IMG/VR virus record: IMGVR_UViG_2923344815_000003 | Coordinates: 1-36,404 of that record | Length of the DNA stretch: 36,404 bases | Source: a virus | Taxonomy: Duplodnaviria > Heunggongvirae > Uroviricota > Caudoviricetes | Strand: one strand, 5' to 3' | In this document: piece after piece, positions 1-36,404 of the stretch | Numbering within the stretch: the first letter of the stretch is position 1 | Layout: each line of letters begins with the position of its first letter | Notes under the pieces: generated by a model | What the model was told of the DNA's origin: nothing | Seen by the model: only the letters and a program-made list of their open reading frames with translations | Databases searched by the model: none | Made by a program: the position numbers and the translations under genes

Positions 1-50
1 TCGTTTCGGCGTAATTTTCAGCAAACGATCAAAAGTGGTGAAAAATATCG

Positions 51-78
51 TTGACTCATCGCGCCAGGTAAGTAGAAT
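51..78 (+). promoter_or_regulatory. candidate sigma70 promoter of the tRNA operon
   Basis: TTGACT at 51-56, 16-bp spacer, TAGAAT at 73-78, GC-rich discriminator (gcgcc) before the first tRNA. Confidence 0.4.
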
Positions 79-151
79 GCAACGCATCGAACGGCGGCAC
101 TGATTGCCAGACGATAATAAAATCAAGTGATTAACTGATTGCTTGATGAAT

Positions 152-227
<76 letters not shown>

Positions 228-281
228 GTTTAAAAGACATCGGCCTCAAGCGGATGTCTGGCTGAAAGGCCTGAAGAATTT

Positions 282-355
282 GGCGCGTTAACAAAGCGGT
301 TATGTAGCGGATTGCAAATCCGTCTAGTCCGGTTCGACTCCGGAACGCGCCTCCA
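282..355 (+). tRNA. cysT: tRNA-Cys (anticodon GCA)
   Basis: 74 nt, GGCGCGTTAACAAAGCGGTTATGTAGCGGATTGCAAATCCG...CGCCTCCA; anticodon loop gattGCAaatc. Confidence 0.93.
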
Positions 356-367
356 CTTTCTTCCCGA

Positions 368-454
368 GCCCGGATGGTGGAATCGGTAGACACAAGGGAT
401 TTAAAATCCCTCGGCGTTCGCGCTGTGCGGGTTCAAGTCCCGCTCCGGGTACCA
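368..454 (+). tRNA. leuZ: tRNA-Leu (anticodon TAA), long variable arm
   Basis: 87 nt, GCCCGGATGGTGGAATCGGTAGACACAAGGGATTTAAAATCCC...GGGTACCA; class II tRNA. Confidence 0.93.
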
Positions 455-497
455 TGGGAAAGATAAGAATAAAATCAAAGCAATAAGCAGTGTCGTG

Positions 498-521
498 AAA
501 CCACCTTCGGGTGGTTTTTTT
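498..521 (+). terminator. rho-independent terminator of the tRNA operon
   Basis: stem ccacc / ggtgg with ttcg loop followed by a run of T. Confidence 0.6.
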
Positions 522-993
522 GTATTTGTATTTTGTTAAATGGCGGTAAAGTGGCGATGGTGTGGCGATATGCAGAAATAATGATAGTACACGTCTGTTT
601 AAACTCTAAGGGTGAAGCAAAACTCTCCTGCAACTCATCTGCATTTCGCATATTGAACTAGGGCCTTGGTTAAACCAAAGTTTTTTCTGGGATCTTCCCA
701 CTCAACTTCATTTTTCCTCCTACCATCCACCAAAAGGTGTCTGCGCTACTCTATCTTTTTTAATCTGACAACATCCTGAGAAAAGACAAATTCGTTAGAT
801 TTACTGTCTTTCTGCTGCCTCGAATGCTGATGTCTGCAGCACTGATAATAACTCTATCTCTTTGATATAGATCTTTTTTTTGATGAATTGCACGGCATAT
901 TATCGTGATTGCACCTTCTTGTTAAAGGTGTTGTACTCCTCATCTCGATTTTATGATGTGGGCTATGATTGGTTAGTAATAGAGTGTATCGGT

Positions 994-1275
994 ATGCGAT
1001 GTGGTTTATTAATGGCAATCTGCCTTTGTTTGGTATCTTTTAGTGGGTATGCAGCAACAGGAAAGTCAGATGCTCAGATCAAGAAAGAAATAATTAAAGA
1101 ATCCATTGAATCTTATCCAGGCAATTGTGCGTGTCCGTATAATCATGCAAGGAATGGTAGTAGATGTGGTGGACGCAGTGCATATAGCCGTACTGGAGGG
1201 TATGACGTGGTATGTTATGAAAGAGATGTTACCGATGAAATGATCCGGCAATGGAAGCAGGAGAATGCTGAGTAA
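994..1275 (+). CDS. small Cys-rich exported hypothetical protein (signal-peptide-like N-terminus)
   Basis: ORF 880-1275 in track; internal Met at 994 gives MRCGLLMAICLCLVSFSGYAA hydrophobic leader then Cys-rich mature part (GNCACPYN...RCGGRSAY...VVCYE); AT-rich by eye; start choice uncertain. Confidence 0.45.
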   Translation: MRCGLLMAICLCLVSFSGYAATGKSDAQIKKEIIKESIESYPGNCACPYNHARNGSRCGGRSAYSRTGGYDVVCYERDVTDEMIRQWKQENAE

Positions 1276-1352
1276 TCTCTTTTAACTGATTTGTTGTGCG
1301 AGCATTTTGTGCAGTTAACAGCTCACTAGCTAGTGAGAGTTCCAAAAAGAAA

Positions 1353-1376
1353 CCCCGCAGTTTTTACGCTGCGGGG
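1353..1376. terminator. bidirectional hairpin terminator
   Basis: ccccgcag / ctgcgggg stem; T-tract on plus side (ttgttatt) and on minus side (tttcttttt); lies between ORF 994-1275 and the hok/ogr transcription unit. Confidence 0.5.
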
Positions 1377-1464
1377 TTGTTATTCATGCCAATGAGATAG
1401 GGTGCCTTATCGGCCTTACCCTAGCAACCGATTGACGGGGAGTTGCCTCCCCGTCGCGGTTTCC

Positions 1465-1605
1465 TTACTGCTTACACTGTAAGAACGCCGCAAACTCCGC
1501 TCCCCAGAAGCTCATCCGTATTTCACACAGCGAACCGTGCAGCATCCAGATGATGAGGATTACCGTCACGCAGAACGTGATGGCCGTAAGCGATTTTTGC
1601 GACAT
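1465..1605 (-). CDS. hok: Hok/Gef-family type I toxin (small membrane peptide), 46 aa
   Basis: Hand translation of minus strand: MSQKSLTAITFCVTVILIIWMLHGSLCEIRMSFWGAEFAAFLQCKQ; TM helix followed by SLCEIR...EFAAF signature of Hok family; GGAG RBS upstream; too short to appear in the ORF track. Confidence 0.7.
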   Translation of the reverse strand: MSQKSLTAITFCVTVILIIWMLHGSLCEIRMSFWGAEFAAFLQCKQ

Positions 1606-1794
1606 AGCGCTTGCTCCTTTGTTGGAGAGGCGCTAACCTATCACTTGCTAGGTTGACGGGTTAGGGCCTCGGTTAAACAGAAATGTTTTCCGGGGCCTTT
1701 CCACATCCGGCCTTCGGGTATTCCCTCCGACCATCAGCCGAAAGGCACCCGCACGTAATCTATCGCTTTTTTGTTACTCCGGCAATTCTGCCTG

Positions 1795-2055
1795 TTAATT
1801 CTGAGGTAAAGGCAAACTCATCTGATTGTTTCCCCTGTGTGAAGCTGGCAGCTCATGCCACGGGATACCTTCTGATGAGTGAACGCCGGAGGCGTGTTTC
1901 GATGTGAATTTATGGAAAGCTTCCAGTGTTGAGAAGCATACGCCGCATTCCAGGTTGTTACACTGGTAATACTTTTGCCGCACGGTGTTTGAATCATTTT
2001 CCGGACGACTGGTGCGGATACGGGCAGATGCGCCACAAAGCGGACAACGGAACAT
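1795..2055 (-). CDS. ogr: Ogr/Delta-family zinc-finger late-gene activator
   Basis: MFRCPLCGASARIRTSR...YYQCNNLEC: C-x2-C ... C-x4-C arrangement and N-terminus as in P2 Ogr; AAGGGAGG RBS upstream. Confidence 0.85.
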   Translation of the reverse strand: MFRCPLCGASARIRTSRPENDSNTVRQKYYQCNNLECGVCFSTLEAFHKFTSKHASGVHSSEGIPWHELPASHRGNNQMSLPLPQN

Positions 2056-2097
2056 AGCGACCTCCCTTAACGTGGTGCTGCCGCTATTCTAAGTTGC

Positions 2098-3207
2098 TCA
2101 CTCTGTTTCCGCTATCCATTCCGGGATTTTTGCCTCAAGCTCAAGCTGCGTGGTAAAGCCGCTGTTATCAATGGTGTGCCCGGCTTTTGCAATAATCCAG
2201 TCCTGATTATCAATCTCGCTTTTAAATCCTGTTACCGTGCCATGCATTTCGGGGTAGAGTTCTGCTCGTCCACGTGCCAGCGTGATGGAGAATGATGCGG
2301 CTCCGCGTTGTAGTTGTTGCCACTTTGCCGCCGCTGCGCGTCTTGCTGCCTGCTCGTTCTGATAAGTCTTGCGTAACACAAACACATTGCCTTCCGCGCC
2401 TTCCATATAATCACCTTCACGGCTGCTGCTTTTCTCTTTTTTCGGTTTTGGCGGTTTGCGGCGTTTCACGCTGACTTTTTTCTTTTTCCCGTAATTAAGA
2501 TCAAGCCAGTAAGCGCGTACCCCCGTATACGCTTCGCGGTCAGCAATGCGGAACTGATGGCGATCGCCGCTGCTGCGTGTGATGGCGAACGATGGCAACG
2601 GCTGGCCCTGTGCGTTCACGCCACCGCCGGGCATGATGAATAACAGATTGCCGCTTTTTACCGTGGTGATTGCGCCCAGCATTTCCGCCATGCGCGTAAG
2701 GAAGGACATGTCGCTTTCTTCGGTCTGGTCGGCGTGGTCGATTTCGATATCCATCAGCATTTCGCTGATTTGCGGTTTCAGACCATACCGATGAGCGATG
2801 GCGGATACCACACGCTCAACGGTCACATCATGCCAGGACACCTCACGTTTAACGTTAAATTCATCCCGAAAATCTGCGCTTCTGGCTGAAACAGTCAGCC
2901 TGTCCGGCGGTCCTTCGTGAGCGATTTCATCAACAATGTAAGTGCCTTTTTCTGTCAGCGGTTCTCCTTTCCAGCCAATGAGAACCGTCAGGCGCGCGCC
3001 CCGTGGCGGTAGCAGCAACTGACCATCCGCATCATCCAGCGTGATGGTGAGCTGGTCCGCCTCAAATCCCCGGTTGTCGGTCAGTGACAGGCTCATCAGG
3101 CGCTCTGCCACGCCTGACAGCGTTTTACCCTCCGCGAGAATATCAAAATCCGGCATTTTTACGGGGTCTGTGCCCTGACTGAGCAATTGCATGGTGGTGT
3201 CGGTCAT
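2098..3207 (-). CDS. D: P2 gpD-like tail protein (late control D)
   Basis: Track ORF 2098-3339; likely start at 3207 (MTDTTMQLL...) preceded by AGGGAGGGAG RBS; sequence typical of gpD family. Confidence 0.85.
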   Translation of the reverse strand: MTDTTMQLLSQGTDPVKMPDFDILAEGKTLSGVAERLMSLSLTDNRGFEADQLTITLDDADGQLLLPPRGARLTVLIGWKGEPLTEKGTYIVDEIAHEGPPDRLTVSARSADFRDEFNVKREVSWHDVTVERVVSAIAHRYGLKPQISEMLMDIEIDHADQTEESDMSFLTRMAEMLGAITTVKSGNLLFIMPGGGVNAQGQPLPSFAITRSSGDRHQFRIADREAYTGVRAYWLDLNYGKKKKVSVKRRKPPKPKKEKSSSREGDYMEGAEGNVFVLRKTYQNEQAARRAAAAKWQQLQRGAASFSITLARGRAELYPEMHGTVTGFKSEIDNQDWIIAKAGHTIDNSGFTTQLELEAKIPEWIAETE

Positions 3208-3364
3208 CTGCTCCCTCCCTGTGCGGCATGGTCGCATGTGCGTGCGGAGGGGGTTACTGCTTTTTGTTGTCGCCGTGGCGGGAGAACGGCGCAGGGGTGA
3301 GATTACGCGCGTGGTGGGTGATGATTGTTGCCGAATCATTTAACGGATACAAGGGGCTGAAGCT

Positions 3365-4549
3365 ATGAGTGAAACTCGTTTTCATGGTGCCCGTGTTACG
3401 GAAAATACCGACCTGGTAACAGCGATTAACGATGTTGATTCCAGCGTTATCGGTATCGTGGCAACGGCGGATGATGCGGACGCGAAGCTGTTCCCGCTGA
3501 ACAAGCCCACACTGCTGACCCGCGTCAATGACGTGCTGGGAAAATGCGGGACAACGGGGACGCTTTATCGTGCGCTTAAGGCCATCGCAGACCAGGTGAG
3601 CACAAAGGTGATCGTCGTTCGCGTGGCTGAACACAAAGAAGAAGACGGAAAAACGCAGGATCAACTGGTTATCGGTGGTTCTGAATCTGACGGCAGCTAT
3701 ACGGGGATGTATGCGCTGCTTGTTGCAGAGCAGGATGAAAGCATCGGATACCGTCCGCGTATTCTGGCCGCGCCGGAGCTGGACACGGAGGCGGTAACAA
3801 AATCCCTGTGCGTGATTGCGGGTAAACTGCGCGCGTTTGTGTATGCCTCATGTCACGGCTGTAACACGATGGCTGAGGCGATTACCTACCGCCAGAAATT
3901 CAACGAACGTGAGGTGATGCTCTTATGGCCGGACTTCATCGCCTACAACCCGAAAAGTGGCAAAAACGAAACGTTCCCCGCGCCTGCTTATGCGTGCGGC
4001 CTTCGTGCGTACATTGACCATGAGCAGGGCTGGCACAAATCACTGTCCAACGTTCCGGTTAAAAATGTGCTGGGGATGTCCCGGCATGTGTTCTGGTCGT
4101 TGCAGGCCGAAGACAGCGATGCCAACAGCCTCAATAACAAAGAAATCACGACCATTATTCGTCGCAACGGGTTCCGCTTCTGGGGCAACCGCACACCGGA
4201 AACGAACGCCTACATCTTTGAGGTGTATACCCGAACCGCACAGGTGCTGGCTGATTCAATTGCGGAAGCGCAGTTTGAAACCATCGACAGTCCACTGACG
4301 CCTGCGAACGTGAAAGATGTTATCAGTGCCATCAGGGCAAAACTGGATTCGCTGGTGACTGCCGGGAAACTGATTGGGGCGTCGTGCTGGTATGACGTGG
4401 TGGATAACGGCACCACGGATTTACGTCAGGGACGTGTGCGTATTCGCTACAAATATACGCCCGTTCCGCCACTGGAAGACATGGAGCTTTACCAGACGTT
4501 TACTGATGAATACTTTGAACCCGCATTTGCGGTGCTGGGAGGTGCCTGA
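3365..4549 (+). CDS. FI: contractile tail sheath protein (gpFI)
   Basis: 394 aa, size and sequence character of P2 FI sheath; followed directly by tube gene. Confidence 0.9.
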   Translation: MSETRFHGARVTENTDLVTAINDVDSSVIGIVATADDADAKLFPLNKPTLLTRVNDVLGKCGTTGTLYRALKAIADQVSTKVIVVRVAEHKEEDGKTQDQLVIGGSESDGSYTGMYALLVAEQDESIGYRPRILAAPELDTEAVTKSLCVIAGKLRAFVYASCHGCNTMAEAITYRQKFNEREVMLLWPDFIAYNPKSGKNETFPAPAYACGLRAYIDHEQGWHKSLSNVPVKNVLGMSRHVFWSLQAEDSDANSLNNKEITTIIRRNGFRFWGNRTPETNAYIFEVYTRTAQVLADSIAEAQFETIDSPLTPANVKDVISAIRAKLDSLVTAGKLIGASCWYDVVDNGTTDLRQGRVRIRYKYTPVPPLEDMELYQTFTDEYFEPAFAVLGGA

Positions 4550-5061
4550 TGGCTGTGCCAAAACATCTTCGCTTTTTTACGCTGTTTGTGGATGGTGAAA
4601 ACGAAGTGGGTAAGGTGACGTCCGTCACCCTGCCTAAACTGACGCGCAAAACCGACAGCTACCGGGGTGGTGGCATGATGGGGGCGGTAAGTATTGATCT
4701 CGGTCTGGACGACTCCGCGCTTGATGCGAGCTTTGTCATGGGGGGCGCAGTTCGTGAGCTGTTTCTTAAGTATGGCGGCACGATTGACGGCACGCTGCTG
4801 CGTTTTGCGGGTGAATACTACACCGATGCAGAAAGCGACCTGTATGAAGTCGAAATGCGCGGACGTGTGACGGAAATTGATATGGGGGAAGCCAAACAGG
4901 GCGAAGCCACATCACACACTTACGCCATTAAAAACACCTACTACAAGCTGAGTGTTAACGATCGCCCGTTGTGGGAGATTGACCTGCTGAACTTCATTTA
5001 CCGGAAGGACGGCAAGGACATTGTGCCCGATCGCATCCGTTCCGCGCTTGGGCTTGGCTGA
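4549..5061 (+). CDS. FII: tail tube protein (gpFII)
   Basis: 170 aa; start overlaps FI stop (ATGA-type overlap); P2 FII-like. Confidence 0.9.
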   Translation: MAVPKHLRFFTLFVDGENEVGKVTSVTLPKLTRKTDSYRGGGMMGAVSIDLGLDDSALDASFVMGGAVRELFLKYGGTIDGTLLRFAGEYYTDAESDLYEVEMRGRVTEIDMGEAKQGEATSHTYAIKNTYYKLSVNDRPLWEIDLLNFIYRKDGKDIVPDRIRSALGLG

Positions 5062-5116
5062 TAAGTAATATGCAGGCGGCGCAGTGCGTCGCCTCTGACT
5101 GAAAAGGAGACAACTG

Positions 5117-5491
5117 ATGAAAGACATCGATACTGAAACCCGGAATAACACCGTGGCGGATGATGTGACGGCAGGTGAGGATATGGCTGTCGAACGTGGC
5201 GTAAAACTGACCCGACCAATTGAGCGTGGTGGCGAAAAAATCACGTATGTGGAGATCACCGGGGCTATTGAGCAGGCTGGATCCCTGCGTGGTCTGTCGC
5301 TGTCTGATGTGCTGAATCTGAAAGCGGATACCATGTTTACGCTGTTGCCTCGCGTGACCTCGCCACGACTGGATGAAGTGATGATTAAAAAAATGTCGTC
5401 ACGCGATTTTATTCAGTTGTGCGCTGTGGCTGTAAATTTTATGAGCGAGCCAGACTCTGGCGCGAAGAGCGTGCAGGAGACGGCAGCGTAA
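5117..5491 (+). CDS. E: tail assembly chaperone gpE
   Basis: 124 aa ORF between tube and tape-measure genes, the conserved position of E. Confidence 0.8.
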   Translation: MKDIDTETRNNTVADDVTAGEDMAVERGVKLTRPIERGGEKITYVEITGAIEQAGSLRGLSLSDVLNLKADTMFTLLPRVTSPRLDEVMIKKMSSRDFIQLCAVAVNFMSEPDSGAKSVQETAA

Positions 5492-5655
5492 TCACCCTGG
5501 TGTGCTTTGAGCACATCGAAGATCTGGTGGCGGATATTGCCGCCATTTTTAACTGGTCGCCCGCCGAAATCTTCATGATGACGCCCGGCGAAGTGGTTAG
5601 CTGGCGCGAGCGGGCGGCACTTCGCAGCGGGAATGCAGATAATGAAGACTCTTGA
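5117..5655 (+). CDS. gpE+E' fusion chaperone made by programmed -1 frameshift (predicted)
   Basis: The -1 frame is open from 5389 to 5655 overlapping the E 3' end; candidate slip sites are the A7 run at 5387-5393 and AAATTTT at 5434-5440. Confidence 0.5.
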
Positions 5656-8455
5656 TATCCGGGTCGCTTTCAGCGCCGTTGACAGGCTGACCCGGCCTGC
5701 CGAAAACGCCCGCCGCCTGATGGGGCAGTTTGGTGACTCCATCCAGCGAACGCAGGGGGCGATCAAAAATCTCGAGCGTCAGGCGCGTTCATTTGAGCGT
5801 GCCCGCGACGCTGTCAGTACAGCGGATGCGGGCATCGTGAAAGCACGACGCCAGCTTAACGCCCTTAATCAGTTACAACGCACGGGTACAGTGCTCAGCG
5901 AAAAACAACAAAAGCTGATGCAGCAGTTAAGCACCCGGCTTGAACGCCTGAATGAATCGCGCGCACGGGAAATTCAGAAAATGCGGGAGCTTGGCGGAGA
6001 GCTGAAACGCCACGGCATTTCCCTGACAGGCAGCGATAACACCATCCAGCAGGCCATCAGACGCACCGAACAGTACAACAACCAGCTTGAACGCGAACGG
6101 CAGGCGCTTGCGCGTGTAACGCGGGCGCGTGAGCGGTATTCGCGCTCGCAGGAAACTGCGGGGAAACTGAAAACAGGTGGTGCGCTGGCAACAGGTGCGG
6201 CAGCGGCGGGCGGCTATGCTGCCGGGCGTTTTTTACAGCCCGCGATCGGGTTCGGGAAAGAGATGTCCCGCGTTCAGGCACTGACGCGAATCGACCAGAA
6301 CAGCCCGCAGTTTAAGGCGCTGCGTGAGCAGGCGTTAAAACTTGGCTCTGAAACGCAGTTCACCGCTGGAGATGCCGCCAGTGGACAGGCATTTCTTGCA
6401 ATGGCTGGCTTCACACCACAGGCCATTCAGGCTGCGCTTCCCGGCGTGCTGAGCATGGCAACGGCTGGCGGTATGGATCTCGGCGAGACGGCGGATATTG
6501 GCTCAAATATCCTGACGCAGTTCGGCCTTTCTGCTGACCAGATGGACCGGGTCGGTGACACGCTCACCGCAGCGTTTACCCGTACCAACACTGACCTTCG
6601 CGCACTGGGCGAAACCATGAAATATGCAGGTCCGGTGGCGGGTAAGCTGGGAATATCGCTGGAGCAGGCCGCAGCGATGGCGGGCGTGCTGGCGAATATG
6701 GGTATCAGGGGAAGTGATGCCGGGACGGCAATGCGTGCCAGCCTGGCTCGTCTGGCATCACCGCCAAAGGCGGCAGCAGAGGCGCTGAAAGAGCTGGGTG
6801 TGGCTGTCTCTGACGCAAACGGCAAAATGCGCCCGATGGAGGATGTACTGGCCGACCTTTATAAAGCCACCCGCAAATACGGGGAAGTTGATCGGGTATC
6901 GTTCTTTAAGGACATTGCCGGAGAAGAGGCTTTCACATCATTTATGGCCCTCGTTGATGCGGCAGGTGACGGATCCTTACCTAAACTGAGAAAAGAACTT
7001 GAAGGCGCACGCGGTGAGGCTGAACGCACGGCAAAGGTTATGGCCAACAACCTTGACGGCGATCTGAAATCACTCGGCAGTGCATGGGAAGGGTTGCGCA
7101 TCCGCATTGCAGATCTGATTGACGGTCCGCTGCGTTCTGTCACGCAGTGGCTCACGCGGGTGGTATCAAAGGTGACGGCGCTGGCGCAGGCCCATCCGGC
7201 ACTGACGCGCCAGCTACTGATTGCAGGTGGGGCGTTGCTGGCGATGACTGCAACGGTCGGCTCGTTGTCGCTGGCTATTGGTGTGCTTGCTGGCCCGCTG
7301 GTAAAACTGCGTCTTGGCTTTTCCCTCCTGACCGGATCAATGAATGCTGTCAGGCTCCTGCCAGCACTATGGGGAATGGTGACGGGTTCCGTTTCGTTAC
7401 TGGGGGGCGCTATCGGGGCGCTGCTCAGCCCGGTCGGATTGATTGCTGCTGCGTTTGTGGCTGCGGCGGTTCTCATCTGGAAATACTGGGAACCCATCAA
7501 GGCGTTTTATGCAGGGGTGTTCAGTGGGATTATGGAACGGCTGGCTCCGTTGCGCGAAACCTTTGAACGGTTCGGTCCTGTTTTTGATGTCGTGCGCGAT
7601 GGGATCATTCAGGTCTTTAACTGGTTTAAATCGCTGCTGTCACCGATGGAGTCCGGCAAGGAAACGCTGGATAAATGTACCAGTGCTGGCGAGGTATTCG
7701 GCAGGGTACTCGGTGGAGCGATAGAGCTTGTCCTGACGCCAACAAAAGCATTGATGGATTCACTGGCGTGGATACTTGAAAAGCTCGGAGTGCTTCCGGA
7801 TGAAGCGGAACGGGCGAGAAAGAAAATAGAGAACGCTTCAAAGGCTCCTGTAATGTGGGAATGGGATCCGGTTCTCAAGAAAATGGTTCAGAAACCATGG
7901 ACTCCCGGCCCGGCCCCGTCAGATAAGGTCGACGACAAAAAAGGCGATAAACCCAAAGACAACAAACCGCTCACAGACAACAATACCGGTACGCTGCGCA
8001 GACTCAGCAAAATTGCTGATAACACAGGTAAGCTGGTTGATGAGACGAAAAAACGCATTGGCCCCGGCGATATTGTCTTTAAGAACCTGCCCCGCGCACT
8101 TGCTGTTCGTGGGGAGTGGCAGGAGCGGAAGATTGCGCAGGTCAGTAAGCCTGCCCCCGCAATTAATATCACACCCGTGGTTCCGGCTCCGCTGCCTCCG
8201 GCGCTGGTCCCTGTTGTTGCGGCCAGCTCCCGCCCGGTGGCGGAGGCCATACGATCGCCAGTGGCATCAGTTCCTGCAACTTCCCGTAATCGGGAGCCTG
8301 TTGCCTCCGGATTTGGTGGTGAAATTCATGTTCATCTGCATAACGTTGTTACACAGAATCCCCGCGAACTGGCGAAACTGGTTGGCGAAATGGTCAGGGC
8401 AGAAATGGAACGGCGCGCCCGTGCCGGGCGTGGCAGTTTTTACGATAAAGATTGA
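5633..8455 (+). CDS. T: tail tape measure protein (gpT)
   Basis: 940 aa, coiled-coil rich N-terminus, Gly/Ala-rich hydrophobic middle, position after E/E'. Confidence 0.9.
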   Translation: MQIMKTLDIRVAFSAVDRLTRPAENARRLMGQFGDSIQRTQGAIKNLERQARSFERARDAVSTADAGIVKARRQLNALNQLQRTGTVLSEKQQKLMQQLSTRLERLNESRAREIQKMRELGGELKRHGISLTGSDNTIQQAIRRTEQYNNQLERERQALARVTRARERYSRSQETAGKLKTGGALATGAAAAGGYAAGRFLQPAIGFGKEMSRVQALTRIDQNSPQFKALREQALKLGSETQFTAGDAASGQAFLAMAGFTPQAIQAALPGVLSMATAGGMDLGETADIGSNILTQFGLSADQMDRVGDTLTAAFTRTNTDLRALGETMKYAGPVAGKLGISLEQAAAMAGVLANMGIRGSDAGTAMRASLARLASPPKAAAEALKELGVAVSDANGKMRPMEDVLADLYKATRKYGEVDRVSFFKDIAGEEAFTSFMALVDAAGDGSLPKLRKELEGARGEAERTAKVMANNLDGDLKSLGSAWEGLRIRIADLIDGPLRSVTQWLTRVVSKVTALAQAHPALTRQLLIAGGALLAMTATVGSLSLAIGVLAGPLVKLRLGFSLLTGSMNAVRLLPALWGMVTGSVSLLGGAIGALLSPVGLIAAAFVAAAVLIWKYWEPIKAFYAGVFSGIMERLAPLRETFERFGPVFDVVRDGIIQVFNWFKSLLSPMESGKETLDKCTSAGEVFGRVLGGAIELVLTPTKALMDSLAWILEKLGVLPDEAERARKKIENASKAPVMWEWDPVLKKMVQKPWTPGPAPSDKVDDKKGDKPKDNKPLTDNNTGTLRRLSKIADNTGKLVDETKKRIGPGDIVFKNLPRALAVRGEWQERKIAQVSKPAPAINITPVVPAPLPPALVPVVAASSRPVAEAIRSPVASVPATSRNREPVASGFGGEIHVHLHNVVTQNPRELAKLVGEMVRAEMERRARAGRGSFYDKD

Positions 8456-8461
8456 GGAGTC

Positions 8462-8956
8462 ATGGCCATGATGATGATCTACGGCATGTTTGTTTTTGAG
8501 CTGCGCACATTGCCGCATCAGCAGTTACAGCAAAACAAAAGCTGGCGGCATGTGAAAAATGAACGCGTTAACCGTTCAGCAAGCTGGCAGTATATCGGTG
8601 CAGGTGATGATCGCATCGTGCTTTCAGGCGTGCTTTATCCTGAAATTACAGGTGGCGAAGTGTCGCTGTCGCTGCTGACCACGCAGGCATATACAGGACG
8701 CCCCTGGCCTCTGATTGATGGCGTCGGGCAGATTTACGGCATGTATGTCCTGACCGAAACGAGTACGACCCGCTCTGAATTTGATCGCTACGGTAAGGCG
8801 AAAAAAATAGAATTTTCACTGACCCTTGAACGCTGTGATGAGGATTTGCGGGAGCGTCTGCAATCCTCATCGTTCAGCGATATGCTGTCCGGCTTCAAAG
8901 ATAAAGTGACATCATCTCTTAACAGCGCGGCCAGTTCAGTTAAAGGGCTGTTCTGA
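8462..8956 (+). CDS. U: tail protein gpU
   Basis: 164 aa, MAMMMIYGMFVFELRTLPHQQLQ N-terminus like P2 U. Confidence 0.85.
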   Translation: MAMMMIYGMFVFELRTLPHQQLQQNKSWRHVKNERVNRSASWQYIGAGDDRIVLSGVLYPEITGGEVSLSLLTTQAYTGRPWPLIDGVGQIYGMYVLTETSTTRSEFDRYGKAKKIEFSLTLERCDEDLRERLQSSSFSDMLSGFKDKVTSSLNSAASSVKGLF

Positions 8957-8968
8957 TTTAACACAAAA

Positions 8969-8993
8969 ACCGCTAATGGCCAGATTAGCGGTT
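8969..8993. terminator. bidirectional terminator between convergent U and invertase genes
   Basis: accgctaat / attagcggt stem, T-tracts on both strands. Confidence 0.5.
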
Positions 8994-9575
8994 ATTTTGT
9001 TTACTCTTCTCAATTGTTCCGCTTGATTCTCCTGCGGGGTGGTAACGATAAATCGTCGATGTACCAATGCCGTAAATTATTGCCAGTTGTTTTCTGTCGT
9101 GCCCGTTTTTAATCAGCCTTGCTATTTGCTCATTCTGTTCTATTGTCAGCTTCGGGCGACGTCCGCCTGTGCGTCCTTGTGCGCGTGCTGCTGCCAGACC
9201 GGCCAGTGTACGCTCTACAATTAATTCACGTTCCATTTCAGCCAGGGCACCCATCACGTGGAAGAAAAAACGCCCCATTGGAGAAGATGTATCTATGCTG
9301 TCGGTCAGACTGCGAAAATTAATCCCTCGCTCCCGTAGTTCCCCGACGAGAGAAATCAGATGTTTCATGCTTCGCCCGAGGCGATCCAGTTTCCAGACAA
9401 CCAGCGTGTCACCTTGTTGAAGGCGCTTTAAAGCGCGTTTTAATCCCGGTCGGTCTGTCTTTGTCCCGCTTAATTTATCTTCAAATATTTGTTCACATCC
9501 TGCACAAACAAGAGCGTTTCGTTGCAGGTCTGTATTCTGGTCATTTGTTGATACCCTTACATAGCCAATCAGCAC
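8985..9575 (-). CDS. Gin/Cin/Pin/Hin-family serine DNA invertase
   Basis: VLIGYVRVSTNDQNTDLQRNAL... catalytic Ser region, C-terminal HTH; near-identical in its N-terminal two-thirds to Mu Gin as I recall it; GTG start at 9575 with GGGAGA RBS (track ORF starts 9593). Confidence 0.9.
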   Translation of the reverse strand: MLIGYVRVSTNDQNTDLQRNALVCAGCEQIFEDKLSGTKTDRPGLKRALKRLQQGDTLVVWKLDRLGRSMKHLISLVGELRERGINFRSLTDSIDTSSPMGRFFFHVMGALAEMERELIVERTLAGLAAARAQGRTGGRRPKLTIEQNEQIARLIKNGHDRKQLAIIYGIGTSTIYRYHPAGESSGTIEKSKQNNR

Positions 9576-9629
9576 ACTGAATCTCCCGTCCAAAAGCGCA
9601 AATCATGCCATGCAGGCCAGAAACGGCCA

Positions 9630-9655
9630 TTATCTAAAACCTCGGTTTACAGGAA
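9630..9655. other. gix/cix-like recombination site (left)
   Basis: ttatctaaaacc-tc-ggtttacaggaa: 12-2-12 dyad matching the Gin/Cin crossover-site consensus as I recall it. Confidence 0.7.
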
Positions 9656-9711
9656 ACGGTAAATCAGGCTTCTGGCGCATTACAGAAAAAACAGAACGGC
9701 GCAGATATTCC
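9642..9711. repeat. left arm of 70-bp perfect inverted repeat bounding the invertible tail-fibre segment
   Basis: Reverse complement of 12621-12690 is identical base for base (checked by hand). Confidence 0.8.
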
Positions 9712-10636
9712 CGATAAAAAACTATTCCTGCGTAATATCGGCACAACAAATTCAACAACCATGTCTTTTAGTGGTGGTGCTGGATGGTTCAAACTGGCAA
9801 CTGTAACAATGCCACAAGCCAGTTCCGTGATTTACATAAGCCTGATTGGTGGCGCAGGGTATAACGTTGGCTCCTCGCATCAAGCAGGCATCTCTGAGCT
9901 GGTTCTGCGTGCCGGAAATGGGAATCCAAAAGGTATTACTGGTGCATTATGGCGACGGACATCGGTTGGATTTACTAATTTTGCATGGGTGAATACATCC
10001 GGTAATACCTATGATGTTTATGTTGAAATAGGTAATTACGCCACAGGTGTTAATATTCAGTGGGATTATACCAGTAACGCCAGCGTAACGATTCATACAT
10101 CACCAACTTATACAGCGAATAAACCAACAGGCCTGACAGATGGAACTGTATATGTAATTTACAGTTCGCACATTAAACCGACTGCTGCTGAGGTTGGGGC
10201 GTTGTCATTATCTGGCGGTCAATTGAATGGTGCACTGGGCATCGGAACATCCAGTGCTCTTGGTGGTAACTCGATTGTTTTGGGTGATAATGACACGGGA
10301 TTTAAACAAAATGGCGACGGGTATCTGGATGTTTATGCGAATAACGTCCATGTTATGCGCTTTGTCTCCGGCAGCATTCAAAGTAATAAAACCATAAATA
10401 TTACAGGGCGTGTTAACCCCTCGGATTACGGTAACTTTGATTCCCGTTATGTGAAAGATGTTCGCCTGGGTACGCGTGTTGTTCAATTGATGGCGCGTGG
10501 TGGTCGTTATGAAAAAGCCGGACACGCAATTACCGGATTAAGAATCATTGGTGAAGTAGATGGCGATGATGAAGCCATCTTCAGACCAATACAAAAATAC
10601 ATCAATGGCACATGGTATAACGTCGCACAGGTGTAA
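9644..10636 (+). CDS. alternative tail-fibre C-terminal exon (silent in this orientation)
   Basis: Reading frame open from the crossover site; first 23 codons (LGLQETVNQASGALQKKQNGADIP) identical to the corresponding stretch of H; C-terminus ...INGTWYNVAQV resembles the H C-terminus; track ORF 9761-10636 is the Met-initiated part. Confidence 0.75.
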   Translation, partial: GLQETVNQASGALQKKQNGADIPDKKLFLRNIGTTNSTTMSFSGGAGWFKLATVTMPQASSVIYISLIGGAGYNVGSSHQAGISELVLRAGNGNPKGITGALWRRTSVGFTNFAWVNTSGNTYDVYVEIGNYATGVNIQWDYTSNASVTIHTSPTYTANKPTGLTDGTVYVIYSSHIKPTAAEVGALSLSGGQLNGALGIGTSSALGGNSIVLGDNDTGFKQNGDGYLDVYANNVHVMRFVSGSIQSNKTINITGRVNPSDYGNFDSRYVKDVRLGTRVVQLMARGGRYEKAGHAITGLRIIGEVDGDDEAIFRPIQKYINGTWYNVAQV

Positions 10637-10639
10637 ATT

Positions 10640-11167
10640 ATGCAGCATTTAAAAAATATTAAGTCAGGAAATCCAAAAACAAAAGAGCAATATCAGCTAA
10701 CAAAGAATTTTGATGTTATCTGGTTATATACAGAAGACGGTAAAAACTGGTATGAGGAAGTAAATAACTTTCAGGACGACACCATAAAGATTGTATACGA
10801 CGAAAATAATATTATTGTCGCCATCACCAAAGATGCCTCCACGCTTAACCCTGAAGGTTTTAGCGTTGTCGAGGTTCCTGATATTACCGCCAACCGACGT
10901 GCTGATGACTCAGGTAAATGGATGTTTAAGGATGGTGCTGTGATTAAGCGGATTTATACGGCTGACGAACAGCAACAACAGGCCGAATCACAAAAGGCCG
11001 CGTTGATTTCTGAAGCTGAAAGCGTTATTCAGCCACTGGAACGCGCTGTCAGGCTGAATATGGCGACGGATGAAGAGCGTAGCCGACTGGAAGCATGGGA
11101 ACGCTACAGTGTTATGGTCAGCCGTGTGGATACGGCAAAGCCCGAATGGCCACAAAAGCCTGAGTAA
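10640..11167 (+). CDS. alternative tail-fibre assembly chaperone (silent partner)
   Basis: 175 aa, N-terminus [22 protein letters not shown] nearly identical to the convergent chaperone at 11196-11729. Confidence 0.8.
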
Positions 11168-11172
11168 AAATT

Positions 11173-11192
11173 AAGGCCCGATATCGGGCCTT
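11173..11192. terminator. palindromic hairpin between convergent assembly-chaperone genes
   Basis: aaggcccgat / atcgggcctt perfect palindrome. Confidence 0.45.
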
Positions 11193-11195
11193 CTC

Positions 11196-11729
11196 TCATT
11201 CTGGTTGTTCGGGAAACGTTACTGGCAAGCTGGAAGTGTCTGTAGATTCGACTTTCTGCGCAAAGAGCATCCACTCTGTTAATTTTTGTTTATTCTCGTC
11301 GGAAATGATGCCCAGCCGTAGCTGTGAGTCCCATAGCTGGGTTTTATCCCTGACGAGCTGTAGCAGGCTTTGCTTTTCATTTTCCGCCTGCTGCCTCTGC
11401 TCTTCCTCGGTATAAGTTCGCCTTACCACTACGCCATCTTTGAACATCCATTTACCCGAAATATCAGCCCGGCGATTTGCTGTAATATCAGGAACCTCAA
11501 CGACGCTTGCGCCTTCTGGATTAATTGCTGAAACATCCTTTTCAATACAAATAATAACGCCGTTACGGTCATAGACCATTTTCAACGTATCAGGCTGAAA
11601 GTTCTTTTGTTCCTCATACCAGTTTTTTCCATCATCTGAATAAAGCCATTTGATGTTAAATTGCTTTGTTAGCTGGTATTGCTCTTTTGTTTTAGGGTTG
11701 CCAGCAGTAATATTTTTTAAGTGCATCAT
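11196..11729 (-). CDS. tail-fibre assembly chaperone (expressed copy)
   Basis: 177 aa, immediately downstream of H on the same strand. Confidence 0.85.
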   Translation of the reverse strand: MMHLKNITAGNPKTKEQYQLTKQFNIKWLYSDDGKNWYEEQKNFQPDTLKMVYDRNGVIICIEKDVSAINPEGASVVEVPDITANRRADISGKWMFKDGVVVRRTYTEEEQRQQAENEKQSLLQLVRDKTQLWDSQLRLGIISDENKQKLTEWMLFAQKVESTDTSSLPVTFPEQPE

Positions 11730-11731
11730 AA

Positions 11732-14098
11732 TTAAATACTCCCCGCGTTATACCACGTTCCATTAATGCAATACTGAATTGGCCTTGCCTGAGTTGTATC
11801 AATTAATTCATCACGGTTTCCGTTAACTGAACCCGTAACGACATAACCTGACCTGTCAGACCAGCCGGGACCATTCCATGTCTGAACAGATGACAGACCG
11901 CCCAGGCGAATACCTGTAATAAACCTTGAGTTACATTCTGCCTGCGTATATGCACCAACATCCCCCGCAGAGGGTTTGCGGGTTGTGGTGTAAAACTCTG
12001 ACCAGTTAGCTTCAAAGCCATAACCATCACGCGCTGAACGATAAAAGATACCGCCGTTTTTATAATTCACGCGGAACTGTACAGCAGGGCAACTCCCCGC
12101 ATTCATATTAAAGTGGAGGATTAATGTCGATGCGCCACTGATATCTGCATCATAAACGCCGCTATTCCAGTTCCAGCCAACAGCTTTATCATTTGCAACC
12201 CTGCTTCCTGTTTGCCCTAAAGCAAATGCAGGCTGCTGGTTTTTCGTGTTGTAGTCTCGTCGCCAGCCAGGAGCATAAGCATCACCATGATTAATATAGG
12301 TGAATTGAGCGTTAGTAATTCCGCCGCCGCTGGACGTACTCGCCGTAGTAACGCGTATGGTCATTGCGCCGCGAGTGCCAATAACTTCCACCACTGCACC
12401 TGCAAGACAAATATTTCCGCAACCTGTATCTGTAATGACCTTATTGTTTGCATAAGCCCATGAGCCTTTGCACATCCAGTAAGGATGGTTAAATGCCCCC
12501 TGACTCTCCAGCCACGAAATGAATTGTGCGGTTGTCCAGGTCTGACTATCGCCACCAATATTCAGCCATGCGCTATATGCGCGGCAGGCACCAATATTTT
12601 TGGTGAAGGTATCTTTTCCCGGAATATCTGCGCCGTTCTGTTTTTTCTGTAATGCGCCAGAAGCCTGATTTACCGTTTCCTGTAAACCGAGGTATTCGAT
12701 AACAGCGGCAACGGTCGATTTCGCAAGAATATCCCGCCCGACTTTTGTCAGGGTTGCCAGGCTGGCGACATCATTCCCCGTAAAATACGGAAACCTGTCT
12801 GCCGCAGTAGCAAGCCCGGCCAGCGCCGTCAGGGTGGCATCTTTCGGTTGCTTACCCGCAAGCGCGTTAGTCATGGTGGTCGCAAAATTCGGGTCGTTGC
12901 CCAGCGCCGCCGCCAGCTCGTTCAGCGTATTCAGTGCGTCAGGCGACGAGTCTACAAGTGCGGCAATCGCGGCCATCACATAAGCCGTGCTTGCGATCTG
13001 AGTATTATTAGTCCCTTTTGGCGCAGTTGGCGTTGTTGGCGTTCCGGTCAGCGCAGGACTGTTTAAAGGCGCTTTCTTGTTCGTTTCATCCATTACCGCC
13101 TTAACCGCTTTCGGTGTCGCGGCCAGTGTTTCAGACGTGCTGTTGGTGGCACTACTGAGCTGGACTATCCCTTTTTGTGCCGTCGTGGCGTCCTGAGCGG
13201 TATATTTTGCGTTAGCAAGGTCATACGCGGCCTTTACTGCTTTCGGCGTTGCAGCCTGCGTTTCAGACGTGCTGTTGGTGGCGCTACTGAGCTGGACAAG
13301 GCCTTTTCGCGTCGTGCTGGCATCCTGCGCAGTATATTTTCCGTTAGCAAGGTCATACGCGGCCTTTACTGCTTTCGGCGTTGCAGCCTGCGTTTCAGAC
13401 GTGCTGTTGGTGGCGCTACTGAGCTGAACTATCCCTTTCCGCGCAATGGTAGCGTCCTGTGCGGTGTATTTGCCATTAGCCAGGTCATATGCTGCCTTTA
13501 ATGCTTTCGGCGTTGCAGCCTGCGTTTCAGATGTGCTGTTAGTGGCGCTACTGAGTTGAACAAAGCCTTTTGCGGTCAGCGAGGCGTCCGGGTGACGTCG
13601 TGACCGTTCATGCTCTTTCAGTTTGTCATCCACGTAATCCACTGTGGCCATCACCATGGTGTTATCCACGGTAAGCGCCACGGTGGCAGTGCTGGATACG
13701 GTCAGAATGGTGCGAAACGTTTGTGCACGACCGGACCCTTCGGCAACGGCTGGCTTGTAACTTTCGGCAGTATTGCCCACCGCGATTAAATCGCCGTGCT
13801 CATCAAATACACCAATTTCCCGGATCCAGAATCCGCCCGTTTCAGGAGGAATAACCAGCTCCGCAATAATGCGGTTCTGATGTGTTGCGTCCAGGATGAC
13901 GCGATTAACAGTGTGTCGCCACACCTCATGCACCAGACGGGTCTGCTTACTGTCTGGTGTGGGCAACGTGCCGCCACCGTCGCCCACGGCCATATGAGTC
14001 AGGCAGACAGGCTTACCATCTGGCGCGGCTGCCTGCGCTAATTTTTTTGCACCCGTATCGGTGATAACGGTTTTAAATTTTCGTGTTGTGGTACTCAT
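11732..14098 (-). CDS. H: tail fibre protein gpH (constant N-terminal part plus currently joined variable C-terminal part)
   Basis: 788 aa; conserved P2 H-like N-terminus; four tandem ~40-aa fibre repeats; gix-like site inside the gene at 12677-12702. Confidence 0.9.
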   Translation of the reverse strand: MSTTTRKFKTVITDTGAKKLAQAAAPDGKPVCLTHMAVGDGGGTLPTPDSKQTRLVHEVWRHTVNRVILDATHQNRIIAELVIPPETGGFWIREIGVFDEHGDLIAVGNTAESYKPAVAEGSGRAQTFRTILTVSSTATVALTVDNTMVMATVDYVDDKLKEHERSRRHPDASLTAKGFVQLSSATNSTSETQAATPKALKAAYDLANGKYTAQDATIARKGIVQLSSATNSTSETQAATPKAVKAAYDLANGKYTAQDASTTRKGLVQLSSATNSTSETQAATPKAVKAAYDLANAKYTAQDATTAQKGIVQLSSATNSTSETLAATPKAVKAVMDETNKKAPLNSPALTGTPTTPTAPKGTNNTQIASTAYVMAAIAALVDSSPDALNTLNELAAALGNDPNFATTMTNALAGKQPKDATLTALAGLATAADRFPYFTGNDVASLATLTKVGRDILAKSTVAAVIEYLGLQETVNQASGALQKKQNGADIPGKDTFTKNIGACRAYSAWLNIGGDSQTWTTAQFISWLESQGAFNHPYWMCKGSWAYANNKVITDTGCGNICLAGAVVEVIGTRGAMTIRVTTASTSSGGGITNAQFTYINHGDAYAPGWRRDYNTKNQQPAFALGQTGSRVANDKAVGWNWNSGVYDADISGASTLILHFNMNAGSCPAVQFRVNYKNGGIFYRSARDGYGFEANWSEFYTTTRKPSAGDVGAYTQAECNSRFITGIRLGGLSSVQTWNGPGWSDRSGYVVTGSVNGNRDELIDTTQARPIQYCINGTWYNAGSI
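12621..12690. repeat. right arm of 70-bp perfect inverted repeat
   Basis: Reverse complement equals 9642-9711. Confidence 0.8.
12677..12702. other. gix/cix-like recombination site (right), inside H
   Basis: ttcctgtaaacc-ga-ggtattcgataa. Confidence 0.7.
13100..13590. repeat. four tandem ~120-bp repeats inside H (tail-fibre repeat domain)
   Basis: Protein repeat VQLSSATNSTSETQAATPKAVKAAYDLANGKYTAQDA x4; DNA units nearly identical. Confidence 0.8.
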
Positions 14099-14100
14099 GC

Positions 14101-14631
14101 TTAATCGTCCGGATAAATGGTAATGACTTCACCGTCGTAAGTTGCTGCCGCCGCGAAAATATCCCCCGGGATCTCCTGAATGATATTCAGCCCTGTCATG
14201 TGGCGGCTGGCCGGGCGGGCATCAGCAATCAACCGCTCCATTTCCAGATACATTTCCTCCGTCACGCCACTGTCCAGCGTGCCGACTTCAACGGTAAATG
14301 TTCCCGGTTCTCCGCCGAACTCCCACCACTCAGACACGCGAATGAGGTATCCCAGCGGCTCAATGGCCCGGCGCAGTGCGCTGATGGTCCCTTTGTGTCG
14401 GTGTATCAGCCATGCATCACGAATCACCTGTCGCTTTGTCTCTTCCGGCCAGTTGCGATCCCAGCGGTCAACGGAAAATGCCCAGGCGAGATAAGGCAGC
14501 AGATGCACCGGGCAGGTGTCCGGTGACCACAGCGTGTTGAGGTCTACCGGGATGTCTGTAATGCGCGCTCCGACAGCTTCGGCGCAACGCATGAAATTGC
14601 TGGCTGATGGCGGTAACAGTGAATTACTCAT
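14101..14631 (-). CDS. I: baseplate protein gpI
   Basis: Track ORF 14101-14664; start at 14631 gives 176 aa as in P2 I. Confidence 0.85.
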   Translation of the reverse strand: MSNSLLPPSASNFMRCAEAVGARITDIPVDLNTLWSPDTCPVHLLPYLAWAFSVDRWDRNWPEETKRQVIRDAWLIHRHKGTISALRRAIEPLGYLIRVSEWWEFGGEPGTFTVEVGTLDSGVTEEMYLEMERLIADARPASRHMTGLNIIQEIPGDIFAAAATYDGEVITIYPDD

Positions 14632-15520
14632 TACGCCCACCTTCGCTGATGGTGAATGACTCACAGCGCGCCGCCTGTATGTCGCTGATGGCCATATTCT
14701 GTGTGGGTTCGATTATCTCCACGCGTTGCACACCGTGCACATGCAGTGCGGCAGCAATGGCGGACAACGCCACGTCCTGACCGATAAGCCCCTGCTCAGC
14801 CAGCCACTTCCTGAACGACGATTCAGCTGCGGCCAGAATAGGTTCGGATTCCGGGCCGGGGTAAAAGTACAGTTTTGCATTCAGCCGCCATGTCACGATT
14901 CTGGCGCTCTGTACCGTCAGGCGGTCGGCCACCGGGCGGGTATCCTCTGCATTCAGAACGGCGCGAACGGTATTAAGCAACGCCTCCGTTGCTGTGCCGT
15001 CGCCTTCAGTGGACAGGATGGAAACCGTCACATTGGCCGGAGACGGACTGATAGCCCGCGCATCACGCACCAGACCGCTGGCGCTGCGGGCAAAATACTC
15101 GTATGCACCTGACGGGCCAGCAACACTCAGGCCGTCGTACGCCCGCTGCGCCCGCAGTCTAAGCGAGGTGTCGCTCTCCATCACCGCGTCGGTGGTATCC
15201 GTTGCCGGAGTGATAACCAGGCGCTTTGTGTTCATATTGCCCGCGAGGTTGTCCAGGTCTGTCCCGGCGCTGTGGCTTAACATGCAGGCGCGTGCACCCT
15301 CATTGACCCGCTGGCGTAACAGCATTTCACGAAACGCTGTTGTCTGGGCGATAACGTTAAGGGGTTCCGATTCCAGCTCCAGCGCGGCGGAAACGGCTTC
15401 ACGCTGTTCGGCGGGATAGGACGCAATCATCATGGCTTTTGTGTCAGCCAGAATTGCTTCAAAGTCAGGCTCCGCGATGATGGCGGGTTCCGGTAACTGG
15501 GAAAGGTCAACGGCGGGCAT
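14624..15520 (-). CDS. J: baseplate assembly protein gpJ
   Basis: 298 aa, position and size as P2 J. Confidence 0.88.
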   Translation of the reverse strand: MPAVDLSQLPEPAIIAEPDFEAILADTKAMMIASYPAEQREAVSAALELESEPLNVIAQTTAFREMLLRQRVNEGARACMLSHSAGTDLDNLAGNMNTKRLVITPATDTTDAVMESDTSLRLRAQRAYDGLSVAGPSGAYEYFARSASGLVRDARAISPSPANVTVSILSTEGDGTATEALLNTVRAVLNAEDTRPVADRLTVQSARIVTWRLNAKLYFYPGPESEPILAAAESSFRKWLAEQGLIGQDVALSAIAAALHVHGVQRVEIIEPTQNMAISDIQAARCESFTISEGGRNE

Positions 15521-15523
15521 GAT

Positions 15524-15874
15524 TTACTCCCTCAGCGTGATGGTTAATTCAACATTCTGCATGGTCTGCATGACAGTGCCCGACAGCGTCACCCCGGCGC
15601 GGCCTCCTGCCTTCCAGACAACGTCGATGGCGTCCAGGGCAATGCGGGGTTCCCATCGTGTCAGTGCAATCACGGCAGCACTCATGCATTGCAGACGCGT
15701 GGTGTTATTCATGGGTTCGTCAATCAAATCAGGCAAAAGGCTGCCATATTCCCGTCGCATAACCCGGCTTGCCAGCGGGGTGGTCAGGATGTCCCTGACT
15801 GACTGTTTCAGGTGCTCCATATCGTTCAGGTTTCCCGTCCCGTCCGGGTTCATTCCTGTGTAGCGGGTTGTCAC
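15524..15874 (-). CDS. W: baseplate wedge protein gpW
   Basis: 116 aa, gp25-like family by position and size. Confidence 0.85.
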   Translation of the reverse strand: MTTRYTGMNPDGTGNLNDMEHLKQSVRDILTTPLASRVMRREYGSLLPDLIDEPMNNTTRLQCMSAAVIALTRWEPRIALDAIDVVWKAGGRAGVTLSGTVMQTMQNVELTITLRE

Positions 15875-16452
15875 TGCGGGCCTCCTGTCGAATCGCTGCC
15901 ACCTTTAACGCCACCGTGCTTATGCGTATGCACTGTGATGCCGTTTGAGGTGAAATTGCCGCCGCTGTGCGTGATATTGCCGCTCATCTTTCCCCCTTTT
16001 GTGACGTCAAGCGTCGCCGTTCTCAGAAGGTTTGTGCATTCCACGACGGGCGTGTCCAGTGTCACGCTGACGGATGCCTGCAGGCTGGCTGTTTTCATGC
16101 CGCTGGCGCTCAGTGCGCCTGCGTCCGCGTCGTAGCGGAACACCGCGCCATCCGGCGCGCTGACCACGATTTCTTTCAGGCTTTTGCCGGGGGCCGGACT
16201 GGCATCACTCCACAGGCTGCCAATTATCATGGCGGTTTCCGGGTTGCCGCCAATGCAGGCAATTACCACCTGTTCGCCGGGTGATGGCGGCAGCCACACA
16301 TTGAAGGCTCCCGCGCGCGTGGTGTTCCAGCGTAACCAGCCTGTTTCCAGTTCGCCGCTGCGAACGCGCACGCACCAGGACTTCTCATCAACTTCAGAGA
16401 TGATCCCGGTGCGGATGACATTGCTCAGCAGTCGCATGAGTTCTGCGCTCAC
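15871..16452 (-). CDS. V: baseplate spike/assembly protein gpV
   Basis: 193 aa; overlaps W start by 4 nt. Confidence 0.85.
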   Translation of the reverse strand: MSAELMRLLSNVIRTGIISEVDEKSWCVRVRSGELETGWLRWNTTRAGAFNVWLPPSPGEQVVIACIGGNPETAMIIGSLWSDASPAPGKSLKEIVVSAPDGAVFRYDADAGALSASGMKTASLQASVSVTLDTPVVECTNLLRTATLDVTKGGKMSGNITHSGGNFTSNGITVHTHKHGGVKGGSDSTGGPQ

Positions 16453-17093
16453 CGTACAGCCTCCGCAATCCGGCCCAGCACCGTGTTATAAATCAGGCGC
16501 TCATCTGCCTGGCTGATACCCAGCAGCTCACGTACCGGGTAATCGGTGAAAATGCCCGGCGCAACCTGATCGCGCTCACCGAACTGATGAACGCGTGCAA
16601 TACGTGCGGCCACGCCGCTGTAACCCACCGTCACACCGGAAGCATCTGCACGGGTTTTCAGGTAGCGGGCGGTGCGCAGTTTTACGAACATGGGGACGCG
16701 CCTGGTGCTGTCCTGGTTGATGCGCCGGGTGCGTATTTCCAGAAAACGGTCGATGTCATCCCGGTAAAACGTGCGGATATTGTTTTTATCCTCATCCCAC
16801 CCGGTAATGGTTCGCCCGTATTTCCCCGTGTCGTGATGCCAGTTTTTCAGCGTGCGTGCTTCGTTATTCCAGATAAAGCGAATGCGTTCCTGTATCCGGG
16901 TTACGCGGCGTCTGCGTGGTGTCCACGCGGTCCCGTCCGGCGCTTTCTGTGACCGGATACGCGCCTGCTGGGCGCGGCGTAAATCCTGTGCCAGCTTTCT
17001 GGCGATGTTATTGATGGCCTGCTGATTCAGGCTGTCGCGGATGGCCTCAAAGGTTTCATCCACGCGGGTGAATGCCTTATCCATCGCTTTCAC
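16449..17093 (-). CDS. virion morphogenesis / tail completion protein (gpS-like)
   Basis: 214 aa in S position between R and V; larger than P2 S. Confidence 0.65.
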   Translation of the reverse strand: MKAMDKAFTRVDETFEAIRDSLNQQAINNIARKLAQDLRRAQQARIRSQKAPDGTAWTPRRRRVTRIQERIRFIWNNEARTLKNWHHDTGKYGRTITGWDEDKNNIRTFYRDDIDRFLEIRTRRINQDSTRRVPMFVKLRTARYLKTRADASGVTVGYSGVAARIARVHQFGERDQVAPGIFTDYPVRELLGISQADERLIYNTVLGRIAEAVR

Positions 17094-17544
17094 CCCACGT
17101 CACATCCTGGAATACATGCGACCAGTCGCCTTCGGAAGAGGGCAGACGGGGTTTTGGCTCCGGCAGGTGTTCTGCCTGCGGTGTGCCCTGACTGTTGCGC
17201 GTGATGCGAACGCGTTCCCGCAGGGGGAGCGTAAACAGGAGGTCGGCGCTGTCATCGTCATTGATAACGGCGGAGAATTTGATGTCCTGATTACGCTCAG
17301 GGTTGAGCAACAACTGTGGCTGATTTTCGGATAACCACGCCAGCAGCGGCAGCGTGAGGTCATCCAGCTCCCCGGCGTAATCCATGACAAACATCACCAT
17401 CTGATAGCGGTAAACAAACGAGGGCGTTTCTCCGGTCGTTTCAATGTTGCCGCTCTCCACGAAAATGGTGAATTTTTCCGGGTTGGCCTGACACCATCGG
17501 CATGAACGGGTCATGGCTTCACGCAGGGAATCAGTTTTCAGCAT
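17077..17544 (-). CDS. R: tail completion protein gpR
   Basis: 155 aa, same size as P2 R, conserved position. Confidence 0.8.
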   Translation of the reverse strand: MLKTDSLREAMTRSCRWCQANPEKFTIFVESGNIETTGETPSFVYRYQMVMFVMDYAGELDDLTLPLLAWLSENQPQLLLNPERNQDIKFSAVINDDDSADLLFTLPLRERVRITRNSQGTPQAEHLPEPKPRLPSSEGDWSHVFQDVTWGESDG

Positions 17545-17821
17545 GGTTGTTGTCCTCGTTGTTCAGTCGTTGCAGCCTGCGCTGTTCCAGTAATTCAATG
17601 GCCCGTTTATCCGCGTTACAGGTTTCCAGTGCATCCAGAAGGCGGTCGCCCCATATACCGAGATTTCCCCATGTGGGAGTGTCAGGGAAGGGGGGAGGCG
17701 TTACCGGTATGGTCAGCGTCTGCGGTATAAGCCGGACTGACGGCGCTGGCCGTGGCGCGTTCTGCGTGCCTGCGCAACCTGTCAGTAAAACGAGCGTCAG
17801 GCAAAGCGTGGGCGCATTCAT
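17531..17821 (-). CDS. o-spanin lipoprotein (LysC/Rz1-like), embedded in the i-spanin gene
   Basis: MNAPTLCLTLVLLTGC lipobox, Pro-rich body; out-of-frame overlap with 17682-18089. Confidence 0.6.
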   Translation of the reverse strand: MNAPTLCLTLVLLTGCAGTQNAPRPAPSVRLIPQTLTIPVTPPPFPDTPTWGNLGIWGDRLLDALETCNADKRAIELLEQRRLQRLNNEDNNHAEN

Positions 17822-18089
17822 CTTTTGCAATATCGTTGCGTAGCTGTTCACGTCTGGCCTCTCCGTCCTGATTGCGTTGCTGATTTTCCGCGCGGAGTTG
17901 TGCCAGCACCTGCTGCATATCCTGTACCCCGGCGCTGATGATATTCAGGGTGTCGACGGTACTTTTCAGGGTGCTGGCCTGCGCTTCGTTTCTGGCGTTC
18001 TCCCGGCCCAGTGACCACGACAGACGCATGGATGCTCCCCAGGCGGCAATCAGAAGAAAAGCGACGCCCAGCGTGGGCCAGAGCTTCAT
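17682..18089 (-). CDS. i-spanin (LysB/Rz-like)
   Basis: Start MKLWPTLGVAFLLIAAWGA (N-terminal TM) overlapping endolysin stop (ATGA); coiled-coil body. Confidence 0.6.
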   Translation of the reverse strand: MKLWPTLGVAFLLIAAWGASMRLSWSLGRENARNEAQASTLKSTVDTLNIISAGVQDMQQVLAQLRAENQQRNQDGEARREQLRNDIAKDECAHALPDARFTDRLRRHAERATASAVSPAYTADADHTGNASPLP

Positions 18090-18478
18090 GCCGGATAAAC
18101 TCCGTGCGGTAACTGAAAATGCGGTCCGTCTTTCAGGGTCTTCCAGTCGCCGCCCCATTCCACCGGAATATTCAGTTCCCGGCTGGCCTGTCTGAATGCT
18201 GCTGCGATTTTTTCGTACAGCGGCCATTCCCATGACACCTGGCTGCCGACATAAGCCACAACATCCACGGCATGCCCCGTAAGGTGGCGGCTGTTCATGG
18301 TCTGGCTCTTACCCGTGGCCACAAGTTGCTTCTGGCGGTAACGGCTGCGCAACCCTTCGGTGATACCAAAATCCACTTCCGAAATTTCCAGTGCCCGTCG
18401 GGTCACTTTCACCAGCTCAGGATTTACGCCCTGCAAATTCTTTTCGCTCCGGCTGCTGAATTTAAATGTGTTGCTCAT
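18086..18478 (-). CDS. endolysin, peptidase M15 (VanY-like L-Ala-D-Glu peptidase) type
   Basis: 130 aa with HLTGHAVDV zinc-binding-like motif; located between holin and spanins. Confidence 0.65.
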   Translation of the reverse strand: MSNTFKFSSRSEKNLQGVNPELVKVTRRALEISEVDFGITEGLRSRYRQKQLVATGKSQTMNSRHLTGHAVDVVAYVGSQVSWEWPLYEKIAAAFRQASRELNIPVEWGGDWKTLKDGPHFQLPHGVYPA

Positions 18479-18798
18479 TCGTCCTTCTCCTTCACCCTGC
18501 GATTAAAGGCCGCAATAACCTTGTCGCGTGCTTTCTCTGCCCCCATAAAACCGATTGATGCGCCGATAAACGTCACGGCATCTTCAGGAAAACCGAAGAA
18601 GCGCAACGACCCGGCCACGGCCATGGCGAGAACGCCGCACGCCAGCGATCCCGTTACGGTCTGAACCAGTGTTCGTCCGTCATAAAGACTCATCAGCGCG
18701 GAAATGCTGACCGCCGCGCCTGCTGCATACACCGTTGGCAGGTGGTCAAAGAGCCATGCAATAACCTGCTCTGTGATCCCTGTTTGAATGGTGTTCAC
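18475..18798 (-). CDS. holin
   Basis: GTG start at 18798 after GGGGGAG RBS; two or three hydrophobic helices, charged C-terminus (RRVKEKDE); track ORF extends artificially to 19017. Confidence 0.6.
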   Translation of the reverse strand: MNTIQTGITEQVIAWLFDHLPTVYAAGAAVSISALMSLYDGRTLVQTVTGSLACGVLAMAVAGSLRFFGFPEDAVTFIGASIGFMGAEKARDKVIAAFNRRVKEKDE

Positions 18799-18800
18799 TG

Positions 18801-19001
18801 CTACTCCCCCCACAACTGAATCATTTCTCGTTTCTTCTTCTCCGGCTCCGGCATCTCCACGTCCTGCCCGGCGTCCAGAAATACCTGCTGACAGAGTCCG
18901 GGGTTGGCATCCAGCACCTTTTCGGTGACGCCCTGCGTCGTGCCGTAGTACCGGAAACAGAGCGAATCCACGGTGTCGCCTTCCAGTGCCTTCACTTTCA
19001 T
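18801..19001 (-). CDS. X: tail protein gpX
   Basis: MKVKALEGDTVDSLCFRYYG... 66 aa, P2 X-like; start overlaps L stop. Confidence 0.8.
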   Translation of the reverse strand: MKVKALEGDTVDSLCFRYYGTTQGVTEKVLDANPGLCQQVFLDAGQDVEMPEPEKKKREMIQLWGE

Positions 19002-19504
19002 CAGCACAACTCCGCAAAGATTCGCGGGCGGCACAGAATGTCAGAGATGGCCCAGCTCACATCGCGCCACAAATCTGATGTCTGTATATCCAGTGCGTCC
19101 GCCCGGCGGTCGCCCTTGTCCGTTGTGTCCGCATCGCGGTAACGCTCCAGAATCAGGGCGCGTGTGGCGGTATAAACAGCATTGCGCCAGTGCCAGAGAT
19201 TGACGCTTTCTCCGTTAATTACGGGTGCCGGAACATCGGCCAGCGTCTGATGGCCAGCCGCCTGCTGTTCCTGCTGCCATGCTTCCAGCTCGCGGGTAAC
19301 GTGAGCCACCGCCCCGGTGGCGGTATGCAGCAGGCGGGAGGTGGTCACACGGCCCGGCAGTCGTACCGCCAGACGCAGCTCACGCAGCACAATATCCGGC
19401 CAGAATGCGCCCGCTGAAATACGGGTATCACCATCATCGGTATCGGTGATGTCGTCCTCTGCGGGTCCGGGGTTGGTTCTGGCAACCATACTCATGGGGT
19501 TCAC
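19001..19504 (-). CDS. L: head completion/stabilisation protein gpL
   Basis: 167 aa, conserved position. Confidence 0.85.
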   Translation of the reverse strand: MNPMSMVARTNPGPAEDDITDTDDGDTRISAGAFWPDIVLRELRLAVRLPGRVTTSRLLHTATGAVAHVTRELEAWQQEQQAAGHQTLADVPAPVINGESVNLWHWRNAVYTATRALILERYRDADTTDKGDRRADALDIQTSDLWRDVSWAISDILCRPRIFAELC

Positions 19505-19597
19505 TCCTGAAAAAAATCGGGCGGTGGGTGCGCGGTGTAAACGGTCACGGAGTCAAACCGGAACACCGCGCACGCCGCCCGCTGACGGGGTCAGTCG

Positions 19598-20398
19598 TTA
19601 ACCGCGCTTCGCCTTCTGCGTCGCGGTGGTTTTTCGTGTTGCAGGCTTCCGCGTTGTCTTTTTACTTTTGCTGCTTTCGTCCTGCGCCTGCTGTGCGCTG
19701 GCGTCTTCTGGTGCGGCTGCGGAATCGGCTTTTTTCAGGGCGCGGGAAAGGGTTGCAATCTCGCGTTTCACACCTGCGTTCGGGTTCAGGTGCATTGCTT
19801 CGCGCAGCAGCTTCAGTGACAGTGCCATGCTGTCCGCATCGCTCAGGCCACGGCGGGCAAAGGCGCACGCCTTGCATAATTTGGCGCGCACTTCGTCCGG
19901 CATGTCCTGGTCGGTGACAATCTCCCGGAGGGTATCCAGTGGTTTGATAAAGGCGGACAAATCCGCGTCGGCATCCGTCCCGGCCTGCGTCAGTACCGGG
20001 TTGCAGATTTCTTCGGTCAGCACTGTGGCAGCAGTACGGCCAAAGTTATCCGGCATAATGAGGTTATGACGGACCACATACGCACCAATACGCAACGCCA
20101 GCGGAAGATCGCCGCAGTCAATCGCCCACACCATCAGCGTGGCAATCACTTCATCCTGCTGCCCGCCGTCAGCCTCCAACGTTCCCTCAATCCAGCCGGA
20201 AAAATCCGGCAACAACTCTTTTTTGATGGCGGCTTTCGCGCTTCTGGCCTGTACGCCCTTAAGCCGGGCCTGTGCCAGACGCAGACGATACAGCACCTCT
20301 TCATGCGCGGTACGCGCGGCGTGGTCCACGCCTTCATTCGCCCGGCCTGCGCGCTGTGCCATCACGTTCTGCCAGTGTTGCTGTGCAGGAGTAATCAT
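19598..20398 (-). CDS. M: terminase endonuclease (small) subunit gpM
   Basis: 266 aa, basic C-terminus, position upstream of L. Confidence 0.85.
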   Translation of the reverse strand: MITPAQQHWQNVMAQRAGRANEGVDHAARTAHEEVLYRLRLAQARLKGVQARSAKAAIKKELLPDFSGWIEGTLEADGGQQDEVIATLMVWAIDCGDLPLALRIGAYVVRHNLIMPDNFGRTAATVLTEEICNPVLTQAGTDADADLSAFIKPLDTLREIVTDQDMPDEVRAKLCKACAFARRGLSDADSMALSLKLLREAMHLNPNAGVKREIATLSRALKKADSAAAPEDASAQQAQDESSKSKKTTRKPATRKTTATQKAKRG

Positions 20399-20443
20399 TG
20401 TTTCTCTCCGTTACAGGCGGGCATGATGCCCGCCGTGAGTTGA

Positions 20444-21496
20444 TTAGCTGTCGGCGAACTTCAGGCCAGTGACCATCGCGCACTTGCCATAGTCTTCAAC
20501 GACATAAGCGTCATTGATGGACTGGTAGGTGGCGATGCGGTTGTATTCCGGCTCGTCTTTCATCAGGCGACGCATTGAACCTTTCTGCCAGTAAATCGAC
20601 AGGTTGTTGAACGAGGTGATCAGCATCGTTGCATCCGGGAAGAACGGCGCAAGGAACACACCCAGCCCGCCAATGGTGCGCGATGACAGGATGAGCTGCC
20701 CGGCGAGTAATTCCGCATTGGGATTCTGGCCGCTGATGCTGTTCAGCACGGGCAGACGCAGCGAGTTAAACAGGTTGCGCCCCATAATCACCACGAGGTC
20801 GTCAGCTTCCTTGTGCCATTCATCCAGCAGGGATGAGCGTGCGTCCTGAACCAGTGCATCAGCATTCGCATACTTACCCGCGTGCGCCACGGTGTTGTCC
20901 ATGTTGCGGGAGGTCAGCGTCACGTCATTCATTACGCGCGCGCTGGCATTGGTTCTGATGTGCTCCAGCCACCCCACGTTAACGTCCTGAAGCAGCTTGT
21001 TGGTGCTGAAGTTGGATTTTTCCGCGTGTGACGTGCCGTTAAAGCCGATCATGATGCGGTCAAGCGCCACCTGTCGGGCAATCTGTGCGCTGATGCGGGT
21101 CTGGAAGTCATTGTGCGCCGCCCAGGCATCAAGCTGCGGATACGAAATAAACGTGTCGTAGTTCACCTGCTCACACTGGTACTGACGGGACTTCAGGTCG
21201 ACAGCGTTAATCGGGTTGCGGCGATCTGTGCCGTCATAACTGGTATTTGTGCGCGCAATCGGCCCGGTGGTGTCCATGAGGACTTTTTCGCCTTTCTGGT
21301 CGGTCACACCGATCACGTTAATTTTTTTTGTAAGTTCGGTGCTATCCTTTGAGGCGTTTTCAAAACGCTGCTGCACCGCGGGTTCCACGGTAAATCGCGA
21401 TACCAGTCCAGAAACCGGGATATTGTTAATCGACGCCTGTCGCGTCATGTAGCAGCCCAGCTTGTTACGGGCATTATCTGACATCACCAGATTCAT
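20444..21496 (-). CDS. N: major capsid protein gpN
   Basis: 350 aa; FTVEPAV motif region as P2 N. Confidence 0.9.
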   Translation of the reverse strand: MNLVMSDNARNKLGCYMTRQASINNIPVSGLVSRFTVEPAVQQRFENASKDSTELTKKINVIGVTDQKGEKVLMDTTGPIARTNTSYDGTDRRNPINAVDLKSRQYQCEQVNYDTFISYPQLDAWAAHNDFQTRISAQIARQVALDRIMIGFNGTSHAEKSNFSTNKLLQDVNVGWLEHIRTNASARVMNDVTLTSRNMDNTVAHAGKYANADALVQDARSSLLDEWHKEADDLVVIMGRNLFNSLRLPVLNSISGQNPNAELLAGQLILSSRTIGGLGVFLAPFFPDATMLITSFNNLSIYWQKGSMRRLMKDEPEYNRIATYQSINDAYVVEDYGKCAMVTGLKFADS

Positions 21497-21519
21497 AAAA
21501 AATTTGCTCCTTTGTCTTA

Positions 21520-22389
21520 TCAGAAGTCAGCCAGCTGGTCGGAGGCTGCGCCCGTTGCGGTGAACCGGTTCTGCGGATCGCCGTCCTGCGTGCGCAGTTT
21601 TTCCTTCAGTGCTGTCAGCTCTGTGGTCAGCGAAGTGATTTTCTGGCTGTCCTGCTGATGGCGGGTTTCCAGTGCATTAAAACGGTCGATAATGTCGGCC
21701 TGTGATGTTGCGACACCTTCCACCGCTTCCTGAATACGGGAGAAACTGGCGTCATCCGCTTTGCGGCCACGGCCAATAATCCCCATAACGCGGTTAAACC
21801 ACTGGGTGCCTTCTTCCTGACGTTGTTCGGTGAGTTCGATAAGTTCTGACTCCATAGCGGCGGTAAACATCGCCACGTCTCCCTGCTGACAGTTGAATGT
21901 CATCAGTTGCATACGTTGTTGTGCCGCAAAGGCCAGACGTTCCGTGCCCAGGCTGGCGGGGGTGTCGGTCATTGCCAGCCCGCGCAGGTAAGGGCCTCCC
22001 GTGATGGTTGACTGTGGTTCCAGCTCAATACTGGAGTAAATTTTTTTACCATCGTTAAGCAGGGACATCATGCGAGCGGTCGGCTCAATTTCGGCATACA
22101 GTGCCGTGCGGCCTGCCAGCGGGCCATCGGTTATGTCTTCGGTGCTCAACCCCACAACATCGCCCATAGCGGAAAACTCGCTGCCGGGGAGTGGTGACAG
22201 GATGTGCTCAATATTCACACGTGCACCATAAACGGACGGGTTATAACTGGTGGCGGCAGCTTTCAGCATGTCGCCGTTGATTTCGCGCCCGTCTGCCGTC
22301 ACACCGGAGACAGCCACGCGAAACTTTTTGCGGGATGTCTTTTTTTCATTAGTCATAGTTTTTGCCCCTCTGACTGGTTCTTCAGTCAT
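21520..22389 (-). CDS. O: capsid scaffolding protein gpO
   Basis: 289 aa; probable true start at Met 22356 (MTNEKK...). Confidence 0.85.
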   Translation of the reverse strand: MTEEPVRGAKTMTNEKKTSRKKFRVAVSGVTADGREINGDMLKAAATSYNPSVYGARVNIEHILSPLPGSEFSAMGDVVGLSTEDITDGPLAGRTALYAEIEPTARMMSLLNDGKKIYSSIELEPQSTITGGPYLRGLAMTDTPASLGTERLAFAAQQRMQLMTFNCQQGDVAMFTAAMESELIELTEQRQEEGTQWFNRVMGIIGRGRKADDASFSRIQEAVEGVATSQADIIDRFNALETRHQQDSQKITSLTTELTALKEKLRTQDGDPQNRFTATGAASDQLADF

Positions 22390-22510
22390 GATGGCAAAGC
22401 GTAACAGGCTGATACAAAGGGCTTTTGTTGTAAGAAAACGGCCAGAACAGGGGGTTAAGGAGAACGGTTTCGCGCGCGGGTAATCTTCCTGTAATTACTC
22501 AGGGGGAGCA
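22390..22510. promoter_or_regulatory. divergent late-promoter region between O and P
   Basis: Intergenic region between divergently oriented capsid and terminase operons, as in P2; individual Ogr-dependent elements not resolved. Confidence 0.4.
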
Positions 22511-24262
22511 ATGATTCAGGACGCTTTTGTGCGCCAGCGTGCGCGGCAACTTTACTGGCAGGGTTATCCGCCCGCAGAAATATCACGTCTGATGGGAATA
22601 AACCCGAACACGATTTATGCGTGGAAAAAACGCGACCAGTGGGATGAAACACCACCCGTGCAGCGTGTCACGCAGTCCATCGATGCGCGCCTCATCCAGC
22701 TTACTGAAAAACAGAATAAAACAGGTGGTGACTTCAAGGAAATAGACCTGCTGACCCGGCAGCTTAAAAAACTGCATGATGGCCAGCCGGATGCGACGGC
22801 CACAGGAAAGAAAAGCCGGGCGAAAAAACTCAAAAATCATTTCACGCCGGAACAGATTGCCGCACTGCGGGAAAAAATCATCAGCAGGCTGGAGTGGCAT
22901 CAGCGGGGCTGGTTTGACTCTCTGACCCTTTGCAGGGAAGCCGGGATACGTAACAGGATGATCCTGAAATCCCGACAGATTGGAGCAACATGGTATTTTG
23001 CACAGGAAGCACTGCTGATGGCGCTGCGTGACGATGTGGCGCAACCTTACCAGCGTAACCAGATTTTTTTGTCTGCGTCGCGTCGTCAGGCGTTCCAGTT
23101 TAAAAGCATTATTCAGAAGGCTGCATCTGAAGTTGATGTGGAGCTGAAAGGGGGCGATAAAATCATCCTCTCCAACGGCGCAGAGCTGCATTTTCTTGGT
23201 ACTTCTGCTGCGACGGCACAGTCCTACACGGGCAATTTTTATTTTGATGAATTTTTCTGGGTCAGTCGCTTTGCTGAACTGCGCAAGGTGGCTGGCGCTA
23301 TGGCAACCCTCAGCGGACTGCGGCGCACCTACTTCTCCACGCCATCCACCGAAACGCACGAGGCATACGCCTACTGGAATGGCGACCGCTGGAACGAGAA
23401 AAAGGCCACGCATAAACGCCAGCGTTTTTCTGTGGACTGGAAAACGCTGCATAACGGGCTTATCTGCCCTGACCGGACGTGGCGGCAAATTGTCACGCTG
23501 GAAGATGTGGTTAATCACGGCTGGAAACACACCGATATTGACGAAATTCGTGATGAAAACACCGAAGACGAGTTCCGCAATCTCTATATGTGTGAGTTTG
23601 TCCGCGAAGGGGAATCGGCATTTAACCTGAATATCCTGATTGGCTGCGGCGTTGACGGATACGACGACTGGAAAGACTGGAAACCTTTTGCTCCCCGCCC
23701 GATGGGGAATCGTCCGGTATGGATTGGGTATGACGCAAACGGCAGCAGTGGAAACGGCGACAGCGGCGCTGTGTCCGTGGTGGTTCCTCCGGCTGTTCCT
23801 GGAGGCCGTTTTCGAACGGTGGAGACGCGACGCGTTCAGGGGCTGGAGTTTGAAGAACAGGCCAGAGTCATTGAAGAGTTCACGTGTCGCTACAACGTGG
23901 AACACATCGGCATTGATGTGACGGGCGGGAACGGGGAGGCTGTTTATCAGATAGTGAAACGGTTTTTCCCTGCCGCTATTCCGTACACCTTCACGCTGTC
24001 ATCAAAACGGTCGCTGGTACTGAAAATGCTGCAAATAATGCGTGCCGGGCGGTGGGAATACGATCGCGCCGAACGCGAGCTGGTCGCGGCCTTTAACGCC
24101 GTGCGTAAGGTGAAAACACCGGGCGGCTTTATCACTTACGAAACGGACCGTGCGAGGGGGATCAGCCACGGCGACCTTGCGTGGGCAACCATGCTTGCTG
24201 TCATTAACGAACCAATTGGCGGCGAAGGGGAAAACGAGCGTTTTACGGTTATGGAATTCTGA
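22511..24262 (+). CDS. P: terminase ATPase (large) subunit gpP
   Basis: 583 aa, P2 P-like. Confidence 0.9.
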   Translation: MIQDAFVRQRARQLYWQGYPPAEISRLMGINPNTIYAWKKRDQWDETPPVQRVTQSIDARLIQLTEKQNKTGGDFKEIDLLTRQLKKLHDGQPDATATGKKSRAKKLKNHFTPEQIAALREKIISRLEWHQRGWFDSLTLCREAGIRNRMILKSRQIGATWYFAQEALLMALRDDVAQPYQRNQIFLSASRRQAFQFKSIIQKAASEVDVELKGGDKIILSNGAELHFLGTSAATAQSYTGNFYFDEFFWVSRFAELRKVAGAMATLSGLRRTYFSTPSTETHEAYAYWNGDRWNEKKATHKRQRFSVDWKTLHNGLICPDRTWRQIVTLEDVVNHGWKHTDIDEIRDENTEDEFRNLYMCEFVREGESAFNLNILIGCGVDGYDDWKDWKPFAPRPMGNRPVWIGYDANGSSGNGDSGAVSVVVPPAVPGGRFRTVETRRVQGLEFEEQARVIEEFTCRYNVEHIGIDVTGGNGEAVYQIVKRFFPAAIPYTFTLSSKRSLVLKMLQIMRAGRWEYDRAERELVAAFNAVRKVKTPGGFITYETDRARGISHGDLAWATMLAVINEPIGGEGENERFTVMEF

Positions 24263-25308
24263 TGAGCAGAAAAAATAAAAAAGTGCGCATGAGTTCACGC
24301 ATTGATCTCGCTGATGCGCTCAGGAAAGAATCATCGCTCAGTGCATTCACATTTGATGGTCCTTATCGCCTGACCGGGCATGACCTGCTGGACAATATGT
24401 ACTGTGCTGATAACGGGCGGTGGTATGAAACCCCGGTGGACTGGTACGGTCTGGCAAGAGCCGCCCGGCAAACGTCCTGGCATCAGTCTGCGCTTTACTT
24501 TAAGCGCAATGTATTGCTCGGGTGCTACATCCCGCACCCGCTGCTTTCCCGGCAGGATTTCTCGGCGCTGGCGCTGGACTGGTTTGTGTTCGGTAACGCA
24601 TTCCTTGAGCTTCGGAGCAATATGCTCGGCGAACCGCTTAAATTACGGCACGCCCTGGCGAAATACATGCGACGCGGAAGCGATCTTGAATCATGGTGGT
24701 ATGTGCAGGATGGCAAGGACGCGTTTCAGTTTCGCCCTGGCAAAGTGTGCCACCTGATGAACCCGGATATTAACCAGGAAATCTACGGCATGCCGGAATA
24801 TCTCGGCGCATTACTCTCGGCCAGCCTGTCTCATTCGGCGGACATGTTCAGAAAACTGTATTACGACAACGGATCCCACGCCGGATGCATCATCTACATC
24901 GGTGCAGCGCAGGTAAACCGTGAAAGCATGGACTCCCTGAAAGAAACGCTACAGGGGGCACGTGGTGGTGGTGCGTTTAAAAACGTGCTCATTCATGCGC
25001 CCAACGGGGGCAAAGAGGGGGTGCAAATTTTGCCGTTCCAGCAGATCACCGCAAAAGATGAGTTCATGAATGTTAAGGCGGCGTCCCGTGATGATGTGCT
25101 GGCTGCGCACCGTGTTCCGCCGCAACTGATGGGGGCGATGCCGGGCGAAAAAAGTGCGTTTGGTGATGTGGAGAAGGCCGCGCGGGTTTATGCAATTAAC
25201 GAGCTGATGCCCGTTATGGAGGCCATGAAGCACATCAATGACTGGCTTGGCGAAGAGGTGATCCGCTTTAACCCTTACGCACTGTTAGACACCCCGCCCA
25301 CATCCTGA
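24262..25308 (+). CDS. Q: portal protein gpQ
   Basis: 348 aa, start overlaps P stop. Confidence 0.9.
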   Translation: MSRKNKKVRMSSRIDLADALRKESSLSAFTFDGPYRLTGHDLLDNMYCADNGRWYETPVDWYGLARAARQTSWHQSALYFKRNVLLGCYIPHPLLSRQDFSALALDWFVFGNAFLELRSNMLGEPLKLRHALAKYMRRGSDLESWWYVQDGKDAFQFRPGKVCHLMNPDINQEIYGMPEYLGALLSASLSHSADMFRKLYYDNGSHAGCIIYIGAAQVNRESMDSLKETLQGARGGGAFKNVLIHAPNGGKEGVQILPFQQITAKDEFMNVKAASRDDVLAAHRVPPQLMGAMPGEKSAFGDVEKAARVYAINELMPVMEAMKHINDWLGEEVIRFNPYALLDTPPTS

Positions 25309-25760
25309 CGCGCTTCGCTTGTCTGCTGCTTCGCCGGGGCATAAAAAATTTATGCCCCGACTCTCCAGCTCCTGTATCAATCAGATAATTTCACGACGCC
25401 TTCCAGCTTATTGCCATCATCGGCGGTCAGGTTCTTACGCAATCCCATCGCGCTGACTGCATGTTCTCGCCGCCTCAGTGCGATTTTGACGGCCTTATCT
25501 GCCACCCCATCAAATCAAAAGCCCTCACGTCTTTTTCACGCTCAGCGTGAGAAAGACAGCCATTCTGTTGTATCTCTGCGACATCGTTCAGGGAATGCTA
25601 TTTACCCCCTGAAACGCGGGCTGTTCCCCCGTCACCTGCGCGTAGAAAAAACGCGTTTTTTGTGCACGTACGGATCCTTGACGGATCCAGCCGCCACGCG
25701 GGCCGGAAGTACAAAAAGTCGTTCAAAAAAATTGTGCAAACTTGTGCACTATCGTGCAAA

Positions 25761-25790
25761 CAAAAAAAAGCGCCTTATCGGCGCTTCAAA
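25761..25790 (-). terminator. rho-independent terminator downstream of ORF 25795-26064
   Basis: aagcgcc / ggcgctt stem, T8 tract on the minus strand. Confidence 0.55.
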
Positions 25791-25794
25791 AATA

Positions 25795-26064
25795 TCAATT
25801 GTTGCTGTGTATTAATCGCCAACCACGAACATATGCTTCATAAGCATCTCTGTGCCTTACAGTTCCAGCCTGGCTAAACGGAATGTTAGCTAAAACTAAA
25901 TCATTCTGAGCCATAGCGCGTCCTTCAAGCGCATCTTTTATGCCTAGCTCAAAAGCACAGGCAGCGCATTTGTGCCGACCTTCTTGTCCTTGATATTCAG
26001 GGAGAGACAGAAATGTTGGGTTATAACGATGAGGGTTCTTGCAAATACCTGTTTTAGCCCGCAC
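25795..26064 (-). CDS. hypothetical protein (Cys-containing), cos-proximal accessory locus
   Basis: 89-aa ORF with GTG start and GAGG RBS, or a 39-aa product from Met 25914 with GAAGGA RBS; own terminator downstream. Confidence 0.4.
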   Translation of the reverse strand: MRAKTGICKNPHRYNPTFLSLPEYQGQEGRHKCAACAFELGIKDALEGRAMAQNDLVLANIPFSQAGTVRHRDAYEAYVRGWRLIHSNN

Positions 26065-26087
26065 TTTATTTACCTCATAGGAAAAAT

Positions 26088-26174
26088 ATGCGTGCCTTTA
26101 CAGAGGTGCGTGTAAGCAATAAAATATACGACGCACATTTTGATTTACTTCGGAAGGCACGCATATCAGGTTAA
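26088..26174 (+). CDS. candidate 28-aa small ORF enclosed by a 13-bp inverted repeat
   Basis: AGGAAAAAT RBS then ATG; MRAFTEVRVSNKIYDAHFDLLRKARISG; arms atatgcgtgcctt (26086-26098) and aaggcacgcatat (26154-26166); could instead be a non-coding RNA. Confidence 0.3.
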   Translation: MRAFTEVRVSNKIYDAHFDLLRKARISG

Positions 26175-26195
26175 GTGAGTCCGACCGAGTTCTAC

Positions 26196-26229
26196 GCCCC
26201 AATAGTTGCTGCTATTGGGGCGTTTTGCA
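26196..26229 (+). terminator. rho-independent terminator (plus strand)
   Basis: gccccaatag / ctattggggc stem, then gttttg. Confidence 0.5.
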
Positions 26230-26428
26230 TGGACAATGCCGCGCAATTATCTTGTCGCTCACAATGCGAACGATCTTACAAAAAGGCACATTACTGTCAA
26301 GATAATTGATCGTTTTAATCGATAGATAATAGACAATCTATTTGTTTAACAGATCGATTATTGAAGTAAGTGCGCCAAATGGAATGATACTGTTTCTATA
26401 AATGTGAGCATTTTTCGCGCAGATGCTT

Positions 26429-26740
26429 TTACTCAGGAAATAACGCCCGGATATTCCCAGCCATCTGGCTGGTTATCTTAGCCACTGGTGCAGACTGTGC
26501 TTCAAACTTTTTTGAGCTGATTTGTGTCACAGGTAACATCTCATCATCAGCCCATGCGGCCAGTCGGTAAGCCTCTGCCGGATTCGTCTTCAGAAGTGCC
26601 AGCCCGGCCAGAAAAGCCACGCGTTGGCCGCTTTTGCGGGCTTCTGGTGTAAGGCTGTCCAGCCAGGCGCATGCTTCTCCTTCGTTCTTGACGGCAGCTG
26701 GCTTCAGATAGAAACTTATTCTTCTGGTTGGTGTCGTCAT
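26429..26740 (-). CDS. parR: ParR-like centromere-binding adaptor
   Basis: 103 aa directly downstream of the ParM-like gene; ISFYLKP...WLDSL...AFLAGLAL resembles the ParR N-terminal region as I recall it. Confidence 0.65.
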   Translation of the reverse strand: MTTPTRRISFYLKPAAVKNEGEACAWLDSLTPEARKSGQRVAFLAGLALLKTNPAEAYRLAAWADDEMLPVTQISSKKFEAQSAPVAKITSQMAGNIRALFPE

Positions 26741-26744
26741 TGGT

Positions 26745-27704
26745 TTACTCCTTGTTCATTGCGTACAGCCCATTAACCAGAGCAAAATGTGGCACCCCGT
26801 CCGTGATGAAAGTCGCATTAACTCCGCAGGCTTCGCGGATAGCGGGTGCCACAATCTCCGCCCCTCCACCGACAACCATCACCCGCCCGTAACCGGAAAA
26901 ACCCGCCAGCGCGCGGATCACTCGTTGTTTCAGTGTCTCCTCCTTTTCACGAATAACCGCCATCAGGCTGTTGTAATGCGCGTCATTGTGAATGTGCTGG
27001 CGCAGCCAGGCTTCATCGTGACGGTGCTCAATAATGGTATTGGCGATGTGGTGACTGGTACGCATACCGTTAGTGGCCATCACCGACAGCACGGCATCAG
27101 CCATCAGGGAAACGCCTACGTGTGGATCGCAAAACACCTGGCTGATACCTGCCAGCTGCCCCTGAACCTTTGCCACATCCAGCGTGGTTCCGCCCAAATC
27201 CACAATCAGCAGGGATTCAAACGGACTCATGTCAGCCAGTGCCTTAAAGCCAGCCGGAATGGATTCAGGCATAACCCGCACGTTACGGATAGTGAATGCT
27301 TCGCCGTTCTGGTACTCCACCGGGCGCATAACGTTCGCTTTTTTGCGGTTGATGTTGGCTATGTCCGGCTGTGCGTTTGTGTCGAAATACTCGCTCAGTG
27401 GCAGGGTGACAACCACATCCACCTCCTGTGGCGTGATGCCTGATTTGACCAGCGCGTGATGAATGGCAATGACATTCACATCACTGTACTGGTATTGCGT
27501 GTCGGTCGTCTGGACAAAGCGATCGCTGACCGGATCAAAACCATAGCGCACGCCATCAAGCATGTAGTTCGCGGGCTGCGTGTCACCGAACGGCGCAGAC
27601 CATTCCGACTTGAAGCTGTTCGGGCTGATGGCGTTGCGGCGTTCGCCGTTCTCAGTCCATGCCAGCTTGATGTTGGTGGAGCCGTCGTCGATACAAATTT
27701 TCAT
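26745..27704 (-). CDS. parM: ParM/StbA-family actin-like segregation ATPase
   Basis: 319 aa; MKICIDDGSTNIKLAW, ISPNSFK, YSDVNV, DLGGTTLDV, VVGGGA actin-fold motifs; close to plasmid R1 ParM along the whole length from memory. Confidence 0.85.
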   Translation of the reverse strand: MKICIDDGSTNIKLAWTENGERRNAISPNSFKSEWSAPFGDTQPANYMLDGVRYGFDPVSDRFVQTTDTQYQYSDVNVIAIHHALVKSGITPQEVDVVVTLPLSEYFDTNAQPDIANINRKKANVMRPVEYQNGEAFTIRNVRVMPESIPAGFKALADMSPFESLLIVDLGGTTLDVAKVQGQLAGISQVFCDPHVGVSLMADAVLSVMATNGMRTSHHIANTIIEHRHDEAWLRQHIHNDAHYNSLMAVIREKEETLKQRVIRALAGFSGYGRVMVVGGGAEIVAPAIREACGVNATFITDGVPHFALVNGLYAMNKE

Positions 27705-27735
27705 GTCGCTTTTCCTTATGTTGATTAATTAATCG

Positions 27736-27773
27736 TTTACGGGATTCTGAAATCCCGTTTTTGCCTGTTTTGT
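27736..27773. repeat. direct repeat copy 1 (39 bp with internal dyad) just upstream of parM
   Basis: tttacgggattctgaaatcccgtttttgcctgttttgtg. Confidence 0.7.
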
Positions 27774-27780
27774 GCGCGCT

Positions 27781-30588
27781 TCATATATCGCTGCGCGTTT
27801 TTTGCTCATTTACGGGATTCGTGAGTCCCGTTTCTGTCTGTTTTTTGTTTCCACTGGTCAGGCCACCCTGCAGCAGGTCTGCTTTGCGGCTGGCGCGTTC
27901 AGTGGTTTCACTGATTCTCTGTGCGTGCTCTGCGTCGCGGATGGCGCGCAGCATGTCAGAAAGCACGGTAACGGGTGTTTTCATGGTGTTCTGATCCTGC
28001 TGAAGTGCGGATGCCAGGCGTGCGGCGGCTTCGGGGTCTGATGCCCCCAGCTGTGCCAGATAGCTGGCGACCGGGTTATGGCGGATCTCCGTGCTGCTTA
28101 CGCCGTGATTACGGCTCAGGTGCTGCCAGAGCTGCGTGATTCGGCTGTCCGGGCGGGTATCCGGTTTGCGTACAATTTCATATCCCTGCGGTGCAATGAT
28201 GCTGCCGTCAACGTACAGGCTGCCGCCCCGTAGCAGGTGCTGCGTCTGCTGTTCACCGATATGCAGGCCGAGAGATTCGGCAGACTCCCGCCATTCTTTA
28301 GCGAGTAATTCGTGGTTATCAGGCAAAGGCCGCTGCTGTTTGCGGCTCTGTGTCCAGCTCTGCATTTCATCACTGCTGTTTTTTGCCTGTTTGTCACGAA
28401 GCGAACGCATCAGCGCCCGGCGTTCGTGCCGTTTCAGTGAGCGCATCCATTCGTTCACTTCAACGCCGTCAGGAAGCTGCGGCCACGGTGCTGGCCGTTC
28501 TTTCGACTGTTCTGTCCCGCTGTTGCCTGTTTCCTGTACACGGGGACAGTTATTGCCACGAGTCCAAGGGGCGGCAGGGCCGCCCTGAAGGTCAAAACCA
28601 TTTTCGCGGGCGCTGTCTTCCGCTTCCGGTTTGCGTCTTACCAGCTTCCAGTTATCCGGATGCGTGCACACACGGGAGGATTCCCCGATGAGTGGTGACC
28701 AGATCCCGTAAATCTGTACGCTCTGTTCGCCGTAATCGTTCAGCTCATCGGCGAGGTCGTAGGCGGTGCGAATCAGGTAGTCTTTGCGTGGAACAAGTAC
28801 GCCGCCCTGTTTCTCTATGTAGGTGGCAAAACATCCTGCATCAGCGGCAGCGAGTACCGCATCCATTGCGTCATCCTTCAGCCGTTGCGGGCCTTCCGGG
28901 TTGCGTGCCATCTGGCTGGCAAGGCGGCGGAGTTCACGCCACACCTGACGGGAGGGGATGCCAAAGAACTGGAACTGGCGGACCCGGTGAAGGCGCGCCC
29001 AGCCGATGGCGCGTTCCACGCTCTCGGCCATTGATTTTCCGGTTTCGTGGTCAACGCGTGGCTTGCCCGTTTTCTGGTCGATGCCATCCACGGCGCGGCT
29101 GTCCAGGTTCTTTCCGATGTAGGTGGCGATGTAGCTGGTTGGTGTGCCTTTTGAGCCGTCTACGTACTCCGCCTTAAAACGCGGAGTTATGTCATCGCCC
29201 AGCTCGTGGCGGTCTTCCTGAATGGCAATATCGCAGACGTGGGACACGATGGTTTCAATCTCGTCCGGATGTGCAAAGACCATCATATGCCAGTGCACGG
29301 TGCCGTCATGGTGAGGCTCCACCGTGCGGATGCCATACCAGCGCAGGCCGTCGCGGTTCAGTTTCTTGCGGACCGCCGCAAAAAACGTGTTAACCAGGTA
29401 ATCGCTGGAGTCGCGCATGGTGGCCCCGTTCCATTTGGGATTCGGATGACCGTTCTCTGTTGTGGCGTGGTATTTTGACGGGCAGGTGACAGTCAGAAAC
29501 ACCGCTTTGTCGCCACGGGCTTCGGCCAGAAGTTCCAGCCCCTTCATGGTGGCCATCATTTCTGCCTTACGGTGAACCGGGTTACTTACTCCCGCGTAAT
29601 ACACTGTCTCGAGATCAATCGTGAACCCGTCTTCGTTTTCCAGCATGAAACTTTTCAGGAAATCGCGTGTTTTCTCGCGCTGTGCGCGAAACTCGCTTAA
29701 CGCGTCCTGGCTCAGATAGGGTGATGTTTTTCTGGAAACCAGACAGGCGGCGCGGAGTTGTTCTTCTCTCCACTCGCAACGTAACAGCCACAATTTGCGT
29801 TTCCACCATTCCGCACAGGTCAGGCGAAGGATTGCGCCCGGTAACAGTTCCGTATCCGGATCGCTCTTGTTCAGGGCTTCGTAATGTGGCGGCATGATGT
29901 GCAGGCGTAATGCGATACGGGCCAGCATCCGGTAAGCCTTCAACATTACATCCATGGTCAGCTCGCCATCTCTGGCACCAAAGCCATCGCAGAGTGTTTC
30001 GAAGGTGCTGCTGAACATCGCCGCCGTCATGGTGGCCAGCGTCTGTATCTGGTGCTTGTTGAGCTGCGGCAGGTAAAGCAAATCGTCCAGGCGTTCGCGC
30101 CCGGCAAGGGAGCGATAACCCGGTGTCAGCCAGCGCCCGTCAGTGCGATCCAGACGTTCGAATATTTTGCGCAGGGTCCCGCGCGCGTAGCGTTCAGCCT
30201 GCTGGTTCTTTTTACCTTTCTGGCGGTCAGATTCCTGTTTTTTGCGCAGGAAGGAGAGGTGGCGAATAAGCGGATCGCGCAGATAGGATGGCAGCAGGCG
30301 CAGCGAGGCCATGGCTTCATCCACCGCGCCGCGTACCTGCTTTCTGGCGTCTCCTGCCAGTGTGATGGTTTTGTCCTGTTTTTCCTGTGCGTCCAGGCTT
30401 TTATTAATCAGGTTGCCCAGCGGCGTGGCGGAGAACGCCGCATCAGCCATTTCCTGGCAGCGCTCGTTCTCTGCCCGGTAGGCATCCAGCCAGGAGGAAA
30501 GCGCGGATTCAGGAGCGGGGATCCCCGTTCCTTCACGCCCCACTGCGTGGCGCGGTTGCTGCCAGTCCCTGATGTACTCTGCCGTCAT
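27781..30588 (-). CDS. A: replication initiation endonuclease gpA (rolling-circle initiator)
   Basis: 935 aa; HxH (VHWHMMVF) and double-tyrosine YIATYIGK motifs. Confidence 0.9.
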   Translation of the reverse strand: MTAEYIRDWQQPRHAVGREGTGIPAPESALSSWLDAYRAENERCQEMADAAFSATPLGNLINKSLDAQEKQDKTITLAGDARKQVRGAVDEAMASLRLLPSYLRDPLIRHLSFLRKKQESDRQKGKKNQQAERYARGTLRKIFERLDRTDGRWLTPGYRSLAGRERLDDLLYLPQLNKHQIQTLATMTAAMFSSTFETLCDGFGARDGELTMDVMLKAYRMLARIALRLHIMPPHYEALNKSDPDTELLPGAILRLTCAEWWKRKLWLLRCEWREEQLRAACLVSRKTSPYLSQDALSEFRAQREKTRDFLKSFMLENEDGFTIDLETVYYAGVSNPVHRKAEMMATMKGLELLAEARGDKAVFLTVTCPSKYHATTENGHPNPKWNGATMRDSSDYLVNTFFAAVRKKLNRDGLRWYGIRTVEPHHDGTVHWHMMVFAHPDEIETIVSHVCDIAIQEDRHELGDDITPRFKAEYVDGSKGTPTSYIATYIGKNLDSRAVDGIDQKTGKPRVDHETGKSMAESVERAIGWARLHRVRQFQFFGIPSRQVWRELRRLASQMARNPEGPQRLKDDAMDAVLAAADAGCFATYIEKQGGVLVPRKDYLIRTAYDLADELNDYGEQSVQIYGIWSPLIGESSRVCTHPDNWKLVRRKPEAEDSARENGFDLQGGPAAPWTRGNNCPRVQETGNSGTEQSKERPAPWPQLPDGVEVNEWMRSLKRHERRALMRSLRDKQAKNSSDEMQSWTQSRKQQRPLPDNHELLAKEWRESAESLGLHIGEQQTQHLLRGGSLYVDGSIIAPQGYEIVRKPDTRPDSRITQLWQHLSRNHGVSSTEIRHNPVASYLAQLGASDPEAAARLASALQQDQNTMKTPVTVLSDMLRAIRDAEHAQRISETTERASRKADLLQGGLTSGNKKQTETGLTNPVNEQKTRSDI
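27809..27847. repeat. direct repeat copy 2, encoding the last 13 codons of gene A
   Basis: tttacgggattcgtgagtcccgtttctgtctgttttttg; minus strand encodes KKQTETGLTNPVN. Confidence 0.7.
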
Positions 30589-30594
30589 AGTGAT

Positions 30595-30960
30595 TTACTT
30601 CGTTATGCCATTCAGGGTGTCGCGGCAGACTGTAGCCAGCCGCTGAATTTCCAGCACGGTGTCTTCTGTGTCGGCATGGCGATGTGTGATGCGGATGCTG
30701 TCGGCAATCACATCGACGATTGCAGAGGATGGGCGCTGGTAAATGCCAATAACGGACGGGGTGCCACCTTCAATGCGGTAAAGCCTGTAATTTCCCTCGT
30801 GGCTGTCAATCATGTAGCGACCATCAATAACAATCTTTCCGTCAGCGAGCTGCGGTACAGGCAGGGATTTCAGGTACATGTCATAACGTTCACGCACGCG
30901 AACGGCAAGATCACGTTCTGTGTTGAGCAGGTATTCAAGAAAGTCGTTGGCGAGAATCAT
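30595..30960 (-). CDS. hypothetical early protein
   Basis: 121-aa ORF immediately upstream of A on the same strand. Confidence 0.55.
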   Translation of the reverse strand: MILANDFLEYLLNTERDLAVRVRERYDMYLKSLPVPQLADGKIVIDGRYMIDSHEGNYRLYRIEGGTPSVIGIYQRPSSAIVDVIADSIRITHRHADTEDTVLEIQRLATVCRDTLNGITK

Positions 30961-31032
30961 TGCGGCAATCCTCTTGTTACAGATGTGCGAAGGCCTCCCG
31001 CCGCAAGGTGCAGGAAAGGCCCGGAACAGGAA

Positions 31033-31263
31033 TTAATGGAGTTTGTTTTGCTGCTGGATGAGCTGCTGAAGCTCGCGCAGATCATCCGCCAGATAACTGA
31101 AAACAGCGGATGAATAGAGGTTTGAAAGTTCGCAGCTACGCTCATGCAGCATATTGATGTGCATGATTTGCGCGACGCGTGATGCGCGGGAAAGTCTGCG
31201 GTTGATTTCAGTCTGGATGTGACGACGCTCCGCGATAGCGCGGTGCTGTTTGCGGTTTGCCAT
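31033..31263 (-). CDS. hypothetical early protein
   Basis: 76-aa ORF in early operon. Confidence 0.45.
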   Translation of the reverse strand: MANRKQHRAIAERRHIQTEINRRLSRASRVAQIMHINMLHERSCELSNLYSSAVFSYLADDLRELQQLIQQQNKLH

Positions 31264-31442
31264 GGTGTGGCCTCTACGTGTGTAAGTTTTGAAAACTCAC
31301 CATCCAGAGCTGCGAAACTGTGGGTGGCGAGACGTACGAGGTTCGCAGTACCGGCAAACGCAGAACCCGGCCCGACCGAAGTCGGCCCCGTACGCCCCAC
31401 CATAATTCTGATGCGAAAAAGACGTGGCGATACAGTACGCAC

Positions 31443-31463
31443 AAAAAAACCGCTGGCGCGGTT
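31443..31463 (-). terminator. candidate intrinsic terminator inside the early region (minus strand)
   Basis: accgc-gcca-gcggt hairpin followed by T7 on the minus strand. Confidence 0.4.
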
Positions 31464-31585
31464 GTGCGCTACGTTTGTCAGCGGGCTGCGAAACCCGGCA
31501 CCCGTTTTATGAGGTGCAGCGGAAATGTAACCTGACTGATTGCGGCATGGCAAGCGGTTTTTTTGTGTGTGCATGTTCTGGTTTC

Positions 31586-31885
31586 TTAGTGGTTCAGAAA
31601 AAAATCAAAAACCTTGTCAATGCGTTGCAGCAGCTCTTGCTGTATTGCTTCCGGCGTTTCCGGTTCGCCTGGCGCCTCCAACGTCGCGCAGAAATCCTCG
31701 ATTTCATGACGGAGCGTCAGGCGAATGGCGAGAGGTGTGGTTCTGGCGTGCTCCAGCTCATCCAGCAGCGCCAGCACAGCAGACGGCGAGAGCATTGCGC
31801 GAAACGCCAGTAATTTTTGAGGCGTTGCCATTCGTTGCAGGTCAGTCGCCAGTTCGCGTAATTCCTTGTGGTTGATGGCGCTCAT
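31586..31885 (-). CDS. hypothetical early protein
   Basis: 99 aa; start overlaps stop of upstream gene (ATGA). Confidence 0.55.
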   Translation of the reverse strand: MSAINHKELRELATDLQRMATPQKLLAFRAMLSPSAVLALLDELEHARTTPLAIRLTLRHEIEDFCATLEAPGEPETPEAIQQELLQRIDKVFDFFLNH

Positions 31886-32127
31886 GCTCTGGCTTCCTTC
31901 AGTAGCTGGTTAAACATGTTGGTAAGTGGATTGCCACACCCGAACGGCATCGGGTTTATCTGGTAAGAAAAGCGACCGCCTGTTTTGCGCTCTTTTCTTA
32001 TGACTGAACCGCTGCGCCAGAGTCGGCGTAACTCCGCATTAATGGCTGTGGTTGGGGTATTCAGTGCTGCGGCGATTTCTCCACCGCTACACCCCGGATT
32101 GGCGGCAATATAGTCCAGAATGGTCAT
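31882..32127 (-). CDS. winged-helix DNA-binding protein
   Basis: 81 aa; GEIAAALNTPTTAINAELRRLWRSGSV helix-turn-helix-like segment; 4-nt overlaps on both sides. Confidence 0.6.
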   Translation of the reverse strand: MTILDYIAANPGCSGGEIAAALNTPTTAINAELRRLWRSGSVIRKERKTGGRFSYQINPMPFGCGNPLTNMFNQLLKEARA

Positions 32128-32327
32128 CTGCGTGACTCCTGTACCTGTCGGATAAGGTTCACCCGCACCACATTCGTGGCGCAGAAGTAAGTGCCGTCAG
32201 TGAGATAGATGTGATGTGCATCCTTTTCTGAACGGTGTTTGTCGATTGTGGTAATCAGGCGTTCGTCGACTTCGTATTCCCGCCCTCTGGAGGTAAAACG
32301 AACGACAGGAAAATGCTTAATTGCCAT
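32124..32327 (-). CDS. hypothetical early protein
   Basis: 67 aa; AAGGAGG RBS. Confidence 0.55.
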   Translation of the reverse strand: MAIKHFPVVRFTSRGREYEVDERLITTIDKHRSEKDAHHIYLTDGTYFCATNVVRVNLIRQVQESRR

Positions 32328-32413
32328 TACGCCTCCTTGGCGTGTGCGAATACCTCCGCGAATGCGGATTGTTTTTACATTTTCTTATTTAATCTGTGGT
32401 TTTATTTGTTCTG

Positions 32414-32527
32414 TTATTCGCCAGTGAAAAAGCGTTCAATCTTTTTTATTGAATGAATAATTCGCATAATCCCAATAGCGCAGGCCACCGAAATAATCAG
32501 AACAAGCCATGAGATAAATATACTCAT
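32414..32527 (-). CDS. 37-aa hydrophobic peptide (single predicted TM helix)
   Basis: Hand translation MSIFISWLVLIISVACAIGIMRIIHSIKKIERFFTGE; ATG overlaps stop of upstream gene (ATGA); not in the ORF track. Confidence 0.4.
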   Translation of the reverse strand: MSIFISWLVLIISVACAIGIMRIIHSIKKIERFFTGE

Positions 32528-32769
32528 GCGATATTCCCCAGCTTATACGGTTCAATATGTTCCCCGCATTCTGCGGCACAGATCAGCTCGGAAAGTTCGT
32601 TAAGTGCATCCAGATCATCAGCGTAAAAAGCTACGTCATACAGACTTCGGATTGCTCTGGTCAATGAGTCACGGGCCGCACGTTCAGCATGAGCGCCTGA
32701 TGCACTTAAGCGAAAATAAAAACGCTCAAGTGCTTTGTTAATGAGAGTTTTATATTCTTTGCCCATCAC
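32524..32769 (-). CDS. hypothetical early protein
   Basis: 81-aa ORF. Confidence 0.55.
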   Translation of the reverse strand: MMGKEYKTLINKALERFYFRLSASGAHAERAARDSLTRAIRSLYDVAFYADDLDALNELSELICAAECGEHIEPYKLGNIA

Positions 32770-32777
32770 AACGCCCT

Positions 32778-33065
32778 TTAATCTGCTTTCTGTATTTCAG
32801 CTTCTGAATCCATACAAATAATTTCGATATAGGGTTCATCGCCATTAACCTGGCGTGCCTTTTCAGCTTCGCTAATGATTTCTCGTACGGTCTGGTACGG
32901 AAGTTCCACAAGCAGTCGCGTGCCGTTCAGATAAACGTAAGTGGCTTCGTCGGCTCCGTTTTTACCCGCCGGAGTCACTCCGTCAATAGCGGATGCACGT
33001 AATAACAGTTCACCGCGAAAATCAATAAAACGGATAAATACACCTTGTGCATGGTCTTTGGTCAT
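32778..33065 (-). CDS. hypothetical early protein
   Basis: Track ORF 32778-33179 overlaps the next gene; internal Met at 33065 gives a non-overlapping 95-aa product. Confidence 0.5.
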   Translation of the reverse strand: MTKDHAQGVFIRFIDFRGELLLRASAIDGVTPAGKNGADEATYVYLNGTRLLVELPYQTVREIISEAEKARQVNGDEPYIEIICMDSEAEIQKAD

Positions 33066-33075
33066 AAAGCACCTG

Positions 33076-33426
33076 TTATAAATCAGCCTGTTTAATAAAA
33101 CTTTGCCCGCGAAGCAGACGATCAACCGTGCGAAGTGCTTCGTATAATGTGAAATCCTGCCCGAACTGATTGTCGCCACTGCTTAGAGCAAAAATGCGGT
33201 TTCCGGTAAACGGATTGCGTGGGCATTTGTGGACCACGATTCCAGCTTTCTCAATCAGCCAGGCATGCTCGCCGATTTGTTTTACAGCGTGGCCATCCGG
33301 TGTTGCGTGCGTCTCGTTCAGGTTATAGCGACTGTTACTACGTGATGCACTGGTAGCGACGTGGTGTACATGGCGTTCTACGCCATTACGAAATTTGGAG
33401 TATGGATTATTAGCGTTTTTTTTCAT
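33076..33426 (-). CDS. hypothetical early protein
   Basis: 116-aa ORF. Confidence 0.55.
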   Translation of the reverse strand: MKKNANNPYSKFRNGVERHVHHVATSASRSNSRYNLNETHATPDGHAVKQIGEHAWLIEKAGIVVHKCPRNPFTGNRIFALSSGDNQFGQDFTLYEALRTVDRLLRGQSFIKQADL

Positions 33427-33447
33427 GATGGTGCTCTGTTCATTGTT

Positions 33448-33651
33448 TTAGCTGTTAGTCAAAGCGTCTTTTAACATCGCCACAAGGTTTACTTCAGGCT
33501 TTTCCATTTTGGCGCGTTTGGGGCGGATAATAATTCGACCGTCAGCCAACATCTTTTTGCATGTATTAAGAGGGATACCTGTTATCTCTGCATATTTCTG
33601 CAGGGATACATAGGGGGCATTCACATTGATATTGATGGTTATACCTGACAT
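33448..33651 (-). CDS. small HTH DNA-binding protein (Cox/Apl/excisionase-like candidate)
   Basis: 67 aa; YVSLQKYAEITGIPLNTCKKMLADGRI helix-turn-helix-like; second gene of early operon. Confidence 0.5.
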   Translation of the reverse strand: MSGITININVNAPYVSLQKYAEITGIPLNTCKKMLADGRIIIRPKRAKMEKPEVNLVAMLKDALTNS

Positions 33652-33667
33652 CCCACTAGCCTCTTGA

Positions 33668-33874
33668 TCAGGAAGATTTGTTTTGTTCTTTCTGGGTTAG
33701 TTCTAGGCCGCGAAGGAAGATCATGCGCGCCATGTTAGAGGATGAGCGTTGTTCTTTAGCTGCCATTTCATCAATGACGGCTCGCTCCTCGAGGGACAGC
33801 CGAAGTGCCAGTCTTGGACCTGTGGCGGTGTTACGCGGAATGCGTGATCTGGTATCGTGAAGAACTTGTTTCAT
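33668..33874 (-). CDS. ribbon-helix-helix (CopG/Arc-like) protein, first gene of the early lytic operon
   Basis: 68 aa; RLSLEERAVIDEMAAKEQRSSSNMARMIF; divergent from the repressor gene. Confidence 0.6.
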   Translation of the reverse strand: MKQVLHDTRSRIPRNTATGPRLALRLSLEERAVIDEMAAKEQRSSSNMARMIFLRGLELTQKEQNKSS

Positions 33875-33949
33875 AGTGGTATATTGTGATCATCTAATAG
33901 CTCGTGAAATCATTTTGGTATCAAAAAAGATACCTGTCAAGGTTTTTGT
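33875..33949. promoter_or_regulatory. immunity switch region with repeated operator half-sites
   Basis: GGTATC-N6-GATACC inverted repeat at 33917-33934; further GGTAT half-sites at 33878 and 33851. Confidence 0.45.
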
Positions 33950-34354
33950 ATGAAAAATGATATTGGTCAGCGGTTGCGTGAGGAAAGGGAAAGATTGGGA
34001 CTTAGTCAAGTTGCCATGAGCGACATTGGTGGAGTCAAAAAGCTAACTCAGCTTAGATATGAGAAAGGAGATAGCTTTCCTGATGCTGCGTATTTGGCAG
34101 CGCTGTCTCGTTTTGGCCTTGATGTTCAGTATGTTGTGTTGGGAATTCACTCACCTGAAACTTATAACGATGATGAGCAGGAGTTGATTACTCGCTTTCG
34201 AGCAGCTTCGTTAGATGTGAAAAACGCGGTGATTGGGGCTTTAAAAGGTGCGATCAGTGAAAAGGAAACTCAGCCATCAGGACGTGAGTTAAATATTTCT
34301 GGTGGTAATAACCGTATCGCTGGTCGTGACTATAACGAAACTAAGGGCAGGTGA
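33950..34354 (+). CDS. XRE-family HTH immunity repressor
   Basis: 134 aa; N-terminal HTH (QRLREERERLGLSQVAMSDIGGVKKLTQLRYEKGDSFPDAAYLAALSRFG); divergent from early operon. Confidence 0.8.
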   Translation: MKNDIGQRLREERERLGLSQVAMSDIGGVKKLTQLRYEKGDSFPDAAYLAALSRFGLDVQYVVLGIHSPETYNDDEQELITRFRAASLDVKNAVIGALKGAISEKETQPSGRELNISGGNNRIAGRDYNETKGR

Positions 34355-34369
34355 TAGTAGGGAGGTGAC

Positions 34370-35020
34370 ATGGCCGTCAACTCAAACGGTTCAAACAATC
34401 GCGTTGCTGGGCGTGATTTTCACGAAAAGAATATTCAGATAGAGCGATATGATGGTTCTCATACCGTCAATATCGCAATCCCTTCGAATAATGATGATGA
34501 CGATCGCCCTTTGCTTAAGGCTCAGCGTAAGGAGCTAAATAGCTTGGTTGCTGCTATTGCAGAAGCTAGCAATACTGAAGCGTTTATTATTTGGCAAAAA
34601 GTACATGCGGAGATTGGTGTAGCTGGTATTGATGATATGACAGTAAATCAATATAAAACAGCGGAGAGTTTTCTGCATGCAATGCTTGAGCGATGTAAAG
34701 ATCATGATGCCTGTAAGGCTCTTGTAAGTTTATTACTACGTAACAGTGAAGACTGTGGACTTCGACAAAAACTTCTGCGGTATTGCCATATCAATTTCGG
34801 TACAGGACGTTTAAACGATCTTACTCGTTCTCAGTTACAGTCTGCATTGTCGTGGTTAGAGCAACAATCGGCATCAAGCCACACAGAGAGTTCGACCTTA
34901 CCAGAAGTCCGACTTCGTGCTTCAGAATTAATCCGACTTTATCCAAAAGAAATAATATTCTTTATCTGCGTAGGGGGTTTGGTAGGCGGTGTCATTTCTA
35001 GAGCGTTTTTTAATTTGTAA
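34370..35020 (+). CDS. hypothetical C-terminally membrane-anchored protein (cargo gene)
   Basis: 216 aa; GGAGGTGA RBS; C-terminal TM helix IIFFICVGGLVGGVISRAFF; N-terminal motif NNRVAGRDFHE echoes the repressor C-terminus NNRIAGRDYNE; AT-rich by eye. Confidence 0.65.
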   Translation: MAVNSNGSNNRVAGRDFHEKNIQIERYDGSHTVNIAIPSNNDDDDRPLLKAQRKELNSLVAAIAEASNTEAFIIWQKVHAEIGVAGIDDMTVNQYKTAESFLHAMLERCKDHDACKALVSLLLRNSEDCGLRQKLLRYCHINFGTGRLNDLTRSQLQSALSWLEQQSASSHTESSTLPEVRLRASELIRLYPKEIIFFICVGGLVGGVISRAFFNL

Positions 35021-35049
35021 TCTTACTTGAGCTAAATTGAGGTAATGAT

Positions 35050-35397
35050 ATGAAAGTTAAAAAGGTTCAACTATTAGTTACTTTTTTATCTATGTTTTCT
35101 TTTTCCGCCGTCGCAATGCCTTTTAAAACCATTGAACGTGAGAGTTTCAATGGGGTGTGGCCATTTAATACTGATGAGGTTCAATTACAGTGTCTTGATG
35201 GTAATCCTTATGTAATGAATTTTGACGATAATAAGTTATATGCACTTACAGGTTTGGCTCGAATAAAAGGTAAAACATTTGGTGCGTTACCGTTAGATAA
35301 CAATAATCCATTTTGGCTAGATAATGATGCCGCCCCAGGGTTAAAAAAGAGTCTGGGGGATGTCACTAAGGCTGCATTTGATTTATGTGATAAGTAA
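35050..35397 (+). CDS. hypothetical secreted protein, possibly DUF2511/YebY-like (cargo gene)
   Basis: 115 aa; signal peptide MKVKKVQLLVTFLSMFSFSAVA; two Cys; AT-rich. Confidence 0.6.
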   Translation: MKVKKVQLLVTFLSMFSFSAVAMPFKTIERESFNGVWPFNTDEVQLQCLDGNPYVMNFDDNKLYALTGLARIKGKTFGALPLDNNNPFWLDNDAAPGLKKSLGDVTKAAFDLCDK

Positions 35398-35402
35398 CTA
35401 AA

Positions 35403-36404
35403 ATGTCGGTTCGTAAGATTCCATCAGGTAAATGGCTTTGCGAATGTTATCCCTACGGGGCATCGGGAAAACGCATTCGTAAACAGTTTGCGACAAAAAG
35501 TGAGGCGCTCTCTTATGAGCGCCGTTTAATGAATAGTAGAGTTGGAGACGAGTTTCAAGATGGTTCTGGTCCTCGTCTTTCTGAGTTGATTGCTCGTTGG
35601 TTTGAGATGTACGGTAAAACCTTGTCCTCTGGTGCAGAGCGCAAAGTCAAACTTGAGGCGATTTGTTCCAGGCTGGGAGATCCATTTGCTTCGCAGTTTG
35701 ACAAAAATATGTTTGCTACTTATCGGGAAAGAAGGCTATCAGGAGAATGGAATCCCAAGGGGAAGAAAAAACTTAGTGAAGCAACCGTTAATCGCGAGCA
35801 GTCATATCTACATGCTGTTTTTGCCGAACTGAAGCGCCTTGGGGAGTGGTCTGGTGAAAACCCCCTGACTGGTATTCGCAAGTTTCGTGAGGAAGAAAAG
35901 GAACTGGCGTTTCTGTATGTAGATGAGATTGAACGCCTTCTGATTGCGTGTGATGAGTCACGGAATAAAGATTTGGGGGTTGTTGTCCGTATTGGGCTTG
36001 CGACTGGTGCTCGGTGGAGTGAAGCAGAAGGATTAAAGCAATCTCAAGTACTGCCCGGTCGAATCACATTTGTTAAAACTAAAGGAAAGAAGAACCGCAC
36101 TGTACCGATTTCACCTCAATTGCAGGCTATGCTTCCTAAAAAACGAGGAGCGCTATTTTCACCATGTTATGAGGCTTTTGACGCTGCAATTAAGAGAGCG
36201 AAGATCGAGCTTCCTGATGGGCAATTAACTCATGTGCTACGTCACACGTTTGCCAGTCATTTTATGATGCGGGGCGGAAATATTCTTGTGTTGCAAAAAA
36301 TACTGGGGCATAGCGATATAAAAATGACTATGCGTTATGCGCATTTTGCTCCAGGTCATTTAGAGGCTGCTGTTGAATTGAACCCTTTTGACAATAGAGG
36401 GTAA
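35403..36404 (+). CDS. int: tyrosine-type phage integrase
   Basis: 333 aa; C-terminal catalytic region HVLRHTFASH...MRYAHF (R-H-R-Y box); stop codon is the last triplet of the window. Confidence 0.9.
   Translation: MSVRKIPSGKWLCECYPYGASGKRIRKQFATKSEALSYERRLMNSRVGDEFQDGSGPRLSELIARWFEMYGKTLSSGAERKVKLEAICSRLGDPFASQFDKNMFATYRERRLSGEWNPKGKKKLSEATVNREQSYLHAVFAELKRLGEWSGENPLTGIRKFREEEKELAFLYVDEIERLLIACDESRNKDLGVVVRIGLATGARWSEAEGLKQSQVLPGRITFVKTKGKKNRTVPISPQLQAMLPKKRGALFSPCYEAFDAAIKRAKIELPDGQLTHVLRHTFASHFMMRGGNILVLQKILGHSDIKMTMRYAHFAPGHLEAAVELNPFDNRG

What the first reader, a model, noticed from the sequence alone, without database searches (positions are those of the whole stretch)
1465..1794. Unlisted Hok/Gef-type toxin gene at the prophage edge
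A 46-aa minus-strand ORF, absent from the ORF track, has a TM helix followed by SLCEIR...EFAAF, which I recognise as the Hok family signature. About 190 bp separate it from the ogr stop, room for a mok leader and sok antisense RNA, neither of which I could delineate. A type I toxin-antitoxin placed co-directionally just downstream of ogr is an unusual neighbour.
Basis: partly seen in the sequence, partly recalled or inferred. Interest (0 to 1): 0.5.

Follow-up and report, generated by a model that had tools for sequence, protein, structure and literature searches.

The report
Hok/Sok toxin-antitoxin cassette in a prophage
The small minus-strand ORF is a real Hok-family membrane toxin gene with its full regulatory RNA and a predicted Sok antisense gene, but it is already annotated and catalogued, and it is a common passenger of P2-like prophages.

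Summary
ORF 1465-1605 (-) encodes a 46-aa Hok/Gef peptide: Pfam HOK_GEF scores 30.1 bits against a cut-off of 22, and all seven conserved Hok positions are present. Around it lies an intact hok/sok-type cassette. It comprises a hok promoter, an mRNA of about 400 nt, and a 5'-3' end pairing (tac 1750-1742 with fbi 1408-1400) that is supported by compensatory changes in 26 homologues. It also has a 3' stem-loop, a terminator, and on the + strand a predicted sok promoter (TTGCTC-17 nt-TAACCT, 1611-1639) and hairpin (1663-1699).

One classical part is missing. None of 60 homologous loci has a mok reading frame.

The find is not new. RefSeq annotates the gene as WP_000078920.1. Phage P88-type records call it "MokW-like". 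The exact peptide is listed in cluster 72 of a 2025-26 Hok catalogue, where a peptide differing by one residue was toxic.

The ogr neighbour is normal. At least 1,181 E. coli records carry the same ogr-hok junction.

Interest is low. The only open nuance is how this mok-less subfamily couples Sok to hok translation.

The parts
1465..1605 (-). hok coding sequence, 46 aa (cluster-72, HokA-like Hok/Gef toxin)
   Evidence: ORF. Pfam HOK_GEF 30.1 bits against a cut-off of 22. phrog_251 82.8 bits. RefSeq WP_000078920.1 'Hok/Gef family protein'. The exact peptide is sequence 1628 in the supplement of bioRxiv 10.1101/2025.08.07.668861.
1757..1785 (-). predicted hok promoter: -35 TTGCCG (1785-1780), 17-nt spacer, -10 TAGATT (1762-1757), +1 at G1750
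   Evidence: Read from the sequence. The -10 aligns with TAGAAT of 933W hokW, and the 5' end aligns with that of R1. It matches 8 of 12 consensus positions, so the scanner did not list it. Inferred, not shown.
1345..1750 (-). predicted full-length hok mRNA, about 400 nt
   Evidence: The 5' end is set by homology to R1 and hokW. The 3' end is set by the intrinsic terminator. MFE is -182.3 kcal/mol, z = -6.6 against shuffles.
1738..1750 (-). tac element GGGUGCCUU (1750-1742) plus covarying extension UCGG (1741-1738)
   Evidence: Invariant in 26 homologues. It pairs with fbi in both the MFE and the RNAalifold consensus.
1692..1699 (-). ucb / anti-SD-like box AAGGCCCC, the alternative partner of tac
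   Evidence: The Rfam RF01794 structure pairs it with tac. 96.6% of cells pair, but there is no covariation, so this is uninformative either way.
1627..1670 (-). sokT-like stem-loop: GAGGCCCUAACC (1670-1659) paired with GGUUAGCGCCUC (1638-1627), with a hypervariable loop at 1658-1639. It is homologous to the R1/hokW hairpin that carries the mok AUG, but here it has no start codon.
   Evidence: RNAalifold helix 5, 97.9% paired. Alignment with hokW and R1. Absence of a start codon.
1614..1618 (-). hok Shine-Dalgarno AGGAG, 8 nt before the ATG
   Evidence: Read from the sequence. Conserved in the alignment. The catalogue's Table S2 gives 'GGAGC' as the predicted SD for 72_1621.
1485..1605 (-). 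helix occluding the start codon: AUGUCGCAAAAAUCGC (1605-1590) paired with GCGGAGUUUGCGGCGU (1500-1485) inside the coding region
   Evidence: RNAalifold helix 6: 14 pairs, 99.7% paired, only wobble-compatible changes. It accounts for invariant synonymous sites.
1426..1461 (-). 3' stem-loop after the hok stop codon, the presumed 3' end protector of the processed mRNA
   Evidence: Helices 11-12. Five of the 9 pairs in helix 12 show compensatory changes. The role is inferred from R1 (PMC9841398).
1400..1413 (-). fbi element AAGGCACCC (1408-1400) plus covarying extension CCGA (1413-1410)
   Evidence: The 7 scored tac-fbi core pairs (GGGUGCC 1750-1744 with GGCACCC 1406-1400; the full elements are 9 nt) are invariant or wobble. 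All 4 extension pairs change on both sides (UA/CG, CG/GC, GC/AU). Homology among loci ends just 3' of this element.
1351..1378 (-). intrinsic terminator of the hok mRNA (bidirectional hairpin)
   Evidence: Found by the terminator scan on both strands.
1611..1639 (+). predicted sok promoter: -35 TTGCTC (1611-1616), 17-nt spacer, -10 TAACCT (1634-1639)
   Evidence: It has the same geometry and position as R1-type (TTGCGC-17-TATCCT) and 933W sokW (TTGCCT-17-TAACCT). The sokW 5' end annotated in 933W lies 7 nt after that -10. The promoter-less sokW mutant of PMC8621323 was made with a primer that alters this GGTTAG motif (my reading of the primer table).
1646..1705 (+). predicted Sok antisense RNA, about 55-70 nt: a 5' tail complementary to the variable loop, then a hairpin at 1663-1699
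   Evidence: Fold energy -28.8 kcal/mol, z = -3.3. The hairpin is 95% paired across 22 sequences. Conserved G.U pairs form only on this strand, and there is one GC to AU compensatory pair. The ends are inferred by analogy with the 71-nt sokW. There are no expression data.
1795..2055 (-). ogr/Delta-type late-gene activator, the upstream neighbour. No terminator lies between it and the hok promoter.
   Evidence: Pfam Ogr_Delta 52.4 bits. The terminator scan finds none between 1456 and 2200.

Best explanation
Region 1345-1785 is an intact hok/sok-type type I toxin-antitoxin cassette. It is carried as accessory cargo between ogr and attL of a P88-like (Xuanwuvirus, P2-like) prophage inserted at the 3' end of tRNA-Leu(UAA).

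Proposed mechanism, minus strand:
- A weak constitutive promoter makes a stable hok mRNA of about 400 nt.
- The mRNA's 5' end (tac) pairs with its 3' end (fbi).
- The start codon is buried in a helix with the distal coding region, so the full-length RNA is not translated.
- By analogy with R1, slow 3' trimming back to the stem-loop at 1461-1426 removes fbi and lets the leader refold.

Proposed mechanism, plus strand:
- A promoter overlapping the hok ribosome-binding region makes a short, unstable Sok RNA.
- Its 5' tail pairs with the variable leader loop and its hairpin region pairs with the leader.
- This marks the processed mRNA for decay and keeps Hok off.
- If sok transcription stops, through loss of the element or a shut-off of transcription, Sok decays first. 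The 46-aa Hok peptide is then made, inserts into the inner membrane and kills or arrests the cell.

What is shown: the toxin's family membership, the end-pairing and 3' stem-loop (by covariation), and the conserved geometry of the antisense promoter.

What is inferred: transcription of both RNAs, 3' processing, toxicity of this exact peptide, and the biological role. The role could be prophage retention, help with lysis, or exclusion of other phages.

Unlike R1 and hokW, this subfamily has no mok frame. Coupling of Sok to hok translation must therefore be mok-independent or use an unrecognised leader event.
For: Toxin:
- Pfam HOK_GEF is above its gathering score, and phrog_251 scores 82.8 bits.
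- All seven positions conserved in more than 80% of Hok peptides (M1, C16, T18, L30, C31, E32, E41 in R1 numbering) are present.
- The exact peptide is in the published catalogue. Its one-residue neighbour 72_1621 was among the 42 of 45 tested peptides that were toxic.

hok mRNA:
- The Rfam hok-leader model aligns end to end with E = 1.2e-08.
- The window's own MFE forms tac-fbi, z = -6.6.
- RNAalifold on 26 homologues recovers the same end pairing.
- 98.2% of cells pair, against about 40% when partners are slid. 15 pairs change on both sides, and 0 of 500 shuffles reach the observed values.
- The tac-fbi extension covaries at 4 of 4 pairs.

Sok:
- The -35/17 nt/-10 arrangement is positionally identical to R1-type and to sokW of 933W. 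sokW is experimentally verified (PMC8621323).
- The hairpin has strand-specific G.U pairs.

Module integrity and spread:
- The ORF is intact in 26 of 26 loci.
- Homology between unrelated phages starts at the hok -10 and stops just after fbi.

Context:
- Annotated as Hok/Gef or MokW-like in E. coli genomes and in P88, Chuche and related phages.
Against: - No transcript data exist for either strand.
- RF01794 scores 47.3 bits, below its gathering score of 59, and is absent from the gathering-level scan.
- The NCBIfam HokA and Hok models are far below their cut-offs: 35.8 against 89, and 23.6 against 73.
- Both promoters are weak matches to consensus and were not picked up by the scanner.
- The tac-ucb alternative helix shows no covariation, and the MFE of a 3'-truncated RNA does not form it. 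The activating refold is therefore unproven here.
- The mok frame, which is essential in R1, is absent. The R1 mechanism cannot apply in full.
- The predicted Sok ends 28 nt upstream of the hok SD.
Confidence: 0.88

Rival explanations
1. The cassette is a lysis helper rather than an addiction module. On prophage induction Sok disappears, and read-through from the late D-ogr transcription unit raises hok mRNA. Hok then permeabilises the membrane early and increases phage release, as reported for hokW-sokW of the Stx2 prophage Sp5.
For: - In Sp5, deleting hokW-sokW delayed growth arrest after mitomycin C and halved phage release. SokW vanished after induction (PMC8621323).
- In this window hok is co-directional with D and ogr, and no terminator lies between the ogr stop and the hok promoter.
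- The same Hok subfamily also sits in Stx phages.
Against: - hokW is a different paralogue: 51 aa, HokD cluster, with mok.
- No induction data exist for this phage type.
- Read-through RNA would still carry tac and fbi.
- The effect in Sp5 was only two-fold.
Confidence: 0.3
2. The cassette defends the lysogen against other phages by abortive infection. Shut-off of host transcription by an infecting lytic phage stops sok synthesis, Hok is made, and the cell dies before the invader matures.
For: - R1 hok/sok on a high-copy plasmid reduced T4 plating efficiency and plaque size (cited in PMC8621323).
- P2-like prophages commonly carry anti-phage cargo at variable loci (general knowledge).
- The cassette sits in the variable att-proximal cargo region. 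In phage Chuche that region also holds a methyltransferase gene and a com gene.
Against: - The Hok catalogue found no enrichment of hok next to defence systems (section heading).
- The R1 effect was modest and needed high copy number.
- Nothing was tested for this subfamily.
Confidence: 0.2
3. The locus is a decaying relic. The ORF and leader are recognisable, but loss of mok has made the toxin untranslatable, as with several inactivated chromosomal hok loci of E. coli K-12.
For: - No mok frame exists in 60 of 60 loci. [quoted passage not shown]
- K-12 hokA/mokA is disrupted by IS150.
- A clearly degenerate partial copy lies nearby at 659-771.
Against: - The ORF, its own strong SD (AGGAG, 8 nt spacing), tac, fbi, the 3' stem-loop and the sok promoter are all kept across E. 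coli, E. albertii, Salmonella, Citrobacter and Klebsiella loci down to about 60% identity, with compensatory RNA changes. That pattern indicates purifying selection on both the protein and the RNA.
- Retaining an antitoxin promoter is hard to explain if the toxin were silent.
Confidence: 0.07

Closest known systems
hok/sok (parB) of plasmid R1
   Same: - A small Hok membrane toxin with the L-C-E motif.
- An mRNA of about 400 nt with tac at the 5' end and fbi near the 3' end, followed by a terminator.
- A ucb-like box and a GAGG-containing leader hairpin.
- A 3' stem-loop after the stop codon.
- An antisense promoter of the form -35, 17 nt, -10 overlapping the hok ribosome-binding region.
   Different: - Protein identity is only 33%, and the peptide is 46 aa rather than 52.
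- There is no mok start codon or frame.
- About 8 nt fewer lie between the antisense -35 and the hok ATG, which puts the TAG of GGUUAG in frame (worked out by hand from the sequence).
- It sits in a prophage rather than on a plasmid.
- The RF01794 score is 47 bits, against 87 bits for the R1-type control.
hokW-sokW of Stx2 prophage Sp5 / phage 933W
   Same: - Phage-borne hok/sok with the identical antisense -10 (TAACCT) and 17-nt spacer.
- Similar tac (GGGUGC...) and hok -10 (TAGAAT/TAGATT).
- Placed among accessory genes near a prophage end.
- Shown experimentally to be a type I TA system (PMC8621323).
   Different: - HokW is 51 aa and belongs to the HokD cluster (35_712).
- mokW is annotated in frame with hokW.
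- The host element is lambdoid, not P2-like.
- Stx phages also carry a second locus of the present 46-aa subfamily, 83% identical in DNA and often unannotated.
Cluster 72 of the Hok catalogue (Escalera-Maurer et al., bioRxiv 10.1101/2025.08.07.668861)
   Same: - The window's peptide is listed verbatim as sequence 1628.
- 72_1621 differs only by V15A, and it and 72_1589 were among the peptides tested and not listed as non-toxic.
- The paper reports enrichment of hok in prophages.
   Different: The catalogue deliberately analysed only the coding sequence. It did not annotate mok, sok or the mRNA structure (Discussion), and it does not describe the ogr-att position.
hokA/sokA of the E. coli chromosome
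   Same: It is the best NCBIfam hit (HokA equivalog). The C-terminal motif is shared...SLCEL...AAFLACK in HokA...SLCEI...AAFLQCK here.
   Different: - The score is far below the equivalog cut-off: 35.8 bits against 89.
- The leader DNA is unrelated just upstream of the start.
- K-12 mokA is annotated in frame with hokA and is truncated by IS150.

Membership tests
Hok/Gef toxin family (Pfam PF01848) | Profile match above the curated gathering score | tested here: met
   30.1 bits against 22, residues 7-44 on profile positions 5-42 of 42. phrog_251 scores 82.8 bits.
Hok/Gef toxin family (Pfam PF01848) | A peptide of about 50 aa with an N-terminal hydrophobic helix and the conserved positions M1, C16, T18, L30, C31, E32, E41 (R1 numbering) | tested here: met
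   The alignment to R1 Hok places M1, C12, T14, L26, C27, E28 and E37 at those positions.
Hok/Gef toxin family (Pfam PF01848) | Toxic when expressed | not testable with these tools
   Peptide 72_1621, 45 of 46 residues identical, is in the tested set. Only 19_179, 60_1482 and 69_1540 were reported non-toxic.
NCBIfam HokA equivalog NF007290 / Hok subfamily NF007279 | Score above the curated cut-off | tested here: not met
   35.8 bits against 89, and 23.6 bits against 73. The peptide is neither HokA itself nor a member of the R1-type subfamily.
[quoted passage not shown] | Long-range 5'-3' end pairing (tac-fbi) in the full-length mRNA | tested here: met
   Formed in the single-sequence MFE and in the RNAalifold consensus. 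The 7 core pairs are invariant or wobble, and the 4 extension pairs are all compensatory. Controls are clean.
[quoted passage not shown] | Alternative tac-ucb pairing in the processed mRNA | tested here: inconclusive
   96.6% of cells pair, but there is no covariation. The MFE of a 3'-truncated RNA does not form it.
[quoted passage not shown] | A cis-encoded antisense Sok RNA with its own promoter, complementary to the leader | tested here: inconclusive
   The promoter geometry is identical to R1-type and to sokW of 933W. The hairpin is 95% paired and has strand-specific G.U pairs. There is no expression evidence.
[quoted passage not shown] | An overlapping mok leader frame whose translation is needed for hok | tested here: not met
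   In-frame TAG codons lie at 1650-1648 and in GGUUAG. No ATG, GTG or TTG lies 3-15 nt after GAGG, and no leader ORF crossing the hok start is conserved. The controls, 933W mokW and R1-type, do have one.
[quoted passage not shown] | Rfam RF01794 (hok leader/sok) at the gathering score | tested here: not met
   47.3 bits against 59. The full model 1-157 aligns with E = 1.2e-08. The R1-type control scores 87.2 bits.
[quoted passage not shown] | A stable stem-loop 3' of the stop codon, followed by fbi and a terminator | tested here: met
   Helices 11-12 have 5 compensatory pairs. The terminator is at 1378-1351.
P2-like (Peduoviridae, Xuanwuvirus) prophage cargo | Lies inside a prophage with D, ogr, sheath, gpA and integrase genes, between ogr and the att site | tested here: met
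   Pfam hits for the phage genes. 95-96% DNA identity to phages P88, Chuche and P884B11. The att region is at the 3' end of tRNA-Leu.

The most novel reading that the evidence does not exclude
Cluster-72 hok/sok cassettes may form a subfamily that has lost mok. Under this reading hok is translated from its own SD, and Sok binds at least 25 nt upstream of that SD. Sok would then control the toxin only through RNA decay or leader refolding, or through an unrecognised mini-ORF such as GUG-AUA-GGU-UAG at 1644-1633. That would be a departure from the R1 paradigm, in which mok translation is obligatory. A weaker addition: the cassette rides with an R1-type parM/parR pair in the same integrating phage, which hints at an episomal phase in which post-segregational killing would matter.
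Probability: 0.4. Interest if true: 0.35.

Novelty: already known. Interest (0 to 1): 0.18.

Why it matters
It matters little for discovery. The gene is annotated in more than a thousand E. coli genomes, and it belongs to a catalogued Hok cluster in which two peptides, one differing from it by a single residue, were toxic when tested.

The work does have three uses.
- It gives a base-level map of the whole cassette (promoters, tac, fbi, Sok) for a subfamily that so far has been described only at the peptide level.
- It shows that the module's recombination boundaries coincide with the hok -10 and with fbi.
- It flags that this abundant prophage-borne subfamily lacks mok. Those studying type I toxin-antitoxin regulation could test that directly.

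For genome annotation, it is a reminder that length cut-offs hide such genes.

Tried and rejected
I used a 23-sequence alignment instead.
- The IMG/VR scan returned mostly near-identical loci, so I obtained diversity from genome contigs and the look-up of encoding contigs.
- The promoter scanner found neither P_hok nor P_sok. Both are weak consensus matches and rest on homology.
- Rfam at gathering level does not list sok.
- The NCBIfam Hok models are below their cut-offs.
- I looked for mok in all three frames and at the position homologous to the R1/hokW AUG. None is present. A long ORF from the ATG at 1734 reads into hok in a few homologues only. It lacks an SD and is not conserved, so I rejected it.
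- I considered the 3-codon GUG ORF at 1644-1633 as a mini-mok. GUG is present in only about 20 of 26 loci, so I kept it as speculation.
- Folding a 3'-truncated mRNA did not reproduce the tac-ucb switch.
- The partial second leader copy at 659-771 does not fold better than shuffles and lacks the sok promoter. I treat it as a relic.
- A literature search for hok in P2-like or P88 phages found nothing specific.
- My first reading of the fbi coordinates (1412-1404) was wrong. One search corrected it to 1408-1400.

Full report
**Where the window comes from.** The window opens with the glyW-cysT-leuZ tRNA cluster: tRNA-Gly 152-227, tRNA-Cys 282-355 and tRNA-Leu(UAA) 368-454. The rest is a P2-like prophage.
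- Bases 1300-2100 are 100% identical to ETEC H10407 and a dozen other E. coli chromosomes.
- They are 95-96% identical to phages P88, Chuche, P884B11 and relatives (Peduoviridae, Xuanwuvirus).
- The phage genes include gpD (2098-3339), ogr (1795-2055), sheath, gpA and an integrase at the far end.
- The left attachment region is the 3' end of tRNA-Leu plus its terminator, at about 440-523. Several prophage-derived phage records carry it, and it resembles the attP of mEp390.

**The observation.** ORF 1465-1605 (-) exists and encodes MSQKSLTAITFCVTVILIIWMLHGSLCEIRMSFWGAEFAAFLQCKQ.
- Pfam HOK_GEF scores 30.1 bits against a gathering cut-off of 22.
- PHROG 251, 'MokW-like host killing', scores 82.8 bits.
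- The NCBIfam HokA and Hok-subfamily models hit but stay far below their cut-offs. This is therefore a distinct subfamily, not HokA or R1 Hok.
- Aligned to R1 Hok (33% identity), it keeps all seven positions conserved in more than 80% of Hok peptides.
- Sixty-eight database clusters from E. coli, Shigella, Salmonella and Klebsiella match. Those that carry a source name are all called 'Hok/Gef family protein' (or, once, 'protein HokA').

**Already known.**
- RefSeq annotates the gene (WP_000078920.1 in H10407), and phage records call it 'MokW-like host killing protein'.
- The exact peptide is sequence 1628 in the supplementary alignments of Escalera-Maurer et al. (bioRxiv 10.1101/2025.08.07.668861).
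- Their cluster 72 is classed as a high-abundance cluster. Two of its members were cloned for toxicity tests. One of them, 72_1621, differs from this peptide only by V15A.
- The text reports 42 of 45 tested peptides as toxic and names the three exceptions. None is from cluster 72.
- The same paper reports that hok is enriched in prophages.

**Anatomy of the hok mRNA (minus strand).**
- The Rfam family called 'sok' (RF01794) actually models the sense-strand leader up to the hok AUG. An R1-type control scores 87 bits on the hok strand.
- In the window the model aligns end to end to 1750-1595 at 47.3 bits, E = 1.2e-08, below the gathering score of 59.
- By alignment with R1-type and 933W hokW, the mRNA starts at G1750. 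It lies downstream of TTGCCG (1785-1780), a 17-nt spacer and TAGATT (1762-1757).
- It ends at the terminator at 1378-1351, giving about 400 nt.
- Folding 1750-1345 gives -182.3 kcal/mol (z = -6.6). The 5' GGGUGCCUU (1750-1742) pairs with AAGGCACCC (1408-1400).

**Comparative test of that fold.** I aligned 26 homologous loci from E. coli phages, E. albertii, an Stx phage, Salmonella, Citrobacter and Klebsiella, with region identity down to about 60%.
- RNAalifold independently recovers the end pairing.
- On that consensus structure, 98.2% of cells form standard pairs, against 38-42% when partners are slid by 1-3 columns.
- Fifteen pairs change on both sides, against 8.3 expected, and 0 of 500 shuffles reach the observed values.
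- The 7-bp tac-fbi core that was scored (GGGUGCC 1750-1744 with GGCACCC 1406-1400) is invariant or wobble. The adjacent 4-bp extension (1741-1738 with 1413-1410) is compensatory at all four pairs.
- The stem-loop after the stop codon (1461-1426) has five compensatory pairs.
- A 14-bp helix buries the start codon (1605-1590 with 1500-1485). It explains why synonymous sites in GCGGAGUUUGCGGCG never vary.
- The alternative tac-ucb helix (ucb at 1699-1692) is conserved but does not covary, so it is neither supported nor contradicted. A truncated RNA did not adopt it in the MFE.

**The antisense gene (plus strand).**
- In R1-type, 933W and the window, the strand opposite the hok ribosome-binding region carries a -35, exactly 17 nt, and a -10. 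The sequences are TTGCGC/TATCCT, TTGCCT/TAACCT and TTGCTC/TAACCT (1611-1616 and 1634-1639).
- The 933W record annotates sokW (71 nt) starting 7 nt after that -10.
- Takada et al. showed that sokW is made and neutralises HokW. Their promoter-less mutant was built with a primer that rewrites the GGTTAG motif, which is my reading of their Table 2 (PMC8621323).
- By analogy, Sok here starts near 1646. Its 5' tail is complementary to the leader loop at 1658-1639, which is the most variable stretch of the whole alignment. That fits a specificity determinant.
- The hairpin at 1663-1699 folds at -28.8 kcal/mol, z = -3.3.
- Across 22 sequences the hairpin is 95% paired on this strand. It has one GC to AU compensatory pair and two conserved G.U pairs that would be A.C mismatches on the hok strand.
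- This is good circumstantial evidence, but no transcript has been seen.

**No mok.**
- In 933W, mokW is annotated in frame with hokW, starting 57 nt upstream.
- The R1-type locus has an ATG 8 nt after GAGG.
- In the window the homologous GAGG (1670-1667) is invariant, but the codon at the mok position is CGU and that frame closes after five codons.
- The hok frame carries TAG at 1650-1648 and again inside GGUUAG.
- The spacing from GGUUAG to the ATG is 8 nt shorter than in hokW and R1.
- In 60 of 60 unique loci there is an in-frame stop between GAGG and the ATG, and no ATG, GTG or TTG lies 3-15 nt after GAGG.
- Leader ORFs that do exist differ in frame and end point between loci.
- hok has its own AGGAG 8 nt upstream of the ATG (1618-1614).
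- The cassette therefore works like hok/sok in its RNA architecture but fails one classical membership feature. How Sok, which ends 28 nt upstream of the SD, blocks Hok synthesis is open.

**The neighbourhood is ordinary.**
- At least 1,181 E. coli records contain 80% or more of the 801-bp ogr-hok stretch.
- 88 of 102 fetched loci have ogr upstream on the same strand, 83 of them at about 190 nt. That set is biased towards close relatives.
- A Salmonella prophage at a different att site, beside ihfA/pheT, has the same D-ogr-hok order.
- The subfamily also occurs at the ends of lambdoid and Stx prophages and as tandem pairs.
- Homology between unrelated carriers begins at the hok -10 and ends just after fbi. 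The cassette therefore moves as a unit within the att-proximal cargo region.
- In this window that region (525-1345) always accompanies the prophage. It holds a degenerate second leader copy (659-771) and a small cysteine-rich ORF.

**Function.** The RNA logic predicts killing whenever sok transcription stops. Which situation selects for this in a prophage is unknown. I rank three candidates:
- retention of the element, the classical role, and notable because the phage also carries parM/parR;
- help with lysis on induction, shown for hokW-sokW;
- abortive infection against other phages, shown weakly for R1 hok/sok.

A fourth reading, a silent relic, is unlikely given the joint conservation of protein, RNA structure and antitoxin promoter.

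**Verdict.** Interest is low. The single point worth a specialist's attention is the consistent absence of mok in this abundant prophage-borne subfamily.

Noticed in passing
window 659-771 (-): A diverged partial second copy of the hok promoter and 5' leader, running from tac to GAGGCCCUA, lies in the att-proximal cargo. It stops before the sok promoter and has no hok ORF. The antisense of this stretch (655-730, + strand) folds no better than shuffles. It looks like the relic of a tandem hok/sok copy. Intact tandems exist in Salmonella loci L102/L103 and in L022.
   Followed up: partly
window 26432-27847 (-): An R1-type partition cassette lies directly downstream of replication gene A. It comprises ParM/StbA (26748-27704; Pfam StbA_N 276 bits and ParM_N 226 bits), ParR/StbB (26432-26740; Plasmid_stab_B 83 bits), and upstream direct repeats at 27733-27774 and 27806-27847 that could be a parC centromere. 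An integrating P2-like phage therefore carries homologues of both R1 stability loci, parMRC and hok/sok.
   Followed up: partly
window 31320-31517 (-): Rfam finds a C4 antisense RNA (80.4 bits against 45) and an adjacent IsrK Hfq-binding sRNA (69.6 bits against 50), both above gathering. This is the P1/P7/P4-type RNA immunity element pair inside this P2-like prophage.
   Followed up: no
window 8988-14098: This appears to be an invertible host-range segment. It has a Hin/Gin-type serine invertase (8988-9593, -), two opposed tail-fibre assembly genes (10640-11164 + and 11199-11729 -), and a 788-aa tail fibre (11735-14098, -) containing three 132-nt-spaced repeats at 13098-13571.
   Followed up: no
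window 994-1275 (+): A 93-aa ORF with a signal-peptide-like N-terminus and several cysteines lies between attL and hok. It matches phrog_27544 (unknown function, 196 bits), has no Pfam or NCBIfam family, and is annotated as hypothetical in RefSeq. It shares the bidirectional terminator at 1351-1378 with hok.
   Followed up: partly
L005 (phage Lyz12581Vzw) and Stx2a phage records H33-H40: Stx2 phages carry a locus of this same 46-aa Hok subfamily, 83% identical in DNA over the whole mRNA. It is separate from the studied hokW-sokW and has no annotated feature in many records ('none').
   Followed up: partly
L001 (ETEC H10407) 4206-5357; L006 (O157:H7): In H10407 and in O157:H7 strains the same prophage has an IS30 insertion that splits or truncates gpD. 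In O157:H7 the ogr-hok segment is missing next to the IS. The window's copy has an intact D gene.
   Followed up: no
L022 1090-1227 (+): A related Xuanwuvirus-type contig has an extra, divergent 45-aa Hok-like gene (49% identical, MSSNNIFILIICIIITLSIWILYGSLCELRALMWGDEFTDFLQCK) inserted between ogr and the 46-aa hok.
   Followed up: no

Follow-up and report, generated by a model that had tools for sequence, protein, structure and literature searches.

The inverted FI-U tail gene block of a P88-like prophage is an old, fixed clade trait with a predicted two-way late promoter

The window analyzed here (the whole stretch of 36,404 nucleotides, IMG/VR record IMGVR_UViG_2923344815_000003) is a P88-like (Xuanwuvirus-type) P2-family prophage adjoining a Gly-Cys-Leu tRNA cluster, and its tail genes FI, FII, E, T and U are inverted relative to D and ogr. 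The inverted block is confirmed. As an old trait, fixed throughout a clade, it is an ordinary arrangement, neither a new nor an active rearrangement. We explain it, with a probability of about 0.8, by a fixed inversion of FI-U in the P88-like clade combined with a late promoter region in which one shared activator box would serve transcription in both directions. This explanation builds on the observed gene order, its distribution and fixity, and the conservation and spacing of promoter motifs; its predicted parts are the sites where transcription starts, binding by Ogr, read-through from D into ogr and an origin in a single event.

Gene content and order of the tail region

Gene identities were assigned from PHROGs profile matches of the open reading frames in the window. 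Homologues of all seven genes of the P2-type tail operon (FI, FII, E, T, U, D and ogr) lie together in the window, and each was also matched when the window proteins were searched against the P2 record with tblastn. The minus strand carries ogr (1795-2055), D (2098-3207) and, from 11732, H and the baseplate genes, whereas FI-FII-E-T-U form a plus-strand block of 5592 bp (3365-8956). Our gene calls and strands agree with the initial annotation, which had placed FI-U opposite D, ogr, H and an adjacent invertase. In P2, FI-FII-E-E'-T-U-D is one co-directional seven-gene operon transcribed from pF, and U overlaps D. The window has no such single unit with U abutting D; it has an inverted FI-U, a separate start region for D and a terminator after U. 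Re-inverting approximately 3208-8984 would give back the canonical order, as the initial annotation had proposed for roughly 3340-8980 and as comparison with P2 and Fels-2 confirms.

The block opens with the tail sheath gene FI (3365-4549; PHROG 23, E=5e-127), followed by the tail tube gene FII (4549-5061; PHROG 55, E=8e-60); the PHROG label of the latter is "head closure", and its homologue in E. coli ETEC-2264 is annotated as the major tail tube. The tail chaperone gpE (5117-5491; PHROG 103) has an overlapping E' frame (ORF 5419-5655), and annotations of relatives include a GpE-family E' gene. The tape measure protein gpT (5633-8455; PHROG 28, E=5e-214) and a gpU-like tail protein (8462-8956; PHROG 76, E=5e-75), the final gene of the block, complete the series.

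On the minus strand, D encodes a gpD-like tail/baseplate hub protein of 369 amino acids (PHROG 52, E=9e-166), and PF05954 is recorded in its homologues. The open reading frame reported by the ORF finder (2098-3339, 413 amino acids) is over-extended. The true start is the ATG at 3207, which is preceded by the ribosome-binding site GGGAGGGAG; both the start codon and this site are invariant in an alignment of 42 relatives, and the PGAP start of D in ETEC-2264 is the same ATG. Because D starts there, the divergent D/FI gap measures 157 bp (3208-3364), close to the roughly 160 bp initially estimated. The ogr gene encodes an ogr/Delta-type zinc-finger late activator of 86 amino acids with a CX2C-X24-CX4C pattern (PHROG 603, E=4e-15). 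Its translation was compared with P2 Ogr, and PGAP labels the homologue in ETEC-2264 "ogr/Delta-like zinc finger family protein". From our reading of the sequence, TAGAAT at 2086-2091 (minus strand), in the 42-nt spacer between D and ogr, is possibly a -10 element of ogr's own; this candidate parallels the ogr promoter annotated between D and ogr in the P2 record.

The inverted order is shared by a clade and fixed in it

The phages closest to the window are P88, phiSM and P884B11, at approximately 95-96% nucleotide identity: P88 is 94.7% identical over 80% of positions 1500-12000, and phiSM and P884B11 are 96% identical over 77% of the same region. P88 and other Xuanwuvirus members, including Citrobacter phage phiSM/Shae_phiSM, have identical order and strands for ogr, D, FI-U, the invertase and an invertible fibre segment. 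They differ from the window in their fibre-segment alleles and, in some relatives, by IS100 insertions; the 124-amino-acid gpE allele of the window is shared with phiSM but not with P88. Further away, records of the Salmonella phages SEN4/5 (Senquatrovirus) and of Klebsiella Reginaelenavirus share the divergent D/FI arrangement and the inversion of FI-U, although their D proteins are only 63-70% identical to that of the window, they lack the invertase and their fibre modules are different.

Among the loci fetched for comparison, where the genome-contig sample was selected by two D peptide patterns and may have overlooked distant relatives of different gene order, the inverted order was found in 49 loci from about 20 Enterobacterales genera, with D identity of at least 63% in every case. 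The canonical order was found in 42 loci, which include P2, Fels-2, Wadgaonvirus and Gegavirus, and there D identity was at most 53% throughout; the Enterobacterales comparators among these amount to 4 loci. The inverted set is monophyletic in neighbor-joining trees of D, FI and U, built on tblastn segments with midpoint rooting.

The initial annotation had left the rearrangement open and possibly active, with misassembly as another possibility. Neither idea survives the comparison with related prophages, which reveals a stable lineage feature accompanied by a candidate D promoter, the outcome that the initial annotation itself had named as refuting. The D/FI junction is intact in 1,357 of 5,426 complete E. 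coli genomes and the U/invertase junction in 620, all assembled independently of this record, and separately sequenced phage genomes, among them P88, phiSM and SEN4 for the D/FI junction, contain both; an assembly artefact of this record thus deserves next to no credence. Conversely, a synthetic re-inverted U-D junction was found in none of the 1,412 E. coli genomes carrying these genes, and the same order prevails in all 49 loci with D identity of 63% or more. The arrangement is compatible with a functional phage: P88 (PMC6456863) and phiSM (PMC5285337) are active temperate phages, and SEN4/5 form plaques and have myovirus morphology (PMC5261728).

Annotations of P88, phiSM, SEN4, ETEC-2264 and a Reginaelenavirus record show this strand pattern too. 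The inverted order is already known in this sense, from deposited annotations only, since we found no description of the gene order in the literature (searched by genus name and by wording for opposite orientation, and including the P88 and SEN4 papers).

The adjacent invertase acts on a different segment

A Gin/Cin/Pin-type serine DNA invertase (PHROG 125, E=1e-95) is encoded on the minus strand immediately beyond U (8985-9575; the open reading frame extends to 9593), and its start, judged from sequence, is probably the GTG at 9575. Its abutting the block, together with the restoration of P2/Fels-2 order upon re-inversion, could suggest that FI-U is an active or recently flipped segment, moved by this invertase or another recombinase and present in both orientations in populations. 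However, the invertase has a substrate of its own: a 3.07-kb invertible tail-fibre segment at 9630-12702, whose ends are 89-nt inverted repeats, 94% complementary, with the gix sites in them. The segment is approximately 92-94% identical to the P1/P7/D6 segment and 91% identical to that of the Mu-type phage D108, and it belongs with the segments of the Gin/Cin/Pin/Hin systems (Mu G, P1 C), whereas the FI-U block does not. The only gix sites in the window are those at 9630-9655 and 12677-12702 (chance expectation, 0), so that neither end of the FI-U block has one. Between 3150-3420 and 8900-9050, no exact inverted match exceeds 7 nt, which is chance level: in 300 shuffles, this length came up more often than any other. 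The initial annotation had likewise seen no inverted repeat or gix-like site at the breakpoints.

Phyletic distribution points in the same direction. The block keeps one orientation across some 20 genera, and the invertase is missing from most loci with the inverted order; in Fels-2 and Wadgaonvirus, on the other hand, an invertase is present alongside the canonical order. Both junctions, moreover, hold putative regulatory elements that suit only this orientation, and the clade conserves them. Taken with the absence of the alternative junction from the E. coli genomes, this makes a switching or recently flipped block very improbable. The invertase is unrelated to the FI-U block; its real substrate is the fibre segment.

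The pre-inversion layout of the window is represented by two other P2-like phages, Fels-2 (Felsduovirus) and Escherichia phage 500465-1 (Wadgaonvirus), whose Cin/Gin-type invertases are 73-77% identical to that of the window. In both, the invertase is followed by a co-directional FI-U-D-ogr, and in Fels-2 the invertible fibre segment lies between H and the tail module.

A bidirectional terminator at the U junction

The U stop (8956) and the stop codon of the convergent invertase (8985-8987) are separated by 28 bp, the distance initially reported. A terminator scan of both strands identified a bidirectional intrinsic terminator here (8968-8993; an A-run, a 10-bp stem and a T-run), which was also recovered as an inverted repeat in the window. 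A stem of at least 8 bp lies shortly 3' of U in most relatives, often with A-rich and T-rich ends, and its sequence is usually unrelated. The 3' boundary of U is also a mosaic joint: many E. coli relatives cease to be homologous no more than a few bases from the U stop, and different cargo and fibre modules lie beyond it.

One box between two predicted divergent late promoters

The initial annotation reasoned, correctly, that D, cut off from the FI operon, would need its own promoter and called for a search upstream of it. A generic sigma-70 scan found no promoter in the D/FI gap, as expected for activator-dependent late promoters. Comparison with relatives gave a different outcome: the gap contains a conserved Ogr-type box and, on the D side, a candidate -10 element. 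The comparison set consists of 42 distinct D/FI gaps from relatives.

The box, GTTGT-N12-AGAAC (3266-3287; core from TGT at 3268-3270 to AGA at 3283-3285), has one mismatch to TGT-N12-ACA, the consensus for P2 late promoters (cited in PMC3931495). It became recognizable only when the D/FI gap was set against the O/P gap and both against relatives. An exact scan of the window for TGT-N12-ACA gave two matches, at 24827 and 25566; both lie outside late intergenic regions, and chance alone would give more. A scan allowing one mismatch gave 155, which is uninformative alone. The longer form TGT-N12-AGAAC, by contrast, occurs in just two places in the window, the D/FI and O/P gaps; there is no third such box in the window, and an equivalent of the P2 pV promoter was not located. 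Among the 42 relatives, the box has the form TGT-N12-AnA in 40 and is a perfect TGT-N12-ACA at the aligned position in 16. At the annotated pF and pO/pP activator sites of P2, the left half of the box and the N12 spacing match those of the window.

On the FI side, a predicted -10 element GATGAT (3320-3325, plus strand) would set a transcription start near 3332, and on the D side a predicted extended -10 element, TGcGACCAT (3228-3236, minus strand), would set one near 3221. Both hexamers (GACCAT and GATGAT) are weak in the window, but their spacing is highly constrained. The box lies exactly 40 nt from the FI-side -10 in all 42 relatives, and 40 nt from the last base of the D-side -10 in 39, with 39-41 nt in all; in SEN4, the same box has spacings of 39-40 nt. 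Elsewhere in these gaps length is variable, with leaders of 59-68 and 70-80 nt. In the alignment of relatives, TG, A2 and T6 of the D-side element are conserved, the TG invariably so.

The -10-like hexamers, 40 nt from each box end, would place the starts approximately 55 bp from the box center. The same mirror geometry is seen in the O/P gap of the window and has a direct parallel in P2, whose record (NC_001895) shows one activator site for the divergent promoters pP and pO: their starts, at 3016 and 3127, are each 47 nt from the ends of the site (55.5 bp from its center), which leaves 40 nt to the expected -10. In P2 the design is confined to the capsid/terminase genes; in the window, a second copy of it is predicted to drive tail genes. 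The predicted O-side transcription start would fall inside the called ORF of O, but from P2 gpO homology and a ribosome-binding site, the ATG at 22356 is the more likely start of O. Based on these sequence comparisons, one box (3268-3285), with Ogr as its putative ligand, is predicted to be common to the divergent D and FI late promoters.

D might instead be driven by a promoter independent of the box, lying within the start of FI or being of the extended -10 type that needs no Ogr, in which case the box would serve FI only. Extended -10 promoters can function without an activator, and the D-side element carries the invariant TG of that class; the predicted D leader is also very short, about 14 nt. 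On the other hand, an unlinked promoter needs no fixed distance to the box, and that distance is 40 nt in 39 of 42 relatives while the neighboring segments vary in length; the D-side spacing also mirrors both the FI side and the pP/pO geometry of P2. We thus regard an independent D promoter as unlikely and favor the shared box.

Origin of the arrangement

The simplest history would be an ancient inversion of FI-FII-E-T-U relative to P2/Fels-2, occurring once, in the ancestor of a large clade of Enterobacterales Peduoviridae. A single origin is likely rather than certain, because canonical Enterobacterales comparators are few and the trees are midpoint-rooted neighbor-joining trees on tblastn segments. 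A relocation of D/ogr in place of a flip of FI-U was set aside as a separate hypothesis, as on a circular phage genome the two are the same event. The FI-U block would have taken its late promoter region along when it was inverted, and it is by bringing this region that the inverted arrangement could work. The inversion would also have put the Ogr binding box of the FI promoter, which is dyad-symmetric, beside the 5' end of D, so that one box, with a -10 element 40 nt away on each side, may yield two divergent late transcripts. That of FI-U would run from near 3332 to the bidirectional terminator at 8968-8993, and that of D from near 3221, probably with read-through into ogr.

A different history, in which a foreign FI-U cassette with its own promoter and terminator recombined into the locus in the opposite orientation, would fit the mosaic joint at the 3' boundary of U and the varied cargo and fibre modules beyond it. 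However, D, FI and U show similar divergence from P2 (49%, 45% and 47% identity, respectively) and each yields the same monophyletic inverted clade; therefore, there is no sign of a separate history for the block. In addition, the FI-side promoter geometry fits the canonical PF regions of Enterobacterales relatives, where 40 nt separate the box from the end of a -10-like hexamer in 500465-1, Gegavirus and Fels-2 (about 41 nt in P2). Module replacement is therefore quite improbable, and inversion of the resident block is the history that we prefer.

Significance

A switch, a recent rearrangement and a misassembly can all be discarded as readings of the inverted tail block, which closes a false lead. 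The block is instead a stable marker of the clade formed by P2-like phages of the P88, SEN4 and Reginaelenavirus types, and the divergent D/FI junction, which about one in four complete E. coli genomes carries, can be used as a synapomorphy to classify Peduoviridae prophages. The layout also accounts for recurrent annotation errors, namely the over-extended D ORF and the small "hypothetical" ORFs called in the promoter gap. The conserved geometry, with 40 nt on each side of the box, offers a testable case in which one Ogr site may serve two divergent late promoters beyond pP/pO.

How the D-side breakpoint was tolerated invites a further proposal, to which we give an even chance: a one-way FI late promoter may have become a two-way one, mirror-symmetric about a single Ogr box, which would have rescued the breakpoint by creating a short D-ogr unit activated by Ogr itself. 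In P2, late transcription of ogr needs read-through across the whole 6.6-kb F operon. If the proposal is true, the positive-feedback loop between Ogr and D-ogr would be tighter than that of P2, and these phages would provide a natural example of regulatory-site co-option making a large operon inversion viable.

Gene layout of the prophage

The window carries an almost complete prophage of the P2 family, which lies between a Gly-Cys-Leu tRNA cluster (152-454) and its own integrase (35403-36404). PHROG searches identified an ogr-type regulator (1795-2055) and a gpD-type tail protein (ATG start 3207) on the minus strand; sheath FI (3365-4549), tube FII (4549-5061), gpE (5117-5491), tape measure T (5633-8455) and gpU (8462-8956) on the plus strand; and a serine DNA invertase on the minus strand (8985-9593 as called by the ORF finder). 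Also on the minus strand are H (fibre) and the genes for baseplate, lysis and capsid, as far as O; P and Q are encoded on the plus strand. The ORF finder's 413-aa version of D (to 3339) is over-extended: ATG 3207, with GGGAGGGAG ahead of it, is invariant across 42 aligned relatives and is the D start in the PGAP annotation of E. coli ETEC-2264. With the D start thus corrected, the distances in the initial annotation hold: the divergent D/FI gap is 157 bp, the U and invertase stops lie 28 bp apart, and the plus-strand block spans 5.6 kb. Its reading of the block as inverted relative to P2 was borne out by comparison with P2 and, more directly, with Fels-2, where H, the invertible fibre segment and the invertase are followed by co-directional FI-U-D-ogr; by this comparison FI-U alone is flipped in the window.

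Distribution of the inverted order

Phage P88, Citrobacter phage phiSM (Shae_phiSM) and Xuanwuvirus P884B11 share ~95-96% identity with this region, and the P88 and phiSM annotations have the same strand pattern as the window. A D-protein alignment was used to scan one genome per GTDB species, and flanks were classified by tblastn. All 41 Enterobacterales loci with D identity of at least 66% have J-I-H on one strand and U-T-E-FII-FI on the other, followed by D and ogr; genera with this order include Salmonella, Trabulsiella, Symbiopectobacterium, Edwardsiella, Kluyvera, Serratia, Erwinia, Enterobacter, Mixta, Pantoea, Kosakonia, Citrobacter, Pectobacterium, Izhakiella, Brenneria, Klebsiella, Raoultella and Yokenella. 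All 39 loci in which D identity is at most 48% (Orbus, Burkholderia, Paraburkholderia, Duganella and others) show the canonical co-directional order. Among named phages, SEN4 (Senquatrovirus, D 63%) and a Klebsiella Reginaelenavirus record (D 70%) share the inversion with the window, whereas the canonical order is seen in P2, Fels-2, Wadgaonvirus 500465-1 and a Gegavirus (D 49-53%). Adding the named phages brings the totals to 49 inverted and 42 canonical loci, and the inverted ones are monophyletic in neighbour-joining trees of D, FI and U. Phages carrying the inverted order are functional: P88 (PMC6456863) and phiSM (PMC5285337) are active temperate phages, and SEN4/5 form plaques and have myovirus morphology (PMC5261728). 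Deposited phage genomes that have been annotated and classified already show this arrangement; literature searches found no paper explicitly discussing this gene order.

Two loci deserve separate mention. In Trabulsiella odontotermitis (2200-11100 of the fetched locus), H and I are on the strand opposite to that in every other inverted-clade locus, and the best match to D begins at residue 208 and so spans no more than its C-terminal part, ~780 bp from FI, which points to an additional rearrangement or insertion near an invertase gene. A record labelled as the Gram-positive Vagococcus sp. WN89Y (NZ_JBQPOM010000071.1) contains, on one contig, a copy of the present enterobacterial tail region with proteins ~91-100% identical to those of the window, suggesting a contaminated or mislabelled assembly.

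Fixity in E. coli

A probe of 801 bp spanning the D/FI junction, with a match threshold of at least 80% of its length, matched in 1,357 of 5,426 complete E. coli genomes, E2348/69 and EC958 among them (over 95% of its length in O157 records). The U/invertase junction is intact in 620 complete genomes, including UTI89; in many others, homology ends a few bases from the U stop, with different cargo beyond (an acetyltransferase and a fibre-assembly gene in O157:H7 PA20). When the hypothetical re-inverted junction, the U 3' end joined co-directionally to the D 5' end, was used as a query, its halves were joined in none of the 1,412 E. coli genomes matching either half. With intact junctions and no joined re-inverted halves, neither an assembly artefact nor a flip-flop is visible anywhere. 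The initial annotation left the mechanism open; that reading, or one of a possibly active rearrangement, is refuted by the criterion it set itself, since relatives share the arrangement. We regard the FI-U inversion as a trait fixed across the lineage (probability about 0.97), as opposed to something that occurred in this genome.

Insertion sequences have often damaged related prophages: D is truncated by IS30 in O157:H7 PA20 (locus coordinates 3362-9357), and an IS100 element lies between T and U in ETEC-2264 (17575-19376 of its locus) and in phages 520873 and 503458.

Invertase and block boundaries

The 26-bp gix-type site, the crossover site of Gin/Cin-type serine invertases, occurs in the window only at 9630-9655 and 12677-12702 (zero expected by chance), inside 89-nt inverted repeats (94% complementary) that bound a 3.07-kb tail-fibre segment (9630-12702). 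This segment is ~92-94% identical to the invertible segment of P1/P7/D6 and 91% to that of Mu-type D108. When the two ends of the FI-U block are compared, no exact inverted match exceeds 7 nt, the commonest length among shuffles, in agreement with the earlier statement that the breakpoints lack an inverted repeat or gix-like site. The invertase is present in only 6 of the 41 inverted Enterobacterales loci, and block orientation and invertase presence vary independently, all four combinations occurring among loci. The invertase acts on its own fibre segment, and the FI-U block carries no recombination scars. In the present orientation H (11732-14098) runs through the right-hand gix site, and an alternative fibre C-terminus and chaperone (9761-11167) lie on the opposite strand. 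The invertase start is most likely GTG 9575 (MLIGYVRVST...) rather than the ORF finder's TTG 9593.

Between U and the invertase (8968-8993), a 10-bp stem flanked by an A-run and a T-run was scored as a terminator for either strand. In most relatives of the inverted clade, a stem of at least 8 bp occurs soon after U; its ends are often A-/T-rich and its sequence is usually unrelated. Such a pattern fits selection for termination at a convergent junction that doubles as an exchange hot spot for fibre modules.

Other elements of the prophage

Rfam matches above the gathering score to C4 antisense RNA (31320-31407, minus strand, 80 bits) and isrK (31443-31517, minus strand, 70 bits) lie inside an Ash-like ORF (30957-31574) of the early region; together they look like a P1/P7-type antisense immunity element within a P2-like prophage. 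A ParM/StbA actin-like segregation ATPase and its Plasmid_stab_B partner (26429-27704, minus strand), adjoining the gpA replication gene (27781-30588), make up a partition module of the plasmid type, here in a P2-like prophage that is integrated; annotation of the E. coli O157:H7 remnant shows it too. Between tRNA-Leu and ogr lies a toxin gene of the hok/gef family (~1465-1605, minus strand; position transferred from the ETEC-2264 PGAP and P88 annotations); Rfam sok had no match in the window at the gathering threshold.

A proposed shared late promoter region

The N-terminus of D is unconserved, alignments to P2 and most relatives outside the P88 group beginning at residues 13-19, which fits a breakpoint at the U/D boundary, where U and D overlap in P2 and Fels-2. 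The initial annotation rightly anticipated that D would need its own promoter, and a conserved candidate is present in the D/FI gap: a box (a putative Ogr-type activator site; consensus TGT-N12-ACA) with a predicted -10 element on the D side. The gap carries GTTGT-N12-AGAAC at 3266-3287; the only other TGT-N12-AGAAC in the window is in the O/P gap (22429-22448). Across 42 distinct D/FI gaps aligned from relatives, strong conservation is confined to the box, one -10-like hexamer per side, the start regions and the ribosome-binding sites. The box reads TGT-N12-AnA in 40 of 42 (perfect TGT-N12-ACA in 16). All 42 have the end of the FI-side hexamer (GATGAT in the window; GATTAT, GAATAT or GAACAT elsewhere) exactly 40 nt away from the box, and the D-side extended -10, TGnNANNAT (TGcGACCAT in the window, 3236 to 3228, minus strand), ends 40 nt from it in 39 and 39-41 nt in all, while leader lengths vary (59-68 and 70-80 nt). 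The FI-side spacing is also 40 nt in 500465-1, Gegavirus and Fels-2, whose PF regions are canonical, and ~41 nt in P2.

This geometry has a precedent. In the P2 record, one shared 'activator binding site; pO, pP promoters' is entered at 3057-3087, between divergent starts at 3016 and 3127, and the pO and pP starts are each 55.5 bp from the centre of TGT-N12-CCA; 40 nt to the -10 corresponds to 47 to the start, the annotated pP/pO geometry. In the window, the O/P gap has the same one-box mirror layout as the D/FI gap (TGcCATCAT, 41 nt, box, 40 nt, TAATCT) with O (scaffold) starting at ATG 22356, which P2 gpO homology and a GAGGGG ribosome-binding site favour over the probably wrong ORF start at 22389. 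An exact TGT-N12-ACA at 25566-25583 (plus strand, TGTTGTATCTCTGCGACA), one of only two in the window, lies downstream of Q in a low-GC stretch without a recognised gene family; it may be a late promoter for cargo or a chance match. Small 'hypothetical protein' ORFs are called within the D/FI promoter gap in P88 (gp50, 2529-2660 of the fetched locus) and SEN4 (SEN4_27, 8800-8952); these and the D extension to 3339 are probably annotation artefacts over a regulatory region.

In the simplest model, the inversion moved pF, dyad box included, next to the D 5' end, where a -10 at the mirror position would have turned the box bidirectional. Predicted starts are ~3332 for FI and ~3221 for D, the latter with a predicted 14-nt leader containing the ribosome-binding site. 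The ogr gene follows 42 nt after D with no terminator between, and the spacer contains a -10-like hexamer, TAGAAT, paralleling the ogr promoter of P2. Judging from conserved sequence and spacing, it is likely that the shared Ogr box drives both the D and FI promoters. We infer a single-box, mirror-symmetric bidirectional late promoter, modestly new in that it would be a second case of the P2 pP/pO design.

Follow-up and report, generated by a model that had tools for sequence, protein, structure and literature searches.

The locus described here lies in a 36,404-nucleotide stretch of viral DNA (the window) and very probably constitutes a functional, two-state host-range switch of the Gin type, that is, one operated by an enhancer- and Fis-dependent serine invertase, on a P2-like prophage. 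Its central element is a 3,049-bp segment that contains two convergent pairs of fibre-tip and chaperone genes and that appears in the window in a single orientation. The switch resembles the classic G segment of phage Mu, and to judge from its sequence it is an ordinary, apparently intact example with no visibly broken parts; we infer that the window copy itself is able to switch. An earlier note on this DNA had proposed a Mu G-segment-like element, and this reading gained support when every component (invertase, sites, presumed enhancer, and cargo) was found and compared directly with Mu. The likeness extends to the parts of the switch, but not to the carrier, which is a P2-like prophage, nor to one of the two fibre tips.

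Mu (Muvirus) itself was considered as the carrier and rejected, in view of the P2-type flanks and of the best whole-window matches, which were Xuanwuvirus phages. The flanking genes encode gpU, Tail_P2_I, gpJ, gpD, a gpA-like replication protein, and a tyrosine integrase, and the carrier is, as judged from its genes, a P2-like (Xuanwuvirus/P88-type) prophage. Tail, head, replication, and integration modules are all present, so that the element resembles a complete prophage. A hairpin with T-runs on both strands (8968..8993) lies where the gpU-like tail gene (8462-8956, plus strand) meets the invertase gene; it gives a terminator-like match on each strand and is likely a bidirectional terminator.

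The serine DNA invertase gene (8985..9575, minus strand) was assigned by Pfam and by identity to Gin. It encodes 196 aa from a GTG start that follows GGGAGA, and the ORF as called mechanically starts at TTG 9593. Pfam domains Resolvase (residues 3-135, 2.2e-50) and HTH_7 (residues 138-181, 1.6e-12) give the predicted protein the layout of small serine recombinases, with an N-terminal catalytic domain and a C-terminal helix-turn-helix. Over 181 aa, the invertase shares 85% identity with Mu Gin, and it matches Gin structure 4M6F (E=7e-99). Identity reaches 117/120 in residues 1-120, and nearly all 28 differences lie past residue 120, in the DNA-binding domain, which looks like that of Hin or Pin and gives a match to 1HCR, the DNA-binding domain of Hin (E=5e-11). 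The invertase appears chimeric, with a catalytic domain of the Gin type joined to a DNA-binding domain of the Hin/Pin type. The earlier note had suggested alignment with Gin, Cin, Pin, and Hin: relatedness was borne out for Gin and for P1 Cin (74% identity), and for Hin in the DNA-binding domain. The same note regarded an inactivating change in the catalytic serine region, together with a single orientation in deep sequencing, as evidence against a working switch; Ser9 is intact, as is the invertase frame, and Arg7, Asp64, Arg65, and Arg68 are also the same as in Gin. Residues Gln151, Arg154, and Leu155 of Hin, together with basic residues 47, 48, and 51, were reported to be specific to Fis-dependent invertases and to contact Fis or the enhancer (PMC3798978). 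The window invertase possesses the corresponding Q150/R153/L154 and K46/R47/K50, with an offset of one in the 1HCR alignment.

The segment is bounded by an inverted repeat and two crossover sites. As previously claimed, the stretches 9642-9711 and 12621-12690 are exact reverse complements (70/70); the maximal perfect repeat is slightly longer, at 73 bp, with its left arm at 9639..9711 and its right arm, within the fibre gene H, at 12621..12693, and a repeat search stretched it to 89 nt at 94%. The 26-bp, 12-2-12 crossover sites had been placed inside the 70-bp stretches, which proved incorrect: the sites straddle the outer ends, and the 70-bp repeat begins precisely at the central TC dinucleotide. 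The left gix-like site (9630..9655, plus strand) reads TTATCTAAAACC TC GGTTTACAGGAA, and the right one (12677..12702, minus strand) reads TTATCGAATACC TC GGTTTACAGGAA; both carry a central TC, and they are inverted relative to each other. Their claimed match to the Gin crossover site was substantiated against Mu's own sequence (AF083977), with agreement at 25/26 positions on the left and 24/26 on the right, and the 17-nt site core occurs exactly twice in the window, compared with 0.01 copies expected by chance. Two of the 12 positions differ between the left and right outer half-sites, neither of them adjacent to the central dinucleotide. The right site was confirmed to lie inside H (11732-14098, minus strand), and the left site does lie upstream of an outward-read invertase gene, 54 nt before the GTG at 9575, with transcription directed away from the segment.

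A presumed Fis-dependent recombinational enhancer, acting in cis, was placed by homology at nt 19-90 of the invertase gene (9486..9557, minus strand). In the P1 record, nt 19-90 of cin are marked as the Cin enhancer, and nt 1-110 of the window gene are 100% identical to Mu gin. The host fis gene lies outside the window. We infer that the locus uses Fis and the enhancer and is cleaved at the centre of its sites, as follows. Invertase dimers would bind both 26-bp sites (9630-9655 and 12677-12702) and come into synapsis at the Fis-bound enhancer within the 5' end of the invertase gene; both sites would then be cleaved at the central TC/GA dinucleotide and rotated by 180 degrees, and religation would leave the 3,049-bp segment inverted. 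Because the promoter, the start codon, and codons 1-469 of H are outside the segment, inversion would select the C-terminal receptor-binding exon and the chaperone gene: the chosen exon would be joined in frame to the constant part and transcribed together with the chaperone gene that lies downstream of it. The present orientation is predicted to yield a 788-aa fibre with a Mu S'/U'-type tip, and the flipped orientation an 800-aa fibre with a P2/L-413C-type tip and a Mu U-type chaperone, so that a lysogen population may release mixed virions with two host ranges.

The cargo is consistent with this scheme. The constant part of H (residues 1-469; 12691..14098, minus strand; Phage_tail_fib 4.6e-53, Phage_fiber_2 4.7e-83) begins with a tail-collar N-terminus of the P2 type, contains four Phage_fiber_2 repeats, and shares 86% identity with the phage 503458 fibre. 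The expressed variable part (residues 470-788; 11732..12690, minus strand) is of the Mu S' type by homology, with 95.9% identity to Mu S'v over 318 aa and a match to Mu S/S' structure 8JU3 (E=4e-213). It is followed by the expressed fibre-assembly chaperone (177 aa; 11196..11729, minus strand; Caudo_TAP 1.2e-35) of the Mu U' type, itself 96% identical to Mu U'; the pair as a whole is 96% identical to Mu S'/U'. On the plus strand, a silent alternative C-terminal exon of 330 codons (9644..10636), with neither a promoter nor a start of its own, would join H codons 1-469 in frame after inversion. With the expressed tip of Yersinia phage vB_YpM_39, an isolated, plaque-forming phage, this exon shares 94.8% identity. 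Its residues 172-330 show 86% identity to the tip of L-413C gpH, its last 76 aa show 85.5% to P1 S, and its alignment with Mu S is limited to the final 76-77 aa, at 49%. The silent alternative chaperone (175 aa; 10640..11167, plus strand; Caudo_TAP 7e-37) is of the Mu U type, being 94% identical to Mu U and to P1 U, and matches Mu U in structure 5YVQ chain B (E=8e-109). Three of the four cargo parts are thus homologous to those of Mu, and the second tip is mostly not Mu S. Between the convergent chaperone genes, a central GC-rich hairpin, AAGGCCCGATATCGGGCCTT (11173..11192), is likely the terminator of whichever operon is read. The claimed swap of fibre C-terminus and chaperone was supported by in-silico inversion, which produced an uninterrupted 800-aa fibre with a P2/L-413C-like tip next to the U-like chaperone; both fusions, of 788 aa (present) and 800 aa (flipped), are open. 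The repeat covers codons 470-493 and therefore provides about 24 common residues beyond the crossover, so that the two fibres share H residues 1-493. The earlier statement that both exons begin alike is correct in this respect, but its count of 23 codons should be about 24.

Relatives of the locus were found in both orientations. Among complete E. coli genomes, counted from records spanning at least 80% of the locus, 46 had the orientation of the window and 49 were flipped; none of the complete E. coli genomes matched at 99% or more, the best showing 95.7% identity over 86%. The loci of two near-clonal pairs, O145 RM9467-C1 and RM9872, and 2022S01-140 and 2022S01-140-18, were the same over the 8.0-8.3 kb compared, except for an exact inversion. 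These inversions are bounded by the same 26-bp sites as in the window, both of which are identical to those of the inverted relatives, and the invertases concerned are 95% identical to that of the window. One of these pairs was inverted with a repeat of just 25 bp, comprising the core and the inner half-site. In the WS1933D assembly, a terminal overlap that was left untrimmed shows the segment in both orientations. The invertase of this assembly carries a frameshift annotation, which may stem from long-read errors; alternatively, its inversion may be catalysed in trans. In P2-like prophages of EPEC E2348/69, inversion was demonstrated by sequencing and PCR (PMC4272514).

Could the switch be frozen, with parts that look intact in a copy that no longer inverts at a meaningful rate, and with the silent exon as a relic? 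Low invertase expression, the outer half-site differences, or a Hin/Pin-like domain mismatched to the sites are possible causes: a sigma-70 consensus scan found no promoter upstream of the invertase gene, the outer half-sites are unlike at the 2 of 12 positions described above, and the authors of work on SfMu suspected that inversion might be abolished by a single altered base in one of the repeats (PMC4406740). The one orientation visible in the window would also fit. However, the near-clonal isolates were inverted with the identical pair of sites and closely similar invertases, the two orientations are near-equal in frequency, and the half-site differences are away from the central dinucleotide. 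The perfect 73-bp repeat and the intact silent frame of 330 codons likewise point to continued use, and we consider a frozen switch improbable.

Another reading holds that the main beneficiary of the switch is not the virion but the lysogenic host, for instance through a fibre-derived protein that blocks the adsorption of other phages, as PinQ/PinR inversion in cryptic prophages was reported to inhibit T2 adsorption (PMC12529663; bioRxiv 10.1101/2025.03.28.646004). This is very improbable for an element that resembles a complete prophage and in which each of the two fibres is a full-length virion protein with a chaperone of its own; moreover, the fibre operon would be expected to be silent in the lysogen, as judged from P2 late-gene regulation. 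RecA-dependent homologous recombination across the 73-bp repeats as the main route of inversion, with an incidental neighbouring recombinase gene, is hardly credible, for although the perfect repeat is long enough for rare events of this kind and WS1933D occurs in both orientations despite its frameshift annotation, a 25-bp repeat as in the near-clonal pair is much too short for efficient RecA recombination, the outer repeat boundary falls at the crossover site in Mu, the window, and the relatives, and invertase, sites, and enhancer region are conserved as a set.

Read as a Gin-type host-range switch, the locus is one more case of a well-known kind, and it raises no new question. Its value is practical: the fibre ORF that looks "partial" (9761-10636) would, together with the second chaperone gene, form the silent half of the switch, neither of them being a pseudogene; assemblies of the prophage that differ by a 3-kb inversion may all be correct; and a lysogen should yield virions of two host ranges, with the Mu G(-)-type tip and the P2/L-413C-type tip. 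It also adds another example of the Mu/P1/P2 fibre cassette that is common to several phage families. Mosaicism of such fibre genes has long been known. A further, rather doubtful proposal is that the crossover sites double as module boundaries, with whole host-range cassettes swapped across unrelated phage types (Mu-like, P1-like, P2-like, and the 49-kb vB_YpM_39 type); the invertase might occasionally recombine phages resident in the same host, with homologous recombination not the only route. The hints of module boundaries are homology edges within a few bases of the sites (window 9630-12702 for Mu, 9626-12693 for vB_YpM_39), a GC content of 44.9% in the segment vs 52.5% in the whole window, and the chimeric-looking invertase. 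In such a scheme, the exchange mechanism alone would be new, and homologous recombination in the conserved repeat fits equally.

Among known systems, the Mu G segment with Gin, gix sites, and the sis enhancer has the same arrangement of a constant fibre part, a site, two convergent tip and chaperone pairs, a second site, and an outward-read invertase whose 5' end adjoins the site, and its annotated boundaries in the Mu record are about 3.06 kb apart, compared with 3,049 bp here. Unlike Mu, the window has a non-transposable, P2-like carrier (gpT, gpU, gpI, gpJ, and a P2-type fibre N-terminus), a second tip of the vB_YpM/L-413C type instead of Mu S, an invertase whose C-terminal DNA-binding domain has diverged from Gin, and no com/mom genes downstream. 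The perfect repeat is 73 bp here and was reported to be 34 bp in Mu (PMC4406740).

The P2-like Xuanwuvirus/P88-type examples, namely Escherichia phage 503458 (NC_049341), 520873, Citrobacter phage phiSM, and the EPEC E2348/69 prophages, also carry invertible fibre modules. P2-like coliphages have the same order of tape measure, gpU, invertase, segment, H, I, and J, and invertases 95-96% identical to that of the window, but their tips are different: phage 503458 is 95% identical in nucleotide sequence across 86% of the window's first 25 kb, whereas its coverage of the locus is only 79%, with 92% identity. One EPEC E2348/69 prophage has three repeats and four variants (PMC4272514), in contrast to the two sites and two states of the window.

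The P1/P7 C segment with Cin and cix sites carries homologous cargo, the P1 proteins showing identities to those of the window of 95% for U', 94% for U, and 87% for S'v, and P7 shows 95% nucleotide identity over window 10427-12655. The enhancer of P1 also lies within the invertase gene; by contrast, cin is read toward the segment and its 3' end lies at cixL, and P1 and P7 differ in phage type from the P2-like element of the window. At about 0.6 kb, the inverted repeats of P1 far exceed those of the window in length. Hin/hix of Salmonella and Pin with the P segment of e14 belong to the same family of Fis-dependent serine invertases; Hin inverts a promoter rather than a coding exon, and e14 is a defective lambdoid element. 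Finally, the whole segment (window 9626-12693) is 95% identical in Yersinia phage vB_YpM_39 (OR545053) and in the Mu-like phages vB_YpM_5 and vB_YpM_6. The backbones of these phages are different, and the homology stops at the crossover sites; vB_YpM_39 has another constant fibre part and a 'hin' invertase at the opposite side, and expresses the very exon that is silent in the window.

The 3,049-bp segment at 9642-12690 very probably undergoes a Gin-type reaction that swaps the tips of the tail fibre encoded by gene H, a reading founded on the anatomy of the locus, the homologies of its proteins, an alternative reading frame that stays open and the inversions seen among relatives. Two 70-bp stretches, 9642-9711 and 12621-12690, had been described in an earlier note as exact reverse complements, and a check bore this out; the perfect repeat is in fact 73 bp long (9639-9711/12621-12693), reaching three bases farther on the outer side, and a repeat search of the window extended it to an imperfect inverted repeat of 89 nt at 94%. 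The 26-bp 12-2-12 crossover sites proposed in the same note are real, but instead of lying inside these stretches they straddle their outer ends: the left site (9630-9655) reads TTATCTAAAACC TC GGTTTACAGGAA, and the right site (12677-12702) reads, as the reverse complement, TTATCGAATACC TC GGTTTACAGGAA. Both Mu sites (AF083977) read TTATCCAAAACC TC GGTTTACAGGAA from outside to inside, and the resemblance to Gin sites amounts to 25 of 26 positions on the left and 24 of 26 on the right, with the central TC common to all. The differences from Mu all fall in the outer half-sites, which remain with the flanks on inversion. The 17-nt core ACCTCGGTTTACAGGAA occurs only twice in the 36.4-kb window with up to three mismatches allowed (chance expectation, 0.01), so that the element is a simple two-state switch; a multi-segment shufflon, such as that of the three-repeat EPEC prophage or the p15B Min type, was ruled out by the same count. 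In contigs representing one genome per species, where prophages are seldom present, the 34-nt left site had no match and a 21-nt site core had a single match, in a short metagenome-assembled contig.

H (11732-14098, minus strand) encodes a 788-aa fibre with a P2-type tail-collar N-terminus and four Phage_fiber_2 repeats, and the repeat arm within the gene corresponds to codons 470-493. The four 44-residue Phage_fiber_2 repeats are encoded by a 132-bp tandem repeat (13098-13571; 3.6 copies, 86% matches) in the constant part, the copy number of which varies among relatives (661 aa in the fibre of phage 503458 versus 788 aa here). The segment holds two convergent pairs of tip and Caudo_TAP chaperone, separated by a GC-rich hairpin (11173-11192): the expressed pair comprises the C-terminal 319 residues of H and the chaperone at 11196-11729, and the silent pair comprises a 330-codon exon (9644-10636) and a second chaperone (10640-11167). 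Inversion had been predicted to exchange the fibre C-terminus along with its chaperone; in agreement with this, in-silico flipping of 9642-12690 produced an uninterrupted 800-aa fibre with residues 1-493 as in the present one. In the mechanical ORF list and in RefSeq annotations of relatives, the silent exon region 9761-10636 is variously labelled a "hypothetical protein", a free-standing "tail fiber protein" of 291 aa or a "missing N-terminus" pseudogene; this region is a promoterless alternative 3' exon of H, not a free-standing gene.

Solved Mu structures (4M6F, 5YVQ and 8JU3) match window proteins at about 1e-99 to 1e-213, and none of the five proteins was assigned to a specific NCBIfam family. 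Mu S'v is the counterpart of the expressed tip (95.9% identity; S/S' structure 8JU3, E=4e-213) and Mu U' that of its chaperone (96%), and the silent chaperone shows 94% identity both to Mu U (E=8e-109 with 5YVQ chain B) and to P1 U. The silent tip was ruled out as Mu S, to which it aligns in its last 77 residues only, at 49%. Its last 76 residues share 85.5% identity with P1 S, and residues 172-330 share 86% with the gpH tip found in L-413C and in further phages of the P2 family; along its entire length it matches the tips of Yersinia phages vB_YpM_39, vB_YpM_5 and vB_YpM_6 at 93-95%. Since the matching exon is the expressed one in vB_YpM_39, which was isolated on Y. pestis, the silent exon is a working fibre tip. 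From these tip and chaperone likenesses, the present orientation corresponds to G(-) of Mu, in which host range differs between G(+) and G(-) (summarised in PMC4406740).

The invertase gene (8985-9575, minus strand) has a GTG start preceded by GGGAGA, as in Mu gin, and is followed by a hairpin at 8968-8993; the mechanical ORF call begins at TTG 9593. Its product carries Resolvase and HTH_7 domains, and the alignment that had been suggested gave 85% identity to Gin over 181 residues and 74% to P1 Cin. The catalytic region, in which an inactivating change had been considered, agrees with Gin in 117 of the first 120 residues, with Ser9 and the Arg and Asp residues among them; divergence from Gin lies in the DNA-binding domain, which resembles Hin (1HCR, E=5e-11). 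Residues described as specific to Fis-dependent invertases (Hin Q151, R154 and L155, and basic residues at 47, 48 and 51; PMC3798978) are found as Q150, R153, L154 and K46, R47, K50, and we infer that the reaction depends on Fis. The stretch from the left site into the invertase gene is about 96% identical to Mu, with the first 110 nt of coding sequence identical. The presumed enhancer was placed by sequence homology at 9486-9557, the equivalent of the Cin enhancer annotated in the P1 record at nt 19-90 of cin, in place of Mu enhancer coordinates; Kahmann 1985 likewise puts the Mu enhancer within the invertase gene. Invertase dimers would bind both crossover sites and synapse at the Fis-bound enhancer at the 5' end of the invertase gene, and staggered cuts, presumably at the central TC, would be followed by rotation of the subunits through 180 degrees and by religation, the course set out for Gin and Hin in PMC3575834 and PMC3798978. 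The receptor-binding C-terminal part of the fibre (319 or 331 residues) would thereby be exchanged along with its chaperone, leaving the constant fibre part and the late promoter unmoved.

Both orientations occur in relatives. A search with the native 5.3-kb locus gave 46 complete E. coli records with at least 80% coverage on one strand, and the in-silico flipped locus gave 49 at the same coverage; the best identities for the 800-nt junctions were 99.6% (native) and 98.9% (flipped). The flipped junction, 400 nt of the constant part of H included, has matches at 98.9% in plasmid-like records of E. coli ATCC 25922 (~48 kb). Two near-clonal pairs were compared base by base. The 8,300-nt loci of O145 RM9467-C1 and RM9872, at the same chromosomal position, are identical save for an exact inversion with a 73-bp repeat at its ends, and the 8,047-nt loci of 2022S01-140 and 2022S01-140-18 likewise differ only by an exact inversion, here flanked by a repeat of just 25 bp, ACCTCGGTTTACAGGAAACGGTAAA. 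In both pairs the two 26-bp sites are exactly those of the window, and the invertases are 95% identical to its invertase. In addition, the E. coli WS1933D chromosome record (NZ_CP035836.1) retains an untrimmed terminal overlap of ~11.2 kb (1-11175 and 4972976-4984149), the copies of which are 99.8-99.96% identical apart from the opposite orientation of the homologous segment, and hence a single sequenced culture contained the segment both ways round. Each copy has an invertase annotated as frameshifted; this may be a long-read error, or the inversion may have been catalysed in trans. In P2-like prophages of EPEC E2348/69, inversion was demonstrated by sequencing and PCR (PMC4272514).

That the window copy is frozen and no longer inverts is improbable: a sigma-70 scan found no consensus invertase promoter near 9576-9660, and the half-sites differ, but relatives with identical sites invert, and the window copy is presumably active. 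Mu gin is weakly expressed. A host-serving role, as with PinQ or PinR, is somewhat less probable still, given an apparently complete prophage that encodes two full virion fibres. Inversion mediated by RecA is highly improbable in view of the 2022S01-140 pair, whose 25-bp repeat coincides with the core and inner half-site, which argues for site-specific, not RecA-dependent, exchange.

The Gin-type switch is carried by a P2-like prophage of the Xuanwuvirus/P88 type; a genuine Mu prophage was ruled out, as the flanking genes are all P2-type. Escherichia phage 503458 matches 86% of the first 25 kb of the window at 95% identity and shares its gene order (tape measure, gpU, invertase, segment, H, I, J). 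The left end carries a tRNA-Gly(gcc), tRNA-Cys(gca) and tRNA-Leu(taa) cluster (152-454), and the right end a tyrosine integrase gene (35403-36404); the window seems to comprise a single, entire P2-like prophage adjoining the tRNA cluster. In the early/regulatory region, Rfam models identified a C4 antisense RNA (31320-31407, 80 bits) and an isrK Hfq-binding RNA (31443-31517, 70 bits) on the minus strand, overlapping an ORF with transcription-regulator matches (30957-31574); this region is reminiscent of an antisense immunity element of the P1/P7 type, here within a P2-like prophage. A 319-aa protein (26745-27704, minus strand) matches the phage "partition protein" family phrog_691 (5.6e-90), and a plasmid segregation protein ParM is annotated in the related phage 520873; such cargo would not be expected in an integrated P2-like prophage.

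The GC content of the segment (44.9%) differs from that of the window (52.5%) and of the constant part of H (55.2%), which is consistent with a horizontally shared cassette. Another type of phage, the 49-kb circular vB_YpM_39 (OR545053, 18835-23874), carries a segment 95% identical to that of the window and has the flanks reversed, with the fibre constant part on the left and "hin" on the right. Homology to Mu and to vB_YpM_39 stops at the crossover sites, and this, like the low GC content, hints that the sites double as boundaries for whole-cassette exchange between phage families, a proposal that we regard as doubtful. Fibre mosaicism has long been known, and site-specific and homologous exchange are not separable here.

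The element would work like, and by its sequence belongs with, the Gin/Cin/Pin/Hin invertase systems. Three-quarters of its cargo matches the Mu G segment, but its genome context is not that of Mu, and among described systems it stands closest to the invertible fibre modules found in P2-like coliphages and prophages. Unlike classic Mu, it has a perfect repeat of 73 bp (34 bp in Mu), a second tip of the P2/L-413C type, a chimeric invertase with a Gin catalytic and a Hin-like binding part, and a P2-like backbone. No match of at least 99% to the locus was found among complete E. coli genomes or phage records, and thus the switch, a further example of a well-known type of system, is a new member of its kind.

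Follow-up and report, generated by a model that had tools for sequence, protein, structure and literature searches.

A predicted cis-antisense RNA control cassette with an uncharacterised cargo gene in a P88-like Escherichia coli prophage and related phages

Background

When a short open reading frame (ORF) is enclosed by a perfect inverted repeat, followed by a GC-rich hairpin and flanked by genes on the opposite strand, which strand and which molecule does the structure serve? Such a unit lies at 26084-26229 on the plus strand of the IMG/VR record IMGVR_UViG_2923344815_000003 (36,404 nt; this whole stretch of analysed DNA is called the window below). The original prediction described it as a ribosome-binding site (RBS), a 28-codon ORF within a 13-bp inverted repeat and a terminator, and proposed either a small regulatory RNA or the mRNA of a structurally sequestered small protein. 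Our comparison with related loci points to another arrangement: the unit is probably part of a convergent two-RNA cassette, in which a predicted cis-antisense RNA would remodel or destabilise the leader of a neighbouring 89-aa gene and so keep that gene off, with an architecture like that of type I toxin-antitoxin (TA) systems.

Results

Genomic setting of the locus

The window represents an E. coli prophage of the P88-like type (Xuanwuvirus, P2 family). Escherichia phages 520873 and 503458 match the region at 98-99% identity, and it was found at an identity of at least 99% in 164 of 5,426 complete E. coli genomes (166 genomes match in all). Since only two of the matching genomes carry a copy below 99% identity, there is no covariation to be read within the E. 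coli lineage. Homologues were drawn from phage and plasmid records, 80 viral contigs and 80 genome contigs; related loci are cited by L numbers where they have to be told apart.

On one side of the 365-nt gap that contains the unit is a StbB/ParR-like partition gene (26429-26740), on the other the 89-aa ORF (25795-26064), the only ORF that RefSeq annotates at this locus (as a hypothetical protein). Both neighbours are on the minus strand, and the unit is thus antisense to them, as originally described. Between 25500 and 26900 the promoter scan found exactly two sigma-70-like promoters, which are convergent. The features are as follows.

25767-25787, minus strand: intrinsic terminator of the 89-aa gene (terminator scan)
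25795-26064, minus strand: the putatively regulated gene, encoding an 89-aa protein of phrog_3941 (PHROG match, E = 6e-49)
26065-26266, minus strand: predicted 5' leader of the 89-aa gene mRNA, with 5' hairpin, hairpin 1, helix 2, Shine-Dalgarno (SD) sequence and GTG
26086-26166, minus strand: leader helix 2, formed by the arms of the 13-bp repeat (repeats, folds, equivalent helices in relatives)
26088-26174, plus strand: 28-codon ORF, judged not to be a gene (promoter position, no conservation, no family match)
26097-26125, plus strand: predicted antisense RNA promoter, TTTACA-17-TAAAAT (promoter scan, pattern uniqueness, relatives)
26131-26229, plus strand: predicted cis-antisense RNA of ~97 nt (promoter geometry, folding, analogous RNAs of relatives)
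26194-26226, plus strand: putative terminator hairpin and UUUU tract of the predicted antisense RNA (repeats, folding, covariation)
26244-26308, no strand assigned: 11-bp perfect inverted repeat bracketing the sense promoter, a possible operator (repeat search)
26273-26300, minus strand: predicted promoter of the 89-aa gene, TTGACA-16-TAAGAT (promoter scan; counterpart in 16 of 18 representatives by pattern)

The terminator of the 89-aa gene (25767-25787) has A and T runs on either side and is potentially bidirectional. The plus-strand hairpin was also considered as the terminator of the terminase/portal operon. We rejected this because a terminator-like site belonging to that operon lies at 25638-25656 and because the 89-aa gene, which is convergent, and its terminator come in between. 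At the left edge of the window are three tandem tRNA genes on the plus strand (152-224, 282-352 and 368-451). Just downstream of the stbB/parR-like gene, the segment 26310-26400 holds repeated ATCGAT and TAGAT/ATCTA motifs, common to the L043-L047 phages, which may serve either partition, as a centromere-like site, or regulation.

The inverted repeat and the 28-codon ORF

The elements first described on the plus strand are all there. The arms of the 13-bp repeat, at 26086-26098 (ATATGCGTGCCTT) and 26154-26166 (AAGGCACGCATAT), are 100% complementary and 55 nt apart; among perfect inverted repeats with arms at most 120 nt apart this is the longest in the entire 36.4-kb window, and simple arithmetic gives a chance expectation of ~0.05 for such perfect repeats. 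RNA folding, which had been proposed as a check, yielded -59.3 kcal/mol for the plus-strand segment (149 nt; z = -6.0 relative to shuffled sequences). The ORF at 26088-26174 (ATG, 28 aa) is present with its ATG within the left arm, as is an RBS-like AGGA 5 nt before the start.

A ~150-nt plus-strand transcript (26084-26229) encoding a 28-aa protein, its RBS and start codon sequestered by the 13-bp helix, would make use of ORF, AGGA, repeat and strong plus-strand fold alike, and it would suit the sole substitution inside the ORF among close relatives, which is synonymous (TTA to CTA in L013). However, several observations argue against it: i) no plus-strand promoter was found upstream of 26084 within 25500-26900, the sole plus-strand promoter being inside the ORF; ii) no ORF comparable in position or sequence was found in any of the 16 related lineages (0/16), and in one of the 16 related groups any antisense ORF of 15 codons or more is lacking; iii) the 28-aa product had no Pfam, PHROG or NCBIfam match; and iv) the apparent RBS is merely the complement of a sense-strand UCCU adjoining the real SD. 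With its start codon upstream of the only plus-strand promoter, no counterpart and no family match, the ORF is judged from its sequence to be spurious and not a gene. We regard the idea of a structurally sequestered small-protein mRNA as very improbable: the repeat is best read as a helix of the minus-strand leader (see below), and the ORF has no counterpart in relatives.

An antisense promoter and a predicted plus-strand RNA

The plus-strand promoter consists of a -35 element TTTACA (26097-26102), a 17-nt spacer and a -10 element TAAAAT (26120-26125), with 10 of 12 consensus matches. It is located between the repeat arms, and its -35 overlaps the end of the left arm. Because the promoter is inside the repeat, the predicted plus-strand RNA would contain neither the left arm nor the start codon of the ORF. 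The pattern TTTACA-N17-TAnnnT has a single occurrence in the window (both strands), versus 0.13 expected. Given promoter and hairpin, the RNA is predicted to extend from ~26132 to ~26228 (~97 nt) and to comprise a 5' single-stranded tail, an imperfect stem-loop (~26149-26189) and the terminator hairpin.

In relatives, the antisense element (TTTAC[A/T], exactly 17 nt, TAnnnT) was present in 45 of 45 unique related upstream regions and in further lineages; in the phage-borne relatives it stands 47-65 nt ahead of the conserved Cys codon of the family gene. Its -10 reads TAAAAT, TAGACT, TAAACT, TAATCT, TACAAT, TAGAAT, TAGTAT, TAACCT, TAGTCT, TACGAT or TACTCT: T1, A2 and T6 are invariant while the interior and the spacer diverge freely, a pattern that is the signature of a promoter. 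Moreover, the element is absent from distant homologues (other phyla, plasmids), which argues that it is not a by-product of the coding sequence. Analogous RNAs are predicted in all relatives, with lengths of 73-84 nt (143 nt in L068). The 5' stem-loop is more stable on the antisense strand in 25 of 32 unique sequences and on the sense strand in five, these sequences not being phylogenetically independent, and the antisense strand has a U-rich stretch ahead of the hairpin and a tail starting with U after it. A small plus-strand regulatory RNA that ends at the 26194-26226 hairpin is well supported as a prediction. The regulatory RNA first proposed is upheld in this respect by the comparative evidence, but its anatomy has to be redrawn, as the promoter is inside the repeat.

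The putative terminator hairpin

The hairpin at 26194-26205 / 26212-26223 (hairpin 1) has 12 perfect pairs and a 6-nt loop; as a terminator, its stem of 12-13 bp (-22.7 kcal/mol) is followed by four U only (GCGUUUUGCA). The claim of a canonical intrinsic terminator at 26196-26229 is accordingly right about the strong GC stem but not about the tail: with four U, the site was not listed by the consensus scan, which requires at least five T in eight. The same hairpin also forms in the minus-strand leader, there without a following U tract. Every relative has a GC-rich hairpin 33-45 nt past the predicted start (63 nt in the window and 105 nt in L068), and the tail after the hairpin of the relatives is UUUCCCUUAU-like. 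Given such tails and the short U tract, the efficiency of termination is uncertain.

Covariation, proposed with the original prediction as a check, was found in the related cassettes: in an alignment of 33 RNAs, nine of ten hairpin pairs show compensatory double changes. A test of strand preference favoured the antisense strand by 19 to 13 (among sequences that are not phylogenetically independent), and one change in the L046 hairpin leaves a pair on the antisense strand alone, in the form of G-U. RNAalifold on MAFFT alignments captured the terminator and missed the 5' stem-loop and the sense helix; because of register shifts in these alignments, per-sequence folds and an explicit structure were used instead. 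Between near-identical relatives the loop of hairpin 1 is inverted while the stem is unchanged (CGGCAA/TTGCCG in L003 vs L053; CGCTAAT/ATTGGCG in L067 vs L069), which suggests loop flipping by recombination within the hairpin.

The repeat as a helix of the minus-strand leader

Read on the minus strand, the 13-bp repeat forms helix 2 (RNA arms AUAUGCGUGCCUU / AAGGCACGCAUAU), whose 5' arm (26166-26154) and 3' arm (26098-26086) surround an inner hairpin together with the whole antisense promoter and its start site. The 5' arm underlies the predicted antisense RNA; the 3' arm stops 9 nt upstream of the SD (26085-26077 between). Every lineage has a sense-strand leader helix of this kind, with a 3' arm starting from the AAAG of GUAAAG and a 5' arm under the antisense RNA, and a helix enclosing the antisense promoter appears in the minimum-free-energy folds of most representatives. 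The arms themselves vary by lineage: GAAUGUUUU / AAAGCRUUC; GGGCUUUA / UAAAGCCC; GGUUUUACAUGUGAUCACC / GGUGAUCUGUGUAAAGCC; GAGGUGU / ACACCUC. At the position equivalent to the repeat, relatives thus have a helix with other sequences.

When the explicit structure was applied to 20 sequences, 83.8% of cells were paired, versus 38-52% with the partners slid, and U-G wobbles at two pairs (in 19 and 8 of the 20 sequences) are possible on the sense strand only. In 19 of 23 representatives the helix-2 segment folds better as sense RNA, a modest preference, like those of the other strand tests, and uncorrected for phylogeny; the window is among the four exceptions, its own segment folding better antisense, and its inner-hairpin loop measures 55 nt versus ~6-19 nt in most groups. 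On this comparative evidence, the 13-bp repeat is best read as the form that a conserved helix of the minus-strand leader takes in the window, and not as a plus-strand RNA structure.

The cassette in relatives

The layout is shared by all phage-borne homologues examined, in Enterobacterales and Orbales, with genera that include Escherichia, Salmonella, Enterobacter, Pantoea, Yersinia, Providencia, Proteus, Arsenophonus and Gilliamella. Its order is sense promoter, 5' hairpin, GC-rich hairpin 1, spacer, helix 2, invariant GUAAAG and start codon, with an SD-sequestering hairpin between GUAAAG and the start codon in many groups. The window has this architecture: an antisense promoter, the GC hairpin, then a sense promoter, and a downstream gene from the same protein family. 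On the other hand, the window RNA escaped a covariance model built without the window's lineage (7.7 bits, E = 2.5, with the terminator as the only matching part), so that it is architecture and synteny, and no detectable homology of the RNAs, that relate the window to the other cassettes.

The cassette occurs in P2-like, P22-like and lambdoid prophages, at classic sites for accessory genes: beside cos, after cI, or in the interval from Q to the lysis genes. An 18-nt core has 24 true occurrences in viral contigs (two of 26 matches, in L181 and L184, were rejected as chance): 23 precede the family gene, and one precedes a Bro-N antirepressor-type gene. In the latter case (L176, ~2330-3300), an L003-type promoter/leader/antisense cassette lies ahead of a 233-aa Bro-N protein, and there is no phrog_3941 gene. 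This modularity of the cassette fits a tight off-switch for genes harmful in lysogens.

Cassettes of relatives (L003, L076-L091, L002, L068 and others) contain 3-5 GATC sites, versus ~1 expected, and these occupy three conserved places: one ahead of the sense -35, one at the +1 of the antisense RNA (GAGATCTC) and one within the spacer of the antisense promoter. The window has two GATC sites only, both at the sense promoter, and its antisense promoter is without GATC. As a sequence pattern, the enrichment hints at Dam-dependent control in the relatives.

A different upstream region precedes the homologues of Enterobacter, Klebsiella and Citrobacter (L005 1830-2000; L118, L120, L121, L135, L138, L152). 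It carries a strong antisense terminator (AAGCCGGGTTCATgcaaATGAATCCGGTTTTTTT) and TTTACA-17-CACAAT, and may represent a second, diverged type of antisense cassette.

Leader folding and a proposed switch

The predicted sense start at ~26266 gives the 89-aa gene a leader of ~201 nt that contains both hairpins; the gene starts with GTG at 26064, and its SD GAGG (26076-26073) is 8 nt upstream. Complementarity between the predicted RNA and this leader is perfect over the upstream two thirds of the latter, beginning with hairpin 1 and extending to helix 2, where the 5' arm is included, and leaves the RBS uncovered. When the antisense-covered segment was masked in partition-function folding of the window leader, the unpaired probability of the start codon fell from 0.35 to 0.05, while that of the SD was 0.54 free and 0.48 bound. 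In the masked fold, GUGCG at the start codon is bound by CGCAU from the released 3' arm, and AGG of the SD by CCU. Start-codon unpaired probability fell similarly in six other groups; the effect was little or nil in L058, L060, L076, L081, L087 and L091 (small in L087) and reversed, with the unpaired probability going up, in two Gilliamella groups. An SD-sequestering hairpin is evident in many relatives. The closest relatives (L043-L047), with a P2-like context and hairpin 1 as in the window, show a clear three-way switch in their sequence, a textbook anti-anti-SD / anti-SD / SD arrangement: the 5' GAGGUGU pairs with an anti-SD ACACCUC, and the anti-SD, once released, can pair with the SD UGAGG.

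The cassette could then work as follows. The TTGACA-16-TAAGAT promoter would transcribe the 89-aa gene with a structured leader of ~200 nt, while TTTACA-17-TAAAAT, inside the leader, would drive an opposite-strand RNA of ~97 nt ending at the GC hairpin. Pairing of the antisense RNA would open helix 2 and free its 3' arm. Through CGCAU this arm would bind the region around the GUG start, and the CCU immediately after the arm would bind AGG of the SD; RNase III cleavage of the long RNA duplex is an equally plausible route. By either route the 89-aa gene would be silent in the lysogen. We infer the direction of this effect (gene kept off) from thermodynamic folding.

The promoter of the 89-aa gene is bracketed by an 11-bp perfect inverted repeat (26244-26254 / 26298-26308; CAATTATCTTG / CAAGATAATTG), and in relatives the -10 region is inside a palindrome, e.g., CTGGATAnTATCC. 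The repeat and these palindromes may be operators, possibly for autoregulation.

The 89-aa protein family

The family, phrog_3941, is one of unknown function. It is large, comprising 1,662 clusters at E <= 0.001, with members of 84-92 aa and invariant C8, H12, R30, H31, C36, S64, Q65, R70 and H71. The 89-aa protein is basic, hydrophilic and Cys/His-rich and has no membrane segment. Its AlphaFold model is confident (pLDDT 85), and a structure search with this model found no structural relatives; Pfam, NCBIfam, PADLOC and a PDB sequence profile were uninformative about function. Outside Enterobacterales, the upstream same-strand neighbours include a D12 (Dam-like) methyltransferase in 13 of 45 cases and an N6/N4 methylase in 8 of 45, and the downstream same-strand neighbours a DpnII (GATC) endonuclease in 12 of 38; moreover, three members from Bacteroidota are fused to a DndB (DGQHR) domain protein, being joined to its C-terminus (methylase, DpnII and DndB loci: L123 422-2660; L105 337-1761; L172 364-1761; L011). 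Given a hydrophilic protein without membrane segment, and homologues in ordinary operons, toxicity is not implied. In phage 503458 (NC_049341.1, ~24834-25625), where the DNA is 97.9% identical, tblastn aligns only residues 9-66, in two pieces, and the 89-aa gene appears to be disrupted.

Discussion

Comparison with known systems

A search of the window and 19 related loci against Rfam 15, at gathering and permissive thresholds, gave no match over the cassette; the Rfam matches in the window (tRNA, C4 and isrK) are all outside it. The P22 sar model (RF00262) gave 22 bits versus a 43-bit cut-off (E = 0.063), over the hairpin at 26194-26223 only. A literature search on phrog_3941, phage P88 antisense RNA, DpnII-linked small proteins and prophage type I TA systems found no account of the cassette.

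Convergent promoters are also found in IS10 RNA-OUT/RNA-IN, finP/traJ and EcoRI Rna0/Rna1, where the mRNA is bound at its 5' end by an antisense RNA that forms a stable stem-loop; in the promoters of IS10 and finP, GATC (Dam) sites couple expression to the methylation state. The cassettes of the window's relatives are likewise GATC-rich at both promoters. Unlike those systems, however, the window has an antisense promoter without GATC, and there is no transposase, conjugation or restriction gene at the locus.

The cassette shares several traits with type I TA systems (hok/sok, ldrD/rdlD, zorO/orzO, symE/symR, RalR/RalA): i) a small gene that has a promoter to itself and is preceded by a long, structured leader; ii) a constitutive-looking convergent promoter inside that leader, giving an RNA of 70-100 nt that ends at a hairpin; iii) an SD within local structure in many relatives; and iv) accessory slots in mobile elements. 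At the level of sequence prediction, the locus has the RNA antitoxin of such a system, with a promoter and a terminator of its own and complementarity to the mRNA. The cargo, by contrast, is 89 aa long and hydrophilic, while type I toxins are classically shorter than 60 aa and hydrophobic or membrane-active; no similarity of the 89-aa protein to known toxin families, SymE and RalR included, was found. Also unlike type I TA systems, homologues without an antisense RNA occur inside restriction-modification operons. RalR/RalA shows that a prophage type I toxin can be a soluble protein (PMC4041452). RalA, however, acts in trans via 16-nt complementarity, whereas the RNA predicted in the window is fully cis-encoded. 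With a non-classical protein, no Rfam match and a covariance model that failed to detect the window RNA, membership in type I TA is not established, and we classify the locus, as predicted from its sequence, as a cassette in which a cis-antisense RNA controls a cargo gene that is itself uncharacterised.

Phage immunity RNAs offer a second likeness. In P22 sar/ant, P1/P7 c4/icd-ant (RF01695) and lambda OOP/cII, a short, terminator-ended antisense RNA made from a promoter inside the target leader silences a dangerous phage gene. The layout of the P22 sar/ant antisense switch (Rfam RF00262; PMC2629481) resembles that of the window cassette. L176 uses the cassette for its Bro-N antirepressor-type gene, and a genuine c4 RNA is located elsewhere in the same prophage as the window cassette. 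On the other hand, sar overlaps the RBS of ant, whereas the RNA predicted in the window stops short of the RBS, and c4 acts in trans on repeated target sites, unlike the window cassette.

In the window the C4 antisense RNA (31320-31407, minus strand, 80 bits in Rfam) is directly followed by an isrK-like RNA (31443-31517, 70 bits), and this pair constitutes a P1/P7-type RNA immunity module in the same P2-like prophage. An imperfect 21-nt inverted repeat (31437-57 / 31550-70) lies around the C4/isrK module.

Alternative explanations

Could the minus-strand leader alone be functional? Its hairpins and helix would then be structures of a 5' untranslated region (serving mRNA stability, translational control or the binding of a protein or ligand), and the plus-strand promoter would be weak, silent or a source of transcriptional interference only. 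Helix 2 points this way, being a sense-strand structure with sense-only G-U wobbles and a more stable sense fold in 19 of 23, as do the 19 to 13 of hairpin 1 (not decisively strand-specific), the weak antisense terminator tails, and the fact that the invariant GUAAAG also belongs to the 3' arm of helix 2. What such a leader does not explain is that GUAAAG is invariant while its pairing partner changes between groups, and that TAnnnT stands exactly 17 nt away in every group despite the diverging interior and spacer, as in a promoter. Furthermore, the 5' stem-loop favours the antisense strand by 25 to 5, and the U-rich stretch before the hairpin and the U-start tail after it are on that strand. 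We therefore consider a function of the leader alone unlikely, and prefer the convergent cassette with a predicted antisense RNA.

The repeats might instead act as DNA. The 13-bp and 11-bp repeats would then be operators, for the 89-aa protein, a phage repressor or a Dam-sensitive factor, and the GC hairpin an insulator between the partition operon and the accessory gene. Perfect repeats do bracket both promoters, GATC clusters occupy conserved positions in relatives (3-5 versus ~1 expected), and the protein family is linked to genes for a GATC-specific methylase and endonuclease. But the equivalents of the 13-bp repeat vary in sequence, length and spacing and tolerate G-U wobbles and bulges, which fits RNA pairing and not a conserved protein site; nor is there a GATC at the antisense promoter of the window. 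Action at the DNA level is accordingly improbable. A broader version of the preferred two-RNA cassette would combine these threads into a widely conserved, methylation-sensitive switch: the Dam state at GATC-bearing promoters would select the antisense RNA or the mRNA, and the 89-aa Cys/His protein would be a new effector or regulator tied to methylation. We regard this version as distinctly unlikely. Just after entry or replication, DNA is expected to be unmethylated or hemimethylated. Were this version true, the 89-aa protein could be a toxin (soluble, of type I), a factor of abortive infection or one of anti-restriction, to name examples, carried in prophage defence hotspots.

Conclusions

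The locus shows how easily such units can mislead, a common trap: where a short ORF is enclosed by a perfect inverted repeat, the repeat can reflect a structure that belongs to the opposite strand. If confirmed, the cassette would add an RNA family missing from Rfam, a cis-antisense RNA paired with a conserved leader helix, in prophages of Enterobacterales and Orbales. It also flags the cargo, a family of more than 1,600 clusters that has no Pfam domain and is linked by its neighbourhood to GATC-specific restriction-modification. The elaborate post-transcriptional control of this family in phages suggests that its unregulated expression is costly.

Follow-up and report, generated by a model that had tools for sequence, protein, structure and literature searches.

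The 36,404-nucleotide stretch of P2-like prophage DNA that we analyzed (here called the window) contains two adjacent genes that, judged by profile and structure matches, are a genuine actin-type (type II, ParMRC-type) DNA segregation cassette. Selection on this cassette is strongly purifying. The feature itself is already known, being annotated by PGAP and PHROGs and discussed in print; what we add here is a phage ParM clade with conserved synteny, the constraint on the cassette, a candidate cis element, a chromosomal location and the finding of no plasmid replicon. We give an even chance to the reading that the cassette is a long-standing, selectively kept part of the replication-proximal region in one P2-like lineage, and that it acts on extrachromosomal circles during gpA replication and not in the permanent maintenance of a plasmid prophage.

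Identity and genomic context of the parM-parR pair

The original prediction had identified the 319-amino-acid (aa) protein as ParM/StbA and the 103-aa protein as ParR. Both identifications were borne out by PDB comparisons and by HMM searches, in which each protein matched its family above the curated threshold, and the coordinates given for the two open reading frames (ORFs) are exact (Table 1). StbA_N (PF06406) covers residues 1 to 157 of ParM (E value of 1.1e-82, 276 bits against a cutoff of 24.6), and the ParM C-terminal domain PF21523 covers residues 159 to 316 (E value of 2.6e-67, 226 bits against a cutoff of 27.4). The R1 ParM structures 1MWK and 4A62 align to the phage ParM over its full length (E value of 4e-93), and the nucleotide-binding motifs IDDGSTNIKL, MPESIPAG, DLGGTTLD, and (I/V)GGGAE are identical or nearly so in the phage protein and 1MWK. 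The Bacillus-type ParM NCBIfam equivalog scored below its threshold (16 bits versus 417), as expected because the phage ParM belongs to a different ParM subfamily. The HMM and PDB tests did not give another actin-fold family lacking a ParR partner, the contrary outcome that had been considered, and both proteins match PHROG “partition protein” families (691 and 2515) over their full length.

Table 1. Coordinates of the cassette, its neighbors and the upstream sequence elements in the window
Feature	Position	Strand	Description
parM	26745-27704	minus	ORF of 319 aa; actin-like segregation ATPase; Pfam and PDB matches
parR	26429-26740	minus	ORF of 103 aa; adaptor; PF10784
gpA, rolling-circle replication initiator	27781-30588	minus	PF05840, E 9e-129; PHROG 91 “nicking at origin of replication”
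Tyrosine integrase	35403-36404		Found in the window
Proximal 18-bp palindrome, CGGGATT-N4-AATCCCG	27740-27757		Core of repeat unit 27733-27774, in the gpA-parM gap
Distal palindrome, 1 mismatch	27813-27830		Core of repeat unit 27806-27847, in the last gpA codons
-10-like ATTAATCAA (27721-27729), then AAGGAA RBS of parM (27712-27717)	27712-27729	minus	Read from the sequence

The smaller protein matches PF10784 (Plasmid_stab_B) with an E value of 9.8e-24 (83.4 bits; cutoff, 25). When a profile of ParR homologs was compared with the PDB, the top match was ParR of pB171 (StbB, 2JD3; E value of 0.003, residues 9 to 74 versus 11 to 75), which covers the N-terminal DNA-binding domain at low sequence similarity, and phmmer with the ParR sequence alone returned no PDB match. 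An AlphaFold monomer model was of low confidence (pLDDT of 56), with the N terminus modeled as a helix. It is a putative ribbon-helix-helix-type adaptor in which a variable linker connects a predicted DNA-binding domain at the N terminus with the C-terminal tail NIRALFPE. Because a tblastn search of plasmids with ParR found only seven prophage-type records, plasmid ParRs for comparison were collected via ParM matches, and their alignment with the phage protein showed that the N-terminal strand and the C-terminal tail are common to both. The tail motif N(I/A)xxLFP(E/D) is invariant across phage alleles and alignable with the C termini of IncI, pAA, and R1-like ParRs, and we predict that it is the ParM-binding tail.

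The closest framework for comparison is the ParMRC system (parA/stb) of R1 and the related IncF/IncI plasmids, in which parM likewise precedes parR. ParMs of these plasmids can be aligned end to end with the phage ParM at 46 to 52% identity and have all the nucleotide-binding motifs, while R1-type ParRs belong to the same Pfam family as the phage ParR, whose N-terminal strand and C-terminal tail both have counterparts in them. The phage proteins nevertheless form a separate clade, the phage ParR is shorter than its R1-type counterparts (103 versus 117 to 140 aa) through linker loss, and the phage cassette, unlike that of R1, follows the gene for a rolling-circle initiator and is carried by a phage that integrates.

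The stop codon of parM and the start of parR are separated by 4 nt. The upstream neighbor of parM is gpA, on the same strand and at a distance of 76 bp, while the region 3′ of parR consists of a short variable segment followed by the portal and terminase genes. The window also encodes an HTH repressor and Ogr and, with the integrase, is correctly described as an integrative P2-like prophage; the pair also lies, as had been stated, in the A-to-cos position occupied by old/tin in P2, between gpA and cos/portal. An Rfam scan of positions 25300 to 28000 gave nothing meaningful.

Distribution, synteny and selection

Related loci in the viral and GTDB collections were 96 to 100% identical copies only, which have no comparative power; divergent phages for comparison were taken from the protein database. 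Synteny extends to remote P2-like phages from five other genera. With the genomic context examined for four of the intermediate ParM homologs, the order gpA-parM-parR-variable cargo-portal was found to be identical in Plesiomonas, Hafnia, Serratia, and Enterobacter prophages, whose portal proteins are 30 to 47% and whose ParMs are 54 to 63% identical to those of the window. In a distance tree with 30 bootstraps, phage ParMs clustered apart from plasmid and integrative and conjugative element (ICE) ParMs, with support of 30/30 for an inner clade and 17/30, a moderate value, for the whole phage clade. Plasmid ParMs reach at most 52% identity to the phage ParM, and there are no sequences in between. 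The lineage that carries the cassette comprises the P88-like Xuanwuvirus phages and more distant relatives, and the cassette is probably not recent plasmid cargo.

We found the module in 1302/5426 complete E. coli genomes (about 24%), with up to 3 copies per genome. Its presence in an integrase-encoding phage is therefore not unexpected, contrary to the original prediction, given this frequency and a published proposal of an episomal state. The gene was intact in 83/83 copies of parM and in 80/80 scorable copies of parR. The dN/dS ratio of parM was 0.058, and that of parR differed by part, being 0.13 in the N-terminal domain, 0.43 in the linker and 0.05 in the tail. This domain-wise constraint is the pattern expected of a working adaptor. 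Polymorphism is high in the linker and helices of ParR, and the 80 copies comprise 46 protein variants. In O111 strains, the cassette persists beside an IS-disrupted gpA.

These data bear on the idea, also raised by the original prediction, that the pair is a functionless remnant or selfish hitchhiker, that is, a plasmid cassette captured once and not yet lost. The region is known for accessory cargo, and the O111 copies next to a disrupted gpA would fit such a view. Against it stand the complete intactness of both genes, a parM dN/dS of 0.06 and the domain-specific constraint on ParR, the synteny kept despite the divergence of the portals, and a ParM clade of the phages' own with no close plasmid donor. 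With purifying selection this strong and synteny this deep, remnant cargo is disfavored, and we find this explanation barely credible.

Palindromes and putative transcription signals upstream of parM

The sequence CGGGATT-N4-AATCCCG, exact or with 1 mismatch, occurs in the 36 kb at only two sites, both upstream of parM, with the distal palindrome 73 bp upstream of the proximal one (Table 1). The same palindromes are present in all the E. coli-clade phage relatives compared. A palindrome pair with a spacing of 72 to 73 bp lies at the same distance from parM in the E. coli, Plesiomonas, and Hafnia phages, and the upstream ORFs that overlap the element are nonhomologous among these lineages. Within the close E. 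coli population, the palindromes were not visibly better conserved than their flanks, a comparison that is uninformative. As in the R1-type system, the cis element is placed upstream of parM and overlaps the presumed promoter. It differs in kind, however: R1 parC consists of two blocks of five 11-bp direct iterons on either side of the parM promoter, whereas upstream of the phage parM an R1-type iteron array is absent and there are only the two 18-bp palindromes, partly within gpA. The same analysis revealed obvious iteron arrays at R1-like, Mangrovibacter, and Dickeya loci.

The predicted DNA-contacting strand of ParR varies with the element. The strand TRR(I/V)SFYL pairs with the GGGA..TCCC element, while NRKISFYL, found in Serratia and Enterobacter, pairs with a different large inverted repeat; this covariation comprises two groups only and is confounded by phylogeny. 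The features expected of a parC in general are thus discernible in the sequence, namely, an upstream repeat, a conserved position and covariation with ParR, whose binding is putative. The palindrome pair, recognized in the present analysis, is a minimal candidate centromere/operator, and its proximal member is a candidate ParR operator or centromere half that overlaps the -35 position. With only two sites, the pair may be just an operator.

A consensus promoter scan upstream of parM called no promoter. The -10-like ATTAATCAA precedes the AAGGAA ribosome-binding site, an arrangement also seen at the Plesiomonas and Hafnia loci, and the region is a putative promoter. A terminator scan of the gpA-parM gap identified no sense-strand terminator and only terminator-like hairpins on the plus (antisense) strand. 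We rejected the two hairpins as transcription terminators: in E. coli, they are terminator-like on the antisense strand alone, and in Plesiomonas and Hafnia the T-run is not kept while the palindrome and its spacing are. The distal palindrome as a gpA coding or origin element was also rejected as the main explanation, because Hafnia orf167 and the gpA C-terminal tails are nonhomologous and yet the element is equidistant from parM.

Another conceivable role is interference or exclusion, in which ParR or ParM of the prophage would cross-react with the partition systems of incoming plasmids or related phages, to the competitive benefit of the lysogen or the prophage. Partition incompatibility and filament poisoning would be possible modes, and the benefit would resemble that of the neighboring hotspot cargo. 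The gpA-to-portal locus, at whose edge the cassette lies, has been described as a hotspot of anti-phage systems (Rousset 2022), the ParR tail NIRALFPE resembles the IncI-type NIKNLFPDDE, and the polymorphism of the ParR linker and helices could also be read in this way. However, the PADLOC defense models matched none of ParM, ParR, gpA, and the 89-aa neighbor. The adjacent cargo turns over fast, whereas the pair keeps its place even in distant phages, and the purifying selection on it is strong. No plasmid ParM exceeds 52% identity to that of the cassette, whose DNA-contacting strand and palindromes are unlike the iterons of the plasmids examined. On balance, we consider interference quite improbable.

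Location of the prophage and proposed role of the cassette

In complete E. coli genomes, 1448/1450 places of the module were chromosomal and 2 were on plasmid records. A contiguous attP junction was found in 0/441 genomes carrying that att type. No plasmid Rep was found in the scanned early-region ORFs of the window or in PGAP-annotated relatives, with three ORFs of 81 to 99 aa lying outside the scan, and the sole replicon found was gpA (PF05840), with no visible copy control. One complete P88-like phage, including its integrase, has been deposited as a circular 34,461-bp “plasmid.” This record begins about 18 bp from the att core, as would be expected if an induced or excised prophage had been assembled separately. 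Two other “plasmid” records were rejected as episomes: a Shigella record is 26.8 kb long, linear and IS-ridden, and in a Salmonella record chromosomal genes flank a sopE prophage. P88 and phiSM are inducible prophages whose integration has been shown by experiment. Measured against the features of phage-plasmids, we found no autonomous replicon state in lysogens and no plasmid-type initiator, and an integrase is present.

The original prediction had suggested an episomal state, an idea also voiced by Rousset 2022 and Pfeifer 2021. In this explanation, the phage would be a facultative plasmid prophage, a stable low-copy episome that alternates with integration, for example, where attB is missing or already taken. 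The completeness of the ParM/ParR pair, which is of plasmid partition type, the publication of the idea and a whole P88-like phage with integrase on a circular record all speak for it, as does Burkholderia phage KS14, which was experimentally shown to lysogenize as a plasmid (PMC3091744) and shows that P2-like phages can be plasmid prophages. KS14 resembles the window phage in its P2-type structural genes and in having a partition function. Yet it encodes ParA (type I) and RepB, is without gpA and is not found integrated (PMC3091744), whereas the window phage, which is found integrated, has retained gpA together with a tyrosine integrase, and gpA is its only replicon, with no plasmid Rep among the ORFs scanned. 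The phages P1, N15, SSU5, and c-st (TubZ/TubR) are similarly temperate phages with active partition systems, but they are obligately extrachromosomal, with plasmid replicons and type I or tubulin-type systems, in contrast to the integrative window phage and its actin-type cassette. Further evidence against an episome comes from the genome survey, in which a search for extrachromosomal copies yielded only the one circular 34.5-kb record, itself explicable by separate assembly of an excised prophage; the remaining “plasmid” matches were a linear fragment and a record in which the flanking genes are chromosomal. In addition, the up to 3 copies in one genome would be partition-incompatible as episomes if, as is likely, co-residents share the palindromes. 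A stable episomal state is thus disfavored, with nearly all copies chromosomal and no plasmid-type replicon, and we regard it as unlikely.

In the reading that we favor, the action of the cassette would be confined to the phase after infection or excision, in which the phage genome exists as an extrachromosomal circle and the early gpA operon is active. The grounds for this limit are that the prophage is nearly always found integrated and that gpA, directly upstream, is its sole replicon. ParR dimers would bind the two CGGGATT-N4-AATCCCG palindromes that shortly precede parM, and through the proximal one they would probably also autoregulate a putative weak promoter of parM. The ends of ATP-ParM filaments would then be captured by the conserved tail at the C terminus of ParR, and the growing filaments would push ParR-bound phage DNA molecules apart, thereby positioning or separating replicating monomeric circles. 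The data that support coupling to replication are the location of parM shortly after gpA on the same strand and the absence of a sense terminator between them; co-transcription with gpA, the timing and the purpose are inferences, as is the binding of ParR to the palindromes. More tentatively, the cassette could have nothing to do with plasmid maintenance and be an actin spindle specific to the phage lineage, with a minimal two-site centromere near the origin region at gpA and with expression that starts together with replication. Such a spindle would either move apart or position the monomeric circles made and packaged in P2-type rolling-circle replication or prevent the loss of unintegrated genomes at cell division; we consider this spindle, taken together with its purpose, possible but somewhat doubtful.

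The best functional analogue that we can propose for such a role is AlpC/AlpA of the integrated Corynebacterium glutamicum prophage CGP3, which also combines an actin-like protein and a DNA-binding adaptor in an integrated prophage (PMC4446434). AlpC/AlpA acts on excised circular phage DNA, is induced early and is needed for efficient phage DNA replication, and the adaptor AlpA binds repeats (alpS) upstream of its own operon (PMC4446434). The proposed likeness is functional and architectural only. The host of CGP3 is Gram positive, the gene order differs from that of ParM/ParR loci, in which the adaptor follows the motor, and AlpC filaments, unlike those of ParM, are without dynamic instability (PMC4446434).

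The window adds no new kind of system, because the feature and the episome hypothesis have already been published. What it presents is a plasmid-type segregation machine that strong selection keeps intact although the phages of this lineage are found almost exclusively integrated. If the spindle reading is true, the cassette would become the first example of actin-driven DNA positioning demonstrated in an integrating phage of Gram-negative hosts, and about a quarter of the P2-like prophages of E. coli would carry it. P88 and phiSM are culturable and inducible, so that the purpose of the cassette is directly testable. The answer would tell whether actin-type segregation serves replication or the establishment of lysogeny in enterobacterial phages, as AlpAC does in Corynebacterium, and whether an episomal phase is hidden in the life cycle of P2-like phages.

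A ParM/ParR pair in the gpA-to-cos interval

The original prediction placed two adjacent ORFs at 26429-27704, and both were recovered with exactly these boundaries on the minus strand, separated by 4 nt. The 319-aa product had been read as ParM/StbA, and an HMM search upheld this identification, with end-to-end matches to both Pfam ParM domains (E values of 1.1e-82 and 2.6e-67) and a match to PHROG 691, "partition protein." Residues 2 to 316 align with the PDB sequences of R1 ParM (1MWK, 4A62, and 5AEY) at an E value of ~4e-93, and the nucleotide-binding motifs IDDGSTNIKL (phosphate-1), MPESIPAG (catalytic loop), DLGGTTLD (phosphate-2), and GGGAE (adenosine) are kept. Assignment to a sugar kinase or Hsp70-type protein was excluded by the full-length ParM matches and the conserved motifs.

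The suspected resemblance of the 103-aa protein to ParR was likewise confirmed by HMM search, which returned PF10784 (Plasmid_stab_B; E value of 9.8e-24) and a match to PHROG 2515 spanning the entire protein. The sequence is too diverged for single-sequence searches, and neither tblastn against plasmids nor phmmer against the PDB reached a genuine plasmid ParR or a PDB entry. The best PDB match of a profile of 19 homologs was 2JD3, annotated as "StbB protein" (E value of 0.003, residues 9 to 74), which we take to be the ribbon-helix-helix ParR of pB171. When aligned with ParRs from IncI, IncF, pAA, Mangrovibacter, and Dickeya loci, the phage protein shares the N-terminal strand (RRISFYLKP versus RTIAFKLNP and RKCSFYIYP), the helix ER..R.A...G.AL, and the extreme C-terminal motif (NIRALFPE versus NIKNLFPDDE), whereas its linker is much shorter. 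The AlphaFold monomer model was of low confidence (pLDDT of 56), and we infer the ParR fold from these sequence comparisons.

Since the window also encodes a tyrosine integrase, an HTH repressor, and Ogr, the element is an integrative P2-like prophage, as had been claimed, and the pair occupies the predicted A-to-cos position between gpA and the portal/terminase side. Downstream of parR, ~1.1 kb of low GC content with a single 89-aa ORF precedes the portal and terminase genes, which are divergently oriented.

Features of the window discussed in the text
Feature	Position	Strand	Remarks
ParM ORF, 319 aa	26745-27704	-	Pfam, PHROG, and PDB sequence matches
ParR ORF, 103 aa	26429-26740	-	PF10784, PHROG 2515
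gpA replication initiator, 935 aa	from 27781	-	76 bp upstream of parM; PF05840, E value of 9e-129
Proximal palindrome	27740-27757		gpA-parM gap
Distal palindrome	27813-27830		within last codons of gpA
Promoter TTGACA-16-TAAGAT	26300-26273	-	near consensus; between parR and cos
Perfect 12-bp hairpin	26194-26223		
89-aa ORF	25795-26064	-	only match PHROG 3941, function unknown
Serine invertase	8985-9593	-	Resolvase and HTH_7
Tyrosine integrase	35403-36404		found in window

The near-consensus promoter between parR and cos is followed by a stretch of ~150 nt with unusually strong folding (z = -3.3), which contains the 12-bp hairpin. In the P2 gpA-to-portal hotspot, the region from 25795 to 26300 (minus strand) corresponds to the slot for variable cargo; a small RNA could be encoded here, or else a moron or candidate defence gene preceded by a long structured leader. 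Elsewhere, the low-GC stretch 8985-11729 carries the serine invertase, an unassigned 291-aa ORF, and two tail-fibre assembly genes in opposite orientations. The arrangement resembles the invertible host-range segments of Mu (G) and P1 (C).

Distribution, conservation, and origin of the cassette

In hundreds of genomes, PGAP labels one protein "plasmid segregation protein ParM" and the other "plasmid partitioning/stability family protein"; both also have PHROG families, and the StbA plus Plasmid_stab_B arrangement has hundreds of entries in the supplementary tables of Rousset et al. Given these annotations and the papers of Magaziner et al., Pfeifer et al., and Rousset et al., which touch on the cassette, neither the observation nor the interpretation favoured for it is new. 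The question of mechanism is not new either; no experimental test of cassette function was found in the searchable literature.

At an identity of at least 90%, the module is present in 1,302 of 5,426 complete E. coli genomes, with up to three copies per genome. It is carried by phages P88, 520873, 503458, PhiR44_2, Chuche, and Citrobacter phiSM (genus Xuanwuvirus) and by a sopE-carrying Salmonella prophage. Among 83 loci sampled from IMG/VR and GTDB, parM was intact in all 83 and parR in all 80 that could be scored. The dN/dS ratio was 0.058 for parM; for parR it was 0.13 in the N-terminal domain, rose to 0.43 to 0.47 in the linker, and fell to 0.05 in the tail at the C terminus. A functional adaptor whose linker is disordered would be expected to show this pattern. 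Alongside these values, we regard the reading of the cassette as a functionless remnant as very improbable.

Across loci L010 to L092, the 80 scored parR copies encode 46 different proteins, in allele groups of ~98%, 84%, and 55% identity, beside ParMs that are 97 to 99% identical. The first 20 residues of ParR and the palindromes upstream of parM are common to all alleles, and the similarity switch starts ~18 to 20 codons into parR. This pattern points to recombination that replaces most of parR along with the downstream cargo. A role in interference with plasmids or other phages appears improbable to us, if somewhat less so than a functionless remnant.

ParM identity across 72,556 plasmids was bimodal, with six prophage-type records at 95 to 99% and all genuine plasmids at or below 52%. 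The sole intermediates (54 to 63%) in a collection of 5.8 billion proteins came from Plesiomonas, Hafnia, Serratia, and Enterobacter, and all four that were looked up lie in P2-like prophages with the order gpA, zero to two small ORFs, parM, parR, variable cargo, (ogr), portal, and terminase. Identity of these four phages to the window phage is 30 to 47% for portal, 36% for terminase, and 30 to 55% for gpA, alongside 54 to 63% for ParM. Chromosomal ParM homologs of ~50% identity lay in one integrated plasmid-like region and one ICE. In a neighbour-joining tree with 30 bootstraps, the phage ParMs formed one clade, in which the inner E. coli, Plesiomonas, and Hafnia clade was recovered in 30/30 replicates and the whole 16-member clade in 17/30. 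From the bimodal identity, the shared order in distant phages, and the ParM clade, we conclude that the cassette is of long standing in P2-like phages and specific to their lineage, and that it was not recently captured from a plasmid.

Two loci are recorded here in their own right. In O111 strains (L003, the chromosome of E. coli O111:H- 11128), the same prophage has its gpA split by IS1203 and its integrase truncated; both cassette genes nevertheless remain intact, with 99.9% identity to those of the window, and the cassette thus persists in a defective prophage. A ParM locus of 96% identity on a contig labelled Vagococcus sp. WN89Y (L092), a Gram-positive genus, is likeliest to reflect assembly contamination or mislabelling.

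Chromosomal and extrachromosomal copies

A partition cassette could serve a facultative plasmid prophage, a reading that we consider unlikely yet the most serious of the rivals. In complete E. coli genomes, 1,448 of 1,450 places are chromosomal and 2 are on plasmids, a ratio that speaks against a usual plasmid lifestyle. Seven PLSDB records matched: one is a linear IS-ridden fragment, in another chromosomal housekeeping genes adjoin the prophage, and three further ones are records of 0.4 to 1.4 Mb. The record with the housekeeping genes is the 272-kb IncHI2 record of Salmonella pS2122_1 (L102), where at 99 to 141 kb a sopE-bearing P2-like prophage with the cassette adjoins pheA, tyrA, aroF, rplS, trmD, and ffh, representing either a large chromosomal segment captured by a plasmid or a misassembly.

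Another of the seven records, pZ1323PEC0009-2 (L002, NZ_CP148288.1), was deposited as a circular plasmid of 34,461 bp from E. coli; it is a complete P88-like phage, with the full set of virion genes along with integrase, Cox, and repressor. Its circular junction was contiguous in none of 441 complete genomes, all being split at the att core, although a circular record linearised at the att core would likewise look split. Rather than a plasmid, the record probably represents a phage genome that was assembled separately after excision or induction; its start, ~18 bp from the att core, weakly favours this reading. No plasmid-type Rep was found in annotated relatives or among the scanned ORFs of the window, which in the early region were all but three small ones. 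Whereas the P2-like plasmid prophage KS14 of Burkholderia has RepB and ParA without gpA (PMC3091744), the window phage has gpA and no plasmid-type Rep was found. For P88 and phiSM, published reports describe integrated prophages that are inducible or spontaneously active.

Upstream palindromes and a proposed action on phage circles

Upstream of the phage parM, a 42-nt repeat occurs in two copies 73 bp apart, each with a central 18-bp palindrome (population consensus CGGGATT-N4-AATCCCG); at 0 to 1 mismatches, the motif has no further site in the 36-kb window. R1-like, Mangrovibacter, and Dickeya loci in the same analysis carry short direct iteron arrays upstream of parM, whereas the phage has no such array. 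The Plesiomonas and Hafnia prophages have the same architecture, with two GGGA...(T)CCC palindromes at a spacing of 72 to 73 bp, and in the E. coli, Plesiomonas, and Hafnia loci the pair is followed by ATTAATCAA and then an AAGGAA ribosome-binding site. Because the distal palindrome in Plesiomonas and Hafnia lies inside ORFs non-homologous to the E. coli gpA tail, the element moves with parM rather than gpA. In the Serratia and Enterobacter phages, a single large inverted repeat takes its place upstream of parM, and the recognition strand of ParR changes along with it (NRKISFYL versus TRR(I/V)SFYL), a possible covariation that comprises no more than two groups, with phylogeny as a confounder. 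We infer that the palindromes are a candidate ParR operator and minimal centromere. A role of the hairpins as terminators was rejected: they look terminator-like on the antisense strand only, and this is not conserved.

The gpA proteins of other lineages (loci L093, L094, and L096) are 785 to 907 aa long, compared with 935 aa in the window, and C-terminal tails are non-homologous between lineages. In the E. coli gpA, the last ~15 codons overlie the distal palindrome. Owing to the 42-nt repeat, the intergenic copy resembles a duplicated gpA 3' end (27781-28300 region).

We propose that ParR binds both palindromes and probably autoregulates a weak parM promoter, that its C-terminal tail would cap ParM-ATP filaments, and that growing filaments would push phage DNA molecules apart. 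The system would be active while the genome is an extrachromosomal circle with the gpA operon on, i.e., after infection or excision, because the prophage is otherwise integrated and because parM trails gpA by 76 bp in which a terminator scan found no sense terminator. A precedent for an integrated prophage is AlpAC of CGP3 from Corynebacterium glutamicum, an actin-adaptor pair that acts on excised circles for efficient replication (PMC4446434). We give the mechanism as a whole an even chance of being correct. P2 replication is of the rolling-circle type, initiated by gpA at an origin within gene A, and monomeric circles are packaged. On this biology, the candidate centromere would adjoin the origin, and P2-type monomeric circles would be a natural substrate for a machine that pushes molecules apart in pairs.

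Follow-up and report, generated by a model that had tools for sequence, protein, structure and literature searches.

The stretch of DNA analyzed here (the window, 36,404 nucleotides from an IMG/VR virus record) is a P88/Sp13-like (Xuanwuvirus) P2-type prophage, in which the minus strand encodes, in this order, the replication protein gpA, the ATPase ParM, and the adaptor ParR. The genes relevant to the locus are:

27781–30588, minus strand: gpA, replication endonuclease, an ORF of 935 aa, the final ~21 codons of which are read from the par cassette
26745–27704, minus strand: parM, actin-like partition ATPase, 319 aa (PF06406, PF21523; R1 ParM, 1MWK)
26429–26740, minus strand: parR, predicted centromere-binding adaptor, 103 aa (PF10784; pB171 ParR family, 2JD3)
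35403–36404: integrase, in keeping with a phage that integrates

The parR ORF begins 4 nt past parM, and gene A and parM are separated by a gap of 76 nt, which is the same in the RefSeq annotations of relatives. A preliminary description of this DNA had spoken of P2-like prophages with different cargo at this locus; in this phage genus parMR is not variable cargo but conserved, and the variable cargo sits between parR and the portal gene. The junction of A and parM is present in 1286 of 5426 complete genomes, with most copies being chromosomal, and roughly one in four complete E. coli genomes carries P88/Sp13-like phages. One whole phage of the same type has been deposited as a 34.5-kb circular "plasmid", which by itself proves nothing.

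ParM matches PF06406 (E = 1e-82) and PF21523 (E = 3e-67) and aligns over its full length with R1 ParM (1MWK; E = 4e-93). The diversity at the three codon positions of parM is 0.009, 0.005, and 0.063, indicating strong purifying selection. ParR matches PF10784 (E = 1e-23); as a single sequence it found no match among solved structures, and a profile was required to detect pB171 ParR/StbB (2JD3; E = 2.7e-16, full length). Because the AlphaFold model of ParR is poor (pLDDT 56, too poor for a fold search), the assignment of its fold rests on homology, and the ribbon–helix–helix fold expected for it is that described in the literature on the pB171 family. The C-terminal part of ParR contains an invariant N-x(4)-F motif, extended to NxxxLFP in all prophage ParRs. 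By homology, ParR is of the R1/pB171 type and is the sole predicted DNA-binding protein in the cassette.

Upstream of parM, at about −128 to −33, lies a direct repeat of 42 nt, 34 of which are identical between the two copies (81%), with a start-to-start distance of 73 bp; when the whole window was locally shuffled 20 times, the best pair of 42-mers lying no more than 200 bp apart matched at only 24–28 of 42 positions. The preliminary description had recognized this repeat, although at a length of 39 bp. The elements of the region are:

27806–27847, minus strand: distal repeat (copy 2), overlapping gpA codons 914–928
27814–27829, minus strand: distal 16-bp dyad core, GGGACTCACGAATCCC in parM sense, −125 to −110 from the parM ATG, fitting GGG-N10-CCC
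27775–27805, minus strand: stretch of 31 nt between the repeats, the most variable part among close relatives
27733–27774, minus strand: proximal repeat (copy 1), noncoding, between the A stop and parM
27741–27756, minus strand: proximal 16-bp dyad core, GGGATTTCAGAATCCC in parM sense, −52 to −37 from the parM ATG
27728–27733, minus strand: ATTAAT, 7–14 nt after the proximal dyad and invariant in the four lineages compared below

Both copies carry a dyad with 8-bp arms, ACGGGATT-N4-AATCCCGT, bearing out the internal dyad noticed previously; in each copy it takes the form GGGAYT-N4-AATCCC. Allowing up to three mismatches, this pattern occurs in the window at both repeat sites on both strands and at a weak three-mismatch site at 10428, giving five matches compared with 0.34 expected by chance. 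A "62% third copy" at 28495–28536 and a 13-mer at 28380 are without the dyad and were not counted as members of the repeat.

The relationship of the repeats to gene A differs from that first reported, which placed the A stop at the "tca" of 27806–27808, took the distal copy to encode the last 13 residues of A, and put the proximal copy 35 bp past the stop. This triplet is out of frame with the A ORF, and the true stop is at 27781–27783; the distal copy therefore covers residues 914–928 (NKKQTETGLTNPVNE) and is followed by seven further codons, QKTRSDI, while the proximal copy starts only 6 nt beyond the stop. The 31-nt stretch between the copies holds the last eight A codons (residues 928–935, with 928 overlapping copy 2) and the stop. 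The distance from the end of the proximal copy to the parM ATG (27704) was measured at 28–31 nt, in agreement with the earlier figure of about 30 bp.

The repeat region was compared among related loci. Searching IMG/VR for the double dyad yielded at least 120 contigs, and a single-protein ParM scan of genome contigs returned just three near-identical loci. In all retrieved DNA with a complete parM, the repeat pair is found just upstream of that gene (a Shigella locus, L007, where an insertion sequence interrupts parM, was left out), and 77 of the 78 ParM-anchored loci with sufficient upstream DNA align through the repeat region. In the one exception, L190, the upstream context switches at the cassette edge, with both repeats still present. 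Unrelated upstream sequence, comprising a shorter A and a small ORF (L190 and L077), a 768-aa A and a 159-aa ORF (L058), or a 913-aa A (Hafnia L018), joins the copy 2–copy 1–parM–parR unit at the outer edge of copy 2, so that the repeats are linked to parMR in five upstream contexts, that of the window and four others. Homology of L190 and L058 begins at −141/−142 in parM sense, corresponding to 27845–27846 of the window; the left boundary of the par cassette is the outer edge of copy 2, at about 27845–27847. Two relatives without parMR that have a similar A gene and other cargo (L004 and L005) lose homology 20–50 nt before copy 2, and in them we found no dyad and neither of the repeat copies. 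This shows that the par cassette, consisting of copy 2, copy 1, parM, and parR, is portable.

Gene A reads into the cassette, and the distal repeat is thus also coding in this phage. The window and L190 translate copy 2 as ...KQTETGxTNPVNEQKTRSDI; L077 and Hafnia use a different frame, which reaches its stop within the dyad or immediately after it, and in L058 the last ORF of appreciable size has already ended before copy 2, which there is probably noncoding. Given that copy 2 is read in two frames or is probably noncoding among these relatives, the constraint acts on the nucleotides. In L190, an identical G>A substitution affects the 5′ half-site in each copy, with an unchanged ParR N-terminus, which is uninformative.

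The geometry of the site is conserved over considerable evolutionary distances. Exactly two GGG-N10-CCC sites occur in the 220 nt upstream of parM in the lineage of the window and in the divergent parMR cassettes of P2-like prophages from Hafnia (Hafnia-1, Hafnia-2) and Plesiomonas, at −125/−52, −124/−51, −128/−55, and −131/−59, respectively; the spacing is 73 bp in the first three and 72 bp in Plesiomonas, and a comparable pair arose in 0–1 of 20000 shuffles. The ParM proteins of Hafnia-2 and Plesiomonas are 61% and 63% identical to that of the window. The two Plesiomonas cores are identical to each other at 14 of 16 positions and more different from the cores of other lineages, as expected of two sites fitting one protein. 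Among close relatives the diversity of the dyad arms (0.04–0.05) is just modestly below that of parM third codon positions (0.063).

ParR residues 5–11 read TRR(I/V)SFY in every GGG-N10-CCC lineage and NRKISFY or RRKI(T/Q)FY where lineages have other repeats, a correlation of segment and site type drawn from a small number of independent clades. All common N-terminal variants, in both ParR allele classes, agree in their first 14 residues; no covariation of these two classes (55% identical) with dyad variants was observed, the same dyads being found in both. No plasmid counterpart of the GGG-N10-CCC site type was found in plasmid searches with the phage ParRs, which returned only phage-derived copies or homologues of <40% identity.

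The top 10–11-bp A/T-tract periodicity of the 36-kb window is located in this region (best 15 of 7251 windows). In the window lineage, eight AAA[CT] sub-motifs are phased across the repeat region (R = 0.79, 0 of 2000 shuffles); neither Hafnia-2 nor Plesiomonas has kept these, and strong A-tract phasing is confined to the window lineage. The ATTAAT at 27728–27733 may serve a weak parMR promoter as its −10-like element. A search of both strands for sigma-70 promoters gave none that was convincing, the best being TTCAGA-16-ATTAAT (8/12), which overlaps the proximal dyad, and a promoter consensus scan returned no site at this position; an autoregulated promoter within the site is therefore only putative. 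Transcripts of parMR may arise by read-through from gene A.

The preliminary description had offered two readings of the repeats, as a recombination scar from acquisition of the par module and as centromere-like repeats. In the former, insertion of par beside gene A would have duplicated the 3′ end of A and left two functionless copies, as might be suggested by one copy overlapping the A 3′ end, the other lying just past the stop, and the region being a module junction in P2-like phages. The copies, however, do not flank parMR: both lie on one side of it and belong to the cassette, moving with parMR behind four other upstream contexts, and it is at the outer edge of the distal copy that unrelated upstream genes meet the cassette. 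The comparison proposed at the time, with relatives carrying other cargo, also speaks against a scar, because the two parMR-less relatives with a similar A keep neither copy, and there was thus no prior A sequence to duplicate. With the 72–73-bp spacing moreover retained at about 60% ParM identity while the surroundings diverged, an insertion scar or target duplication was rejected, and we consider it extremely improbable. An RNA element, acting either as hairpins in the gpA–parM mRNA for processing or stability or as twin plus-strand terminators against antisense transcription, looked plausible from the window itself: the hairpins fold with energies of about −9 to −11 kcal/mol (z −2.3 to −3.7), a z of −3.5 was obtained for the 166-nt sense RNA, the variants common among close relatives (A>G on the 5′ side of the stem and C>T on the 3′ side) would preserve G–U pairs in the sense RNA, and both copies resemble a terminator (a stem plus T-run) on the plus strand. 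This terminator pattern is, however, restricted to the plus strand, antisense to the local genes, with no U-run after the stems on the sense strand and no gene or promoter-like site found to feed plus-strand transcription into them. Hafnia-2 and Plesiomonas lack the T-run and retain just the three outer G–C pairs; 9 of 24 inner cells are unpaired, with one double change, the covariation is no better than in shuffles (215 of 500), and there is no Rfam match. The failure of the arms to be kept across lineages argues against a hairpin or an intrinsic terminator, and an RNA function appears very unlikely.

A further explanation is that the dyads are sites for some other factor, whether a phage regulator or a nucleoid or regulatory protein of the host, or that they serve ParR as an operator only, controlling transcription or translation near the A/parM junction with no role in segregation. 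As the phage integrates and most copies are chromosomal, classical plasmid partition seems unnecessary, and a protein bound at the distal site, inside gene A, could affect A expression. On the other hand, the sites travel with parMR between different A alleles, so that their partner should be encoded by the cassette or be universal; ParM is under strong purifying selection, and the invariant N-x(4)-F motif of ParR fits a working ParM–ParR–DNA machine. In every characterized type II system, the operator is also the centromere (PMC2241845, PMC9426499). We therefore regard this explanation as unlikely.

The comparative evidence favors the other of the two earlier readings, namely centromere-like repeats. 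Three features of a type II par locus are found here: a ParM ATPase, a ParR-family adaptor encoded just downstream, and upstream repeats that move with the genes. We propose, from sequence comparison, that the cassette is a type II ParMRC partition system built into P88/Sp13-like P2-type prophages, and consider it likely that the repeats form a bipartite, parC-like putative ParR-binding centromere and operator overlapping gene A at its 3′ end. Each 16-bp GGG-N10-CCC dyad would be bound by ParR dimers, probably in the form of a dimer of dimers, with the half-sites of a dyad about one helical turn apart. The dyads themselves are 73 bp, or about seven turns, apart and so would present on the same face of the helix. 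Two ParR complexes could then fold the ~145-bp region into a segrosome capping ParM filaments, and ParR at the proximal dyad would probably repress parMR as well.

Comparison with known systems shows both precedents and differences. In R1, pB171, pSK41, and SXT (srpC), the site is located directly upstream of the parM or parM-like gene, as are the phage repeats (PMC2241845, PMC9426499, PMC4489591). The parC site of R1 is bipartite and curved (PMC2241845); the phage locus resembles it in its bipartite layout and central core, with a ParM that is a close structural-family homologue and a ParR of the same Pfam family, PF10784. The R1-type layout itself, with 2 × 5 direct 11-bp iterons around a defined promoter, was rejected for the phage region, which has just two large units of 42 nt and no clear promoter and, unlike R1 parC, overlaps with its distal unit the coding 3′ end of a replication gene. 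The phage unit has an inverted 16-bp GGG-N10-CCC core, whereas the characterized ParRs are described as binding direct repeats; plasmid relatives at about 50% ParM identity have R1-style T-rich iterons and no GGG-N10-CCC dyads. The par1 locus of pB171 has the closest solved ParR (2JD3), and its centromere, which is reported to consist of just two repeats upstream of parM, provides a precedent for a two-repeat phage site (PMC9426499). The pB171 repeats are, however, adjacent 10-bp direct repeats rather than dyads seven helical turns apart, and the phage ParR is <40% identical to any plasmid ParR. The srpMRC genes of the SXT/R391 ICEs are a type II par locus on a normally integrated element, where srpC lies upstream of the parM-like gene and the adaptor binds the direct and inverted repeats of which srpC is made (PMC4489591), but SrpR has no recognizable ParR domain, srpC consists of four 13-bp repeats, and the element is an ICE and not a phage. 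AlpAC/alpS of the Corynebacterium prophage CGP3 likewise combines a prophage actin-like filament with a DNA adaptor, which binds upstream of its own operon and serves phage DNA handling after induction (PMC4446434, PMC5539076); its proteins and sites are unrelated in sequence to those described here, and the phage type and host are different.

By analogy with srpMRC and AlpAC, the likeliest uses of the system would be in stabilizing or positioning the excised or replicating circular genome. That ParMRC would move or space monomeric circular replication products, or keep the excised genome in a plasmid-like carrier state, is a tentative and rather doubtful suggestion. On that suggestion, the overlap of the putative centromere with the 3′ end of gene A would physically link the loading of ParR to the expression of A or to replication, and the phage would be putting an actin spindle to a use so far undescribed in temperate phages of Gram-negative bacteria. 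The last ~21 codons of gene A, being cassette DNA, would have their sequence set by a putative DNA-binding site. In the searchable literature these phage genes are named only as "partition" or "fitness" genes (PMC6456863), and we found no description of the repeat site there. If our reading is right, the repeats would add the third, so far missing, component that makes ParMRC complete in a very common type of E. coli prophage, and would offer a compact two-site centromere variant with a conserved 72–73-bp geometry for studies of ParR and the segrosome. This makes testable the question of what use a plasmid spindle is to an integrating, rolling-circle-replicating P2-like phage.

The DNA upstream of parM carries a direct repeat, located by a repeat search of the window at 27733-27774 and 27806-27847, with two copies of 42 nt that share 81% identity and lie 73 bp apart from start to start. 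As 34 of the 42 positions match, against 24–28 of 42 for the best 42-mer pairs within 200 bp in 20 local shuffles of the window, the repeat is real. The dyad ACGGGATT-N4-AATCCCGT is present in both copies; allowing up to three mismatches, a window scan recovered this pattern at both repeat sites on both strands and at one weak three-mismatch site at 10428 (5 matches observed vs. 0.34 by chance). The minus strand encodes all genes of this region:

27781-30588, minus strand: gpA, 935 aa
27806-27847: distal copy of the repeat
27733-27774: proximal copy of the repeat
26745-27704, minus strand: parM
26429-26740, minus strand: parR, a 103-aa ORF

The preliminary description had recognized the repeat and its dyads, and had correctly set the proximal copy about 30 nt ahead of the parM ATG, but this copy starts 6 nt past the A stop rather than 35 bp. 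The stop assumed there ("tca", 27806-27808) is out of frame and the true one is the TGA at 27781-27783; this makes the distal copy the coding sequence of A residues 914–928, with seven further codons to come, rather than of the last 13 residues of the protein. The resulting A–parM gap of 76 nt is the same in the RefSeq annotation of relatives. Inside gene A, the stretch 28376-28392 (GTTTTTTGCCTGTTTGT, coding for DKQAKN) closely resembles the T-rich end of the proximal copy, with which it shares an exact 13-mer (TTTTTGCCTGTTT); it lacks an adjacent dyad and may be due to chance or be an echo of the A-tail sequence.

The window represents a P2-type prophage of the genus Xuanwuvirus, similar to P88 and Sp13, with an integrase at its end. 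Phages 520873 and 503458 match its 3-kb region over the full length (95–97% identity), P88 and Citrobacter phiSM over 78% of it (∼95%), and the 441-bp junction is found at a coverage of at least 80% in 1286 of 5426 complete E. coli genomes, for the most part on the chromosome. ParM matches PF06406 and PF21523 as well as the R1 ParM (1MWK; E 4e-93). The 103-aa protein matches PF10784, and a profile of related sequences finds the solved pB171 ParR (2JD3, "StbB") over the full length (E 2.7e-16), establishing it as a member of the ParR family. Both genes are kept across the genus and the variable cargo is found between parR and the portal gene instead; parMR is thus not the variable cargo that had been assumed. 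A contig labeled Vagococcus sp. (L010, NZ_JBQPOM010000071.1) contains this enterobacterial prophage region, with a 96% identical ParM, likely through contamination or a mislabeled assembly. Within the parR–portal cargo region, 26086-26308 contains perfect inverted repeats of 13 nt (26086/26154), 12 nt (26194/26212), and 11 nt (26244/26298), and the only two sigma-70-like sites of a 3.3-kb scan (26097-26125, plus strand; 26300-26273, minus strand); these repeats and sites probably serve to control the 89-aa ORF at 25795-26064 (phrog_3941). Elsewhere, a 788-aa minus-strand ORF (11732-14098) that looks like a tail-fibre gene includes three tandem 132-nt units (13098-13571; 86–88% identical, with a perfect 42-mer), the unit of which would be a repeated 44-aa module.

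The repeat pair is part of the par cassette. A scan of IMG/VR found the double dyad in at least 120 contigs, just upstream of parM wherever parM was complete in the fetched DNA. Among 78 loci with enough upstream DNA from a set chosen by ParM, and hence unbiased as to dyads, the alignment runs through the repeat region in 77; in the remaining one, L190, the context switches at the cassette edge and both repeats are kept. Four upstream contexts were found besides that of the window, and in each, unrelated DNA gives way, at ∼27845-27847 of the window, to the unit of distal copy, proximal copy, parM, and parR, the junction coinciding with the distal copy's outer edge. The A/portal interval is a cargo hotspot; in two E. 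coli prophages it holds other cargo behind a similar A gene, and their homology to the window ends at 27867 (L004) and 27897 (L005), just ahead of the distal copy; neither of these two parMR-less relatives has a dyad.

Sequence contexts of the cassette site in relatives
L190 and L077, upstream: shorter A and a small ORF
L058, upstream: 768-aa A and a 159-aa ORF
L018 (Hafnia), upstream: 913-aa A
L004, 421-3791, in place of parMR: S8 peptidase and AAA ATPase, defence-like
L005, 1387-3914, in place of parMR: three hypothetical genes

These two relatives with different cargo lack the dyads, both copies are tied to parMR and travel with it into other contexts, and the cassette edge is at the outer end of the distal copy. 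The scar from par acquisition proposed in the preliminary description is thereby rejected, and its other suggestion, of centromere-like repeats, is favoured. The window and L190 share one reading frame through the distal copy; L077 and Hafnia read it in a different frame that terminates within the dyad or immediately after it, and in L058 the last sizeable ORF already stops ahead of this copy, which is probably noncoding there. Such frame-independence argues that the constraint on this copy acts on the DNA rather than on the A protein. In L190, a phage from IMG/VR, both copies (∼2860-3000) carry an identical G>A change in the 5′ half-site (CGGGA>CAGGA), which could have arisen in parallel or through gene conversion between the two; the ParR N-terminus is unchanged.

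In Plesiomonas, Serratia, Enterobacter, and another lineage of Hafnia (Hafnia-2), P2-like prophages encode ParM homologs of 54–63% identity downstream of gpA. Exactly two GGG-N10-CCC sites occur within 220 nt upstream of parM in four lineages, a pair of a kind seen in 0–1 of 20,000 shuffles:

Sites relative to parM, and their spacing
Plesiomonas: -131/-59, 72
Hafnia-2: -128/-55, 73
window: -125/-52, 73
Hafnia-1: -124/-51, 73

The four sequences have mostly diverged, the exceptions being the cores and, a little downstream of the proximal one, an invariant ATTAAT. Read from the unit sequences, the two Plesiomonas cores are identical to each other at 14 of 16 positions and less like those of the other lineages, as two sites fitting one protein would be. 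Upstream of parM, Serratia and Enterobacter have a different candidate centromere, inverted repeats of 19–20 nt (AGGAACGAAATAGAAAAAT and its complement) whose arms are separated by 28 nt (L223 3382-3447; L224 3383-3450), and plasmid relatives (ParM ∼50% identity) have R1-style T-rich iterons of 10–11 bp around a promoter. This split is paralleled by the ParR N-terminal segment:

ParR N-terminal segment and upstream repeat type
TRR(I/V)SFY: two GGG-N10-CCC sites, 72–73 bp apart
NRKISFY: 19–20-nt inverted repeats (Serratia and Enterobacter; larger ParRs of 133–134 aa)
RRKI(T/Q)FY: R1-style short iterons (three plasmid relatives)
NRKCSFY: R1-style short iterons (L011, a fourth plasmid relative)

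ParR of the E. coli phages falls into two allele classes of ∼55% identity (window 26429-26740; L006, L008, and others) that differ mainly in the linker and have identical dyads and near-identical ParM. The first 14 residues are identical in all common variants; the N-terminal ∼66 residues and a C-terminal NI(R/Q)xLFPE are conserved, and linker residues ∼67–95 are hypervariable.

Both copies are terminator-like on the plus strand of the window. However, the inner hairpin arms are lost in the distant lineages, where only three outer G-C pairs are invariant and T-runs are absent; nine of 24 inner cells are unpaired in the cross-lineage count, and covariation in the arms is not above that of shuffles, all of which argues against an RNA hairpin or a terminator. 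The region 27671-27900 has the strongest 10–11-bp A/T-tract periodicity of the entire window, with eight AAA[CT] motifs phased at 10.4 bp (R = 0.79; 0 of 2000 shuffles); such phasing is much weaker in the distant lineages, making it a lineage feature and not a defining one. No convincing sigma-70 promoter was found at the repeats, the best match (8/12) overlapping the proximal dyad.

We consider it likely, from comparative sequence evidence, that the repeat pair is the centromere-like site (parC) of a type II partition cassette. ParR would bind each 16-bp dyad; because one helical turn separates the half-sites, it would probably do so as a dimer of dimers. Two such complexes, on the same helix face and seven turns apart, could form a segrosome by folding the ∼145-bp site, and this would capture the ends of ParM filaments; ParR at the proximal dyad may repress parMR. 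The parC of R1 is bipartite, curved, and folded into a U with ParR (PMC2241845), but comprises ten 11-bp iterons, an R1-specific definition that the window repeats do not fit; for pB171 ParR, a site with no more than two repeats has been reported (PMC9426499). The layout here, with dyads spaced by 73 bp and the distal of them inside the replication gene, would be a distinctive one for a type II parC.

Partition in an integrating element has precedents: srpMRC of the SXT/R391 ICEs stabilizes the element once excised (PMC4489591), and in prophage CGP3, AlpAC acts in phage DNA handling after induction (PMC4446434). A complete P88-like phage with integrase, cox, gpA, parM, and parR is recorded as a 34,461-bp circular "plasmid" from an E. 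coli isolate from a cat (L226, NZ_CP148288.1), which may represent an episomal phase or, alternatively, excised or replicating phage DNA. Phage papers name parM/parR solely as partition or fitness genes (PMC6456863), and no description of the repeat site was found in the searchable literature. The repeat pair would be a previously undescribed site of the known type II parC kind.

What the first reader, a model, noticed from the sequence alone, without database searches (positions are those of the whole stretch)
33950..35397. Two AT-rich cargo genes between repressor and integrase; the first shares a motif with the repressor tail
P2 has int directly next to C. Here about 1 kb of visibly lower-GC DNA is inserted, co-oriented with the repressor and so likely expressed in the lysogen. 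It encodes a 216-aa protein with a C-terminal TM anchor and a 115-aa signal-peptide protein, possibly DUF2511/YebY-like. The repressor C-terminus (ISGGNNRIAGRDYNE) and the 216-aa N-terminus (SNGSNNRVAGRDFHE) share about 10 of 15 residues. The two genes are in the same frame, separated by three stop codons and an RBS, so they are not a read-through fusion. The shared motif suggests a common origin or a shared interaction epitope. Candidate superinfection-exclusion, defence or lysogenic-conversion module; I recognise no described system.
Basis: partly seen in the sequence, partly recalled or inferred. Interest (0 to 1): 0.65.

Follow-up and report, generated by a model that had tools for sequence, protein, structure and literature searches.

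The report
Prophage repressor paired with motif-matched membrane protein
In this P2-like E. coli prophage the immunity repressor ends with the same short peptide motif that starts the membrane protein encoded next to it, and this matched pair recurs, with co-varying motif variants, in many P2-like and Mu-like prophages, which points to an undescribed way of coupling a phage repressor to the cell membrane; the second gene is an ordinary variable cargo gene.

Summary
The window holds repressor (33950-34354), ORF216 (34370-35020), ORF115 (35050-35397) and integrase, apparently one operon. The junction is TGA TAG TAG plus GGGAGG. The shared motif has 9 of 15 identical residues (score 62 against 20±4 in shuffles).

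The two "cargo" genes are different things. ORF115 is a secreted DUF2511/YebY-family protein (W37, C48, C113). It sits in a truly variable slot, 322-914 bp with at least 10 gene families across related prophages.

ORF216 is not cargo. It is a C-tail-anchored Flk_N-domain membrane protein that accompanies the repressor. In 81 non-identical loci from P2-like and Mu-like prophages, an HTH repressor tail and the next gene's N-terminus carry the same 16-22-residue Gly/Asn-rich motif. Motif variants co-vary (permutation z=9.3), and three blind predictions were confirmed. The partner's body can be swapped for other membrane proteins while the motif stays. A tail-less repressor has no motif-bearing partner.

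Best reading: the two disordered termini bind each other, so the partner is a membrane-anchored modulator of the repressor. This is inferred, not shown. PADLOC, the PDB and the searchable literature gave no described counterpart. The closest formal analogue is the amyloid-signalling motif pair (BASS, Bab/Agp).

The parts
33912..33940 (-). Promoter-like site (TTGACA-17-CAAAAT) facing the leftward Arc-like/Cox-like early operon; marks the divergent switch region
   Evidence: Consensus scan, 10 of 12 matches. Arc-like and Cox-like annotations in the 98% identical phage 520873 record.
33950..34354 (+). Immunity-type repressor, 134 aa: HTH-XRE domain plus helices (residues 1-106) and a disordered tail (residues 103-134)
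   Evidence: Weak Pfam HTH_31/HTH_3 hits and phrog_8. AF2 with 30 homologues gives helices up to residue 106 and pLDDT below 50 for the tail. Position is divergent from the cox-like operon and upstream of int.
34295..34339 (+). Repressor C-terminal tail motif ISGGNNRIAGRDYNE (residues 116-130), followed by TKGR and the stop
34352..34369 (+). Junction: TGA TAG TAG, GGGAGG Shine-Dalgarno, 15 nt between stop and ATG
   Evidence: Gaps of 3-15 nt are typical of the pair in 81 loci.
34370..35020 (+). ORF216: partner of the repressor, a C-tail-anchored Flk_N-family membrane protein
   Evidence: NCBIfam Flk PRK10715 E=8.6e-16. Precomputed Pfam PF27202 Flk_N. phrog_5825. BLASTP to E. coli Flk gives 28% identity over 124 aa. 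AF2 model.
34382..34426 (+). ORF216 N-terminal head motif SNGSNNRVAGRDFHE (residues 5-19), in a disordered N-terminus (residues 1-45)
   Evidence: S5 G7 N10 R11 G14 R15 D16 E19 are invariant in 16 homologues of 58-77% identity. pLDDT is below 50.
34505..34882 (+). Flk_N-type helical cytoplasmic domain (about residues 46-171)
   Evidence: AF2 pLDDT about 80 with five helices. Aligns to Flk residues 26-146. Weak fold and profile similarity to ORF6C, GemA and the Red-beta C-terminal domain.
34943..35011 (+). C-terminal transmembrane anchor (about residues 192-214)
   Evidence: AF2 helix 192-214. Conserved Gly-rich hydrophobic C-terminus across the family. [quoted passage not shown]
35050..35397 (+). 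ORF115: secreted DUF2511/YebY-family protein; occupies the variable moron slot
   Evidence: Pfam DUF2511 at 28.4 bits against cut-off 21. phrog_2950. YebY 7n0j E=0.003. W37, C48 and C113 as in YebY (and the sequence). Signal-peptide-like N-terminus ending AVA. Lowest GC, 0.356. Slot variability.
35403..36404 (+). Tyrosine integrase, last gene of the rightward lysogenic operon
   Evidence: Pfam Int_N and Phage_integrase. No plus-strand terminator-like site between 33950 and 36404.

Best explanation
The region is the lysogenic operon of a P2-like (Xuanwuvirus-type) E. coli prophage, in the order repressor, ORF216, ORF115, integrase.

ORF216 is the repressor's conserved partner. It is an inner-membrane protein held by a C-terminal anchor, with a cytoplasmic Flk_N helical domain. 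Its disordered N-terminus carries the same Gly/Asn-rich motif of about 16-20 residues as the repressor's disordered C-terminus.

The most likely mechanism is that the two matching termini bind one another by strand-to-strand, homotypic pairing. Tight translational coupling of the two genes would favour this, because the tail of one protein and the head of the next emerge from the same mRNA. The membrane partner would then capture or modulate the repressor at the membrane. In that reading it acts as a membrane-anchored, pair-specific anti-repressor, sensor or buffer of immunity.

What is shown: the motif pair, its conservation, its covariation, the partner's architecture, and that the partner's body is exchangeable. 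What is inferred: physical binding, and its consequence for repression or induction.

ORF115 is unrelated to this pair. It is a secreted periplasmic DUF2511/YebY-family protein, one of many alternative morons in the slot just upstream of int.
For: 1. Universality. In the window and in 13 genomes of different Enterobacterales genera the motif occurs exactly twice per locus, at the repressor's C-end and at the next gene's N-end. The same holds in IMG/VR loci found by a DNA pattern for the motif alone.
2. Upstream gene. All 81 non-identical pairs have an upstream protein that matches the repressor HTH profile.
3. Covariation. Non-AGRD variants match within pairs in L019, L220-L223 and KS10 gp13/gp12. 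Permuting the partner assignment gives z=9.3, with 0 of 20000 permutations reaching the true sum.
4. Prediction test. Three repressor homologues were chosen only for their odd tails (P0318, P0320, P0350). Each has a downstream gene that starts with the matching variant.
5. Tail follows partner. The repressor's N-terminal 100 residues stay conserved while the tail type switches together with the partner. One host genus carries several tail types: Pectobacterium has two and Gilliamella three.
6. Exchangeable body. 64 of 81 partners are Flk_N plus TM. The other 17 are zinc-ribbon or other proteins with 1-2 TM segments.
7. Negative control. The JBD25/TAB03 repressor lacks the tail, and the next gene is a lipoprotein without the motif.
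8. Disorder. Both motifs lie in termini predicted to be disordered.
9. Coupling. Gene gaps are mostly 3-15 nt, and no terminator lies within the operon.
10. Selection. Synonymous differences within the motif codons point to selection at the protein level.
Against: No interaction was computed or measured.

Within the dominant AGRD motif type there is no pair-specific signal, because true partners rank randomly. The specificity therefore lies at the level of motif types, and the covariation counts lineages, not independent events.

Co-transcription of a repressor with its own antagonist is unusual for antirepressors. The partner could equally stabilise or localise the repressor.

The Flk_N domain's target is unknown. 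KS10 gp12 and one truncated member lack a clear membrane anchor.
Confidence: 0.55

Rival explanations
1. Both motifs are independent recognition sites for a third factor, such as a host protease, adaptor or chaperone, or another phage protein. The two proteins would then be co-regulated (degraded or protected together) without touching each other. ORF216's head might serve as a decoy for the repressor's degron.
For: Both motifs sit at exposed, disordered extreme termini, as degrons do. Repressor tails end in a short basic run. The dominant AGRD type shows no pair-specific matching, which would fit one common reader.
Against: The same host genus carries several motif types, each matched to its own partner: Pectobacterium has two and Gilliamella three. 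A single host factor would not explain that. The same sequence works at a C-terminus and at an N-terminus, which is atypical for terminus-specific degrons. That last point rests on general knowledge.
Confidence: 0.18
2. ORF216 and ORF115 are both accessory cargo, a superinfection-exclusion, defence or lysogenic-conversion module inserted between C and int. The motif would reflect common origin only.
For: Both genes are expressed from the lysogenic operon and are AT-rich. One is a membrane protein and the other is secreted, as many exclusion proteins are. The slot after ORF216 is a true hotspot, and neighbouring cargo includes BRCT- and TIR-domain proteins.
Against: ORF216-type genes are fixed next to the repressor in phages as different as P2-like and Mu-like ones, while the neighbouring slot varies. 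PADLOC found nothing. Motif covariation and protein-level selection exclude a passive remnant.
Confidence: 0.1
3. ORF216 is a phage-borne Flk paralogue. It acts like chromosomal Flk on the flagellar type III export gate and alters motility or FlgM secretion in lysogens.
For: Homology to Flk residues 26-146 and the same tail-anchored architecture. Flk restrains the flagellar secretion-specificity switch, and the authors tested it against the FlhA cytoplasmic domain (PMC13344023).
Against: The score is 58 bits against the 353-bit equivalog cut-off. Flk proper is 320-400 aa, has repeated domains and lacks the N-terminal motif. The phage family is very common in Klebsiella pneumoniae, where P0097 is seen on 754 contigs. 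That species is non-flagellate (general knowledge). The partner body is replaceable by unrelated membrane proteins.
Confidence: 0.07
4. The resemblance between tail and head is chance, or a neutral by-product of a duplication at a recombination joint.
For: The motif is short and compositionally biased.
Against: Score 62 against shuffles of 20±4, with 0 of 20000 reaching it. Invariant residues across genera. Found in 81 non-identical loci with co-varying variants. Synonymous divergence between the two copies.
Confidence: 0.01

Closest known systems
Amyloid signalling motif pairs (fungal HET-s/NWD2; bacterial BASS1-10; E. coli Bab/Agp BASS11)
   Same: Adjacent genes carry one short shared motif, at the C-terminus of one product and the N-terminus of the next. 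The motif is about 20 residues, rich in N, G and V and poor in K, P and L. Within-pair identity is about 45-60%. The domains attached to the motif are exchangeable (10.1101/2020.01.06.895854; 10.1101/2024.11.07.622273; my).
   Different: Here the C-terminal bearer is a DNA-binding phage repressor, not a pore-forming Bell/HeLo effector. The N-terminal bearer is a small membrane protein, not an NLR/STAND or TPR receptor. The motif is highly charged (R, D, E) and Q is not enriched in the main type. No fibril or prion behaviour has been tested.
Flk (RflH/Fluke), flagellar type III secretion-switch brake of Salmonella and E. coli
   Same: Homologous Flk_N helical domain and a C-terminal membrane anchor facing the cytoplasm (PMC13344023).
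   Different: ORF216 is 216 aa against about 331-333 aa, and has a single copy of the domain where Flk has repeats. It carries the N-terminal motif that Flk lacks. It is prophage-encoded next to a repressor, whereas flk lies between pdxB and yfcJ.
Phage repressor/antirepressor pairs (P22 Ant, 186 Tum, Gifsy antirepressors, RS1 RstC, VP882 Qtip)
   Same: A small phage protein is proposed to act on the immunity repressor by direct binding. There is weak similarity of the Flk_N-type domain to the ORF6C/Ant middle regions. RstC and Qtip are reported to aggregate or sequester repressors (my own knowledge, not checked here).
   Different: Known antirepressors are soluble and transcribed from separate, repressed promoters, and they share no motif with their target. 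Here the partner is membrane-anchored, co-transcribed with the repressor and carries a copy of the repressor's own tail.
Membrane sequestration of transcription regulators (anti-sigma factors, Mlc-PtsG, PutA)
   Same: The proposed logic is the same: a membrane protein holds a DNA-binding regulator away from DNA (general knowledge).
   Different: No homology. Recognition here would be through a duplicated terminal peptide, not a folded interface.
YebY (DUF2511) of the E. coli yobA-yebZ-yebY operon; MlbQ
   Same: ORF115 has the same length class, a signal peptide, and W37, C48 and C113, which form the disulfide in YebY. It matches Pfam DUF2511 above the gathering score.
   Different: It is not in a copper-related AZY operon. 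It is prophage-borne in a moron slot. Sequence similarity to YebY is low (E=0.003). Its function is unknown.

Membership tests
Flk / Flk_N (NCBIfam PRK10715; Pfam PF27202) | Flk_N helical domain | tested here: met
   NCBIfam E=8.6e-16 over residues 37-166. Precomputed PF27202 on nearly all homologues, with the name Flk_N shown. BLASTP to E. coli Flk E=2e-10.
Flk / Flk_N (NCBIfam PRK10715; Pfam PF27202) | Equivalog-level score, full-length architecture (about 330 aa, repeated domain, long linker) | tested here: not met
   58 bits against a cut-off of 353. 216 aa with a single domain; Flk matches the query twice to three times internally.
Flk / Flk_N (NCBIfam PRK10715; Pfam PF27202) | C-terminal membrane anchor, cytoplasmic orientation | tested here: inconclusive
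   A hydrophobic C-terminal helix at 192-214 is predicted. Orientation is inferred from Flk and was not measured.
Flk / Flk_N (NCBIfam PRK10715; Pfam PF27202) | Acts on the flagellar type III secretion switch | not testable with these tools
   Needs genetics. Its abundance in Klebsiella argues against it.
DUF2511 / YebY | Pfam PF10709 above the gathering score | tested here: met
   28.4 bits against 21, covering profile positions 2-87 of 87.
DUF2511 / YebY | Two strictly conserved Cys (C48-C113 disulfide), conserved Trp37, export signal | tested here: met
   ORF115 has W37, C48 and C113 and an N-terminal hydrophobic leader ending AVA (sequence). The YebY features come from PMC8689200. The alignment to 7n0j pairs the Cys residues.
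DUF2511 / YebY | yobA-yebZ-yebY operon context | tested here: not met
   Its neighbours are ORF216 and int. The paper notes that other contexts exist.
Amyloid signalling motif pair (BASS-like) | Same motif at the C-terminus of one protein and the N-terminus of the product of the adjacent gene | tested here: met
Amyloid signalling motif pair (BASS-like) | Motif of about 20-25 aa, enriched in N, G, Q, V, I and depleted in K, P, L | tested here: inconclusive
   N is 3.6-fold and G 2.2-fold enriched and V is mildly up. L, P and K are strongly down. But Q and I are not enriched, and R and D are enriched. Length is 16-22 aa.
Amyloid signalling motif pair (BASS-like) | Receptor is an NLR/STAND-type protein and the effector is a Bell/HeLo-type or other death domain | tested here: not met
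   The upstream protein is an HTH repressor in 81 of 81 pairs. The downstream protein is Flk_N plus TM or a small TM protein.
Amyloid signalling motif pair (BASS-like) | Motif forms amyloid fibrils or prion-like foci and templates its partner | not testable with these tools
   Needs peptides, ThT and EM, and GFP-foci assays.
Phage antirepressor | Binds and inactivates the cognate repressor | not testable with these tools
   Inferred only from motif covariation.
Phage antirepressor | Homology to known antirepressor families (Ant, KilAC, ORF6C and others) | tested here: inconclusive
   phrog_245 E=0.004 and phrog_2127 E=0.024. ORF6C in 3 of 17 relatives, best E=0.01. BFVD top hit is an ORF6C-domain protein, E=0.004. 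All are below curated thresholds.
Known anti-phage defence systems (PADLOC) | Match to any PADLOC model | tested here: not met
   No hits for ORF216 or ORF115 at E<=1. The repressor gives only generic HTH hits.

The most novel reading that the evidence does not exclude
The matched termini are a prion-like, amyloid-type signalling pair. A stimulus at the membrane would cluster the partner protein. Its N-terminal motifs would nucleate a cross-beta fold that templates the identical tail of the repressor and pulls repressor dimers into an inactive assembly. This would give an all-or-none, SOS-independent and immunity-type-specific trigger for prophage induction. It would be the first case of amyloid templating controlling a lysis-lysogeny switch.
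Probability: 0.15. Interest if true: 0.92.

Novelty: new variant of a known kind. Interest (0 to 1): 0.72.

Why it matters
P2-like prophages are classed as non-inducible or as induced by poorly understood routes. Many Mu-like prophages also lack a known physiological trigger. A conserved membrane-anchored protein that carries a copy of the repressor's own tail would give a concrete, testable route by which membrane-level events feed into the switch, or by which immunity is buffered. The pair-specific motif types would also keep co-resident prophages insulated from one another.

The module is common. It occurs in 520 of 5426 complete E. coli genomes and in Klebsiella, Serratia, Erwinia, Pectobacterium, Gilliamella and Burkholderia phage KS10.

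The result also gives the Flk_N domain a phage context and suggests a phage link for the flagellar regulator Flk. Finally, it extends the rule 'same motif on adjacent gene ends' beyond NLR-type immune systems.

Separately, the slot between the partner gene and int is an unlisted moron hotspot in P2-like phages.

Tried and rejected
Searches that found nothing or little:
- PADLOC: no hits for ORF216 or ORF115.
- PDB by sequence: nothing for ORF216 or the repressor.
- Foldseek against the PDB: nothing with E<=0.001.
- tblastn of ORF216 against deposited phage genomes: only phage 520873, where the gene is unannotated and split into three pieces, plus weak Ralstonia hits.
- Literature searches for the motif string, membrane-anchored antirepressors, tail-anchored prophage proteins and Flk with prophage: nothing relevant. 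The BASS and ASM papers do not mention HTH repressors.

Tools that could not be used:
- The afdb50 fold library was unavailable.
I would in any case have distrusted it, because the short natural linker forces a hairpin.
- The search for related loci with the divergent alignment A2 failed for lack of a conserved stretch.
- The first DNA pattern was too degenerate.

Ideas rejected:
- Read-through or frameshift fusion: the frames differ between loci.
- Recent DNA duplication or gene conversion: the motif codons differ synonymously.
- Pair-specific fine-tuning within the AGRD motif type: ranks of true partners are random.
Full report
**What is in the window**

Coordinates 33950-36404 hold four co-oriented ORFs:
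- a 134-aa HTH-XRE protein at 33950-34354;
- a 216-aa ORF at 34370-35020;
- a 115-aa ORF at 35050-35397;
- a tyrosine integrase at 35403-36404.

The window is 98% identical over this region to Escherichia phage 520873 (Peduoviridae, Xuanwuvirus). In that record the HTH gene lies divergent from an Arc-like and a Cox-like gene. The 1.5-kb module occurs in 520 of 5426 complete E. coli genomes, mostly at 99% identity or more. No plus-strand terminator-like site separates the four genes, so they most likely form the lysogenic operon.

**Checking the observation**

The junction reads TGA TAG TAG GGAGGTGAC ATG, and both genes are in the same frame.

Repressor residues 116-130 and ORF216 residues 5-19 share 9 of 15 identical residues. 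The tail-against-head local score is 62, against 20.3±4.2 in 20000 shuffles, none of which reached it. Only 4 of the 9 identical residues use the same codon.

GC content is 0.442 for the repressor, 0.413 for ORF216, 0.356 for ORF115 and 0.450 for int, against 0.525 for the whole window. Only ORF115 stands out from its neighbours.

**ORF115**

ORF115 matches Pfam DUF2511 above the gathering score, phrog_2950 and the YebY crystal-structure chain 7n0j. It has W37, C48 and C113, which are the conserved Trp and the disulfide pair described for periplasmic YebY (PMC8689200). It also has a signal-peptide-like leader.

In 74 related P2-like loci the stretch between the ORF216-type gene and int is 322-914 bp long. 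It holds at least 10 unrelated gene families:
- DUF2511, in 42 loci, many of them near-identical E. coli copies;
- a BRCT-domain protein;
- a 298-aa protein;
- an acidic 108-aa protein;
- membrane proteins and others.

ORF115 is therefore ordinary, exchangeable cargo in a hotspot.

**ORF216**

ORF216 hits the NCBIfam Flk model at E=8.6e-16, far below the equivalog cut-off. Its homologues carry the precomputed Pfam family PF27202, named Flk_N. BLASTP against E. coli Flk gives 28% identity over 124 residues, and Flk contains the domain more than once.

AF2 with 16 homologues predicts a disordered N-terminus (1-45), a helical domain (46-171, pLDDT about 80), a linker and a C-terminal helix at 192-214. 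[quoted passage not shown]

Fold and profile searches gave only weak links to small helical protein-binding modules: ORF6C, Ant middle regions, GemA and the Red-beta C-terminal domain.

In 16 homologues of 58-77% identity the N-terminal motif residues S5 G7 N10 R11 G14 R15 D16 E19 are invariant. An exhaustive HMM search of 1.84 billion representatives found only 135 relatives. The short tail-anchored ones nearly all begin with this motif or a variant of it. The 320-400-aa Flk proteins do not.

**The pair is the real feature**

In 13 genomes from different Enterobacterales genera the upstream repressor ends in ...SG.GNR.AGRD[FY]NE.KK. The next gene begins M.VNS.G..NR.AGRDF.E.

Distant Flk_N relatives sit in Mu-like transposable prophages, again directly after an HTH repressor. 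There the motif differs, but it still matches within each pair:
- L019: QQFNGPVGTVTTGDVVN against QQQFHGAVEQVAAGDIKN;
- L221: QVFHGKVGQSIAGNV against QVFREDVGQAVAGDL;
- L222: QIFNGDISGQFAGNQIIN against QEFNGTAQGQFSSRDIIN;
- L223.

I then chose three repressor homologues purely for their unusual tails (P0318, P0320, P0350) and fetched their loci. Each downstream gene started with the corresponding variant. The published Burkholderia phage KS10 shows the same thing for gp13/gp12: ASGSGITQVGSRVRI against ASGFGIIQVAGDLSI. The JBD25/TAB03 repressor has no tail motif and is followed by a lipoprotein without the motif.

A DNA pattern for the motif alone, run against IMG/VR, returned 54 distinct C-terminal and 52 N-terminal contexts. 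Apparent singletons turned out to have tails that my regular expression had missed. In a few loci an extra gene is inserted between the two partners.

Across 81 non-identical pairs:
- all upstream proteins match the repressor profile;
- 64 partners are of the Flk_N type;
- 17 partners are other proteins with 1-2 TM segments, often with a zinc ribbon;
- gaps between the two genes are mostly 3-15 nt.

Permuting the partner assignment among 49 non-redundant pairs gives z=9.3, and 0 of 20000 permutations reached the true sum. The signal comes from motif types. Within the AGRD type, true partners are not distinguishable from others.

The repressor's first 100 residues stay conserved while the tail type switches with the partner. 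Pectobacterium has two tail types and Gilliamella three. AF2 places the repressor tail (103-134) in a disordered region.

The motif is 3.6-fold enriched in N and 2.2-fold in G. It is strongly depleted in L, P and K.

**Interpretation**

The shown facts are best explained by direct, type-specific pairing of the two termini. These facts are matching, co-varying terminal peptides in neighbouring, translationally coupled genes, a partner that is almost always a membrane protein, and a partner body that is exchangeable. The partner would then be a membrane-anchored modulator of the immunity repressor. Whether it antagonises, buffers or localises the repressor cannot be decided here.

The main rival is a shared third-party reader such as a protease or chaperone. 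It is weakened by the presence of several motif types within one host genus. An Flk-like flagellar role is unlikely given the family's abundance in Klebsiella, the missing motif in Flk and the replaceable partner body.

The formal architecture is that of amyloid signalling pairs. But the attached domains differ, and nothing about fibrils is known. I keep this as the most novel reading not excluded.

**Novelty**

I found no description of this pairing in the defence-model library, in solved structures or in the searchable literature. The only deposited phage genome with the gene leaves it unannotated.

I rate it a new variant of known kinds: repressor-modulator pairs and matched-motif signalling pairs. 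The mechanism is inferred, not demonstrated.

Noticed in passing
window 26745-27704 (-): A 319-aa ParM/StbA-type actin-like segregation ATPase (StbA_N E=1e-82, ParM C-terminal domain E=3e-67) lies just downstream of the replication gene A region of this integrated P2-like prophage. This is roughly where P2 carries its old/tin accessory locus.
   Followed up: partly
window 8985-9593 (-) with 9761-11167 (+): A serine recombinase/invertase (Resolvase plus HTH_7) sits directly beside a 291-aa ORF and a tail-fibre assembly protein (Caudo_TAP). It looks like a Gin/Cin-type invertible tail-fibre (host-range) switch. Inverted repeats were not checked.
   Followed up: no
window 27781-30588 (-): The replication initiator (Phage_GPA domain at residues 179-498) is 935 aa, with long extensions on both sides of the GPA domain.
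   Followed up: no
window 33448-33874 (-): The early leftward operon starts with two small regulators, not one: a weak RHH/Arc-like 68-aa ORF and a 67-aa Cox-like ORF, as annotated in phage 520873. DUF4761 and DUF4754 genes follow.
   Followed up: partly
L001 (NC_049344.1, phage 520873) about 3755-4795: In the only deposited phage genome with this module the ORF216 homologue is unannotated and matches in three pieces. The integrase is also split into two CDSs. This suggests indel errors or decay in that record.
   Followed up: partly
L019 4990-5862; also L222, L220: In Mu-like prophages the repressor-partner pair is followed by a small lipoprotein and then variable cargo, including a TIR_2-domain protein in L019. 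The holin/SLT lysis genes come after that. The pair there flanks another cargo slot.
   Followed up: no
L148 8846-9498; L157 4902-5411; L149 12736-13174: In a few loci an extra gene of 114-135 aa, some with signal peptides, is inserted between the tail-bearing repressor and its motif-bearing partner. Strict adjacency is therefore not required.
   Followed up: partly
L015 1951-2946 (E. coli K-12 flk): Chromosomal Flk aligns to the single ORF216 domain two to three times. Flk therefore looks like an internally repeated, motif-less derivative of the phage-type Flk_N protein, or the reverse.
   Followed up: partly
L228 (Burkholderia phage KS10) 2501-3559: KS10 gp13 (annotated as phage repressor) and gp12 (hypothetical) form a matched tail/head pair of a further motif type. 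gp12 has an Flk_N-like body but no obvious membrane anchor. KS10 is a cultured phage in which the pair could be tested.
   Followed up: partly
L080, L005 and relatives: slot between partner gene and int: One alternative cargo in the slot occupied here by ORF115 is a protein of about 295 aa with an N-terminal BRCT domain. Another is a 298-aa protein with a weak TerB-like hit. Neither was examined further.
   Followed up: no
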